NCBI GenBank assembly: GCA_964016885.1
Contig: OZ024742.1
Location: forward strand, 90,024,001-90,088,000
DNA: 64,000 nt
Reading direction: 5' to 3'
Source: Eledone cirrhosa
Taxonomy: Eukaryota
Positions 1-64,000 of this stretch are shown here, piece by piece; the first letter of the stretch is position 1, and each line of letters begins with the position of its first letter. Both the position numbers and the translations under genes were made by a program. The notes under the pieces are model-generated. The model was given only the letters and a program-made list of their open reading frames with translations. It had not been told where the DNA came from and made no database searches.

Positions 1-58
1 TATATAGACAGAGCGGGAAAGAAAAAGAGAGACAAATAGATAGAGTGCCAATGTGACA

Positions 59-61
<3 letters not shown>

Positions 62-143
<82 letters not shown>
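62..143. repeat. (TA)n microsatellite
   Basis: Pure TA dinucleotide run. Similar runs at about 992-1101, 2347-2423, 4143-4195 and many later sites flank the PLE-like modules. Confidence 0.98.
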
Positions 144-145
<2 letters not shown>

Positions 146-950
146 CGTTTCTGAATTTGTTGAGCAAGATTCTTTATCTGAAAACGTGTGTGGAAACCGA
201 TATTGTTATGCTTTGGGAGGGTCATGTTACCAATAAGAAACACACGCACCAGTTGCTTTCACTTCAATTTATTATAAATTAAATTTATAAATTTAGGAAT
301 TTATAAATTTCCGGTTGGTTGGTTGGTTCCACAACCAGACGATTGTTCATATATTGTCAAAGTTCTTTCGTCACACATTCTGTGACCTCTTCAGTGACTG
401 GGGATTATTTTCTTTGTTTTTGTGCCTCTCCTTTGTTCTGTCCTACGCCATTTTTTGTTGTTGTGTGCTTAGTTTGCGCATGTGTTACATCCGGGTGTCT
501 GTGTGTGTTTAGATTTGTTTATTTATTTTTTTATTTACATGTTACTGGTTGGTTGGTTGTTCTAAGTGTGTGTGTGTTTTCATTTTGTCCTTAATTGTAA
601 GTTGTGATGATGCTATTCCATTCATGTTTTCTATTTAATTTTGGTTGGAGTTCATTTATGTTTATTGCCTCTGTGATTTGTCTAAACATTGCGTCTTTTC
701 TGTGTGTAGATTTTATTTTTATTTCTATGTTCTCTAATTTAGCCTTTTGTTCTATTTTAGCATGTTGGTGGAGTACAAATGATTCTTTACTATCTTGAAG
801 CTCTCGCCAGTGTTCATTTATCCCCTATTCTACGAGCTGTCTCACCTATGTACACTATATTCTTATCTCTACATTGTCTTTCAGTACATCTTATGCTATA
901 TACTACATTTCTAGTTTTACAGTTAATATGGGGGTTTAGTTTACAGATTA
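144..950 (-). mobile_element. Penelope-like element 3' fragment: degenerate GIY-YIG endonuclease plus pLTR/3' module
   Basis: The minus strand at about 600-925 reads NCKTRNVVYSIRCTERQCRDKNIVYIGETARRIGD, then after a frameshift NEHWRELQDSKES...ITEAININELQPKLNRKHE. This matches the VVY...YIGET GIY-YIG pattern of PLEs. Bases 144-455 are an inverted copy of 2745-3060. Confidence 0.85.
356..398 (-). ncRNA. Hammerhead ribozyme-like motif, type I minimal (family H1)
   Basis: Minus strand: GTCA-CTGAAGA-g-GTCACA-gaatg-TGTGAC-GAAA-gaac-TT-TGAC. Stems I and II pair; stem III is minimal. An identical motif lies at 2804-2846 (+). Confidence 0.65.
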
Positions 951-956
951 TACATT

Positions 957-1104
<148 letters not shown>

Positions 1105-1152
1105 ATAAAATAACAGGAGGCTGGACTGGTGTAATTCCTTAAAAGGTTTATT

Positions 1153-1210
1153 ATACTATGATCATTTCAATGACCGGTTTCAGTACGAATCCGGTGATAT
1201 CATCAGTTAT
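1153..1210 (-). ncRNA. Hammerhead ribozyme-like motif (family H2), stem I mismatched
   Basis: Minus strand: ataa-CTGATGA-tatcaccggattcgtactgaaaccggtcatt-GAAA-TGATCA-TA-gtat. Stem III is the palindrome ATGATCAT. Confidence 0.6.
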
Positions 1211-2096
1211 TCGAAATATATCAAAGGAATATAATAGACAAAATCCATGGGGCTGAAAATATTTTCAGGCCTTTTGGGATTCACTTTGGATATTCAGACT
1301 CGAACATACACTAGGTATCACCTGATACCATTCCTACTCTTCCATCCTGTATATCTATATGTATAACATTGCATTCCCCAACCGTGCTATATATTGCCCA
1401 TTTACTGCACCTTGATCTGTATTTTATTTCTTCTGTATTGTGATTTCTTCGATATGTTCTTATATACTTCCTTTTTACTCCATACATCACCACCCTAGGT
1501 ATGACTGCATTTTGTATTTTACTTATGGTTTTATTTATGTATTTATTTACTCCCTTTGCTCTCCTTATATACGTATCCTTGTACTCATTAGCACACGACC
1601 CTAGAATATTACTCTCTGTACCCTGTCTATCTTTATTCACTCCCCCTACCCACCCAGGAATCACACTACGTATAACCCGGACTAACTATAGCCTATTTGC
1701 ACATTTCATCAGATTTTATCACTTTGAACTTCACGTCACGGGTGAGAATAACTAATAATCGTTTGGTACACGCGATGATCCGACTGATGTGGCGGCTTTT
1801 CCGACTGCACACCAGTCGCTTGGGTCGATCAACCTTCCTTGAGTGCTTGGAAAAATAAATTTCCCCTTCTTTCGGTAAACGAAAATACTCGGAACGGCTG
1901 CTTCGCCCAAGGGCCCTGTCTGACTTGGAACCCGACGCGACACCGGTTATTGACCGCCAAACCGTACCTTTAAATTCTAGACTTAATCATAACTTTTAAT
2001 TTTATCTTGCCTCTTTCTACTAGCATTTAACTAAATCCCCCACAAGTGTGAATAACTAATAATCGTTTGGTATTATATTCCTTTGTTATATTTCGA

Positions 2097-2154
2097 ATAC
2101 CTGATGATGTCATCGGATTCATACTGAACCCGTTCATTGAAATGATCATAGTAT
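2097..2154 (+). ncRNA. Hammerhead ribozyme-like motif (family H2)
   Basis: ATAC-CTGATGA-(stem II, degenerate)-GAAA-TGATCA-TA|GTAT. Stem I is ATAC/GTAT, stem III is palindromic, and the cleavage triplet is AUA. Confidence 0.7.
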
Positions 2155-2342
2155 AATAAACCTTTTAATGAATTACACCAGTCCAGCCTCCTGTTATTTT
2201 ATAATAATTAACTCCGTACTCGCACCACCAACTACACAAACGAAGACGGGTGAGTTGCATTACGTTGAGTGCTCTCCATCATATTACATCGAGGTTGACG
2301 ATACGGAATGACCAGTTCTATCCAGTGGTGAACCAATAAACT

Positions 2343-2432
<90 letters not shown>

Positions 2433-2744
2433 TAAATTAAATTAAATTAAGGGAGTCATGTCTGAGACATGCGCCATATCCACCGTAGAATAAGCTCAAA
2501 GATTCCAATGAATAGATCCGAGCCTTTTATATCACCTAGAAACTGATTGACATACTTATATTTAAAATAAACACATGAAACAATCACAGAGATGTGTAAG
2601 CACAGATCGTTAAATCTTCCCCCTTGCTGAAGATCCAACATTTGACTACTGTGATCCCCTGTGATTGTTTCATATGTTTATTTTAAATATATGTATGTCA
2701 ATCAATTTCTAGTTGATATATATATATGTTGTCAACACTCACAA

Positions 2745-3056
2745 AAACAAGATGGCGTAGGACAGAACAAAGGAGAGGCACAAAGCAAAGAGAAGAATCC
2801 CCAGTCACTGAAGAGGTCACAGAATGTGTGACGAAAGAACTTTGACAATATATGAACAACGGTCCGGTTGTGGAACCAACCAACCAACCGGTAATTTATA
2901 AATTCTTAAATTTATAAATTTAATTTATAATAAATTGGAGTGAAGCAACTGGTGCGTGTGTTTCTTATTGGCAACACGACCCTCCCATAGTACAACAATA
3001 TCGGTTTCAACACACGTTTTCAGATAAAGAATCTTGCTAAAACAAATTCCAAAACG

Positions 3057-3060
<4 letters not shown>
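2745..3060 (+). mobile_element. PLE pLTR module (family H1), inverted copy of 144-455
   Basis: Near-identical reverse complement of 144-455. It ends at (TA)n and contains the hammerhead motif at 2804-2846. Confidence 0.8.
2804..2846 (+). ncRNA. Hammerhead ribozyme-like motif (family H1)
   Basis: GTCA-CTGAAGA-gGTCACAgaatgTGTGAC-GAAA-gaac-TT|TGAC. Confidence 0.65.
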
Positions 3061-3095
<35 letters not shown>

Positions 3096-4030
3096 GGAGG
3101 TGAGTTTTATTGTAGTACAATAAAGCAATGCAGTGTATATATATATATATATATATGTGCCTTTGAGAAAAAGATTCTTTATCAATTTAGAATATTTTTC
3201 TCAAAGGCACATATATATATATACACTTCTTTTAAAAATATACCCATCTTTCTACCTTATTTCAAAGGTTATTATACTTTCTATAATACTTGTTACTCAT
3301 TCTACATCGCTCCTATTTATCACTTCCCTTTCTTATCTTCTTCATTTAATGTCTAACCCCTAATCTGTACCTTTTCTCACTCTTGCCTAACATAGAATCA
3401 ATTATTACATAATACAATACATTCTTACTCTATATCACCTTGTAAAAATCCTTCGTAAACATATACATTGTTTTGACGTTAGATTATTCATCCTCAATTC
3501 ATTATTCTTTTCTCCCTTTCATGCTCATCTCACAATATTTCCTTACTTAAATAACCTGTTGTTCCTTTTAATAATACATATCAACACTTTCTTTCCATCG
3601 CACATATTATTAAACCCTTAAACATTATTCTCAATACATATTAACATTTTCTTTTTCATCGCACATATTATCAAAACCATCAATATACAAACCTTAACTT
3701 TACATTATTTTTCTCTTCGTTAATTTTCAAATTCTTTTAATTTATACATTATCTTCCAACGGTTTTCAACCTCTCTATGTAAAACAATATATCTTTCTCA
3801 GTTATAAAAGCTATCTCTCTCTCTCTATCACCCATCTCTCCTCCTATCTCATCCTTCCTCATTATACTCCTCCCTCTCCACGTTTTACTCTCATCTCCTC
3901 CTCTTTTTCACCCCCCCCCCCTCTAAATAAAATATTTTTCCCAATATCACACATCAATCTAAAACTACTTCTCATATGTTGATTTAAAACTGAACTATCC
4001 ACAAGTGTTTTTTAACCTTCATATCATGTC

Positions 4031-4112
4031 TTCCTGTTTTATCTGATGAAAACACAAATATTATTGCATGAAGATATTTGTTTTTGAAATGCGCATAATA
4101 AAATACATGGAA
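4031..4112 (+). ncRNA. Hammerhead ribozyme, type I with palindromic stem III (family H4)
   Basis: TTTTAT-CTGATGA(4043-4049)-aaacacaaatat...atatttgttttt-GAAA(4086-4089)-TGCGCA-TA|ATAAAA. Stem I is TTTTAT/ATAAAA, stem II is long, and stem III is the palindrome ATGCGCAT. (TA)n follows about 30 nt later. Confidence 0.8.
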
Positions 4113-4135
4113 CTCTTTTAACCATCTTTTGTTCT

Positions 4136-4240
<105 letters not shown>

Positions 4241-4244
4241 TGTG

Positions 4245-4304
<60 letters not shown>

Positions 4305-4590
4305 TTAGAATTAGGATAGGTGCTCTGAAATAGATATATACATGAATGTATGTATAGTATATTTGCCAATATAATGTATGTTTAATTAAAAACATTTAGA
4401 AGACCATACGTTCATATATTTTCTTCTTTCATAACGTTTATATTTCCCGTCTTTCATTTATTTAAAACACACGTTAATTTCAAAGTTTTCTTTTCTCCGT
4501 ATCAGCTTTAATTTTTTTTCCCTTTAACATATATTTATTTCTAAGATTTCACCGTAGAGATAACATATATTTATACATACATGACAGAAA

Positions 4591-7500
4591 ATGTACGGGG
4601 GACGCAGCAAACATTTCTCATCTAAATCTCAACGCTTGGTAGCAGACGCAGAACGGCAAAGAGAGACAAGGGCAAATCAATCAAACAATAATCGCTCTAC
4701 AACATTCCAACGAATTTTTACAAATGTAGTTCAGCTAACACACCAACAACAACTTGCAACAAATACACCAAACGTTCAGAGAGGAAGGAACAGGTCAATT
4801 GAAGGTCTGGCAAAGAATCCTACAGATGAACATTTCCAGGAGCAAATTGTTCTTTCCATAATGCCACATCACAATGCATGGGTTCTCTTTGCCTCTGTTT
4901 GTCCGCACTGCAAAGTTTATCACTGGCCACATGAACCCAAATCTTTTTGTGTTGCTTCCAAGAAAAAGTAAAACTCCTTCAACTTCCTCCTCCTTCACCA
5001 AATATACTCAAATATTTCGATATCACTCAAGCAGGAAATTCTTTTCTCCATACGATACATGCATATAACATTGTGCTTGCCTTAGTTTCAATTGGTTACA
5101 AAGAGATTAGAGCACCAGGATTTAGTCCCACATTTAAGATCCAAGGTAAGGTTTGTCATGTTATTGGATCACTACTTCCAAGTGATGCTGCACCCAAGTT
5201 TGCGCAGCTTTACAGATCATGAGCTTAAGAACCGCTTGCATCATGCAAATTTAGATCCTGCTGTCCTGCAGGACCTGCAAGGACACTTGCACTACTGCAG
5301 CTCCTATATAAGAAGCTTCAAAGCGGTCATTGAAATGCCAGTCTCTGAAAATGTCAATATTGTCCTATATGCTGATAAAGTAAAACCCACCTATTTTCAT
5401 TATTGCGCATATAATCTTCCCATGGTATCTGTGATTGCTGTCATTCAATCTGAAACAGCATTAAGTCTCTTGGATGTCATTCATAAAAGAGATGGTAGTC
5501 TTCAGAGGATTCATCAGTTGCACCGTTGTTATGATCCTCTGCATTATGTGCTACTGTTTCTTGGGGGAATGATGTGTTTCAGGCTGATTTGAAAAGGATT
5601 GACAACTACACACGCACACCCACTGATTTCTACTGTTATCGGTTTCAGGTTAGGCAAGGTGACTGTAACATTATCACGACGAGCAGGCGGCTGATGCAGC
5701 GATATGCTGTAGATACTCAGGCAAAAATAGAACAGTGCTGCCTCAAAGGGGCCCACAACAAGCAAACGAGCTTAAAAGTATAAGGGTTTTTATGATGCTG
5801 GGGCTGAAGGAGATTCAGTAAATGCAGCCCGGAGAATTGTTCTTCCTCCTTCAATCTATGGTTCCCCTCGCTTCTACAGTGAGTGCTTCCATAATTCGTC
5901 GACTGTGGTTCGACACATAGGAAAGCCATCTTATTTCATCACAGTAAAAACTAACCCTAACAGGGGTGAAATAAAAATTAGTCTGCACCTTGGTGAAGAA
6001 CCTAGGAACCGTCCTCATATTTGTGCAAGAGTCTTCAAGATCAAGTATGACAGCCTCATGGATGACATTCTGAAAAAAAATGTCTCTCCAATTCTCTATA
6101 TGATCATCACATCCTGCAGCATTCATGGCCCATGTGGACAAGCTAATATGATGTGTTCATGTATGGAAGGACCAGGAGAACAATGCCATTGCTCAAAACG
6201 TTATCCTAAGACATTCTAACAAACCCCATTTGTTGCCGAAAATTCCTTTCCGAAGCATAGAAAGAGGTATAGACAGCATGGTGGTCACGCCCATACAATC
6301 GAACTTAAAGGTCAAGCATTTACTGTGGATAATGTTTGGACTGTTCCATACAACCCTTTCCGCTCATTAAGATATCAGAGCCACATCAATTGTGATGTTG
6401 CCCACAACGTCAAGTCTGTGAAGTACTTATGTAAGTACATCACAAAAGGATCAGACAAGATCACTTTCATTATTAGAGATGAGCAAGGAAATTTTGTCAA
6501 TGCCCAAAATGAGACTGAGACCTATATCAATGCACGGTACATGTAAACCAGTGAAGCATTCTAGAGAATCTATAAATATCCGTTACATCATCGGAAACTG
6601 CCAGTTGAAAAGTTGCCTTGCCATTTACCCGGGGAACAAATGGTCGTGTATGAGCAAGAGCAGGAAGAAAGTGTTATTTCTAGGGAACAGCCAATGACTA
6701 AGTTGACGGAATATTTTCAAATGAATATTGGAGACCCACTGGCACAAAACATATTGTATATTAATATTCCTAAATATTTCACTTGGACAAACAAAAAGTG
6801 GCAAAGAAGAAAAATGGAATATCTGGATGGTAATCAACAATTTATGAGTGAATCTCTTGGACGCATTCCAACAGCATCTCTCAGTAGACATCAATCTGAA
6901 TATATTATCTCGGGATGGGATCAACTTCATACAAATATTTGAGGACAATTGAGGGAGTTGAATTTCCAACATACCAAGAAGCATGCAGAAAACTTGTTCT
7001 GCTGGATTAAGATGGAAAAAAAGACAAAACTATAGAAGAGGCCTCATCTATTACGCTTGGTCTTCAGTTACGAGAGATCTTCTGTACCATTTTATTGTAC
7101 TGTATGCCAAATGATCCTCTGCAGTTCTGGGAGAAATGGAAGAATTGTCTTGCAGAGGATATCATGCATGAACGTCATGAGTAAGTCATGTCCAAGCAAA
7201 CCGTGCAGATAGTTCTACAGAAGATCCAACAAAGACTTCCATATGCTGGCTTGGACATTCATGTCAACTATGGAATTCCTCAGCCAGACCCAACTATTGT
7301 TGCCATATCAGACATCAACAGGGTTTTTATGGCAGAAACTGATTTTAATACACACCAACTGCAAGCAAACATAAATAAACTTCTGCCAACATTGAATCCT
7401 TAGTAACTGGTTATTTTTCACAAAGTAATCACCTCTGTAAATGAAAATAAAGGTAGAATTTTCTGCTTGAATGCAAGTGCAGGCACAGGTAAGACATGTT

Positions 7501-8700
7501 TTCAACATCATATTGGGTTACCTCCAATCTCAAAAAAATAAAATTGCACTTGCCACTGCCATATCTGGAATAGCAGTCACTTTGCTTCACAGTGGTAGAA
7601 CTCTTCATTCCAAGTACAAGATTGCTCTCAATGTGACAGCTGAATCAAGTTGCTTCTTCACAAAGAGAGATGCCACAGTTAAACTTATGCAGCAAGCTGA
7701 CCTGCTAATCATTAATGAGATATGTATGGGACATAAGCATATCTTTGAATGCCTTGACAGGAGCTTCAAAGATGTTCGATATTGCAAAAAGCCATTTGGT
7801 GGTCTAACAGTATTAATATTTGGTGACTAGAAGCAAATTCTTCCAGTTGTACAACATGGTGCTAGACGACAAATAGTTGAGACAACCATCAAGAGATCTT
7901 ATCTCTGGGACTATGCTGGAACCATGGAGATGACAACCAATCAACGGTTGTTTAATGCGGGGGATTCTGATGAAAGTTAGTTTGCAAACTACCCTCTTGA
8001 TGTAGGAAATGGTAACATTCCAACTGTTCCAACTGTAGGTGCATTCACAATTCCTCTCCCAAATGAATTTTGTCTTGAATATGGACTGTGTTATTTTGTG
8101 TATACAAATCTTCCAGGAAACTACTTTAAGCCACTATGGTTTGCAAATAGAGTCATTATCAATCCAACAAATGATGCAGCATGATTGGTGAATGAGTTCA
8201 TGTTAAACAAGTTCCCAGGTCATGAAATAATCTACAGAAGCTCAGATACAGTAGATAATGAACTGCAATATCAATTTAGTTCATCAACAAACTTACCCCA
8301 TCAATCTCCCCAACACACATACTTAAACTGAAGAAAGGTAGATGCATCACGCTTCTGAGAAATCTGGATCCTCTAAACGAGTATTGTAATGGTACACACT
8401 ACATCAACATCAGTTTACATAATCATGTAATTGAAGATGAAGTGGCTTTGGGTCCCAGTGCTGGAACCAGGTTGTTTATCCCAAGGATACCACATGTGTC
8501 TCAAAAGCTTGAGTTCCCTTTTACCTTTACTCGCAAACAATTTCCTGTCAAACTAGCCTTTGCCATTACATGCAACAAAGCACAAGGACAGACATTTAAA
8601 AAGATAGATGTATATCTGCCAACACAATTCTTCTTACATGGCCAGATGTATGTTGCATTATGAGGAATTACAAAAAATGAAAATATAATAATATTAAATG
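4591..8700 (+). pseudogene. Decayed Helitron RepHel (Rep + PIF1-family helicase) transposase
   Basis: Ordered fragments are present: PTFKIQGKVCHVIGSLLP, CYDPLHYVLLF, Rep motif 1 KPSYFITVKTNP, motif 3 VKYLCKYITKGSD, Walker A CLNASAGTGKT (about 7464-7495), PFGGLTVLIFGD, and RKQFPVKLAFAITCNKAQGQT...HGQMYVAL. There are many stops and frameshifts, and the HUH motif 2 region appears deleted near 6080. Confidence 0.92.
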
Positions 8701-9002
8701 AAAGGGCTGTTTGCTGAATTCTACAGTGATGTGAAACAGCTATCACTCTCTTTTAACTGAAATGCATTTCAATTTCTTTTTAACTGCTAGAAAAGGGACA
8801 CTACAAAAATTTAAGAAGTCTATATGTGAATACAGTAAAACAACAATGTAGTGGTCAACTCTTCATATTGGTAAATGTAATTCATTCATTCCCATCAGCA
8901 GCATCTATTTTCAAATTCACTGGTTGAAGCTCCCATCGACATTCTCAAGTGAAGATTCATGAACATTTTCCGTCAACAATTTCATCGCTTTTCCATCTTC
9001 CT

Positions 9003-9195
9003 TATCGCCTTTTTTTAAAGTGAACCATGGATTACTTTACTGATTACAGAAGAAAGTGTAACACAGTCTTTGTTCAATTTATGTGCATATTGTCAATTTT
9101 CTTTTCAATTTTCGTACCATATCTATATGCATATATATTTACGTATGATATCAATATGCACACTACATATGCTAGAAGAAAACCACCCAATGAGT
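9003..9195 (+). repeat. Dispersed repeat, inverted homolog of about 62430-62625
   Basis: Shared blocks include CATGGATT..GATTACAGAAGA.AGTG.AACACAGTC and TGTGCATATTGTCAATT...ATGCTAG.AGAAAACC. Confidence 0.75.
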
Positions 9196-10265
9196 GGTTC
9201 TTCTGCTAGTGTTATTAATATCTCTGGATCGGAATGTTCTAAGAATCCAGGAGCACGTCGAAAAGCCGGCCATATTTACTTTGTTTTCTTTTTATGCGTT
9301 CACTCTATTTAAAATGGTTACCGACAGATATTTTGAAGAGACTGGTGTTATTTGGTACGATGCAGATTTTGCCCGAAGCAAGAGAATATGGTACCTTAAA
9401 TGAATTAGCTCGCATTTATCCTTATTTAACTACACATTGCTTTTTCTCGCCCATTGTATAACAGTGATCATACCCGTGTGACGGTACGCCCGATGTACCA
9501 CACTACTGATGACCTTCAGAAGTTTAGAATCATCGGAAAGATCTTTAATTTGCCGTGCTTAATGACTTCTATGTTGTAATAATGTTTGAAGGCTGATTTC
9601 ACAAGCACACCTAATTGAAATTCACCTGAATTGAATTAGGATTATTTTGTAAAAGAATTGTGATATAACTGTACATAGTAGGGAAATACTAACCTAGTAC
9701 AATGAAGTAAAACCACGCCAACCATATCTTGGTTCTGATATACTCCCTCCGAGCATTGGCTAGATTCAACCACGTTGACATAGTGGCCTTTTATCCCACG
9801 AATTTAGGCCACTTTAGAGCATACCCATAGGTACTCTCATTACTTGTAAAATTACATGAAAGCTGTCCTTTTAGGCACAAAATCATGCTTTATGACAATA
9901 CGTGTATATGGCTAAAGAAATTGAAACCAGAAGATTAATTTGATATCTCGATGAGTTCATACAACACTGGAATGTTCTACTTGGCGTATCTATGTAATAT
10001 ATAAAAAACATTCTTTCTATATGTATATTTTATGTTTTTTTCCTGGTATTTTCCAAAACGAAACTTTTTTCACATCACATTTAACTCTTTTCTATCACTT
10101 ATTTTCTTTCCCTTTGTTTCTTATGTATTTCATTCTTTGCTAAATATAGTCTAGCCAATTTTTATAAATTCACTTGATGATATTGTTAAGAAAGAGAGCG
10201 TGCAATTATGCAGGCATTGTTAGGTCATGTAACATTTTGTTGCAAATGGATTATCATGTGTGCAG

Positions 10266-10369
<104 letters not shown>

Positions 10370-10399
10370 GCATGCGTGTGGGCATATATATATCACCTT

Positions 10400-11150
10400 T
10401 TTGAAGATGGCGTCTCGTAAACAAGATGTAAGCATTCTCAGAGAAATGTTGTCTTCTTTTCTTACTCCTCTTTTAACTTGGTTTTGTCGCAATCTCTGAA
10501 TGGATGGAGCGCCATTGTAGAAATCCTCTAGTGGTGCTTCTCCAGTGATGTGAGTGGTGGAATGAACTAAATTAATTTAAATGTCTTTTCATAGTCGACG
10601 AAGGTGAAGGTGATCGCGCGGCAGTTTTTGAGGTCTATTCTATCAACTGTTTTTATAGATTACAGCATTCTTCCAGCTTTCAAGAACATGCCCTTCTAAA
10701 CATCAGCATCAAAAGAGGCCAAAAACGGATTCAGTTTGACTGGGCGTCTTTGGAAAAGTTTATAATATTATTAGATGTCTCAAGTTAACAATCGAAACGA
10801 AAAGAAAGTGGAGTAAGGAATATGTTCTGACGGTAGTGAATTATGGAAGTGAGGCATGGGAACTCAACACACCACTGCAGAGATTTTGCGGTGGCCCAAC
10901 GCAAAATAGAGTGAATCATGCTCAGAATCACATTAAGTGGTAAGAAGAGCAACACATGGATTTGACAGCTGACTGGAGTGAAGGGCATAATCGAGACCAT
11001 CGAGAAGTGTAAACAGATGAGCTGGTCAGGTCACTCGTTTCAGAAACAACTGGTGGACTATTAGTGCCACAGTATGGAAACCTAGGCAGTGGAGAAGAAC
11101 TAGAGAGTGCACAAAGGCAAGATGTTCCGTATATCTGACCCGATACCTCG
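10400..11150. mobile_element. Highly decayed RTE-like LINE RT fragments (two pieces in opposite orientations)
   Basis: The minus strand at about 10585-10612 encodes FTFVDYEKTF (RT motif FVDYEKAFD). The plus strand at about 10885-11010 encodes AVAQRKIE*IMLRITLSGKKSNTWI*QLTGVKGIIETI, resembling an RTE thumb region. Confidence 0.55.
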
Positions 11151-11378
11151 GCCCAATATGGCCAGAGATAGGAAGCGGTGGAGGTCAAGCACGACAGGAG
11201 TGAGAAGGAGCTGGGTCTTGATTTTGGCTTCTGATATGTATAAATATATTTGATTGATTTACCTCGTATATATATAAATATTATCGACGACAGAAGAATG
11301 AAAGGATAGGTCGCTCCTAGTCATAATTAGAATCATAATGCACAGACATGTAATAACAACAACATAATAAATTGTCTT

Positions 11379-11888
11379 CTCAAGGCGCCTGAACAGGTTG
11401 GTGAGGCTCTTGCACCCTCCCCCACTATCGGCCAATCCCACACAGTCCCAGCGTGCATCTAAGATCTCGTTCCAGTCGTCCACTAACACTAAAGAGCGGG
11501 ACGTTCCAAGAAAGGTCTCCAGACGCCGGAAGAAATCAGGCCGCCCTGCTCCTGTCGGGACATAGACGGCCACTAGCCTGAAAGCTTGCCCGTCTCCGCT
11601 GGTCACATCCAGCACCAGCAACTTACCTTCTCGGTCCAGGAAGATGGCCCGTATCCAAACCTCTCCGAAAAAGCACAACAACTCCTCCCCCCGATCCAGG
11701 ACGGCTGGGAGATGCGTACACTCGTAGCCGCCGAAGATCCGTGCGAAGGCCCGTGCTTCGGAGATTCTGGTCTCGCTGATGGCCACTACATCTATGTTTA
11801 GTGACCTGAGGTCGTTGAGCAGGTGACCCTGCTTCCATGACGACCCCAAGCCACGCGCATTTATGCTGCCTATTCTGAGTGAGGTCAT
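11379..11888 (-). pseudogene. Tx1-like ORF2 apurinic-like endonuclease fragment
   Basis: SINARGL, ISET and LVLVDDWN (GDWN in copy 2) motifs; frameshifted and truncated. Confidence 0.85.
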
Positions 11889-12562
11889 GTTTAAAATAGA
11901 GTGGAAAAGATGGGAAAGACCACTTACCGTACTTTTGGTAGAGGAGGGATGGTTTTTACATCCCTTTTCACTTGATCGTCTGGTGAAGGGACCGTTGAAT
12001 CGTCCCTTCGGCTGGTCGTCGGCTCTTCTAAGAGAATGTCTGAATATACTCTTCGATTGATGGTTCCTCCTAGGTCCCTGAAATCACCAACTGCGTTGGG
12101 GAATTTCGTTTTAATGTTTGTGTATTGTTTCTGTGCTATTTTTAGCAGTCTTATGTTAGTTGGCGTTTTGATTGGTGCTGGTATTATGTAGTCCTGTTGT
12201 GAAATGTCTGTGTGTTCAATTATGTAAGTCATTAGTTTCTTGTTGTGTGTGTTTATTGCCGTGCATTTGTTTTTCTGCGGGTGGGGTGGGTTTCTGCTAT
12301 TTTCTTGTCGTTGTTGCTGGGTGTGTGTGTTTTGTTGATGTGTTTGCGATGTTGGTGCTTGTGGTGGTGGTGTTGAAGGTGTTGTTGGCGGTGGGGTTGT
12401 CGCCGGTGGTGATGGTGGTGCTGGTGTGGGTGGTGATGGTGTTGGTGGTGTTGCTGCTGTGGGTCTCTTTGCAGTAGACTTTACCCTTTTCTCATTTCTT
12501 TCCTCCCTTTTCAAAGGCGACGATGCGCTGCTTCTGCGTTTGTGCCTTCTTGCGACCTTTTG

Positions 12563-14014
12563 TCATCCCTCTCCCACCTCACACTCCATATCTGATTCTG
12601 TGAGGTCGGGGAGGGGTACCAGCTCCACTCTTTCACTTGTTTTTGTTGGTGATGTTTGCACTGGAGTCTCTGTTGCAGCTGCATTTGGTATTGCTGTTGT
12701 TGTTGTTAATATTTCCACTGCTGCTGCTGTTTTTGATTTCCGTGGAGTGGGTATGGGTGCCACGGACCTATCGTTCCTGGTTGCCGCTTGTCCTGTTGCT
12801 GGTAGCCGTGGAGCCGGATTCGGAAGGAGGGGGGTTTTCTCCTTTCTCAGGGTCTTCTCGTTGCAGAAGGCCCTGAGGTGAGTCTTCGATCCACAGCGAA
12901 AGCATTTCGGGCGTTTGCCCTCAACACTTATGGGCAGTTGAGTGCCGTTATCGAAGTCTATCACATCCGGGATAGCTTCGATGCACTCCTGGTTGGTTTG
13001 GATTAGCATCTCAATGGAGGAGCCGACCCAATCTTCTCTTACTTTTTTCTGTACTTGCAGTACAGTTGTTTTGTCCTCGATTCCGACGAGGACAGACGCG
13101 GCCAGCCAAGAAGGGGTCATTCCGGGGGGGACGTGGGTCAGTTTGACCCTCACAATTTTTTGCCCGCAGTAGGAGGGCACCAACACCATTTCCTCGCTCC
13201 TTAGGATCACTACTGATTGGGCCTTTGCCTCCTGGGGTGTGGCAAAAAGTACGTCTACGGTGGCATATTTTTTGCCTCGGGTGATGTGCGTTTTCCGCTG
13301 CCACACAGACCCCAAGGCTTTTTGTATTTGGGCCTCTGTGGCTCTTTCCAGCCTACGGGATTTTGTACTTACTGTACGGTACGTGACCGTACAGTGCTCT
13401 TGGGTTTCGAAAAATTTTTCCGCTGCCTTGCAGATTGCTCGGTGTCCGTTCTTTGTCACCATCTTCTTCGCTTCCTCTAATTCCTCATTTGTTATGAGGA
13501 TTGTTTCCAAGTTTTTCGCAATACCTGCAAATGAGATTGGTTTTTCTCTGCTGTTGTTGTTGTCGTCAGAGCTGCTGGTACTTTTGTTGTTGCTGCAGGT
13601 ACTACGACTACTGCCTCCGCCGCTGTTGCTGTGGTTGTTGTTGGTGTTGCTGCTGCTAATGCTGTTGTTGTTTATGCTGCTGGTGATGCTGTTGCGGCTG
13701 CTACTGTTGTTTTCATTGTCACCGTTGCTGTTATTATTACGGCTGCTACTGCTATTATTCCTGACGTCAGACGAATGAACTGGGTTTTCGTATTTCCCGC
13801 ACACCTGTTTCGTCGCTGTCGTCGTGGAGAAACCTTGCACGCTTTGCACGAGACTTTTCTTTTCTTTCGTCACTTGCGAAAGAGGAGGGAGGGAGAGAGA
13901 CACATTTAAAGAAGGGAGGGAGAGAGACAATCTTCTCTCTGCTGTAGTGATGATTGAGGAAGAAGAAGACGGAATGAGTGGGAGTGACGTATGAAATTTC
14001 TTTTTCGTAGCCAT
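12563..14014 (-). CDS. Tx1-like ORF1 (gag-like nucleic-acid-binding protein with CCHC zinc knuckle), N-terminal part
   Basis: 483-aa ORF containing CFRCGSKTHLRAFC. It ends at a TGG-to-TGA change (copy 2 reads EGWQK...), so it originally continued into the 11924-12514 ORF. Confidence 0.8.
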   Translation of the reverse strand: MATKKKFHTSLPLIPSSSSSIITTAERRLSLSLPSLNVSLSLPPLSQVTKEKKSLVQSVQGFSTTTATKQVCGKYENPVHSSDVRNNSSSSRNNNSNGDNENNSSSRNSITSSINNNSISSSNTNNNHSNSGGGSSRSTCSNNKSTSSSDDNNNSREKPISFAGIAKNLETILITNEELEEAKKMVTKNGHRAICKAAEKFFETQEHCTVTYRTVSTKSRRLERATEAQIQKALGSVWQRKTHITRGKKYATVDVLFATPQEAKAQSVVILRSEEMVLVPSYCGQKIVRVKLTHVPPGMTPSWLAASVLVGIEDKTTVLQVQKKVREDWVGSSIEMLIQTNQECIEAIPDVIDFDNGTQLPISVEGKRPKCFRCGSKTHLRAFCNEKTLRKEKTPLLPNPAPRLPATGQAATRNDRSVAPIPTPRKSKTAAAVEILTTTTAIPNAAATETPVQTSPTKTSERVELVPLPDLTESDMECEVGEG

Positions 14015-14229
14015 GTTGTTTTTTGTTTAAAATGAAATTTTGGGTACAAAACCCCAATAACTGGTTATTTAACCCCGAAGGGCCAAATAACGGACAGAAA
14101 GACCCCTCTCACGGGGAGGAGGGTGTCTTTATCAACAATTTGGTTCAAGTTTTAAACAATTTACAATTGTTTTAACGGTTAAAAATTACTATACCTTACA
14201 GAGCCGAGCCTCCGTCAACCATGGCATTC

Positions 14230-14286
<57 letters not shown>
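14230..14286. repeat. (AAT)n microsatellite (target tract)
   Basis: Similar AAT tracts separate the elements at about 15221, 16189, 19645, 20831, 24529, 31347, 37366, 38461 and 38658. Confidence 0.97.
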
Positions 14287-14289
<3 letters not shown>

Positions 14290-15220
14290 GAACTGCTACA
14301 GAAACTGGCTGAGAAATGGCAAGAAAAGCCTCTGTATGGAAAATACCCGGAGCGAGCTAACAATCCTGATGTTGACAAAACTTTAACCCATCAGTGGTTG
14401 GCATCCTCTGGACTGAAATCGGAGACTGAAGGACTGATTATATCCGCACAAGATCAGTGTCTGCCAACAAAAAATTACCAAGCCAACATAATAAAAAATG
14501 GGTGCAGCCCATTATGCCGTGTATGCAAAAAACAACCAGAGACCATTGACCATATAATTTCAATATGCAGTCCTATAGCTCCAACCGAATACCTAAACAG
14601 GCATGACAGAGCTGCAAAATACATACATTGGATAATGTGTAACCATTTTGACCTGCCCCGTCAAAAGAATTGGTGGGAGCATCAACCACCTCCCATACTT
14701 GAAAAAGATCACATCTCAATCTTGTGGAACTTTAGCATCCAAACAGACCGAAAAATAGATGCAAATAGACCTGATGTAATATTGAAGGACTTTCAAAGGA
14801 GGGTATGCCTGCTAATTGATATGTCTGTTCCTATAGACAAGAATGTATCTATAAAAACATTTGAAAGATTGAGCAAGTATAAGGACCTGGAGATAGAAAT
14901 TGGAAAAATGTGGAAATTGAGAACTAAAACAATACCAGTGGTTGTAGGCGCTCTGGGAATGATGCCTAAGGGATCTAACGACTACTTATCGCAAATCCCA
15001 GGAAACCCGCGTATAGGAGAAATACAAAAGATAGTACTAATGGGAACTGCCCATATACTAAGGAAGATCCTGTCAATATAAGTACATCACAAGTCTAAAC
15101 ACTAAGGATGCATGTGTGAATATATATGTTCTTTCTTGAACATGGCGGACCTTGTTGTCTCTTGAGGTCACTGGTTGTGACTTGGTGATAACTCGTATGA
15201 ACATAAAGCAAGATAAATGC
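14287..15220 (+). mobile_element. R4/Dong-like RLE retrotransposon family A, 5'-truncated copy A1
   Basis: Encodes CCHC (CRVCKKQPETIDHIISIC), RHD, RPDVI...LIDMSVP and KYKDL. Its 3' UTR matches the other family A copies, and it is flanked by (AAT)n. Confidence 0.92.
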
Positions 15221-15245
15221 AAATAATAATAATAATAATAATAAT

Positions 15246-16183
15246 AAAGAAAGAACTGCTACAGAAACTGGCTAAGAAATGGCAAGAAAAGCCTCTGTAT
15301 GGAAAATACACAGAGCGAGCTAACAATCCTGATGTTGACAAAACTTTAACCCATCAGTGGTTGGCATCCTCTGGACTGAAATCGGAGACTGAAGGACTGA
15401 TTATATCAGCACAAGATCAGTGTCTGCCAACAAAAAATTACCAAGCCAACATAATAAAAAATGGATGCAGCCCATTATGCCGTGTATGCAAAAAACAACC
15501 AGAGACCATTGACCATATAATTTCAATATGCAGTCCTATAGCTCCAACCGAATACCTAAACAGGCATGACAGAACTGCACAATACATACATTGGATAATG
15601 TGTAAGCATTTTGACCTGCCCCATCAAAAGAGTTGGTGGGAGCATCAACCACCTCCCATACTTGAAAAAGATCACATCTCAATCTTGTGGAACTTTAGCA
15701 GCCAAACAGACCGAAAAATAGATGCAAATAGACCTGATATAATATTGAAGGACTTTAAAAAGAGGGTATTCCTGCTAATTGATATGTCTGTTCCAATAGA
15801 CAAGAATGTATCTATAAAAACATTTGAAAAATTGAGCAAGTATAAGGACCTGGAGATAGAAATTGGAAAAATGTGGAAATTGAGAACTAAAACAATACCA
15901 GTGGTTGTAGGCGCTCTGGGAATGATACCTAAGGGGTCTAATGATTACTTATCGCAGATCCCAGGATACCCGCGTATAGGAGAAATACAAAAGATAGTAC
16001 TAATGGGAACTGCCCATATACCAAGGAAGATTCTGTCAATATAAGTACATCACAAGTCTAAACACTAAAGATGCATGTATGAGTATGTATGTTCTTCCTT
16101 GAACATGGCGGACCTTGTTGTCTCTTGAGGTCACTGGTTGTGACTTGGTGATAACTCGTATGAACATAAAGCAAGATAAATGC
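15246..16183 (+). mobile_element. R4/Dong-like family A, 5'-truncated copy A2
   Basis: Near-identical to A1, with almost the same truncation point; flanked by (AAT)n. Confidence 0.92.
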
Positions 16184-16187
16184 TACT

Positions 16188-16232
<45 letters not shown>

Positions 16233-16234
<2 letters not shown>

Positions 16235-19200
16235 TGTAAGAAAAAAGTTACTAACTGATATAGAAATTGATCAGATCAAGCTAGTAGCACAAAGTCAGCG
16301 AAGGGAAAATGAAGCATGTGTCAGTGAAAACGAGGTAAACTGTAACACTTCGAATCCCAGAGTTGGGGCGGAATCACTGGCAACAGAACAAATTAAAGAA
16401 AGGAGCGAAAAAGTGGAGGGAGTGCATGCTCAGGATGAAACTCCAAATGAAAATAATGAGATCGTAAATGATAAAGAAATGAATGAGAATGAACTTGCCA
16501 ACTTGAAGGATGAAATTATGATCGAATGGATGAAAATGAAAGAATCTGACATGGGGGAACGAGACACCCTCCCTAAGATCCAGAACTCCAAACAGAACCA
16601 AAAGATAATACACAAGACTAACATAATTCTCAAAAACATTATCATCACAAACAAAATAAACATTACTGACTTAAATCATCTCTATTATGCATCGGCTAAA
16701 GTCACCACTCACTTATGTGGAGTGAAGATGAAAAAACAAAGGAATTCCCACAAGAAATCTACTTGGCAAGATAACATCAATCGCCAAATAAACCTTCTCC
16801 GATCTGACATAGAAATTTTAACAAACTATAAAGTAGGTGAACATGTTAAACAAACTAAACTTAGAAAATTGAAAAGAAAGTACAGTATAAGATCAACATG
16901 TGACATAGACATGCTGATAGAAACAATCAAGCAAAAAGTGTCGGCCAAAGCTGCTCGTATAAGGCGCTTTGAAAAACGATCTAGATTCTATAAGGACAAT
17001 AATATGTTCAAAAACAACCAAAGAAACTTCTACAGAAAAATTGGTAAGTCAACAATAACTGCTAAATCAATACCACCCAAGGAGGAAGTGCAAGAATTCT
17101 GGGAAAAGATCTGGGCCGAAGAAAAAGTTCATAACATACATGCCCCATGGATAGACAGACAAATGAAAGAAACAGCTCACCTTGAAGACCAAACATGGGA
17201 AAATATAACAGTTGAACAGCTGCGCTTGGCTCTAAGAAAAACCAGCAAATGGAAATCCCCAGGAAAAGACAAAATACAAAACTTTTGGATAAATGCCTTC
17301 ACAGAGTCTCATGAGCTGTTAGCCCAACTTTACAATGAAATAGTTAAGGAGCCAGAAAAGATACCATCATGGCTAGTTAACGGCATTACATTCCTGCTAC
17401 CGAAGAATGATGAGACAAACAATCCCAAAAGTTACAGACCGATAACCTGCTTGACCACAATGTATAAAATTTTAACATCAGTCCTAACTGAATACACATA
17501 TGACCACCTGATAACAAATGACCTATTTCCCATTGAGCAGAAAGGGTGTAAACGAGGCTCATATGGCTGTAAGGATCAGCTTCTGGTTAACAAAATGATA
17601 CTGGAAGATTGTCATAATAGACACAAAAATCTATCGATTGCTTGGATAGATTATAAAAAAGCATTTGATAGTTTGCCACACAGTTGGATTGAAAAATGTT
17701 TAGAGATTTTCAAAATATCCCCCGTTGTCAGGAGGTTTTTGTCATTCAGTATGAGGACATGGAGAACGACACTCCTTTTGAATAGTGAAACAAAATCACT
17801 GGAAGCTGGAGAAGTTAACATTAATTGTGGAATTTTTCAGGGTGACTCTTTATCACCGCTTTTATTCTGCATCGCACTTATACCATTAAGTAAAATGCTC
17901 AATGAAACAAAACATGGATATAGAGTCTATGACAAAACCATTAATCACCTGTTCTACATGGATGACCTGAAACTATTTGCAAAAAATAATGAACAATTGC
18001 AAGGGCTATTATCCACTGTGAAGCAGTTCAGTGATGACATTAAAATGGAGTTTGGACTGGATAAATGCGCCAAAGCAACGTTCACCAGAGGAAAGCTGCT
18101 GAAGAGTTCAGACATTAATCTTGATCGGGGGAACGTGATAAGAGAGCTTGATCAAGAACAAACTTACAAATATCTAGGTGTTTGTGAAGGAGACGGAATC
18201 AAGCACTCGATAATGAGGGAAAGGATAAGGAAGGAATGTTACCGCAGAGTCAGAGCAATCTTAAGAACGGAATTGAATGCAAGGAATAGGATCGATGCCA
18301 TAAACACACTTGCCATACCAGTAGTAACCTACAGTTACAATGTCATCAACTGGTCAAGCACAGAGATCCGTAGGCTCGATACAAAAATCCGAAAATTCTT
18401 AACCATGCACAGAATGCATCACCCTAAGGCAGACATAGATAGAATATATCTCCCTAGGAAAGAAGGAGGACGTGGGTTAATCCAGTTAGACATTGCGTTG
18501 AAAACTGCAACAATTGGATTATCCACATATCTAAGGGAATCACATGATTGGATGATCAAACTCGTTTTGAAACACGAAAGCACCAAAAGATCATATTCCA
18601 TTACAAAAGATGCACAAAGATACAGTAATGGACTACAAATTTCAGAAGTCCCATTTACTGCTGAAATGGAAAACACAGAAAAAGCAAAGCAGGTAAAAGT
18701 AACTGCAAAGAAAGAACTGCTACAGAAACTGGCTAAGAAATGGCAAGAAAAGCCTCTGTATGGAAAATACCCAGAGCGAGCTAACAATCCTGATGTTGAC
18801 AAAACTTTAACCCATCAGTGGTTGGCATCCTCTGGACTGAAATCGGAGACTGAAGGACTGATTATATCCGCACAAGATCAGTGTCTGCCAACAAAAAATT
18901 ACCAAGCCAACATAATAAAAAATGGGTGCAGCCCACTATGCCGTGTATGCAAAAAACAACCAGAGACCATTGACCATATAATTTCAATGTGCAGTCCTAT
19001 AGCTCCAACCGAATACCTAAACAGGCATGACAGAGCTGCACAATACATACATTGGATAATGTGTAAGCATTTTGACCTGCCCCATCAAAAGAATTGGTGG
19101 GAGCATCAACCACCTCCCATACTTGAAAAAGATCACATCTCAATCTTGTGGAACTTTAGCATCCAAACAGACCGAAAAATAGATGCAAATAGACCTGATA

Positions 19201-19644
19201 TAATATTGAAGGACTTTCAAAGGAGGGTATGCCTGCTAATTGATATGTCTGTTCCAATAGACAAGAATGTATCTATAAAAACATTTGAAAAATTGAGCAA
19301 GTATAAGGACCTGGAGATAGAAATTGGAAAAATGTGGAAATTGAGAACTAAAACAATACCAGTGGTTGTAGGCGCTCTGGGAATGATACCTAAGGGGTCT
19401 AACGACTACTTATCGCAAATCCCAGGAAACCCGCGTATAGGAGAAATACAAAAGATAGTACTAATGGGAACTGCCCATATACTAAGGAAGATCCTGTCAA
19501 TATAAGTACATCACAAGTCTAAACACTAAGGATGCATGTGTGAATATGTGTGTTCTTTCTTGAACATGGCGGACCTTGTTGTCTCTTGAGGTCACTGGTT
19601 GTGACTTGGTGATAACTCGTATAAACATAAAGCAAGATAAATGC
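16233..19644 (+). mobile_element. R4/Dong-like family A, copy A3 (slightly 5'-truncated, ORF uninterrupted)
   Basis: RT + CCHC + RLE in one reading frame, flanked by (AAT)n on both sides. Confidence 0.95.
16413..19505 (+). CDS. Reverse transcriptase / CCHC / PD-(D/E)xK restriction-like endonuclease polyprotein
   Basis: 1030 aa, with the frame open from about 16233. Motifs: YRPITCLTTMYKIL, WIDYKKAFDS, GIFQGDSLSPLLF, YMDD, YKYLG, CRVC..H..C, RHD, RPDII, LIDMSVP, KYKDL. Confidence 0.95.
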   Translation: MEGVHAQDETPNENNEIVNDKEMNENELANLKDEIMIEWMKMKESDMGERDTLPKIQNSKQNQKIIHKTNIILKNIIITNKINITDLNHLYYASAKVTTHLCGVKMKKQRNSHKKSTWQDNINRQINLLRSDIEILTNYKVGEHVKQTKLRKLKRKYSIRSTCDIDMLIETIKQKVSAKAARIRRFEKRSRFYKDNNMFKNNQRNFYRKIGKSTITAKSIPPKEEVQEFWEKIWAEEKVHNIHAPWIDRQMKETAHLEDQTWENITVEQLRLALRKTSKWKSPGKDKIQNFWINAFTESHELLAQLYNEIVKEPEKIPSWLVNGITFLLPKNDETNNPKSYRPITCLTTMYKILTSVLTEYTYDHLITNDLFPIEQKGCKRGSYGCKDQLLVNKMILEDCHNRHKNLSIAWIDYKKAFDSLPHSWIEKCLEIFKISPVVRRFLSFSMRTWRTTLLLNSETKSLEAGEVNINCGIFQGDSLSPLLFCIALIPLSKMLNETKHGYRVYDKTINHLFYMDDLKLFAKNNEQLQGLLSTVKQFSDDIKMEFGLDKCAKATFTRGKLLKSSDINLDRGNVIRELDQEQTYKYLGVCEGDGIKHSIMRERIRKECYRRVRAILRTELNARNRIDAINTLAIPVVTYSYNVINWSSTEIRRLDTKIRKFLTMHRMHHPKADIDRIYLPRKEGGRGLIQLDIALKTATIGLSTYLRESHDWMIKLVLKHESTKRSYSITKDAQRYSNGLQISEVPFTAEMENTEKAKQVKVTAKKELLQKLAKKWQEKPLYGKYPERANNPDVDKTLTHQWLASSGLKSETEGLIISAQDQCLPTKNYQANIIKNGCSPLCRVCKKQPETIDHIISMCSPIAPTEYLNRHDRAAQYIHWIMCKHFDLPHQKNWWEHQPPPILEKDHISILWNFSIQTDRKIDANRPDIILKDFQRRVCLLIDMSVPIDKNVSIKTFEKLSKYKDLEIEIGKMWKLRTKTIPVVVGALGMIPKGSNDYLSQIPGNPRIGEIQKIVLMGTAHILRKILSI

Positions 19645-19669
19645 AAATAATAATAATAATAATAATAAT

Positions 19670-20830
19670 GGGATGGAATGTTGCTGAACATGTTGCTGGA
19701 ATAATAATGAGATGGAATGTTGCTGAACAAAAAGAAATGGATAGGAAGACTAGGAAGCTATTGACTATCTACAACATGTTCCACAAGAGGAGTGATGTCG
19801 ATAGACTCTACCTAAGGAGATCTGAGGGTGGAAGAGGTCTTATCAGCATAGAGGACTGTGTTCAGATGGAGAAAAACAACCTATACAAATACGTGACCTA
19901 TAGTAAGGAGCCAATGCTCAGAACTGTACTGAAGGAGGGGACAGTAGGCCAGGGCATGTCGAAGGAGGAAATAACATCAAGGAGGAAGAGCAGCCTTAAG
20001 GGAAAATCCCTTCATAGTACCTTCTTTGAGAAAACTGAATTTAGAGATCCACAGACATGGAACTGGTTGAGAAGAGGAGACCTCAAAAAGGCTACAGAAG
20101 GAATGCTAATGGCTGCGCAGGAGCAGGCCCTCAAAACGAAGTGGTTGAAGCACCATATCTACAAGGAGGAGGCTAGCCCACTGTGCAGGATCTGTGGAGA
20201 GAGAGAGGAGACTGTGGCTCACATTGTGTCCGAGTGTAAACACCTAGCCCAGACCCACTATAAGGGCTGGAGACACGATGTGATGGGCAGGGTGATCCAC
20301 TGGCACCTGTGCAAAGTAAACAATCTACCACATTCTGAGAAATGGTATGAGCATAGGCCAGAGGCGGTGATGGAGAACAATCAGGTGAAGGTGCTGTGGG
20401 ATTTTAGGATACAGACGGACAAAAAACTGGAACACAATAGACCTGACCTGGTGGTTGTGGACAAAGAAAAAAGATCGTGACTGATTGTGGATGTGGCCTG
20501 CCCGTTCGACACGAGAGTGCAAGAGAAGGAGAGGGATAAAATTAACCGATACCAGGACCTAAAGTGGGAGGTGAAAAGGATTTGGAACTGCCATGAAGTC
20601 AAAGTGATCCCGATTGTCATAGGCGCACTGGGGACTATCTCCAAAAGTTTCCAGGGATGGTTAAAGAAAATCGGCCCCTTCACGCTTTTTGGAACGCTTC
20701 AAAAGGCATGCTTGCTTGGAACAGCAAGAACCCTCCGATACGTCCTGAATATCTGAGGCTGCAGGTAGTGGCTTGATATTCAATCCAACGGACTTTCCAG
20801 TTAACCAACATCAATGACTGAGATTCAAGG
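19670..20830 (+). mobile_element. R4/Dong-like family B, 5'-truncated copy B1
   Basis: CRICGEREETVAHIVSEC, RHD, RPDLVVVD, (stop) LIVDVACP, RYQDL. Near-identical to the 3' part of B2. Confidence 0.9.
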
Positions 20831-20861
20831 AATAACAATAACAATAATAATAATAATAATA

Positions 20862-23800
20862 ATGAAACTTATGCTTATTCATTTTTGGGGCCCTTTCTGC
20901 CTGTGTGTTTGTTTGTTTATGTGTGTTCGTATACAGCGTGGTGATAATGCCACACAAGGGCCAAGTGGAATGGCGGATCCACAGATGGATATGTAACCAT
21001 ACATTCGCCAATCCTCGATAAGAGTGTTTAAATATCGAACATAAACAGTTCGAATAACGTTTAAATGGAGACTAGAACGTCATGTGACAGACTCTCACCC
21101 AACAGGTGCCCCCTGGCTCAGCAGCAGGAACCTGACTGTCAACCAAATACTGCTGATGTTGGAGGAAGGAGAAGAAGGAAAGGGGCCAGAACCAACTGGA
21201 CGAAAGAATTGAATAGAACTGTTATGCAATGTTACCTGAAAAGTAACCCCAAGGAGAGGGGCTACAGGAGACGGATGCATAACATCTGGAACGAGATTGG
21301 TTTATTTAAATTAGATGAACAAAAATTGGCCGGGCAGGCTCGGGTAATAAGAACTAATGGATGGATAAGCGAGCTGGAACTGGAGGAACTGAGCAGAGAG
21401 AATGGCTTGGAGATGGTGGGTGTAGTATGCCAGACAAGCGAGCAAGTGGGAAATGAAGGTGAAGAGGTCCTGAGAACGGAGGAACCACCCGAAGCAGACA
21501 ATGATCTGAATACTGAGATAAATAATACCTGGAACAGAGATACGGCCACTGAGGAGATGAATGCTGACGGGCTAGGACAAGATTCGGTTGACATCCTAAA
21601 TTTAGTGGTAGATGAATTGAACAATGATAGTGGGAGACCTATGAACCTAAGATTTGTAGACAGGAAAAAGTTAAAAGAAACAACAGCTAAGGTAAACAAA
21701 GTCATCCCATACCTTGAGGCGAGGAGCCTTCACCAGTGCAACAATATCCTCAAAGCAACAGCAAATACGGTGAGGAAACTACTTGGTATAAAAGCGAGAG
21801 GAAACAACAGACAAGAAAGAGCAGAGCCGTGGTGGAAGAAGCAACTGAGTGGGCAAATCGGGGAAATGAGAAATGACATAGGAAAGCTTGAGGCACTACT
21901 GAATGGGACACTAAAAAACATAGGCACTAAAAATAGACTGGAAATAAAATACAAAACTAGAGGAAAAAGCTAAATATTATCATAGAGGAACTGAAGCAAC
22001 GCATTGTAGCAAAGAGTGCAAAAATCAGCCGATACGAGAACAGAGTCAGTCAGTATAAACAGAACCGCATGTTCGACAACAACCAGAAGATGCTGTTTGG
22101 ACAGCTTGAGGGGAAAGAAAGAGGCAACGACTTGATCCCTGGGGCGGAGCAAACTAAAACATTCTGGAGAGGAATATGGGAGCAGGATGTTAAACACAAT
22201 GCCCAGGCAGGGTGGATTGAGACAGTACAGAGGGAGATCGGTGAGCAGGCACAACAACAAACTGATTTGAGTATCACAGTTGAAACTCTTAAGGGGCAGG
22301 CCAAAAAACTAACCAACTGGAAATCACCAGGCCCAGATGATGTGCAGGGGTATTGGATTAAACATTTAACATCCCTCCACCCGAAGCTGACGGCCATGTT
22401 CAATGACTGCTTGGTGTCGGATGAGGTGCCAGAGTGGCTGACAAAAGGTACCACAGTTCTGATAATGAAAGACCGAATCAAGGGTAATGATGTTACCAAC
22501 TATAGACCTATCACATGTCTGTCCGTAATGTGGAAACTGTTGACGAGCATTGTGTCTGAGGAAATCTACCATCACCTCCACACAAACTACTTGTTACCGG
22601 ACGAACAGAAAGGATGCCGAAAGAAGTCACGTGGTACAAAGGACCAGTTACTTATTGATAAGATGGTAATGGGGAATTGCAGGAGGAGACACACTGATCT
22701 TGCCATGGGATGGATAGACTACAGAAAGGCATTTGACATGGTGCCTCATTCCTGGATCACCAAAAGCCTGGAGATCTTCAGGGTGGCAGATAACATCAGA
22801 CAGTTGCTAGGCAGGAGTATGGGGTCCTGGGAGACAGAGTTGACATCAACTGGAGTATCCTTGGGAAGCGTGAAGATCAAGAGAGGTATCTTCCAGGGAG
22901 ATAGCCTGTCCCCTCTGTTGTTTGTCCTTGCCCTGATGCCCTTGACCATTATGCTGCGAAAAGTGAGAGCAGGATACAAGTTGGGAAGGGGAGAGCTTAC
23001 CATCAATCACCTCCTCTTCATGGACGATCTTAAGCTCTTCGGGAAAAGTGAGAAGGAGTTGGATGTACTTGTTGACACTGTCCGTATTTTCAGCAGTGAT
23101 ATATGTATGCAGTTTGGTATTGGTAAATGTGGAGTCATTGTGATGAAGAGGGGTAGGTTGAGCAGAAGTAACGGGATCCAGATACCAACAGGTGAGATGA
23201 TAAAGGAAATTGACTCTGAGGAAGGATACAAGTATTTGGGCGTTCTGGAGGCTGATGGCATAAAGAACAAAAAAATGAAGGAATTGTTAAGAACTGAATA
23301 CAATCGGAGAGTAAGGAGCGTATTGAAGTCACATCTGAACAGCAGAAATGCCATAAGCGCAGTAAATTCCCGAGCTGTGTCTATTATTAGGTACAGTGCG
23401 GGAATTCTGAGATGGAATGTTGCTGAACAAAAAGAAATGGATAGGAAGACTAGGAAGCTATTGACTATCTACAACATGTTCCACAAGAGGAGTGATGTCG
23501 ACAGACTCTACCTAAGGAGATCTGAGGGTGGAAGAGGTCTTATCAGCATAGAGGACTGTGTTCAGATGGAGAAAAACAACCTATACAAATACGTGACCTA
23601 TAGTAAGGAGCCAATGCTCAGAACTGTACTGAAGGAGGGGACAGTAGGCCAGGGGATGTCCAAGGAGGAAATAACATCAAGGAGGAAGAGCAGCCTTAAG
23701 GGAAAATCCCTTCATAGTACCTTCTTTGAGAAAACTGAATTTAGAGATCCACAGACATGGAACTGGTTGAGAAGAGGAGACCTCAAAAAGGCTACAGAAG

Positions 23801-24528
23801 GAATGCTAATGGCTGCGCAGGAGCAGGCCCTCAAAACGAAGTGGTTGAAGCACCATATCTACAAGGAGGAGGCTAGCCTACTGTGCAGGATCTGTGGAGA
23901 GAGAGGAGACTGTGGCTCACATTGTGTCCGAGTGTAAACACCTAGCCCAGACCCACTATAAGGGCTGGAGACACGATGTGATCGGCAGGGTGATCCACTG
24001 GCACCTGTGCAAAGTAAACAATTTACCACATTCTGAGAAATGGTATGAGCATAGGCCAGAGGCGGTGATGGAGAACAATCAGGTGAAGGTGCCGTGGGAT
24101 TTTAGGATACAGACGGACAAAAAACTGGAACACAATAGACCTGACTTGGTGGTTGTGGACAAAGAAAAAAGATCGTGTCTGATTGTGGATGTGGCCTGCC
24201 CGTTCGACACGAGAGTGCAAGAGAAGGAGAGGGAGAAAATTAACCGATACCAGGACCTAAAGTGGGAGGTGAAAAGGATTTGGAACTGCCATGAAGTCAA
24301 AGTGATCCCGATTGTCATAGGCGCACTGGGGACTTTCTCCAAAAGCTTCCAGGGATGGTTAAAGAAAATCGGCCCCTTCACGCTTTTTGGAACGCTTCAA
24401 AAGGCATGCTTGCTTGGAACAGGAAGAACCCTCAGATACGTCCTGAATATCTGAGGCTGCAGGTAGTGGCTTGATATTCAATCCAACGGACTTTCCAGTT
24501 AACCAACATCAATGACTGAGATTCAAGG
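20862..24528 (+). mobile_element. R4/Dong-like family B, apparently full-length copy B2 (two frameshifts)
   Basis: ORFs 21065-21973, 22069-23937 and 23894-24454 join into RT (WIDYRKAFD, GIFQGDSLSP, FMDD) + CCHC + RLE. It has a 5' UTR of about 200 bp and (AAT)n on both sides. Confidence 0.93.
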
Positions 24529-24537
24529 AATAACAAC

Positions 24538-24629
<92 letters not shown>

Positions 24630-25599
24630 GGGAAGAAGACGCACGTGGTGGTAGAAGGTCATGAAATCGGTCCCGTAAGTTTTTGATTTTTAACATATTT
24701 AAATCAATTGTGAAATAACAATTCTTAGTACAAATGTTGCATAAACCACCGAATCAAGTCCCATAAAATTTTGGATCCATATTATATTGTTATATCGCTC
24801 AAATATTCAATTTTGTATTATATATTTTGTATTCAAAAAAGAAAATGGTTATAAAAGGAAGAAAACACACCCTGTCTACACTATATAGAACAGCCAAATA
24901 ACAGCAAATTTACAAACACCAGAAACTTGATACACCACCTACCCCATCACACTAAATATAACACCCAGATAAAGGCAATTTCACCACCACCACCACCACC
25001 AATCCCAGCATCATAATAATAATTACTATTATTATTGTCTCAAGTTTTAGCAAAATGTTTAATTCCAATTTTACGGGAATATGTCAACACAATATATATT
25101 AAACATACGCGACACAAACTCGTAGATACTACATATCACAAAACTCAGTAACGACAACGCCACCGCCGCCACCACTCCATCCATCATTGCTACCACTATC
25201 CCATCACCTCCGCCACCACTCCTTCATTGCTACCACCACTATTCCCCTGTTAACTTGAGAAAGGGGAAGGTGGCGGTATCACTAGACAAGGGAGAGGCTA
25301 GCAAAAGATATGAATAGATTGACTTAGTGACCTGGCCACCGGCCAAACGTCAACAACCATGGCACTGCTGGCTCACCCTTTCCTCACCAACAATATAAAA
25401 AGCCCCAGCACCACCACCGACATAGCCAACAACAATAACAGGCAACTTCAGCAAAAAGTATATTATATTATTGTAATGCACTGGGTGATTGCTGGCCTTG
25501 TGCCTGGAGTGGAGACAATTATTAATAATTTCATTCTTAAGCCACGCAATGCTCACATTAAGGAACCACTCATGATAATAACAATTTAAAAAAAACAAC

Positions 25600-28500
25600 A
25601 AAAAGAAAACCCCGTGACCAAGAAATACCGGGATGGCGGCCGGCGGGGAATAGCCGTGTCTCTAGGGGAGAACGACCCCTCTAATCTTGGTTGACACTCA
25701 TTCTAGAAGTGGTAACACGAAATGATTACCCCTTGGCGGATAAGGATAAAACGCGACAAAATAAAGTAAATGTCTAATGATAAAATCTCATACCGGATCG
25801 GCCGTCACCCGGGTAAAAAAGGGCCGCGTCCCTCAGAGAGGAACCAGACTGGGGTCGAAAAATCAGCTAATCGTTCAAACCTTCCCATCACTTCGGAGCT
25901 GGAGACCTTCCATAACCGGAATACTCCTACTGTTGGCCCTCCATGCTCACCACCAAGAAATCCAAAGAAAAAGAGAGAAAAATGGTCAAGGGAAGATAAT
26001 AAAGAAGTCCTTGAGGCTTTCTACACTGCCATGTACTACCCATCAAATACATCGAATACAGAACAGACATATATCAACTGGAAAAAGAAACATCCCGAAA
26101 ACAGAGGCTATATTGACAGTAACAAACTAGCCAATATACGAAGAAATATTGTAAGAAAAAATTGACTAACTGATATAGAAATTGATCAGATCAAGCTATT
26201 AGCACAAAGTCAGCGAAGGGAAAATGAAACATGTGTCAGTGAAAACGAGGTAAATTGTAACACTTCGAATCCCAGGGTTGGGGCGGAATCACTGGCAACA
26301 GAACAAATTAAAGAAAGGATCGAAAAAGTGGAGGGAGTGCATGCTAAAGATGAAACTCCAAATGAAAATAATGAGATCGTAAATGATAAAGAAATGAATG
26401 AGAATGAACTTGCCAACTTGAAGGATGAAATTATGATCGAATGGATGAAAATGAAAGAATCTGACATGGGGCAACGAGACACCCTCCCTAAGATCCAGAA
26501 CTCCAAACAGAAACAAAAGATAATACACAAGACTAACATAATTCTCAAAAACATTATCATCACAAACAAACTAAACATTACTGATTTAAATCATCTCTAT
26601 TATGCATCGGCTAAAGTCACCACTCACTTATCTGGAGTGAAGATGAAAAAACAAAGGAATTCCCACAAGAAATCTACTTGGCAAGAGAACATCAATCGCC
26701 AAATAAACCTTCTCCGATCTGACATAGAAATGTTAACAAACTATAAAATAGGTGAACATGTTAAACAAACTAAACTTAGAAAATTGAAAAAAAAGTACAG
26801 TATAAAATCAACAAGTGACATAGACATGCTGATAGAAATAATCAAGCAAAAGGGTCGGCCAAAGCTGCTCGTATAAGGCGCTTTGAAAAACGATCTATAA
26901 TGACAATAATATGTTCAAAAACAACCAAAGAAACTTCTACAGAGAAATTGGTAAGTCAACAATAACTGCTAAATCAATACCACCCAAGGAGGAAGTGCAA
27001 GAATTCTGGGAAAAGATCTGGGCCGAAGAAAAAGTTCATAACATACATGCCCCATGGATAGACAGACAAATGAAAGATACAGCTCACCTTGAGGAACAAA
27101 TATGGGAAAATATAACAGTTGAACAGTTGCGCTTGGCTCTAAGAAAAACCAGCAAATGGAAATCCCCAGGAAAAGACAAATACAAAACTTTTGGATAAAT
27201 GCCTTCACAGAGTCTCATGAGCTGTTAGCCCAACTTTACAATGAAATAGTTAAGGAGCCAGAAAAGATACCATCATGGTTAGTTAACGGCATTACATTCC
27301 TGCTTCCGAAGAATGATGAGACAAACAACCCCAAAAATTACAGACCGATAACCTGCTTGACCACAATGTATAAAATTTTAACATCAGTCCTAGCTGAATA
27401 CACATATGACCACCTGATAACAAATGACCTATTTCCCATTGAGCAGAAAGGGTGTAAACGAGGCTCATATGGCTGTAAGGATCAGCTTCTGGTTAACAAA
27501 ATGATACTGGAAGATTGTCATAATAGACACAAAAATCTATCGATTGCTTGGATAGATTATAAAAAAGCATTCGATAGTTTGCCACACAGTTGGATTGAAA
27601 AATGTTTAGAGATTTTCAAAATATCCCCAATTGTCAGGAGGTTTTTGTCTGAAGTATGAAGACATGGAAAACGACACTCCTTTTGAATAGTGAAACAAAA
27701 TCACTGGAAGCTGGAGTAGTTAATATTAATTGTGGAATTTTTCAGGTGTCTCTTTATCACCGCTTTTATTCTGCATCGCACTTATACCATTAAGTAAAAT
27801 GCTCAATGAAACAAAACATGGATATAAAGTCTATGACAAAACCATTATTCACTTGTTCTACATGGATGACCTGAAACTATTTGCAGAAAATGATGAACAA
27901 TTGCAAGGGCTATTATCCACTGTGGAGCAGTTCAGTGATGACATTAAAATGGAGTTTTCACTAGATAAATGCGTCAAAGCAACGTTCACCAGAGGGAAGC
28001 TGCTGAATAGTTCAGACATTAATCTTGATCGGGGGAACGTGATAAGAGAACTTGATCAAGAAAAAACTTACAAATATCTAGGTGTTTGTGAAGGAGACGG
28101 AATCAAGCACTCGACAATGAGGGAAAGGATAAGGAAGGAATGTTACCGCAAAGTAAGAGCAATCTTAAGAACGGAATTGAATGCAAGGAATAGGATCTAT
28201 GCCATAAACACGCTTGCCATACCAGTAGTAACCTACAGTTACAATGTCATCAACTGGTCAAGCACAGAGATCCGTAGGCTCGATACAAAAATTCGAAATT
28301 TCTTAACAATGCACAGAATGCATCACCCTAAGGCAGATACAGATAGAATATATCTCCCTAGGAAAGAAGGAGGACGTAGGTTAATCCAGTCAGACATTGC
28401 GTTGAAAACTGCAACAATTGGATTATCTACATATCTAAGGGAATCACATGATTGGATGATCAAACTCGTTTTGAAACACGAAAGCATCAAAAGATCATAT

Positions 28501-28628
28501 TCCATTAAAAAAGATGCACAAAGATACAGTAATGGACAACAAATTTCAGAAGTCCCATTTACTGTTGAATATGGAAAACACAGAAAAAGCAAAGCAGGTA
28601 AAAGTAACTGCAAAGAAGTAACTGCTAG
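25600..28628 (+). mobile_element. R4/Dong-like family A, copy A4 (intact 5' end, frameshifted, 3' part lost)
   Basis: The ORF starts at 25770 (MSNDKISY...) and is then collinear with A3 through the RT. It ends at the KELLQ position and is fused directly to B3. Confidence 0.9.
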
Positions 28629-31345
28629 ATTCGGTTGGAAATGGAGAGTGGAGTATGCCAGGCATACGAATCAGTGGGAAATGAATGTGAAGAGGTTGAG
28701 AGAACGGAGGAACCATCCGAAGCAGACAATAATCTGAATGCTGAAATAAATAATGCCTGGAACAAAGATACGGCCATTGAGGAGATGAATGCTGACGGGC
28801 TAGAACAAGATTTGGTTGATATACTAAACTTAATGGTAGATGAATTGAACAATGATAGTGGGAAACCTATGAACCTAAGATTTGTAGACAGGAAAAAGTT
28901 AAAAGAAACAACAGCTAAGGTAAACAAAGTCATCCCATACCTTGAGGCGAGGAGCCTTCACCAGTGCAACAATATCCTCAAAGCAACAGCAAATGCGGTG
29001 AGGAAATTACTTGGCATAAAAGCGAGAGGAAACAACAAACAAGAAAGATCAGAACCTTGGTGGAAGAAACGATTGAATGGTCAAATCAGGTAAATGAGAA
29101 ATGACATAGGAAAGCTTGTGTCACCACAGAATGGGACACTAAATAACATAGACACTAAAAATAGACTGGAAATAAAGTACAAAACTAGGAGGAAAAAGCT
29201 AAATATTATCATAGAGGAACTGAAGCAACGCATTGTAGCAAAGAGTGCAAAAATTAGGCGATACGAGAGCAGAGTCAGTCAGTATAGACAGAACCGCATG
29301 TTTGACAACAACCAGAAGATGCTGTTTGGACAGCTTGAGGGGAAATAAAGAGGCAACGACTTGATCCCTGAGGCGGAACAAACTAAGACATTCTGGAGAG
29401 AAATATGGGAGCAGAATGTTAAACGTAATGACCAGGCAGTGTGGATTGAGACAGTACAAAAGGAGATTAGTGAACAGGCACACCAACAAAGAGGAGACAC
29501 ACTGGTCTTGCCATGGGATGGATAGACTACAAAAAGGCATTTGACATGGTGCCTCATTCTTGGATCACCAAAAGCCTAGAGATCTTCAAGGTGGCAGATA
29601 ACATCAGACAGTTGTTAGGCAAATGTATGAATCCTGGAAAACAGTGTTAACATCAGCTGGCGAATGCTTGGGAGACGTGAAGATCAAGAGAGGTATCTTC
29701 CAAGGAGATAGTCTGTCCCCTCTGTTGTTTGTACTTGCCCTGATGCCTCTGACCATTATACTGCGAAAAGTGAGAGCAGGATACAAGTTGGGAAAGGGAG
29801 AGCTTACCATCAATCACCTCCTCTTCATGGACGATCTTAAGCTCTTCGAGAAGAGTGAGAAGGAGTTGGATGTGCTCGTTGACACTGTCCGTATTTTCAG
29901 CAATGATATATGTATGCATTTGGTATTAGTAAGTGTGAAGTCCTTGTGATGAAGAGGGGTAAATTGAGCAGAAGTAACGGAATCCAGGTACCAACAGGTG
30001 AGATGATAAAGGAAATTGACACTGAGGAGGGATACAAGTATTTGGGTGTTCTGGAGGCTGATGACATCAAGTACAAAAAAAATGAAGGAATTTATAAGAT
30101 CTGAATACATTCGGAGAGTAAGGAGCGTATTAAAGTCACATCTGAACAGTAGGAATGCCATAAATGCAGTAAATTCCCGAGCTGTGTCTATTATTTGGTA
30201 CAGTGCGGGAATTCTGAGATGGAATATTGCTGAACAAAAAGAAATGGATAGGAAGACTAGGAAGCTATTGACTATCTACAACATGTTCCACAAGAGGAGT
30301 GATGTCGATAGACTCTACTTAAGGAGATCTGAAGGTGGAAGAGATTTTATCAGCATAGAGGACCGTATTCAGATGGAGACAAACAACCTACACAAATACG
30401 TGACTGATAGTAAGAAGCCTATCCTCAGAATTGTACTGAAGGAGAGGACAATAGACCAGGGATGTCCAAGGAGGAAATAACAACAATGAGAAAGAGCAGC
30501 CTTCATGAAAATTCCCTTCATAGTTCCTTCTTTGAGAAAACTGAATTCAGAGATCCAGAGACATGGAACTGGTTGAAAAGAGGAGACCTTAAAAAGGCTA
30601 GAGAAGGAATGTTAATGGCTGCGCAAGAGCAGGCCCTCAAAACGAAGTGGTTGAAACACCATATTTACAAGCAGGAGGCTAGCCCACTGTGCAGGATCTG
30701 TGGAGAGAGAGAGGAGACTGGCTCACATTGTATCCGAGTGTAAACACCTAGCCCAGTCCCACTATAAGGGCTGGAGATATGATGTGATGGGCTGGAGATA
30801 TGATGTGATCCACTGGCACCTATGCAAAGTAAACAATTTACCACATTCTGAGAAGTGGTATGAGCATAAGCCAAAGTCGGTGAGAGAAAACGATCAGGTG
30901 AAGGTGCTGTGGGATTTTAGGATACAGACGGACAAGAAACTGGAGCACAATAGACCTGACCTGGTGGTTTTGGACAAGGAAAAAGATCGTGCCTGATTGT
31001 GGATGTGGCCTGCCCATTCGACACGAGAGTGCAAGAGAAGGAGAGGGAGAAAATTAACCGATACCAGGACTTAAAGTGGGAGGTAAAAAGGATTTGGAAC
31101 TGCCATGAAGTCAAAGTGGTCCCGATTGTCATAGGCGCACTAGGTACTATCTCAAAAGTTTCCAGGGATGGTTAAAGAAAATTGGCCCCGCCACGCTTTT
31201 TGGAACGCTTCAAAAGGCATGCTTGCTGGGAACAGCAAGAACCCTCCGATACATCCTGAATATCTGAATCTGCAGGTAGTGGCTTGATATTCATTTCAAC
31301 AAACTTTCCAGTTAACTAACATCAATGATTCAGACTCAAAGAACA
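28629..31345 (+). mobile_element. R4/Dong-like family B, degenerate copy B3 with internal deletion
   Basis: Collinear with B2 from about 21405. The B2 segment of about 22260-22683 is missing near 29490. It has many frameshifts and ends with the 3' UTR followed by (AAT)n. Confidence 0.88.
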
Positions 31346-31380
<35 letters not shown>

Positions 31381-31382
<2 letters not shown>

Positions 31383-34300
31383 TTTATTTATTAACCACAA
31401 GGGTTTACATAAAGTAGACATTAAGGCGAGTGCAGGACAATACAGGACGGTACAAATGGGCATTTCTGCGTTTAAAAAACAAAAACAGAGGATGTAACAA
31501 AAAATAACAATGAAAAATTCCCCAGTAGGGGGGAGTCTTCGGAGGGACATTTGTGGAGAAAGCCCAGTAAAAGGCCACAGTGACCCTGACCACCAAGGCA
31601 AGTGCCCTCTCCCAGTTTTCCACCTTTAATTTACAGATACGTACTCAGAGTAGGCCCATTCACTCGGGCCATTCTTGCTTCTCTCACCCATCTTTCAACA
31701 AAATGCTGGGAAGAGAGCACTTCCCTCTCTACTCTGATTTTCCTTTTCAAATGAAATTTGAAAAAGTCAATCAGGGCATCACCGAAGAGGTAAGTGCTCG
31801 TCTTCAGCCCTTTCAAACGTGTCCACCATACTATCTCTTTCGCCATGGCCACCAGACAGATAAAAAGTGCCTGCCCTTCCCGGCTAAAGGAAGAGGGCAG
31901 GGCAATCCTCACGATGGACTCAGATGATAGCCGGATGCGTCCTACACGCGACAGCAGTGTCCGACATAAACCCACAAGTCAGCAATTTTCGGACACTGGA
32001 CGAGTGCGTGCATGACGGTTTCGTCGCCCTGCGCACATCTCCGACATGCCCGGCTGACGGCACCTCCATGCCTGTAGAGTTTATCCCGAATTGGCAAGGC
32101 TCCTCGGTAGCACTGCCAGGCCAGAGATTTCTGGAAATTGTCCATAGGTTGCGGTCCGAAAGTTCTTCCGAAGAGATTGGCTAGTTGATTTTCGTCGACG
32201 CCTAGAGTTTCCCCAAGTACGTCGTCGCTCTTCCCCTCCACTAATCCTCTATAGAACGCCGAGGTGGAGTTTCCACCGATCACATTGCCCGATTGGTCGA
32301 GGGCTGTGAGCGCCTGAAGACATTCCAGTCTCCAGCCGCTCCCTCTCGGTCTTCGCTTGATCCAGGACTGCAGCTCCGTCAAGGAAACGAGCTGGGGAAA
32401 TACGCGTCCAGCAAACGGCGACCATACCTGATCACCGCCGAGGAAGAGGTGGAGATGTCGTAACCTGAGCGCGTGTCTGCGCATCATCAGCCACGGCATG
32501 CCCAGCCCTCCACGTAGCGGGTGTTGACAGCAGATGGACCCCCTGACCATCGGAGCGCGTCCCTTCCACAAAAAGCGAAAGAGCAAACGCTCCAGCGCAG
32601 TCAGCGGGGCTTAGGACAAGGTACGACGGTCAGGCGGTAGCAGATGACAGACGCGATGTACGCGTTAGCCACCTCCGCTCGACCTTTCAGGGATAGCTTC
32701 CTCTCCGCCCATTTCTGGGTGAGAGAAGCCACCCTGCTCGTCACCTCGTCCCAGTTTTTGTCCGTCTGGAGGTCCGGACCGAACCAGACCCCTAGCAATT
32801 TAACCGGTCTGTCCGTCCTGCGTCCGACGACGCTGTTGGACGGCATTGACCTGCCTCTCCAGGTGCCGAGCTTCAGGCCCACTGACTTTTCCTGGTTGAT
32901 CATTGCTCCTGTCACCGCTTCGTATTCTCTTAGTGTAGTGCCGATCGCCTCGATGTGTTTGGCGTTCGACACCACTACGGTGACATCGTCCGCATATGCT
33001 GACACGGATCTTCCGCATCCTAGTTCGCGCGTGACGCCCTTCAACGTCTCCAGTTTGTGCAGTAATGTCTCGAGAGTCAATACGTACAAGAGGGACGAGA
33101 GGGGACATCCTTGGCGGACCGAGTGCATGATGTTGAACGGTTCGGAAAAGTGACCGTTCACTCTCACCACAGAGCAGATGTCGCTGTGCATGGCAACGAT
33201 CCAGCCTCTGAAGACGGGCCCAAAGCCAGCCGCCCTCAGGACTGCCGCTAGGTAACGATGGTCGACCCTATCGTAAGCTTTCTACTGATCTTAATTGATC
33301 AAGGACCCACCCGTGCCAGGTTCCTTAGCTACCCTCTCTACGATGTATCGCATGAGGTGGAGGTTGTCGTGGATGGATCTGTCGGGAATGGCGCATGTCT
33401 GAGCCTCTCCCACCAGACCACCAACGACAAGCGCCAGCCTCTTTGCTAGCACCTTGGCCAAAATCTTGAACTCTGTGTTTATCAGAGTTATGGACCTGAA
33501 ATTATCTATGTTATCCCCCTTGTTCGGATCCTTTCTCAGCAGTGCCACCGCTCCTCGGCTCACAGAGCTGCCAATTCTCCCGTTCTTTTGCCAGTTGCAG
33601 TAGACGTCCGCCAAGAGGCCTCCGAACAAGTCTGGATTCTGTACGTAAAGTTCATAGGGCAGACCATCCAAACCAGGCGATTTACCCCTTGTGCAGCCAG
33701 TCATTGCCTCCCGTACTTCAGCGGCTATTATCGGCTTTTCGCAACACTACCCCTCAGTGGCCGAGAGCCGCGGCAGTCCGTCGAGGTAGACACTAAAGTC
33801 GATCCCTCGACCCGGCCCACCGCTGCCCCCGAACAGCTGAGCGAAGTGTCTCTGAAAAGCTTCACATATTTACCCGGGACCGAGTAGCAAGCGCCCGTCG
33901 TGGTCCACCAAACACCGCATCGTGGCTTTGTTGCCACGACGCGCCTCCGCCACTCGGGTCCATTGAACGGCTTTCGTCCCCTCGTGTCTGAGAGCACGCA
34001 CCCTAGCTCTGACAACGCAGCCTTCGTGCTTTGCATTGAAGAATTGGTCAAGGGCCAATTTCGCCGCAAGCACGTCGGTCGCGATGCCTTTGCTAACCGC
34101 CTCGTCTAATTTTCTAACTAGTTCTCCCTCTGCTCTATTTTTCTCTATTGCTAAAGCCTTACTAAACCTAATGGATTCTATTCTAATCGCTCTTTTCAGA
34201 GCAAACCACCACTTGTTGTTGACGATGGCCCCCGTCAACGCCCGCTTAACTAGTTCGCTAATCCGGTCTCTGTAGGCCTTGCGCGCTGGTAAGGACGCGT

Positions 34301-36743
34301 TTAGCTTCCAGTAGCCGGGTCCTCGTCTATGAAGCCTATCTAAGTCAAGCACACAGATAACGAATTTGTGGTCCGTGTAGCTGACTATCTTGAATTGTGG
34401 ACAGCCTATGCTAAACCTATCTATTTCCCTACAAAATACTCTATCTAGATATGATCTGGATAACCCTATGCGATTTGTCCAAGTCCACATTGGCACATTC
34501 GGGATATCCAATCTGTACCTGTCAGTCAGTTCAAAACGCCTGAGCAGGTTGGTGAGGCTCTTGCACCCTCCACCCATATCCGCTATTCCCACACAGTCCC
34601 AGCGTGCATCTAAGATCCCGTTCCAGTCGCCCACTAACACTAAAGAGCGGGACGTTCCAAGAAAGGTCTCCAGACGCCGGAAGAAATCAGTTCGCCCTAT
34701 TCCTGTCGGAGCATAGATGGCCACTAGCCTGAAAGCTTGCCCGTCTCGGCTGGTCACGTCCAGCACCACCAACTTACCCTCTGGGTCCAGGAAAATGGCC
34801 CGTATGGCGAGATCCAAACCTCTCCGAAAAAGCACAGCAACTCCTCCCCCGATCCAGGACGGCTGGGAGATGCGTACACATCGTAGCCGCCGAAGATCGG
34901 TGCGAAGACCCGTGCTTCGGAGATTCTGGTCTCGCTGATGGCCACTACATCTATGTTTAGTGACCTGAGGTCGTTGAGCAGGTGACCCTGCTTCCATGAC
35001 GACCCCAAGCCACGCGCATTTATGCTGCCTATTCTGAGTGAGGTCATGTTTAAAATGGAGTGGAAAAGATGGGAAAGACCAGCCACCGTACTTTTCGTAG
35101 AGGAAGGATGGTTTTTCCATCCCTTTTCATTTTATCGTCTGGTGAAGGGACCGTTGAATCGTCCCTTCGGCTGGTCGTCGGCTCTTCTATGAGTATGTCC
35201 GAATATACTCTCCGGTTGAGAGTCCCTCCTAGGTCTCTGAAATCACCAACTGCGTTGGGGAATTTCATTTTAATGTTTGTGTATTGTTTCTGTGCTATTT
35301 TTACCAGTCCTATGTTCGTTGGCGTTTTGATTGGTGCTGGTATTATGTAGACGTGCTGTGAAATGTCTGTGTGTTCAATTATGTAAGTCATTAGTTTCTT
35401 GTAGTGTGTATTTATTGCCGTGCATTTGTTTTTCTGGAGGTGGGGTGTGGTTCTGCTATTTTCTTGTCGTTGTTGCTTGGTGTGTGTATTTTGTTGTTGT
35501 GTTTGCGATGTTGGTGCTTGTGGTGGTGGTGTTGAAGGTGTTGTTGTTGTTGGCGGTGGGGTTGTCGCCGGTGGTGATGGTGGTGCTAGTGTGGGTGGTG
35601 ATGGTGTTGGTGGTGTTGCTGCTGTGAGTCTCTTTGCAGTAGCCTTTACCCTTTTTCATTTCTTTCCTCCCTTTTCGAAGGCGACGATGCTCTGCTTCTG
35701 CGTTTGTGCCTTCTTACGACCTTTTGCCATCCCTCTCCCACCTCACACTCCATGTCTGATTCTGTGAGATCGGGGAGGTGTACCAGCTCCACTCTTTCAC
35801 TTGTTGTTGTTGGTGATGTTTGTAGTGGAGTCTCTGTTGCAGCTGTATTTGGTATTACTGTTGTTGTTGTTAATACTTCCACTGCTGCTGCTGTTATGGA
35901 TTTCCGTGGATCGGGTATGGGTGACACGGACCTATCGTTCCAGCTTGCCGCTTGTCCTGTTGCTGGTAGCCGTGGAGCCGGTTTCGGAAGGAGGGGGGTT
36001 TTCTCCTTTCTCAGGGTCTTCTCGTTGCAGAAGGCCCTGAGGTGAGTCTTCGATCCACAGCGAAAAGATTTCGGGCGTTTCCCCTCAACACTTTTGGGCA
36101 GTTGAGTGCCGTTATCGAAGTCTATCACATCCGGGATAGCTTCGATGCACTCCTGGTTGGTTTGGATTAACATTTCAATGGAGGTGCCGACCCAATCTTC
36201 TCTTACTTTTTTCTGTACTTACAGTACAGTTGTTTTGTCCTCGATTCCGACGAGGACAGACGCTGCCGCAGTAGGAGGGCACCAACACCATTTCCTCGCT
36301 CCGTAGGGTCACTAAGGATTGAGCCTTTGCCTCCTGGGGTGTGGCAAAAAGCATGTCTACGGTGGCATATTTCTTGCCTCGGGTGATATGCGTTTTCCGC
36401 TGCCACACAGACCCTAAGGCTTTTTATATTTGCGCCTCTGTGGCTCTTTGAACCCTACGGGATTTTGTGCTTACTGTACGGTACGTGACCGTACAGTGCT
36501 GTTGGGTTCCGAAAAGTTTTTCGGCTACCTTGCAGATTGCTCGGTGTCCGGTTTACGTCACCATCTTCTTCGCTTCCTGTAATTCCTCATTTGTTATGAG
36601 GATGGTTTCCAGGTTCTTTGCGATACCTGCAAATGAGATTGGTTTTTCTTTGCTGCTGTTGTGTTGTTGTTGTTGTTGTCGTCAGAGCTGCTGTTACTTT
36701 TGTTGTTGCTGCAGGTACTACGATTACTGCCGCCGCCGCTGTT

Positions 36744-36775
<32 letters not shown>

Positions 36776-37365
36776 TGTTGTTGTTGCTGTTGCTGCTAAT
36801 GCTGTTGTTGTTTATGCTGCTGCTGATGCTGTTGCGGCTGCTACTGTTGTTTTCCTTGTCACTGTTGCTGCTGCTGCTGTTATTACGGCTGATACTGCTA
36901 TTATTCATGATGTCAGACGAATGAAATGGGTTTTCGTATTTCCCGCACACCTTTTTCGTCGTTGTCGTCGTGGAGAAATGTTCCATAATTTTCACGTGAT
37001 TTTTCTTTACTGGCGTCGCTTGCTAAAGAGAAGGGAGGGAGAGAGACACATTTAGAGAAGGGAGGGAGAGAGACAATCTTCTCTCTACTGTAGTGACGAT
37101 TGAGGAAGAAGAAGACGGAATGAGTGGGAGTGACCGATGAAAATTCTTTTTCGTAGCCATGTTGTTTTTTTTTGTTTAAAATAAATATTGGGCACAAAAC
37201 CCCAATAAGCCGTTATTTAACCCCGAAGGGCCAAATAACGGGCAGATAGACCCCTCTCACGAGGAGCAGGGTGTTTTTGTCTGCAATTTGGTTAATTTAC
37301 AATTGTTATAGCGGTCAAAATTTACAATACCTTACAGAGCCGAGCCTCCGTCAACCATGGCATTC
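31381..37365 (-). mobile_element. Tx1/L1-clade retrotransposon, full-length decayed copy 2 (ORF1, APE, RT, C-terminal zinc-binding region)
   Basis: Motifs: SINARGL, GDWN, SYLDR, SYTDH, GPGYWKLN, KSPGLDGL, FRSITLINTEFKILAK, VRQGCPLS, AYADD, KLLGV and C..C...ET..HAL..C. The 3' end is AATAAA followed by (ATT)n on the element strand. The 5' end is identical to copy 1. Confidence 0.93.
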
Positions 37366-37389
37366 AATAATAATAATAATAATAATAAT

Positions 37390-38458
37390 GATTTCTTTAT
37401 TGGCCACAAGGGCTGACATCAAGGAAAAGATTACAGACGGCACAGGAGGGTAGAGGACGGTACAATGTTGGTTTTGTGCGTGTAAATATGTTTATTATTT
37501 ATATAAGAAAAGAAAAAATGACATAGAAACATATATATATATAAATAATAAAAATGAAAATTGAAACAAGCGCCCTCTCTCAATTTTTCCATTTCTCAAA
37601 CTACAGACGTATATTCAGAGCGGTCCCGTTCACTCGGACCATTCTCGCTACATTCACTCACATTTCAACAAACTTGCTGGAAGGCAGCAGTCGCCTCTCC
37701 ATCCTGATTTTCCTCTTCAAGTGAAACATGAAAAAGTTAATTAGGGATTCGCCGAAGAGGAGAGTGTCTGTATTTAACCCTTTCAACCTTGTCCACCACA
37801 CAATCTCTTTCGCCATGGTCACGAGGCAGATGAAAACCGCCTGCCCTTCCTCCTCGAGGTAAGACGGCGAGACCATCTGCACAATGGACTCGGATCGGAC
37901 CTACACGCGACAGCACCACGGTTTTGTCCATCTGCGCGCATCTCGGACAGGCTCGGCTGACGGCACTTCCGTGCCTGTAGAGCTTATCTCGAACTGGCAA
38001 CGCTCCCCGGTAGCACTACCAGACCAGGAATTTCTGGAAGTTATCCATAGAACGTGGACTGAAAGTTCTCCGGAAGAGAGCAAACAGCTGATTTTCTTCG
38101 ACGCCCAGGATCTCTCCGAGAACGTCGACGTTCTTCCTCTCCACTAGTCCTCTTTAGAACGCCGAGGTGGATGTTCCACCGATACTGATGCCCAGCTGGC
38201 AGAGGGCAGTGAGCGCCTGGAGACATTCCAGTTTCCAAGCGCTATCCCTCGAACTTTTCATGACCCAGGACTGCAGTTCCGTCAAGTAAACGAGCTGTGG
38301 GAAAACGTGCCTGGCGAACGACGACCACACCTGTTCACCGTCAAGGAAGCACAAGAAATGTTCCAGCCTCAACGCATGTTTGCGCATCATCAGCCATGGC
38401 ATGCCCAGTCCCCCATGCAACCGGTGTTGGCAGCAGATGGATCGTCTGACCACGGGAC
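37390..38458 (-). mobile_element. Tx1-like retrotransposon, diverged 5'-truncated copy 3
   Basis: MVRRSICCQHRLHGGLGMPWL and PVRDKLYRHGSAVSRACPRC match the C-terminus of copy 2. Flanked by (AAT)n. Confidence 0.85.
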
Positions 38459-38471
38459 ATTAATAATAATT

Positions 38472-38657
38472 GTTTCTACTTTTGGCACAAGGCCAGCAAA
38501 TTTCCAGTGTATTACTGGTACTTTATTTAATCGACCCCGTAAGGATGAAAGGCAAAGTTAACCTCGGTGGGATTTGAACTCAGACCATAAAGGGCCGTAA
38601 CTCTAAGCTGCAAAGCATGGCGTCCGACTCTCTACCGATACTGCCAATCCACCGCCC
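38472..38657 (-). mobile_element. tRNA-derived SINE
   Basis: A-box-like TGGCAGTATCGG, B-box GAGTTCAAATCC, core GCCTTTCATCCTTACGGGGTCGA..AAATAAAGTACCAGT and an (ATT)n tail. There are four or more copies in the window. Confidence 0.85.
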
Positions 38658-38689
<32 letters not shown>

Positions 38690-38690
<1 letters not shown>

Positions 38691-39620
38691 CGGCTGTATG
38701 TCAAAACTTCATCCTATCTTGAAGCAGAGAAAAAAATATGCTACAGATCTCATGCTTGATCCCCAGGTTGGACAGACTGAGGAAACTGTTGCAATTGTTG
38801 TAGCTAAGCACATAAAATTAATGGCAAAACAAAAGGGCAAGAGCAATTAGCATCAAAGTGGGAGCAGAAACCTCTGCATGGCAAATATGTGGCCCGTTGC
38901 AAACAAGCTGATGTTGACCAAACGCACACCCATCAGTGGCTACGTAGCTCAGGGCTAAAAGTAGAGAGCGAAGACTTCATCTTAGCTGCCCAAGTTCAAA
39001 GCTTACTGACTCGGAATTACCAGGCCAATGTGATGAGAAATGGAGTAAATCCAAAGTGCCGATTCTGTAATGTTGAGGTGGAAACAGTGGACCACCCAGT
39101 TTCTGGATGTAAAGTTTTAAATATAGACATGACAGAGTTGGCCAATATCTACACTGGGTAATATGACGGCATTATAAAATCAAAGCTCCTGACAAATGGT
39201 ACAATCATCATGCTGAGGCTGTAACTGAAGGAGAAAAAGTAACAATTCTTTGGGACTTTCCTATACATACTTACCGGACCATTAAAGCAAATAGACCAGA
39301 TATCATTGTAAAATCCAACATATCAAGGTCTGTTTGCTGACTGATATGAGCTTCCCATGTGATATGAGCTTCCCATGAATATCCCGGCAAAAGAATTCGA
39401 CAAGCTAAGAAAATATAAAGATCTGCTTATTGAAATCGAAAAAATGTGGCACCTGAAGGCCGTTACAATACCACCGATTGTGGGAGCACTGGGAATGATC
39501 AAGAAAGGAACAGAACAGTATTTGAGAATGATTCCTCGTCCTACCCTATCTGCAAGAGGTGCAAATAATTGTTTTGACTGGTACTGCCCACGTATTGAGA
39601 AGAGCACTATCTCTGTGAGA
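38690..39620 (+). mobile_element. R4/Dong-like family C, decayed 3' fragment
   Basis: KPLHGKY, HQWLRSSGLKVESEDFILAAQ, CRFCNVEVETVDH, ILWDFPI, RPDIIV and KLRKYKDLLIEIEKMW. Confidence 0.85.
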
Positions 39621-39990
39621 ATGATACCCCCCACCCTTGTGTGGTTGTGTGTGTGTGTGAGTAGAACACTATCTCTGTAAAAATAATATCCCTTTGTAAG
39701 AATGATAAGCTGTAAATTATATTCAATGCTGTGTATTGACTGGCTTACCAATAATACAAATACAAAATAAAAATGATAAAGACTATTATAATGTTGACAG
39801 CGATACAGGCAACAAATAAATGAACAAACACACGTGGTAAGCAATACACACAAATGCACGTACACATACATACGTAAAAATAAATACATACACACGCTCT
39901 CACACATAAATATACATATACAAATACATAAACACATACATACGCATACACAATTACCTACACACACACACATATTCATATATACACACG

Positions 39991-40056
<66 letters not shown>

Positions 40057-40195
40057 TAACCATACAAATATACACATACATATACATACATATCACAAAC
40101 ACATACATACAAATACAAATACACATATATATGTGTGTAAAACTCATTCTTAGATAATTCATATGAACCTTATTTAACTCTAAAATATATATATA

Positions 40196-42503
<2,308 letters not shown>

Positions 42504-42534
42504 CATACACATATATACATACACATATATACAT

Positions 42535-42581
<47 letters not shown>

Positions 42582-42585
42582 GATG

Positions 42586-42636
42586 AGATTCTACAGGACT
42601 AGAACTGTTTCATTCATTAGAAATCATCAGGAATCT
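42586..42636 (-). ncRNA. Hammerhead ribozyme (family H3)
   Basis: Reverse complement of 44219-44269. Confidence 0.8.
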
Positions 42637-42902
42637 GGGTATCAAAAAATAAATATGGTATTTATAGGTCTCTACAAGTGGTAGGAGAGGGTTGGGAGTG
42701 GGATGGGTGCAGGTTATTGGTTGATAGAAATTCATTAAAAGCTAATTCTCTATATGTGTGTGTGTGTGTATGTGTGTATATATGTGTGTATATATATGTG
42801 TATATGTATGTGTCTGTGTATGTGTATGTGTGTATGTATGTATATATGTGTGTATGTGTGTGTATGTGTGTGTGTATATATATATATATATATGTGTATA
42901 TG

Positions 42903-42954
<52 letters not shown>

Positions 42955-43057
42955 TATATATAAGTGTATATATGTGTATATATATATATATATATGTGCG
43001 TGAGAGAGAGAGTGTGTATATATATTTTGTGTGTGGGTGTGTGTATGTGTGTATGCG

Positions 43058-43096
<39 letters not shown>

Positions 43097-43097
43097 G

Positions 43098-43146
<49 letters not shown>

Positions 43147-43268
43147 GTATATGTATTTATGTGTGTATATATGCATTATATGTCTGTATATATATGTGTA
43201 TATTTATGTATAGGTCTGTGTATGTATGTGTATGTTTGTATATGTATGGATATATATATATATATGTA

Positions 43269-43299
<31 letters not shown>

Positions 43300-43430
43300 G
43301 TGTGTATTTGTGTGTGTGTATGGATGTTTATACATATGTATACTCGTGTTTGTATGTATGCGTGTGAGTGTATTTACTTGTGTATATATGTGTGTGTGTG
43401 TGTATGTATGTGTATGTGTGTGTGTATCTA

Positions 43431-43463
<33 letters not shown>

Positions 43464-43464
43464 C

Positions 43465-43549
<85 letters not shown>

Positions 43550-44218
43550 GTATATGTATTATATATGTATGTATGTATGTATGTATGTGTGTATGTATGT
43601 GTGTGTACATGAATATATATTTATATATATTTATATATTTTTATATATGTGTGTGTGTTTTTATGTGTGTATATGTGTTTGTGTGTGTGTTTATGGTTGC
43701 GCCTAAGTGTGTGAGTGAGTATGTGTTTTTTTGTTTTTTTGTTTTTTTGTTTTTTTGTTTTTTTGTGAATGTGTCTGTTGATTTTTGGCATATAGTTGAT
43801 TAGTTTAAGAGAAGTTCGAAGATAATAGTAAGATATGCACTCAGTATTTTGAATCTGTCTGCAGAATTCTCTAGAACTTTGTCACTTAGTAGAACCTTAA
43901 TGACTTTAGCTTTTAAAGAATCTCCCTTTTCTTTAATTATATCGACCATGACTGACCCCCCACTGATTTTATAGACATCTGTTAGCTTAAGAGAAACTTA
44001 TTGACAAGGAATGGTATGCCCTCCGGAACCTGTTTATAGAATTCTGTCTGCCTTTGTTACTCTAAAACATAAATAAATATAAATAAAAATAAACTATAGC
44101 TTTGTAGAATTAGCTTTTAATGAATTTCTATCAACCAATGACCTGCACCCATCCCACTCCCCACCCTCTCCTACCACTTGTAGAGACCTATAAATACCAT
44201 ATTTATTTTTTGATACCC

Positions 44219-44269
44219 AGATTCCTGATGATTTCTAATGAATGAAACAGTTCTAGTCCTGTAGAATCT
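44219..44269 (+). ncRNA. Hammerhead ribozyme, type I with complete stem III (family H3)
   Basis: AGATTC-CTGATGA-tTTCtaatGAAt-GAA-ACAG-ttctagtc-CTGT-A|GAATCT. It has a 6-bp stem I, a 4-bp stem III and a GUA triplet; predicted cleavage is after 44263. Confidence 0.85.
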
Positions 44270-44351
44270 CATCTATATTAAAACTGTTATACTCTGCTAT
44301 GTATTGAGTACCTTACTTACTGTGGTTACCTCCGATTCAACCCGGAATAAC

Positions 44352-44403
<52 letters not shown>

Positions 44404-45512
44404 GCTAGAAAAATGCGTACAGCAAAAAAAAGTAATATTGTTGGAACAAACCTTTAAAAATACAGGACAAGGAAGTAAGATAAACCTTTAAAAATACAGG
44501 ACAAAGAACTAAGATAAAACTTTAAAAGAATAGGACAAGGAATATAAATTTTTACAATAATATTAGTGGCAAAATTCAATTGGTAAAAAATTGAGTTTCC
44601 ATCATTACACCAATTACAACTATGATGTTCCGCATGCATCCACTCCAACCATGATCACTTGTCTGTCATCTTTCCCGGTCCAACTCCTCGCGGATGACCC
44701 GGCGCAACTCGGACTGGGTCGGAGCAGGAACTGGAGGGGGAGAGGGAGGGGTACGGGTCTTGACTCTGGGACGATGACGGCGAGTGACCAAGGTGAATGG
44801 GCCCGTGTTCGACTCGGAATCCTGCTGGTCCTCGATGACACTTTGAGGCACGGTTGACGGTTCCGGACTGGCTTCATGGGCAGTGGTAGAAGGGCAGGTG
44901 GATAGGGCAGAGTGCTTCTTCCTGGGAGAGCACTTGAAGCAGGTGAAGCCGGCGCCGGACTCGTTGAACCACTTCCAGACAGCACTGGGCATGTTGGCGC
45001 AGCAATGATGAAAGTTGAAGCAGGCGACGAGGGGGGAGGAGGTGGAGGCGTTGGTGCAGGAGCAACAGACTGCTGATTTGGGAGTCATTGTAGCTGGGGG
45101 ATGCAGGCGCTGAGGGGGCTCGAGTAGAAGGGAAGAACAGAAATGAACCATGATGACTTTTCCTACATTTTTCCTGGCCCACTTCCTCATGAACCAATGA
45201 ACCAGTTGGTACAACTCGGACTTGGAGGAGGAACACAAGACAGGGATCAATTTCATTGTATTGATATTTCTCATTAAGTAATTTCATGTTACTCAAATAA
45301 ATCACTTTTATTTGATCAATTATCTATTTTTCCAATAAAATTTTTGCCACTAATATTATTGTAAAAATTTATATTCCTTGTCCTATTCTTTTAAAGTTTT
45401 ATCTTAGTTCTTTGTCCTGTATTTTTAAAGGTTTATCTTACTTCCTTGTCCTGTATTTTTAAAGGTTTGTTCCAACAATATTACTTTTTTTTGCTGTACG
45501 CATTTTTCTAGC
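44404..45512. mobile_element. Non-autonomous TIR DNA transposon (171-bp TIRs, probable TA target duplication) with a captured internal sequence
   Basis: 44404-44574 is, by eye, the exact reverse complement of 45342-45512. Each TIR holds three ~34-bp subrepeats. TA lies on both flanks, and the interior is GC-rich. Confidence 0.88.
44625..45090 (-). pseudogene. Captured CR1/L2-type ORF1 fragment with PHD-like finger
   Basis: MTPKSAVCCSC...VACFNFHHCCANM...FTCFKC, then a linker, then VIREELDRER, and after a frameshift DRQVIMVGV. This resembles the PHD + coiled-coil/RRM-start layout of CR1-group ORF1. Confidence 0.55.
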
Positions 45513-45802
45513 TAGTTTCCTATTTTTCAAGGCAATGCAAACAACAACTACTTAATTAAATAGTTATTACTTTAGTTACTTCTATCAAAAAATCCCAAAA
45601 ATGATGTTAATGAAAACTATAGGTGAAAGTGAAGCTATTCTTTTGTGACCTCTTAGTTACTTGTACCAATTTTGAATTTAATTCAAGCTACAGTGTCAGC
45701 CTGTGCATTGGAGTCACAGAAATAAGTTGAGATATTTTATCTAATTGGTACAAGCATCCACTCCACATGGCGGGGACATAGGTCAGATCGTGGAGCACTC
45801 AC

Positions 45803-46684
45803 CTATCTTAAAAATATTAAAAAATATCTGCTCTCTTTCTGTTTTCCTTCTTCCCCTGTCCTCAATCTGTGCGCCTTTTGATGAAATGCATGCTGACTTT
45901 TGCCCTCATCTCCTGTCCTCAATCTGTGTGCCTTTTGATTCCATGCATTCTGACTTTTGCCCTCATCTCCTGTCCTCAATCTATGCGCCTTTTGATTCCA
46001 TGCATGCTGACCTTTGCCATCATCTCCTGTCTTCAATCTGTGCGCCTTTTGATGTAATGCATGCTGACTTTTGCCCTCATCTCCTGTCCTCAATCTGTGC
46101 GCTTTTTGGTATGCATTATTCATATGTTTTGCTTGTTCTGATTGTCTTTTTTCTTTTATTTCAGCAGCTTTCCGTTTTTTATACTCCCTATTCCTAATGG
46201 CATTTTTTCTCCGTTTTTCATTCTCTTTATGAATTTTTTGATCTTTGGGACATTCGGAAGCACTATCAGTCTCATTGAATTCAAATTCAGGTCCAGGATT
46301 TAATTCAACACAACCGATAATAAGCAATGATAAGATCAGTGCACGTGTTCTATATTTCTGATTGGAAATCGGGTAAATTCGTTTATTGGATTTGTAAAAA
46401 GCCGCCTGAATGTGAATTTCATCATTCGAATTGCCCGATTGTGGAATTGTTTCATTCGAAATGGAAATATTGCATTTTCGCGCCAGGCAAAAAAGTAATA
46501 AGCCGATCAAAAAGCCGCGAAACGTATATGGTGACTTTTTTCGAAAGCCGCGAAACGTATGAAGTGACCTTTTGCGATTTTTTTTGCGACCATTTTGGCG
46601 AGACTTTTGCAGGGAAACAAATTTTTCATTTGTAATAGTCAAAATAAATAAGCCGATAAAAAAGCCGAGAGACGTCATTTTCAT
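45803..46684 (-). CDS. TE-associated ORF with 2A-like motif (LLIIGCVELNPGP) and 19-aa repeats
   Basis: 293-aa ORF. The 2A-like motif lies at 46289-46327. QKAHRLRTGDEGKSQHAxx repeats about 4.5 times (57-bp tandem repeat at 45855-46110). Confidence 0.5.
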   Translation of the reverse strand: MKMTSLGFFIGLFILTITNEKFVSLQKSRQNGRKKNRKRSLHTFRGFRKKSPYTFRGFLIGLLLFCLARKCNISISNETIPQSGNSNDEIHIQAAFYKSNKRIYPISNQKYRTRALILSLLIIGCVELNPGPEFEFNETDSASECPKDQKIHKENEKRRKNAIRNREYKKRKAAEIKEKRQSEQAKHMNNAYQKAHRLRTGDEGKSQHALHQKAHRLKTGDDGKGQHAWNQKAHRLRTGDEGKSQNAWNQKAHRLRTGDEGKSQHAFHQKAHRLRTGEEGKQKESRYFLIFLR

Positions 46685-47009
46685 ATGTCAAATGAGCACA
46701 CTATTCGCACCTATCGCAAATGAGTTCACTACTCGCACCTATCGGTACAAAAAATAGCACAACTATTCACAACTATTAGTACAAATCCAAATGATTTTCT
46801 GAATTTCTAGTATATCAATCAGCGACTGCTTTGAAAGAGAACAATGCAGTGAGTGATTACTCATTTGAATATAAATAGAAGACAACCTCAACTAGTTTGC
46901 AACGTGTGACCACTTATCGCGAGATAGGAGAACATAATAGCTCCTAATTAGCTCAATGATTAATGTTTACTGCCACATTGTATCAACATTTAAAATTCAA
47001 ATTCAAAAA

Positions 47010-47575
47010 AATAACCGCAGTCACTGGGGGGGGGGGGGTTCAAATAACCACCGCACCCCGAATAACCGCAGTCACTAGGGGGGGTTCGAATAAGACCCTC
47101 ACCCCAAATAACAGCAGTCACTGGGGGAGGGTTCGAATAAGCGCCTCACCCCGAATAATCGCAGTCACTGTGGGGGGGGGTTCGAATAAGCGCCGCACCC
47201 CGAATAACCGCAGTCACTGTGGGGGGGGGGGGGGGTTCGAATAAGCGCCTCACCCCGAATAATCGCAGTCACTGGGGGAGGGTTCGAATAAGCGCCGCAC
47301 CCCGAATAACCGCAGTCACTGGGGGGAGGGTTCGAATAAGCGCCGCACCCCGAATAATCGCAGTCACTGGGGGGAGGGTTCGAATAAGCGCCGCACCCCG
47401 AATAACCGCAGTCACTGGGGGGAGGGTTCGAATAAGCGCCGCACCCCGAATAATCGCAGTCACTGGGGGGAGGGTTCGAATAAGCGGGGGGGGGGGGGTT
47501 CGAATAAGCGTCTCACCCCGAATAATCGCAGTCACTGGGGGAGGGTTCGAATAAGCGCCGCACCCCGAATAACCC
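47010..47575. repeat. 48-bp GC-rich minisatellite (about 11 units)
   Basis: Unit GGGGAGGGTTCGAATAAGCGCCGCACCCCGAATAACCGCAGTCACTGG with variable G-runs and no unique spacers. Confidence 0.95.
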
Positions 47576-47930
47576 CTTATCCTCCTCTGACCGGTCCCAA
47601 GAGATGCATCAAATGCACAGAGCGTCACCCTTACTCACTCACTTACTCACTTGAACACAGTTTTTTTCAGCAAACTTTGATCATAACTTTTTTTGTGCTG
47701 AACGAAATTTCGAGATTTTTAGCTTAAGAGATGTGCAATGATTTACTCTCCATGCTCATATAACTTTCATGTGATTTTGATAATCGGAAGACATTCTAAT
47801 AATGCTGTAAAGAGACGATTGCCAACGAAATCACTAAGACAACAATATTACTAAACCGACTACCGTCGGTTTAGGATTAGAGTTAAATAAGGTTCATATG
47901 AATTATCTAAGAATGAGTTTTACACACATA

Positions 47931-47964
<34 letters not shown>

Positions 47965-48088
47965 GATATATATATATATATAGATAGATACATATATATA
48001 TATGTGTGTGTTGTATATATATGCATAAATACATATATATATGTGTGTGTATATATGCATAAATATATATATATATATGTGTGTGTGT

Positions 48089-48195
48089 GAGTGGTCAGAG
48101 AATTGGATTCGCAATCGTGAGGTTGTGAGTTCGATTCTTGCACCAGGCGATGCGTTATGTCTTTGAACAAGACACATTATTTCACATTGCTCCTT
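48089..48195 (+). mobile_element. Second tRNA-derived SINE family (fragment)
   Basis: GAGTGGTCAGAG...GAGTTCGATTC (B box), followed by a TGTCTTTGAACAAGACAC core-like segment. Confidence 0.6.
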
Positions 48196-48334
48196 CTACC
48201 TGGAGTTGCAATCGATAATATAGTGCAATAATATGGTGCATAGTTATATAAACATGTTTTAACGGTATATACTCCTTTGTATTCATTTCTTTTATATATA
48301 TATAATCTATCTATTTATAAGACTGTTTATATTG

Positions 48335-48400
48335 TATTTTGTCTGAAGAAGGCATAACATATTTTTAATATGATATCCCCGAAATATATATAATGAAATA
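48335..48400 (+). ncRNA. Hammerhead ribozyme-like motif (family H5)
   Basis: TATTTTGT-CTGAAGA-(aggcataacatatt...aatatgatatcccc)-GAAA-TATATA-TA|ATGAAATA. Stem I has G-U pairs, stem III is palindromic, and stem II is partly decayed. Confidence 0.6.
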
Positions 48401-48738
48401 AATATGGTTTTATAAATATAATTTCCATTTATTTAATATCGTAAATATACTCCAAATACTTGTTGAGTGCTTTTATATCAGTTATAAATATTTACTCGTT
48501 GTAACCCAACAATTTAAATAAAACTTTGCATATATATATATATATATATATATATCAAATATTAGTGGTGTGAGAGTCAAGAGTGGAACTGCATATTGTT
48601 CTGGTCAGTCAGTAGTGTCAATTTTTCCTTGGTTTAGTCTGGAAGAAGAACCTTCAAAACTGACCACCGGAGCTAAATGTCAACTTTAAAATGACCCCTA
48701 AAGTAATGGGAAATTACGAAAACAAGTAGCGTAGTTAC

Positions 48739-48794
<56 letters not shown>

Positions 48795-49242
48795 GAAATA
48801 AAATGACAGGAGGCTGGACTGGTGTAAATCCTTGGAAAATGTATTATACTATGACCGGGTTCCATATGAATCCGGTGATATCATCAGGTATTGGAATATA
48901 ACAAAGCAATATGTAAAAAACCATGGGTCCGAGAAATCAGAGACAGAGACAGAGAGGACGACTGAAGCTACTAATGAATATCTGGTGAAGGGGCGAAGGC
49001 TTATAATGTACTACCACCTCTCCGTCAAAGAAGAAGGGGAAGAAAGAAAGAAAGGGAGAAAGAAGTGTAGTATAAGGGTCATACTACATTCATGCTAGAA
49101 AACGCCGCGAAAAAATGCTACCCCAAAGAATCTATAATGGGTGTCTGTATGGTCTAACGTGTGAACCGAAGATTGGAACGTTAAACTTATGTTGCGAGTT
49201 ATAATTCTGGTCTATATATATATATATATGTATATATAAGTA

Positions 49243-49466
<224 letters not shown>

Positions 49467-49499
49467 TAGCGAAGATAATACGTCAGATGTCGTTATGCA

Positions 49500-49734
49500 G
49501 ACAGCTAGATATATAGACAGATATGATAAGGGCTTGACGGAGATCAATAACTGGCGCCTCACACCTCTTTAACGACAGAAAATTGTAAAATAAAAGCTGC
49601 AGTTAGTATCTTTAGACCGGAACGAATATATAAATGCAAGTTTCAAGTCAATCGGAGTAGAAATATGGATTTGTATAGACTTTGAAAAAATGAGGACACA
49701 CACACACAGACAACACAAGTTTTATATATATAGA
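49500..49734 (-). mobile_element. Non-autonomous Helitron 5' end
   Basis: The minus strand begins A|TCTATATATATAAAACTTGTGTTGTCTGT, similar to the terminus at 62821. The 3' boundary is uncertain. Confidence 0.55.
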
Positions 49735-49998
49735 TATTTGTGTATGTGTGTGTGTGGGGGGCAGTGTGCATTTTTATATAAACATGTTTTAACGGTATAT
49801 ACTCCTTTGTATTCATTTCTTTTATAATCGGTCGGATTATTTTCTCGCCCACTAAATATTAACGCTTCTAATATTTAACCCTGTAGGCACGAGTATTGAG
49901 CACATTTGCACAAACTATTGGCAACTAAATATATGTATCGCTTATCTTTCCGTTTTTTTCTCTCTCTCAATATTTAAACATTCTATATATATATATAT

Positions 49999-50872
49999 AT
50001 AAGGAAAAAAGATGAAATCTAAAATGCAACAGGTGTATTTTTTTAATAAAATATATATATTTATTAGGTTCCTTTACCGATTTTGCAGTTCTTCTGCTTT
50101 TCAAAAGTAGAATTGAGATGGAAGGTCTGCGGTTTTTCTCACATCTGGCTGGTCTTTGAATGTTACTATGGAAAAAAGTGGCTCGAAATGCCAGGTTTTT
50201 TAGAGAAGTAATTCTAATTTAGAGAAGAAAGTCTGAATTCTGACACCCCAGTGAACCAGCCATACTCACTGAACCAGAACAAATCTCCCAATCCCATTTC
50301 TCTTGACCATTATATTTTTGTTTGGCACAAAATTCTCTAGAAGGCTACAATATAAATTCCCAAATACGGGCGCGAAATTTACTGAATTTGTTCACGTGAC
50401 AGTCATAATTTCATTTATAACCAATCAAATTAATTTTAAAAAAAAGCCTTCGTGAGCCACATTTTTTAAGTAAAAAGAAATTCAAACAAACTGGCGCGAA
50501 AGCTGAGGTGCTTATTCCCGTGACTGTATCAACCAACCAAACCTCACACATATATGAAAAACAACTTGAGCCCCCCTCCCCCTTATTTGAAGAACTTTGT
50601 AACGCGAACTGGCGCGAAATTTATTATACTTATTCACCAACCAATTAAATTACTTCTCTAAAAACCTGGCATTTCGAGCCACTCTTTTCCATACAAAACA
50701 AGTAACATTCAAAGACCAACCAGATGTGAGAAAAACCAGAGACCCTCCATCTCAACTGTACTTTTGAAAAGCAGAAGAACTGCGAATCCGGTAAATGAAC
50801 CAAATAAATATATATATATTTAAAAAAAAAAAGACTGCAGTTGCATTTTCGATTTCATCTTTTTTCCTTATA
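49999..50872. mobile_element. PLE-like inverted-repeat cassette (family H6), arms about 49999-50213 and 50648-50872
   Basis: The arms are reverse complements of about 215 bp, each with a variant hammerhead-like fold. The interior has three ~120-bp degenerate units. Confidence 0.75.
50761..50797 (+). ncRNA. Variant hammerhead-like motif with TTGAAAA core (U3-A8), family H6
   Basis: CTT-TTGAAAA-GCAG-aagaa-CTGC-GAAt-CCGG-TA. A sister copy lies at 50069-50112 (-) and a related motif at about 50945-50982 (+). Confidence 0.5.
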
Positions 50873-51103
50873 CATTCACTCGTGTAGGACACCTCGGTTA
50901 TTTTTCATTTTGTAAAATAAACCTCACTTTCTAATATATATATTACTTTTGAAAAGCATTTGAAATGCGCAACCGGTTAAAAACTTAAAACTTTAAACTA
51001 ACACTGAATACTAACCATTACTTATTACTAATTTATACTTATTCCTAATTAAACTATTTTTCACTGGAAAAAATCTGTCAGCGTTTTCTTTTCCTTTTTC
51101 CTA

Positions 51104-51193
<90 letters not shown>

Positions 51194-51201
51194 AATTTCG
51201 A

Positions 51202-51259
51202 ATACCTGATGATCTCACCGGATTCATAGTGAACCCGGTCACTGAAATGATCATAGTAT
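51202..51259 (+). ncRNA. Hammerhead ribozyme-like motif (family H2)
   Basis: ATAC-CTGATGA-tctcACCGGattcatagtgaacCCGGTcact-GAAA-TGATCA-TA|GTAT, within module 51195-51445, which is homologous to 2090-2340. Confidence 0.7.
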
Positions 51260-51443
51260 AATAAACCTTTTAAGGAACTACACCAGTCCAGCCTCCTGTT
51301 ATTTTATAATAATTAACTCCGTACTCGCACCACCAACAACTCAAACGAAAACGGGTGAATTGCATTACGTCGAGTTCTCTCCCTAATATTACATCAAGGT
51401 TGACTATACGGAATGACCAGTTCTATCCAGTGGTGAACCAACA

Positions 51444-51478
<35 letters not shown>

Positions 51479-51483
<5 letters not shown>

Positions 51484-51538
51484 AAAAGGTATGACCCCGA
51501 CGGCAGAGCTCTGCCGTCGGGGTCATACCTTTTCCTAT
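51479..51538. repeat. Perfect 60-bp palindrome derived from a hammerhead-bearing module (family H8)
   Basis: ATAGGAAAAGGTATGACCCCGACGGCAGAG|CTCTGCCGTCGGGGTCATACCTTTTCCTAT. Non-palindromic relatives lie at 54824-54935 (+) and 41157-41200 (-). Confidence 0.95.
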
Positions 51539-51614
51539 TTCCCACTCTACTACACTAAGTATTGAGTACTCTGTTGCGTTATGGTCCATCTGGTACCTTA
51601 CCACAATTCTTTCG

Positions 51615-51653
<39 letters not shown>

Positions 51654-51676
51654 TAAGTTATTTATTTTGGAAAGCC

Positions 51677-51727
51677 AGATTCCTGATGATTTCTAAAGAA
51701 TGAAACACTTCTAGTCCTGTAGAATCT
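51677..51727 (+). ncRNA. Hammerhead ribozyme (family H3), one stem III mismatch
   Basis: AGATTC-CTGATGA-tTTCtaaaGAAt-GAAACAC-ttctagtc-CTGTA|GAATCT. Confidence 0.7.
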
Positions 51728-51737
51728 CATCTATATT

Positions 51738-51805
<68 letters not shown>

Positions 51806-52149
51806 GCGTGTCTGTGTATGCAATGTGTATGTTATACATGTGTCTAGTAGTTTTCCTATGTATTTATGTTCGATGTTATATATTTGTTTTGTTTTATCGT
51901 GTATAAATATAAATCTGCCTAAGTATTGCTGAATGATGTATGAGTATGTAAGTAATAGAATATGTGTGCTTATTCGGGATTAGATGTACGTCCCTTTTTT
52001 GTAGTGTATTTCTCTTTGTTTTTATATTCTTCTCTGTGTTTGCGCTCGTTTGCGTTTCTTTGTATTTTCTTCCTTCGATTAATGGCTGTAAATGAATTCT
52101 CTATATTGATTTGTATAAGAGAAAATGTTTCTTCATCTTCTTAACTCAT

Positions 52150-53400
52150 ATATCCATGGTGACATCATGCAGGTAGTATCTTCAAACACACTTTCTGGGG
52201 TCCAAAAAGTTGCAAACATTTTCACGTGATCCAGCTAGATTCCCATGTGAAACTAACCGATCTCATGAATACTATCAAAACATCTTGCTTGAGGTCTACC
52301 TCTGGATCATCTCCCTATTGATGTGGCCCGCACAATCTAACCATATGTTGGTAGTACGGGCGCTGTGATCTTCCGAGCGGTGAAGTTTGAGCGAATTTCC
52401 GATCTCCGAACTACGCAGCCTATCCAGTCATTAATCAAGATCCATGACCATAGGAAGGTTTAAGCACCAACACCGAATTGAAGATAGCAAGTGTAGCTTT
52501 TTCACGTACCTCGTGAACCTTCTGATGACCACGTGCTGAAGATGGCGCATTATTGCAACAGCTCCTGCAATTCTTGCATTAAATTCAGCCTCCAGTCATC
52601 TATCAATCGTGAAAATGGGTCCGAGATACTTGAATGAATCCACCTACTTCAGTGTAACTCCATTCACATGCTTAACATACTACGCAAATTTATTCATTTC
52701 TGCCCGAGAGCAATCGACTGCAAGGCTAACCTGTGCATATTGGAGAGTAGCTTCCGACGAGATATGTAACAGTAAGTGGACTGCAAATATCAGCTACTGA
52801 TCCTACACTCACCGGTTTTGATACCACTTCCAGCCCAGCTGCACATGTCAATCATGTTCATAAAGATTATGAACATGTGAGGTGATAATACGCACGCTTA
52901 ATAGAGTCCGACTTCCACATTGAATGGATTCGACTAATCCCCATTTATCAGAACACAAATAATAGGGCATTTGCATGAAATCCAAGGCAACACGCTGTTC
53001 TCAAATGAATACTCTTTTTAGAAACTTTAACAACACATTCCGTGGAAGTCTAACCATTAACATTTCGAGGTCCATACATTTCTAGGCAACATTCATACGA
53101 TTCCTCGAAGACCTACTGCAGTGTAAATATTTAGTCGGCTGGCTATGCTATGTCTGCGGTGAAGGCCTCACTGTTCGCCAGCTAATTTGAACTCAACAAT
53201 ACTCCTTTATCTATTTGCCAGCCATTTAGCATAGACTTTACATGAGCAGCTTAACACCAGGGTACTCCTTAACTACTTAGCCTTGAATGCCTTTACTATC
53301 ACTGTTCCCACCTTTCTTAAGTTTCGGAGTGCAAGAAGGAAGTTTTATTTCCAAGCCAAGCTTTGTCAGCCTTTTTCATTACCCGATTGAAACCTTTAAA
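52150..53400 (-). mobile_element. Highly decayed RTE-like LINE RT relic
   Basis: The minus strand shows residual motifs such as SNPFNVEVGLY*ACVLSPHMFIIFMN (GVRQGCVLSP-like) and VDSFKYLG. Confidence 0.55.
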
Positions 53401-54179
53401 CATCTGAATGACCAAGAATTCTTCTAGACACCTAGAGCCACATCTGCATAATGTAATAGCTGAAATGGACACAGGCGGGATGAACAGTCAGCACTCAGTT
53501 TCAAGTTCCTCAGTTTGTTTAGGGAGTTCTCTGGATTTGGATGCAATATCACCCGCATACCTGGTTGACACCTCAACATCAGTCAGTCAGCGGTTCTTCC
53601 CTTCAACTGTAGGTTGTACTTGTCAATTTCTAGATTTCCTTGATTTTAGTTATTCTGAGTTTGCTGATAACTAGATGGTGATTAATTGACAGCTTAGCTC
53701 ACCAAATCCTTTAGCACTAACCTCCAGTGCAGAATCGAGGAGACCAAAGACAATAAATATGGATTACTCACTTCTGTCCAGATTTCCCTTATATATATCG
53801 TTGTGCTAGAGAAGGGTTTTCATAATAGTGTTTAACATCGAAACAATACTCAATTTTCAATATTTCAATTACTGCTTGTCAGCAAGTCTATATTTCACTG
53901 ATGTTTTTATATATGTTTTGCACACATATACACAGTGCTTTACACGTTATGTATGTGCATAGATGTGTCTACCTCAGTGTATATACGTGAACACGGTAGC
54001 TGTGTATCTATTTATGCACATGGAATCTCAGAATTATTTCTGAAGTCATATCATGCCAAGGCGAGATCACAGATGTTCATGCAGATGATTAAGTTCAATT
54101 GCTATTTATCAGATACTTCGGGTATGATTTCAATACAAAATAGCTGAATAATGAGACAGGACACTAACCAAGCGTGACT

Positions 54180-54735
54180 GGGGGAATTGTGGCAACTGTT
54201 GATGCAAAGAAAGTAAAATTAATGGCTACGATAAAAAGGGCACGATCAATTAACATCGAAGTGGGTGAAGAAACATCTGCATGGCAAATATTTTGCCCGT
54301 AGCAAAAAGCTGATGTTGATGATGTGGACTAGAGGTACCCATATCAGAGACTACACCTAATGGCTAGAGGCACAGAGTGAGGGCTTCATCTTAGCTGCCC
54401 AATATTAAGTTAAGTGTCAATTCTGAAATGATGCGATTTGAACAGTGGGCCATTTAATCTCTGCATGTAAAGTTTTAGCATCAGTAGCATTTAAATCAAG
54501 GCATGACAAAGATTGCCAATATTTACATTGGTTAATATGTTGGCGTTATCAAATCAAACCTGACGAGTAGTAAAAGTATTGACTTGATGGTATAACTGAG
54601 GGAGAAAATGTAACGATTATTTGCGACTTTCCTGTACATACAGATAGGACAGCCAAAGCTAACAAACCGGATATTATTGTATATGACCAAGATAACTCAG
54701 TGTGTTTATTGATTGATATGAGCATCCCATGTCTC
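54180..54735 (+). mobile_element. R4/Dong-like (family C-related) relic
   Basis: KHLHGKY, SEGFILAAQ and ICDFPVHTDRTAKANKPDIIVYDQDNSVCLLIDMSIP. Confidence 0.75.
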
Positions 54736-55042
54736 ATTCTATACATTGGTAACCCAGTTAACACAACATATTGCTTAAATTTACAGCTAAAAATATATAC
54801 ACACATATCCAGATCTAGCTGTCGAAACGGCCGGAGCTCAGCCGTCGGGGTCCTGACTCTTTTCCTATTACCCACTCTACTGCCCTAAGTATTGAGTTCT
54901 CTGGTGCGTTATGGTCCACCTGGTATCGTACCACACCTTATTTGTTCTTTATACGCACACATACACACCAACACACACACACGTATATATATACATACAC
55001 ACACTAACACACACACATACACACGCACATATATATATACAT

Positions 55043-55162
<120 letters not shown>

Positions 55163-55202
55163 CAATAAAGTAAAATATATCACTATAGCATAATATTTAT
55201 TT

Positions 55203-55380
55203 AATTGGAAGTATCGGTAGAGGGTTGGACGCCATGCTTTGACGCATAGAGTTACAGCCCTTTCCATTCTGAGTTCAAATACCGCCGGGGTCAACTTTGC
55301 CTTTCGTCCTTATGTGTTCGATAAAATAAAGTACCAGTAATGTACTGGGTAATTGCTGGCCTTGTGCCAAAGGTAGAAAC
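55203..55380 (+). mobile_element. tRNA-derived SINE
   Basis: Homolog of 38472-38657, with the B box GAGTTCAAATACC and the same core and tail. Confidence 0.85.
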
Positions 55381-55632
55381 AATTATATATATTTCAAGGA
55401 TACTAGTTTATAGTATGCTTTTATCAGATAAAATATAATATATGATGTATAAGATAGTGACATGCCCCCAAAATAGACCTCATACGGTCAATTTAAAATG
55501 GGCATGCGATTTAAAATTTCTAAATTTCTTAGCATGTAAATTAATTGAGAGAGAGATTGCTTTGTAGAGTGCTTCATATCTGTTATGAACATAACTCTGC
55601 TGAAAACTTGTCAACAAAGAATATAACTCATT

Positions 55633-55673
<41 letters not shown>

Positions 55674-55700
55674 TAATAACACAACAGTTAGTTCACCATA

Positions 55701-55740
55701 CCGAGAACAATTGTTTCACCTTAGCGGATCTTCAGCTCGG
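55701..55740 (-). ncRNA. Minimal hammerhead ribozyme (family H7)
   Basis: Minus strand: CCGAG-CTGAAGA-tCCgctaaGGt-GAAA-CAATTG-TT|CTCGG. Stem I is a perfect 5 bp and stem III is the palindrome ACAATTGT. (TA)n lies about 30 nt downstream. Confidence 0.8.
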
Positions 55741-55949
55741 ACTATTCATGGTTAAATGGAGCAGGAAGAACAGCCGTATGAACGCGCATGCGCAGAAACG
55801 CTCAGTACACCCAAGCGATACAAAGCCACGGGCGAAAGTCTGGAAAAGATGTTCGAGTTGATTAGAAAATTAGAATGTTTTTGTTATTCAATCCGGAGCC
55901 TTGTAGTTATGCAAGAGGTGTTTCCAGACATGTGGACAACATGAGAAGA

Positions 55950-57006
55950 TTGCATATTATGAATTTAGGCAATCGCTATTGCGTAATCTCCGTCGACCCC
56001 TTGCAACTTTTAGTAGTTGATGGTAGAAGGCTCGCAAATGGGTTGCTTCTTCGTACACGTGACAATGCGGCCTTTTACGGGATGTTTTAATGCACCTCAG
56101 CGCCACTTCAATGTCTGTTTGGGCAATTATAGCCATTTTCTTTGTCTGCGCTGAAATGCACTATTCTTCGCTCCACCGCTTCTATGGCTTCCGCTGAGAC
56201 AGTTCAGTTGGTCCAGGTTTTCTCTTGTTTGATGAGCTTTCAAGCCTGGGACAACTTTTTAGTTTTGTCAGTGAAGTCCATGACTCTTTTTGGCTGCCGC
56301 CACAGCGAAAGTGTGTTTGTTTTTGGCAATGTTGTCGTTGTTGGTAATGTTGTTGTTGGTGTTGTCATTGTTGTTGGTGTTGTCGTTGTTCCTGTTGGTG
56401 TTGTTGGTGTTGCTGCTGTGGCAGTTGGTGATATTTTTGGTGCTGCTGTTGTTTGTTCTCGGTGCAGTTGGTGAAGGTGCTGTTGCTGTTCATGTTCTTG
56501 TTGGTGGTGTTGGTAAATTCGTTTTTGTTTTTGTTGTCATTGTTTGTGTTGACTGTGTTTTAGTTGTCGCTGTTACAGCTGTTGTCATTTTTAAAAAAAG
56601 TTAGTGTTCTCACTGTTGCTAATGCTGCAGGCATTGTTTATGTTGTTTGTGGTGGTTTTGTTAAATTTATTGTTGCATGTTATGTTTGTCATAAATATAT
56701 ATTTTTTTTACTTTTGTTAGCAATGGTGTTCGTTATGTTTGCCGTATCCCTCCTCTCAGCGTTGAAGCCGCTGTGACACGAGAGCAGAATTAAAGTTGAG
56801 GGGGAGAGTGGCTCAGCCATTTCTTTTTTTTTTTTTCGAGTAAAAAGTTTTTATCAACGAAAGTTCAAATATTTGGTCTTCACAGGGCATAGACTGCAGT
56901 CTTACGACCCTTTTCACAAATTGCAACAATCATTACAAATAAAAACAAAACTTAAATTTTACCACTTTTGCAGAGCCCACAAAACTCGTCTACATGTCTG
57001 ACAGCC
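55950..57006 (-). mobile_element. Decayed 5' part of another Tx1/L1-like element (tentative)
   Basis: The 5' end abuts (AAT)n and resembles the Tx1 5' end (..GGCTCTG..). An ATG near 56820 follows an A-run, then a Thr/Asn-rich low-complexity region like ORF1. Confidence 0.4.
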
Positions 57007-57022
57007 AATAATAATAATTATT

Positions 57023-58315
57023 GTTCTTTGAGTCTCAGTCATTGATGTCATCTAACTGGAAAGTTTGTTGAAATGAATATCAAGCCGCTATCTGCAGCCT
57101 CAGATATTGAGGACGTATCGGAGGGTTCTTGCTGTTCCCAGCAGGCATGCCTTTTGAAGTGTTCCAAAGAGCGTGGCTGGACTAATCTTCTTTAACCTTC
57201 GTTGGAAACTCTTTGAGATAGTACCTTGTGCGCCTATGACAATCGGGATGACCTTGACTTCATGGCAGTTCCAAATCCTTTTTAACTTCCACTTTAAGTC
57301 CTGGTATCGGTTAATTTTCTCCCTCTCCTTTTCTTGCACTCTCGTATTATATGGGCAGGCTACATCTACAATCAGGCAAGATCCTTGTCCAAAACCACCA
57401 GGTCAGGCCTATTGTTTTTAATTTCTTGTCCGTCTGTATCCTAAAATCCCGTAGCACCTTCACCTCATCGTTTTCTATCACTGACTCTGGCTTATGGTCA
57501 TACCACTTCTCAGAATGTGGTAAATTGTTTACTTTGCATAGATGCCAGTGGATCACCCTGCCTATCACATCATGTCTCCAGCCCTTATAGTGAGTCTGGA
57601 CTAGGTGTTTACACTCGGATACAGTATGAGCCACAGTCTTCTCTCTCTCCACAGATCCTACACAGTAATCTAGCCTCCTCCTTGTAAATATGGTGTTTCA
57701 CCCACTTCGCTCTGAGGGCTTGCTCTTACGCAGCCATTAGCATTCCTTCTGTAGCTTTTTGAAGGTCTCCTCTTTCTAACCAGTTCCGTGTCTGTGTATC
57801 TCTAAATTCAGTTTTCCTAAAGAAGGTACTGTGAAGGTATTTTTCATGAAGGTTGCTCTTCCTCCTTGTTGTTATTTCCTCCTTGGACATCCCCTGGTCT
57901 ATTGTCTTCTCCTTCAGTACAATTTTGGACATTGGCTCCCTACTGTCAGTCACGTATTTGTACAAGTTGTTTTTCTCCATCTCAACACAGTCCTCTATGC
58001 TGATAAGACCTCTTCCACCTTCATATCTATTTAAGTAGACTCTATCGACATCACACCTCTTGTGGAACATGCTGTAGATAGTCAATAGCTTCCTAGTCTT
58101 CCTATCCATTTCCTTTTTGTTCAGCAACATTCCATTTCAGAATTCCCGCACTTTACCTAATAATAGACACAGCTCGGGTATTCACTGCACTTATGACATT
58201 CCTACTATTTAGATGTGATTTTAACACGCTCCTTACTCTCCTTATGTACTCAGATCTCATCAGTTCCTTCATTTTTTTGTTCTTGGTGTCATCTGCCCCC
58301 AGAACACCTAAATAT
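57023..58315 (-). mobile_element. R4/Dong-like family B, decayed 5'-truncated copy B4
   Basis: EMDRKTRKLLTIY, GWRHDVIGRVIHWHLC and LQKACLLGTARTLRYVLNI, followed by the family B 3' UTR. Confidence 0.9.
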
Positions 58316-58323
58316 TTATTATT

Positions 58324-58503
58324 GGTGGATTGGCAGTATCGGTAGAGGGTCGGACGCCATGCTTTCCAGCATAGTTACGTCCCTTTACGATCTGAGTTCA
58401 AATCCCACCGAGGTTGACTTTGCCTTTCATCCTTACGGGGTCGATAAAATAAAGTACCAGTAATGCACTGGGTAATTGCTGGCCTTGTGCCTAAAGTAGA
58501 AAC
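58324..58503 (+). mobile_element. tRNA-derived SINE
   Basis: Same family as 38472-38657, with an (ATT)n tail. Confidence 0.87.
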
Positions 58504-58585
58504 AATTATTATTATTATTTATTTTTATTTTAATTTTAGATGGTGATGATGATGTTTTATTTATTAACCAATAATAATAATAATT

Positions 58586-58770
58586 GTTTCTACGTTTTGG
58601 CACAAGGCCAGAAATCACCCAGTGCATTACTGGTACTTTATTTTATCGACTCCGTAAAGATGAAACAAAGTTAACCTCGGCGGGATTTGAACACAGAATG
58701 GCAAGGGCCGAAACTCTATACGTCAAATCATGGTGTCCGACCCTCTACCGATACTGCCAATCCACCGCCC
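58586..58770 (-). mobile_element. tRNA-derived SINE (tail-to-tail with the previous copy)
   Basis: Reverse-orientation copy about 80 bp away. Confidence 0.87.
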
Positions 58771-59202
58771 TTAATAATAATAATGATAGCGATAACGATG
58801 ATGGGGATAACGATGATGGTGACTCCGACAACGGCGATCCTGTTGAGATGATGGTGATAGCGATGATGCTGATGATGATGGTGATAATGAAAAGGCAAAT
58901 GAATATGATGATGATTATTATGAAATCTTACGATCTAATAAATATCTGGAACAGGATTAATTATCCCACGATTCAGGTTTATTGTACATTTACCTAATTT
59001 CAATAATCCATTTAATTATCTAATTTATGATAAAGTATCTATTGAAATTATGCAAAGGCGTGAGAAACTCTTAAGCATCAATATTAATTTTGACACATGC
59101 GTGGGAATTAAAGGGATTTGTTTCGGTGCTAGAACCCCATAAATATGTCTCTCAGTTCAATATTAAATTGAATTTGGAGTCAAAAGCAAAGTGTATAACA
59201 TC

Positions 59203-59338
59203 ATGTCGCAGATCCTTGTTATCACTGTTTGTATTCTACTGACTGTCGTTGGAACAACTGTATCGCATTATCCATGGCAAACACCATGGTATCCAACTCC
59301 TATACCACATTATTGGCCTCCTGTCAGTCCTCAAACAG
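59203..59338 (+). CDS. Putative first coding exon of a host secreted protein (signal peptide + Pro/Trp/Tyr/His-rich segment)
   Basis: AACATC-ATG context. It encodes MSQILVITVCILLTVVGTTVS|HYPWQTPWYPTPIPHYWPPVSPQT and ends at a CAG|GTAATT phase-1 donor. A TATA-like CATAAATA lies at about 59138. The sequence is not recognisably repetitive. Confidence 0.6.
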
Positions 59339-60329
59339 GTAATTATTCTATATTTTCTTTAAATATGAACATTTTTTATGAACTCTGAAACATTTTTTAA
59401 AAATCTATCTGTATACCGAGGTTGATATAATTTTAACGATTTTGAAGTGATATTTATATTTATAGATATGTATTGGTTTTATATCGTGTAACATGAATTC
59501 AATTTAAATTCCTAATTATCAATATTTCACCTGGTATGTCTCATTAGAAAATAAGGTATGACGATAATTCTTTCATATTTCCTGTACACCGAAGTATTGG
59601 TCGTTCGGTGTAGGTAAGTTCAAACAAATTAATATATTTATGCCATATATCAGATTACACCGTGTAATAATTGGTTTTGTTCTTGTCACTGATGTCTTTT
59701 ATTCGATACTGACCCTCTAAGGATTTAATTTGGGGGTTTGGCTACTAAGTTTACTGAAGTTGTGGAACATTTTTTCGGAACATGATGGGATGAATTTATC
59801 TCTTTTTACAAATATCTACATTGAGACAGAGTATTGTCGGTTATATTGGTAACAGTGTGTGATATTTTGGGAGAACCTTTACTCATAAAAATCACTATAC
59901 CGAACTTGCATCAATTGTGATTGTCAGTTTTATGGGTGCGAATAATAAGTTAAAATCAAATTATAATTACATAGTTTCCAGTACTGAACAAAAAGAAAAT
60001 AATGCTACTAAATTTAGGAGTGTGGTGGCGTTCAGAAAAGCATAAAATGTCAGTAAATGTACATTGTTGTATACAGTTACATCCCATTAACTTTCCGAGT
60101 TCAAATCGCATCGGTGTAAATATTGCTCTTCATCTTACCTAGGTCGATAACATAAGAACTATTCAAATACTGGGGACTATAGTTTGCCCTATAATTTAAT
60201 GCTATGAACCTATCTTATATACTACTGTTAATAATATATTTACATTTTGAGTTTAAGTACCAAACTTAGGGGAGTTTGTGTACACAGATAAACAGATATA
60301 CAGTGATTATACCATTGGTTTTGGGACAT

Positions 60330-61000
60330 AATTGATTTTTCTCCTAATCTGTATGATGAGTTGCAGGTTGTCACCTAGACTCGTAAGCTATATTGCTTTG
60401 TAGGAATTCATTTTTCAGTGGGCACTTATTAGAGTCTCTGCAGTTGCATGTTCTGTTCAGTACCGTTGTATCTGCAGTGAGTTGTTATTTTTCTGTGGTA
60501 GAATGTGTTCGCTCCTGGTTCATGCTCATGTTAAGGGATGGATATTTACCGTTGCCTCGTACCACCCGCTTTTGTTCTGTCCACGGGACTTGCTCTGTCA
60601 AAGGTAATCCGGTTCACTCTTTGGTTTTTCGGCTGAATACTGTTGTATCTTAACATATTGTGATTGTTATTGATATTATTGTTAATATTTCAGTTGTAGG
60701 GAATTTTAACGGAATAGCAATTTTAGAATGTATTATTTCCATTCATTGTTATGTTCACCACTCGCTTTTGCACGGGATACGATATGCTGGGGCCGTAATT
60801 TACAAAGCCAGGATCGTTGTTCATGTTGTGGTTGTTGCTGTTAGCTTTACATCTATTTTTATTGTTATTTTTATTGCCTATTTTGATGACTGACCAAATA
60901 CTATAAACAATGACCAGTTCACTCGTCTGAAGCCAACCATAATGACAAAACATACTTTCTGTGAAATATGAACTGATTAACCGAGGACTGCCCTAAGTAT
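60330..61000 (-). mobile_element. Penelope-like element relic (linker preceding GIY-YIG)
   Basis: The minus strand at about 60375-60455 encodes RTCNCRDSNKCPLKNEFLQSNIAY, matching the CNCR..CPL..CL..NIVY motif of PLEs. Confidence 0.6.
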
Positions 61001-61699
61001 CAAATGAAACAGTAAACTGGAGAATATTTTGGTGGTGACAAAAATGTGAATGTGCAAACACGAACCACGTCCAAATATAGACCAAAGAAAGTCCACGTCC
61101 AAATATAGACCAAAGAAAGTCCACGCCCGACGTAACACACAAAAGGAAATACATCTGTGGGTAACTCCATATTCATGCTGAGCAGTGAAGAAACAACACC
61201 TAAGCCCGCCAATTACTGTATCGGATTGATAATGACACCACTAATGATTATATAAGTAAAGTACTAACTGACGAGAGCGTGTCTGATTATTATATAACTG
61301 ATGCCATCTAAATACGTATCAAAGGATTAAGTATTAAATAGAATTTGATGAAATTATAAAATACTCTCATCTAATTCATTATTATAGTAATACTCTGCTG
61401 TGCACACACTTCCGTTATACATAACGGTGGAACTACACCACGTCGAGGGCTCATCCTGCTAACGTTAGTGATTATAGATATGTACCTAAAAACTAACAAA
61501 TCATTTATTCACACTTATTTAACATAACATAATCATATACATAGAGAAAAGAGACGGAGTGAGTGGAGGGGGGGGGGGGGAAGATACAGAAAGTAAGCGG
61601 AAAACGATACAGCGCATGGTGGTGGAGAGCTTAAATAATTTCGGATGGTGATTCTAGGATGAAAGATTACTGCTTGGTCCTGGTGCGAGTCACTAGAGA

Positions 61700-62410
61700 T
61701 GCTTGATGTAATATAATGGTTGAGACAGAGAGATGCTGTGCTGAATGATTGTGGGAAACGGAAGTGACGATGTGTTTTTGCTAATCCTAGGTCAGGTGTT
61801 CTGCGAATCGATGTGTGTCTGCCTTGAGAACTTGTTGGTAGAGGTCAATAAGATACATTTGATAGAATATCAGTTTTTTGTACAAGTAGCCGACAATAAT
61901 GTCTCTTCCTGGTGTTTTCTTATGTTGGAGTTTTCCTATCACAGTATCAAGGGCATCCTCATTTATTTCGTATGTTTGTGTTGTAGTGTAGGAGCAATAG
62001 TTCGTTTTAATTTATTTTATCCACACTGCATCTTTGTTGAAATTCTTCTTTTCACCCCATATTTTTCTCCAGAAGGAATCTATGTCTTTCTAGGATGGGG
62101 CATCAGTGACCTTTATTACTTTGCCCTTCATATCTCTCTAGACTGATGTTTGGTTTCGTCTGAATCTTTAATGAAGTACTTTTCTTTCATCTACCCTCTT
62201 CAGCTATCGGTGTTTCTCACTGACAACTCTCAATTCTTGTTTGAGGGTGATCAGCTTATATTGAAGATTTCTGGTTGTACTGTCACCAAACATCGTTTCT
62301 ATTTTATTTTTCACTCTTTGTTGTTGAGGAGTGAAGTTTTATTTTTGTTTTTGTTTGCATGTAAGGAGCATTGTCACATATCCTATAGTTTTTCGTAGGT
62401 CAACAATCTT
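61700..62410 (-). mobile_element. R4/Dong-like relic (region N-terminal to the RT), distinct family
   Basis: KDIDSFWRKIWGEKKNFNKDAVWIK and KTPGRDIIVGYLYK correspond to QEFWEKIWAEEKVHN..WI and KSPGKDKIQNFW in A3. Confidence 0.65.
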
Positions 62411-62820
62411 TTTTTCTAATTTAGTTATACACCTTCGGGGGGTTTTCTGCTAGCATGTGTAATGTCCATATTGATATTAGACGCAAATATATATGCATGT
62501 AGATATGATATGTCAAATAAAATCGTAATTGACAATATGCACAGAAATTGAAGAGGGACTGTGTTGCACTCTCTTCTGTAATCTTTAAAGGAATCCATGA
62601 TACATTTAAAAAAGACGATATTATATATAAACTACACTGCGACAAAATTTTATGAAAACGAAAAAGAAGAAAATTAGCGACAGAAATATAAACCTTATAT
62701 AACGATGAAAATATATGAACGTTTACATAAGCAATGTAATAAGTGTTATGATATAACGAACGCTAACCGGAAGTGTTGACATTGGAAAATTTTAAAAGAA
62801 GTGAATCTTAAAATAAGCAA

Positions 62821-64000
62821 TCTATATATATAAAACTGAGGTTGTCTGTCTGTCTATCGATTTTTGGCACACATCTCCTCTTAGAATCTCTCACGGAATT
62901 GCACCGAAATTGCTATACTTGTACATTGAGCCCTAGCGAAGACATCGGAAAAAAAATATTTCAAATTGACCCGCCCTATCTGACGAAATCGAATATAATG
63001 TATCGATTTTTGAGCGTAAGTGATCAGTTATTTCCCTTTGTCCTGTTTACATTCAGCGTAGCGTCTTACGTTCTCTTTACATTTTCTGCGTGCAAAAATA
63101 AAAAAAATGTTTTCCCTTTGTTCTGTTTACATTCAGCGTAGCGTCTTACGTTCTGCTTACATTTTCTGCGTGCAAAAATTAAAAAAATTACGCTGGCAAA
63201 AATTAAAAAAATTACGCTGGCTTTCTCAGCGTTTAAAATGACATTAACACAATACACGAACAGTTGTCGAGCCAGCAAAATTTTGACCTGCAAAATTCAT
63301 CAGTTCGAACACTAAGCTTCCGTTTTGCTTCATTTCCATTTAAAAGCCTTTTAAAACAATATTTTTACTTGAAAACAAGTCTATTTAAAGACTACGTAAA
63401 ACAAGCAAATATTTCGTAAAAAAAAAGCAAAAATTATATAAGTTTATTTAAAATATATGTATCTGTAAATTTTGTTAGGCGTGCAGACAGACAGTCGTGC
63501 AGAGAGGTGATATACGCGTGCAGACAGATAGTCGTGCAGAGAGGTGATATAGGCGTGCAGACAGACAGTCATGCAGAGAGGTGATATAGGCGTGCAGACA
63601 GACAGTCATGCAGAGAGGTGATATAGGCGATTATTTCCCTTTTATGGAATGAGCAGACGATTAGCGAATGTGCAGACGATTAAGTAAATCTTTAGTAGAG
63701 TGAATTGGAATCTCCAGTTTGTTTAATAGCTTCATTTGCACTGTACTGCCTTTGTATGCTACAACGCTTTAAAAGTTCGGCGAGTTCATTACTTCGTAAG
63801 TTATTGATATTTATTTTTTTATTACGACGGTTAGCAAACTTTCCCTATTAAACGTTTAAATTAATTTTACGGTCTTATAAGGCTGAATTTACTTTAATTC
63901 GGGTTATCGTTATGTTTTCTTAACTTCATAAGGCATATTGTTGGTTGAGGGAATATTAATCAAAAACACCACATGCAAGTCTGCACAGTAGACACTACAG
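62821..64000 (+). mobile_element. Helitron 5' end and internal tandem repeats (3' end not seen)
   Basis: A|TCTATATATATAAAACTGAGGTTGTCTGTCTGTCT terminus, with internal duplications at about 63030-63220. Confidence 0.6.
63477..63628. repeat. 37-bp tandem repeat x4
   Basis: Unit AGGCGTGCAGACAGACAGTC(A/G)TGCAGAGAGGTGATAT. Confidence 0.95.

What the first reader, a model, noticed from the sequence alone, without database searches (positions are those of the whole stretch)
49999..50982. Candidate hammerhead family with a compensatory U3-A8 core (TTGAAAA instead of CTGANGA)
Seen: both arms of the inverted repeat read CTT-TTGAAAA-GCAG-aagaa-CTGC-[GAAT or AAAA]-[C/T]CGG-TA-aa. Their consensus gives GAAA plus the palindromic stem III ACCGGT and a GUA triplet. 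A third motif with a different stem II (TTGAAAA-GCATT-tga-AATGC-GCAA-CCGG-TT, about 50945-50982) keeps the same core. Established: positions 3 and 8 form a tertiary Watson-Crick pair (C3-G8), and a U3-A8 swap preserves pairing. Inference: this is a whole TE family using the rare variant core, which standard CUGANGA searches miss. Each copy here carries a private mutation in GAAA, so these copies are probably inactive.
Basis: partly seen in the sequence, partly recalled or inferred. Interest (0 to 1): 0.8.

Follow-up and report, generated by a model that had tools for sequence, protein, structure and literature searches.

The report
Penelope hammerhead lineage with mutated core
These are end fragments of two Penelope-like jumping genes whose small hammerhead RNA motif carries an already published U-A core pair, but one lineage with over 10,000 genomic copies has also swapped a normally fixed core adenine for cytosine, so it likely cuts weakly or not at all and would let one test whether these elements need their ribozyme.

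Summary
The three motifs are real. They lie in pseudo-LTRs of Penelope-like retroelements (RT + GIY-YIG), not in a MITE. The two arms are a forward and an inverted 5'-truncated copy of family A. The intact motif TTGAAAA-GCAG-aagaa-CTGC-GAAA-CCGG-T occurs 11,625 times in this genome.

U3-A8 is not new: Cervera & de la Pena 2014 report about 1,300 S. mansoni hits and list the same UUGAAAA core. It is in 15 of 44 motifs in related elements, and this scan found it before in another genome.

The third motif's GCAA (A13C) is not private. It is fixed in a sister lineage with its own RT-endonuclease gene: 10,638 exact copies with C13 against 131 with another base. None of the 44 outside motifs has it, and my searches found no report. 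The block around it is conserved between subfamilies.

Best reading: a dimer-type mini-hammerhead, likely weakened by A13C but still kept. Cleavage is untested and no RNA run was listed.

The parts
49983..50001 (.). (TA)n target microsatellite at the left end of the insertion
   Evidence: sequence; family copies end in (TA)n
49999..50213 (-). Inverted, 5'-truncated family A pLTR copy without the tail
   Evidence: 9 of the 26 non-paralogous loci L005-L030 also hold an inverted pair with the tail on one copy only
50072..50107 (-). Decayed U3-A8 mini-hammerhead: U3 at 50104, G12A at 50084, C15.2U at 50080
50226..50943 (+). Forward 5'-truncated family A copy: 3' UTR/pLTR that follows the RT-GIY-YIG ORF in longer copies
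   Evidence: ORF upstream in L053, L054, L055, L057
50369..50645 (+). Repeated promoter-like module: GGCGCGAAA at 50369, 50493, 50611 (E2F-like, label recalled) and CCAAT at 50421, 50641
   Evidence: (4 in window, shuffle mean 0.10); similar motifs in subfamilies C and D; function untested
50761..50796 (+). Decayed U3-A8 mini-hammerhead: U3 50764, stem II 50771-50783, G12 50784, A15.1U at 50787, predicted cut after 50793, stem I pair broken at 50796
   Evidence: 50787 reads A in over 99% of summed contig depth
50876..50943 (+). About 68-nt tail, present on only some copies
   Evidence: copy ends cluster at 50869/50875 and at 50943 (loose ends)
50942..51102 (+). 5'-truncated pLTR fragment of subfamily B (C13 lineage) inserted into the TA run at the end of the family A copy
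   Evidence: present in paralogue L002, absent from L003 and L004, so it is the later insertion
50944..50983 (+). U3-A8 + A13C mini-hammerhead: U3 50949, stem II GCATT/AATGC 50956-50968, G12 50969, C13 50970, ACCGGT palindrome 50972-50977; this copy has own changes at 50946 and 50978
   Evidence: no other letter at 10% or more at 50970 in three contig sets

Best explanation
The stretch is a compound insertion of pseudo-LTR fragments from two Penelope-like retroelement lineages, each carrying a type I mini-hammerhead motif with a U3-A8 core that is predicted to cut the element's RNA only as a dimer, and the second lineage has fixed A13C, which likely weakens rather than abolishes cleavage. Shown: the pLTR sits downstream of an RT + GIY-YIG ORF and, in full-length C13 copies, also upstream of it. 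Copies land in (TA)n, are 5'-truncated, and often come as an inverted pair with a tail on one side. Family A has GAAA; subfamilies B, C and D have GCAA. Inferred: a promoter in the upstream pLTR makes an RNA with two motifs. Their ACCGGU palindromes pair to form the helix III that a monomer cannot form. U3-A8 replaces the C3-G8 tertiary pair, and cleavage would fall after G-U-A, about 195 nt before the ORF1 start, possibly with help from the element's protein. In the C13 lineage the fold is likely still selected, at a lower rate. The two arm copies in the window (G12A; A15.1U plus a broken stem I pair) are likely dead.
For: Element identity: GIY-YIG (E 8e-7) and RVT_1 (E 2e-6, below Pfam's cut-off) in the 583-aa ORF upstream of the arm in L053. 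pLTR-ORF-pLTR copies with C13 in both repeats: L101 with a 654-codon open RT frame, and L106/L107. Counts: family A 11,625 A13 against 54 non-A; GCATT-stem lineage 10,638 C13 against 131 non-C. Of 9 differences between the A and D majority motifs, 4 form two compensatory pairs (stem I C-G to T-A; stem II G-C to T-A), 2 keep or add a pair, 2 are at the distal stem I end and 1 is A13C (read by eye). Between subfamilies C and D the 42-nt block has 0 substitutions in 41 aligned sites (one loop II indel) against 25 in 190 flank sites, Fisher p 0.006. The computed cofold pairs two copies through ACCGGU. A13 mutations inhibit 10-100-fold, against over 100-fold for G12, A14 and A15.1 (PMC4075628 passage citing earlier work). 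A6, in the same softer class, has a natural active variant A6C (PMC3088659 section 8; PMC7151607 passages).
Against: No cleavage or RNA data exist here. The conserved block reaches about 15 nt upstream of stem I, so the conservation is not specific to catalysis. B against D is not significant when only the downstream flank is used (p 0.48), and B's upstream flank may be non-homologous. All 44 motifs found in related elements, and all 56 rows of Cervera Fig. S3, keep GAAA (one reads AGAAA), so A13 is normally held by selection. Metazoan mini-hammerheads cleave poorly even when intact (PMC4209133), so a further 10-100-fold loss could leave nothing useful. In a pairwise scan of one type III hammerhead only the G3-C8 swap rescued the 3-8 pair (PMC9901934 passage). 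For subfamily C the lowest-energy monomer fold is a long hairpin that swallows the core. In Anolis Poseidon, ribozyme mutants did not affect insertion in vitro (PMC11167929).
Confidence: 0.5

Rival explanations
1. A13C killed cleavage, and the C13 lineage keeps the fold only as a non-catalytic element (RNA dimerisation through ACCGGU, or a binding site for the element's protein). Cleavage is then dispensable for Penelope mobility in vivo.
For: The C13 lineage is as abundant as the intact one in the same genome (10,638 against 11,625). Ribozyme mutants did not block insertion in vitro and no RNA-seq reads ended at the cut site in Anolis. Naiads spread without canonical hammerheads, and the authors suggest these motifs may only parasitise the elements (PMC8557442 passages).
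Against: Every other core base (U3-A9, G12, A14, A15.1, U16.1, H17) is unchanged across A, B, C and D although the proteins are about 55% identical. The one changed base is among the more tolerant ones.
Confidence: 0.3
2. The block is conserved mainly as a 3' splice site of a 5' UTR intron: branch-like CTCAA, U-rich tract, then AG at A9-G10.1. The hammerhead core is partly a passenger, so A13 drifted.
For: ATCTCAA upstream of stem I is kept in all four subfamilies without a pairing partner in the ribozyme. In D. virilis Penelope the intron's 3' end maps to helix I (PMC4209133).
Against: It does not explain the conserved ACCGGT palindrome or the compensatory stem changes downstream of the AG. 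B has no clear GT at the donor-like position seen in A, C and D. There is no RNA evidence.
Confidence: 0.1
3. The C13 lineage uses a shifted register: C is an inserted base after G12, and the motif reads G12-C-A13-A14 with a C15.1-G16.1 pair and cleavage after G-G-U.
For: U insertions in the GAAA segment are known natural variants. The downstream A-run allows stem I in this register.
Against: It needs loss of the A15.1-U16.1 pair, which is costly. The motif aligns base for base with family A without a gap.
Confidence: 0.05
4. The inverted arms are the terminal inverted repeats of a MITE, and the hammerhead likeness is chance.
For: About 215-bp inverted arms flanked by TA.
Against: The spacing and content between arms vary from locus to locus, single copies are common, and the arm follows an RT-GIY-YIG ORF. 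A relaxed descriptor found 44 motifs in related elements against 1 in three shuffled sets.
Confidence: 0.01

Closest known systems
Minimal type I hammerheads of metazoan Penelope-like elements, incl. the S. mansoni U3-A8 families (Cervera & de la Pena 2014, PMC4209133; parts 1-2 of 4 of the text and parts 1-2 of 3 of the supplement read)
   Same: Position in the pLTR, short stem I, G10.1-C11.1, palindromic helix III that needs a dimer, U3-A8 core (row S. mansoni(4) has UUGAAAA), and pairs on opposite strands 100-700 bp apart.
   Different: No extra base after A9 and a 4-nt palindrome (CCGG). The B/C/D lineage has GCAA, while the 56 published representatives keep GAAA. Copy number is about 25,000 in one genome.
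Natural hammerhead core variants (Perreault et al. 2011, PMC3088659, section 8 and passages read; Naghdi et al. 2020, PMC7151607, passages)
   Same: U3-A8 covariation, and single core substitutions such as A6C that keep low or ion-dependent activity.
   Different: No A13 substitution is named in the text I read. The figures were not visible, and a search of 11 supplement files for A13/C13 returned nothing. Those variants are not fixed in a family of over 10,000 copies.
Neptune/Nematis-type EN+ Penelope-like elements (Craig et al. 2021, PMC8557442, passages)
   Same: C-terminal GIY-YIG, CX2-5CxxC linker (CGRSNCGTC), (TA)n targets, inverted 5'-truncated copy, tail at one end; an ORF1 separated by a frameshift is mentioned in the Fig. 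1 legend.
   Different: The tail is about 68 nt in family A and about 50 nt in C, against 30-40 bp. The exact clade was not fixed with reference sequences.
Anolis Poseidon PAc hammerhead (Frangieh et al. 2024, PMC11167929, parts 1-2 of 4 read)
   Same: pLTR hammerhead just upstream of the coding region; tail made of the start of the element body.
   Different: PAc has C3-G8 and its start codon lies inside the motif. Here ORF1 starts about 220 nt after the core.

Membership tests
EN+ Penelope-like element | RT followed by a C-terminal GIY-YIG endonuclease in one coding region | tested here: met
   family A; C13 lineage, about 55% identical; Pfam RVT_1 match, endonuclease part by tblastn
EN+ Penelope-like element | Pseudo-LTRs flanking the ORF | tested here: met
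   Direct repeats on both sides in L101 and L106/L107. For family A only the 3' pLTR and inverted 5' copies were seen in the 9 long loci.
EN+ Penelope-like element | 5' truncation, inverted partner copy, tail at one end, (TA)n insertion | tested here: met
Neptune versus Nematis clade | CX2-5CxxC linker and CCHH motif | tested here: met
   read in the L053 translation; both clades share these motifs
Neptune versus Nematis clade | RT phylogeny with named reference elements | not tested
   the tree holds no named clade references
Type I mini-hammerhead | Core 3-9 with a Watson-Crick 3-8 pair | tested here: met
   U3-A8 in A, B, C, D; C3-G8 on the same scaffold has 0 matches
Type I mini-hammerhead | G12-A13-A14-A15.1, family A | tested here: met
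   11,625 against 54 at position 13; not met in the two window arms
Type I mini-hammerhead | G12-A13-A14-A15.1, subfamilies B/C/D | tested here: not met
   C13 in 10,638 of 10,769 exact matches
Type I mini-hammerhead | Stems I and II with G10.1-C11.1, palindromic helix III, NUH triplet | tested here: met
   two compensatory pair changes between lineages
Type I mini-hammerhead | Match to an Rfam hammerhead model | tested here: not met
   none among 43 matches up to E 5 in window 45000-56000
Type I mini-hammerhead | Site-specific self-cleavage | not testable with these tools
   needs an assay; no RNA run was listed
MITE / DNA transposon | Fixed unit bounded by terminal inverted repeats | tested here: not met
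   variable arrangement, single copies, linked RT ORF
Non-LTR retrozyme | Non-coding head-to-tail tandem units each with a hammerhead | tested here: not met
   no tandem array at the locus; dispersed copies tied to a coding element; definition from bioRxiv 10.64898/2026.07.22.740005 part 1

The most novel reading that the evidence does not exclude
UUGAAAA...GCAA is a working hammerhead with a doubly changed catalytic core (U3-A8 plus C13), kept by selection in more than 10,000 copies of a self-encoding Penelope lineage. It would be a natural family-wide substitution at A13 of which I found no report. Beside its equally abundant GAAA sister lineage in the same genome, it is a ready natural experiment on what the Penelope ribozyme is for.
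Probability: 0.35. Interest if true: 0.62.

Novelty: new variant of a known kind. Interest (0 to 1): 0.42.

Why it matters
Whether Penelope-like elements need their hammerhead is open: in vitro the mutants still insert, yet the motif is kept almost everywhere. This genome holds two lineages of similar size on the same scaffold, one with GAAA and one with GCAA. If C13 cleaves, the hammerhead consensus and search descriptors need widening, and GAAA-based screens miss whole families. If it does not, this is in vivo evidence that cleavage is dispensable while the fold is kept.

Tried and rejected
Rfam scan: no hammerhead model matched. RNA evidence: no RNA holder listed, which says nothing about expression. 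The three contig sets laid come from one sample that may be the source of the assembly, so they are not independent. Viral contigs held no match to the scaffold pattern. A C3-G8 sibling on the same scaffold was not found in the genome. The MITE and retrozyme readings were rejected (see rivals and membership test). The tree is the quick version only, because the careful search did not finish. It places family A nearer to an Octopus bimaculoides protein and to P0001/P0002 than to subfamily C, and scatters U3-A8 labels among C3-G8 ones, but DNA around P0001-P0013 was not available, so the origin of A13C cannot be dated. Literature: 'hammerhead'+'A13C' 0 papers; 'hammerhead'+'GCAA'+'Penelope' 0; U3-A8/C3U 3 listed. 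Lunse et al. (Penelope hammerhead variants, RNA Biol), Nelson & Uhlenbeck 2008, Przybilski & Hammann 2007 and Martick & Scott 2006 are not held and were not read. The first could contain A13 variants. Figures of all papers were invisible, and the eLife pairwise-mutagenesis supplement was listed but not read. A possible pairing of the 5' leader with loop II was looked at by eye only (3-4 bp, no covariation) and is not claimed.

Full report
Observation. The arms are inverted copies about 86% alike. A core-plus-stem pattern has 2 matches in the window against 0.03 expected. Rfam gave no hammerhead among 43 matches up to E 5 in 45000-56000.

What the arm is. A search of the 3.0-Gb own genome with the right arm gave 1,450 first-look candidates, of which 40 were scored, at 93-100% identity. 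In the 30 fetched loci the arm is the 3' end of a longer unit that starts at variable points. It ends either at 50869/50875 or 68 nt further at 50943, and it often has an inverted partner. Nine of the 26 non-paralogous loci hold an inverted pair with the tail on one copy only. Upstream lies an ORF with RT and GIY-YIG domains (L053, 583 aa; GIY-YIG E 8e-7, RVT_1 E 2e-6, the latter under Pfam's cut-off). It has the CX2-5CxxC linker and CCHH residues that Craig et al. give for Neptune and Nematis elements (passages). Its closest named relatives are an Octopus bimaculoides protein (74% over 71% of the query) and bivalve proteins near 48-50%, so the host is likely a cephalopod. The inverted 5'-truncated copy, the one-sided tail and the (TA)n target are the described layout of Penelope-like insertions, and Cervera & de la Pena note hammerhead pairs on opposite strands 100-700 bp apart. 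The arms are therefore pseudo-LTR fragments, not terminal inverted repeats.

Family A motif. Copies read CTT-TTGAAAA-GCAG-aagaa-CTGC-GAAA-CCGG-TA-AAG. The exact 29-mer from U3 to U16.1 occurs 11,625 times, and 54 times with another base at 13. Among 76 fetched family A segments, 53 have intact GAAA-CCGG-TA (this set is biased by the two decayed queries and includes re-fetched paralogues). The left arm has G12A and C15.2U; the right arm has A15.1U and a broken stem I pair. G12 and A15.1 changes cost over 100-fold (PMC4075628 passage), so both arms are likely dead. GAAT is shared by three segmental paralogues and L024, and G12A is a CpG transition that recurs at six unrelated loci, so these changes are decay but not strictly private.

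U3-A8 is known. Cervera & de la Pena describe it in S. mansoni Penelope-like elements, about 1,300 hits, and their Fig. S3 row S. mansoni(4) has the same UUGAAAA core. Perreault et al. report natural U3-A8 covariation and earlier proof of activity in vitro (section 8). In 120 loci of related elements from metagenome and genome contigs, a relaxed descriptor found 44 motifs, several of them repeats of one family: 23 C3-G8, 15 U3-A8, 5 U3-G8 and 1 C3-A8. Three shuffled sets gave 1 hit. One result runs against activity: in a pairwise scan of a type III hammerhead only the G3-C8 swap rescued the pair.

The third motif is a different lineage with A13C. The stretch 50942-51102 is a separate repeat (730 candidates). 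It was inserted later into the TA run at the end of the family A copy: it is present in paralogue L002 and absent from L003 and L004. Its exact motif occurs 59 times with GCAA and 0 times with GAAA. With its subfamilies C and D, which differ in loop II, the GCATT-stem lineage has 10,638 exact matches with C13 and 131 with A, G or T. This lineage encodes its own RT-EN, about 55% identical to family A. L101 and L106/L107 are pLTR-ORF-pLTR copies with C13 in both repeats, and L101 has a 654-codon open RT frame. All 44 outside motifs read GAAA although the descriptor was free at 13, as do the 56 rows of Fig. S3, one of which reads AGAAA. So C13 is the derived state. No C3-G8 version of the scaffold exists in the genome. 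Three contig sets from one sample show A at 50787 in over 99% of depth and no second letter at 50970; they may be the assembly's own sample.

Is the C13 motif still selected? Majority sequences of subfamilies A, B, C and D were built from 72, 24, 28 and 27 segments. Between C and D the 42-nt block has no substitution in 41 sites and one loop II indel, against 25 in 190 flank sites (p 0.006). B against C gives 1 of 41 against 18 of 92 downstream (p 0.005). B against D is not significant downstream (p 0.48). Between A and D there are nine differences: four make two compensatory pairs, two keep or add a pair, two are at the far end of stem I, and one is A13C. The conserved stretch also runs about 15 nt upstream of stem I, which catalysis alone does not explain and which looks like a branch point and U-rich tract. 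Computed cofolds pair two motifs through ACCGGU in all three sequences folded (A, B, C), while the lowest-energy monomer of C is a hairpin that buries the core.

Mechanism. Shown: the anatomy, the counts and the pairing potential. Inferred from the Penelope literature: transcription from the upstream pLTR, dimerisation through helix III, and cleavage after G-U-A about 195 nt before the ORF1 start, perhaps protein-assisted as in Anolis Poseidon. A13 changes cost 10-100-fold, less than most core positions, and A6C in the same class is a natural low-activity variant. I therefore give 0.5 to a weakened but kept ribozyme. I give 0.3 to a dead core kept for structure, which fits the in vitro result that ribozyme mutants still insert and the success of hammerhead-less Naiads. 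The splice-site reading gets 0.1, a shifted register 0.05. There are no RNA data.

Novelty. The fixed A13C was not found by my searches, but figures were invisible and Lunse et al., the largest survey of these variants, is not held. Verdict: new variant of a known kind, interest 0.42.

Noticed in passing
L101:5207-6571 (-) and 3312-5273 (-); also L100, L106, L145, L146, L149, L152, L222: Full-length elements have an upstream ORF1 of about 435 aa, with no Pfam match, that overlaps the RT frame by -1. A T TTT TTA heptamer lies at the overlap, with no Met in the RT frame ahead of the conserved start. The same heptamer is in four outside relatives (T TTT TTG in a fifth) and is visible by eye in family A copies. 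Candidate programmed -1 frameshift; a frameshifted ORF1 is mentioned for some Penelope clades in the Fig. 1 legend of PMC8557442. No strong downstream hairpin in this genome's copies.
   Followed up: partly
window 50369-50645: The pLTR has repeated GGCGCGAAA (E2F-like, label recalled) and CCAAT motifs, also in subfamilies C and D, which suggests a cell-cycle-linked internal promoter.
   Followed up: partly
window 51481-51623 and 54859-54953; L057 about 5680-5900: A perfect palindrome of about 58 nt between TA runs, followed by a 95-nt arm that recurs at 54859. A similar TA-flanked palindromic element is in L057. Probably fold-back fragments of another TA-targeting element.
   Followed up: no
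G000:C3 near 89.35, 89.74, 90.07 and 90.20 Mb (L002, L004, L001, L003): The whole compound insertion sits in at least four segmental paralogues that share flanks and mutations; only two carry the later subfamily B insertion.
   Followed up: partly
window 14176-28737 and 33870-35126: Several LINE-like reverse transcriptase ORFs (1111 aa at 16170-19505, 658 aa at 21961-23937) separated by (AAT)n runs, and an endonuclease/exonuclease/phosphatase ORF on the minus strand.
   Followed up: no
window 47010-47557: GC-rich 48-bp tandem array of about 10 copies, next to a 57-bp array at 45855-46108.
   Followed up: no
L114 and L115: In inverted pairs both motifs share the same rare base at position 13 (A in L114, T in L115), so both arms of such a pair likely come from one template.
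   Followed up: no
L221-L264: Penelope-like elements sit in contigs of bacterial metagenome-assembled genomes, likely host DNA contamination.
   Followed up: no
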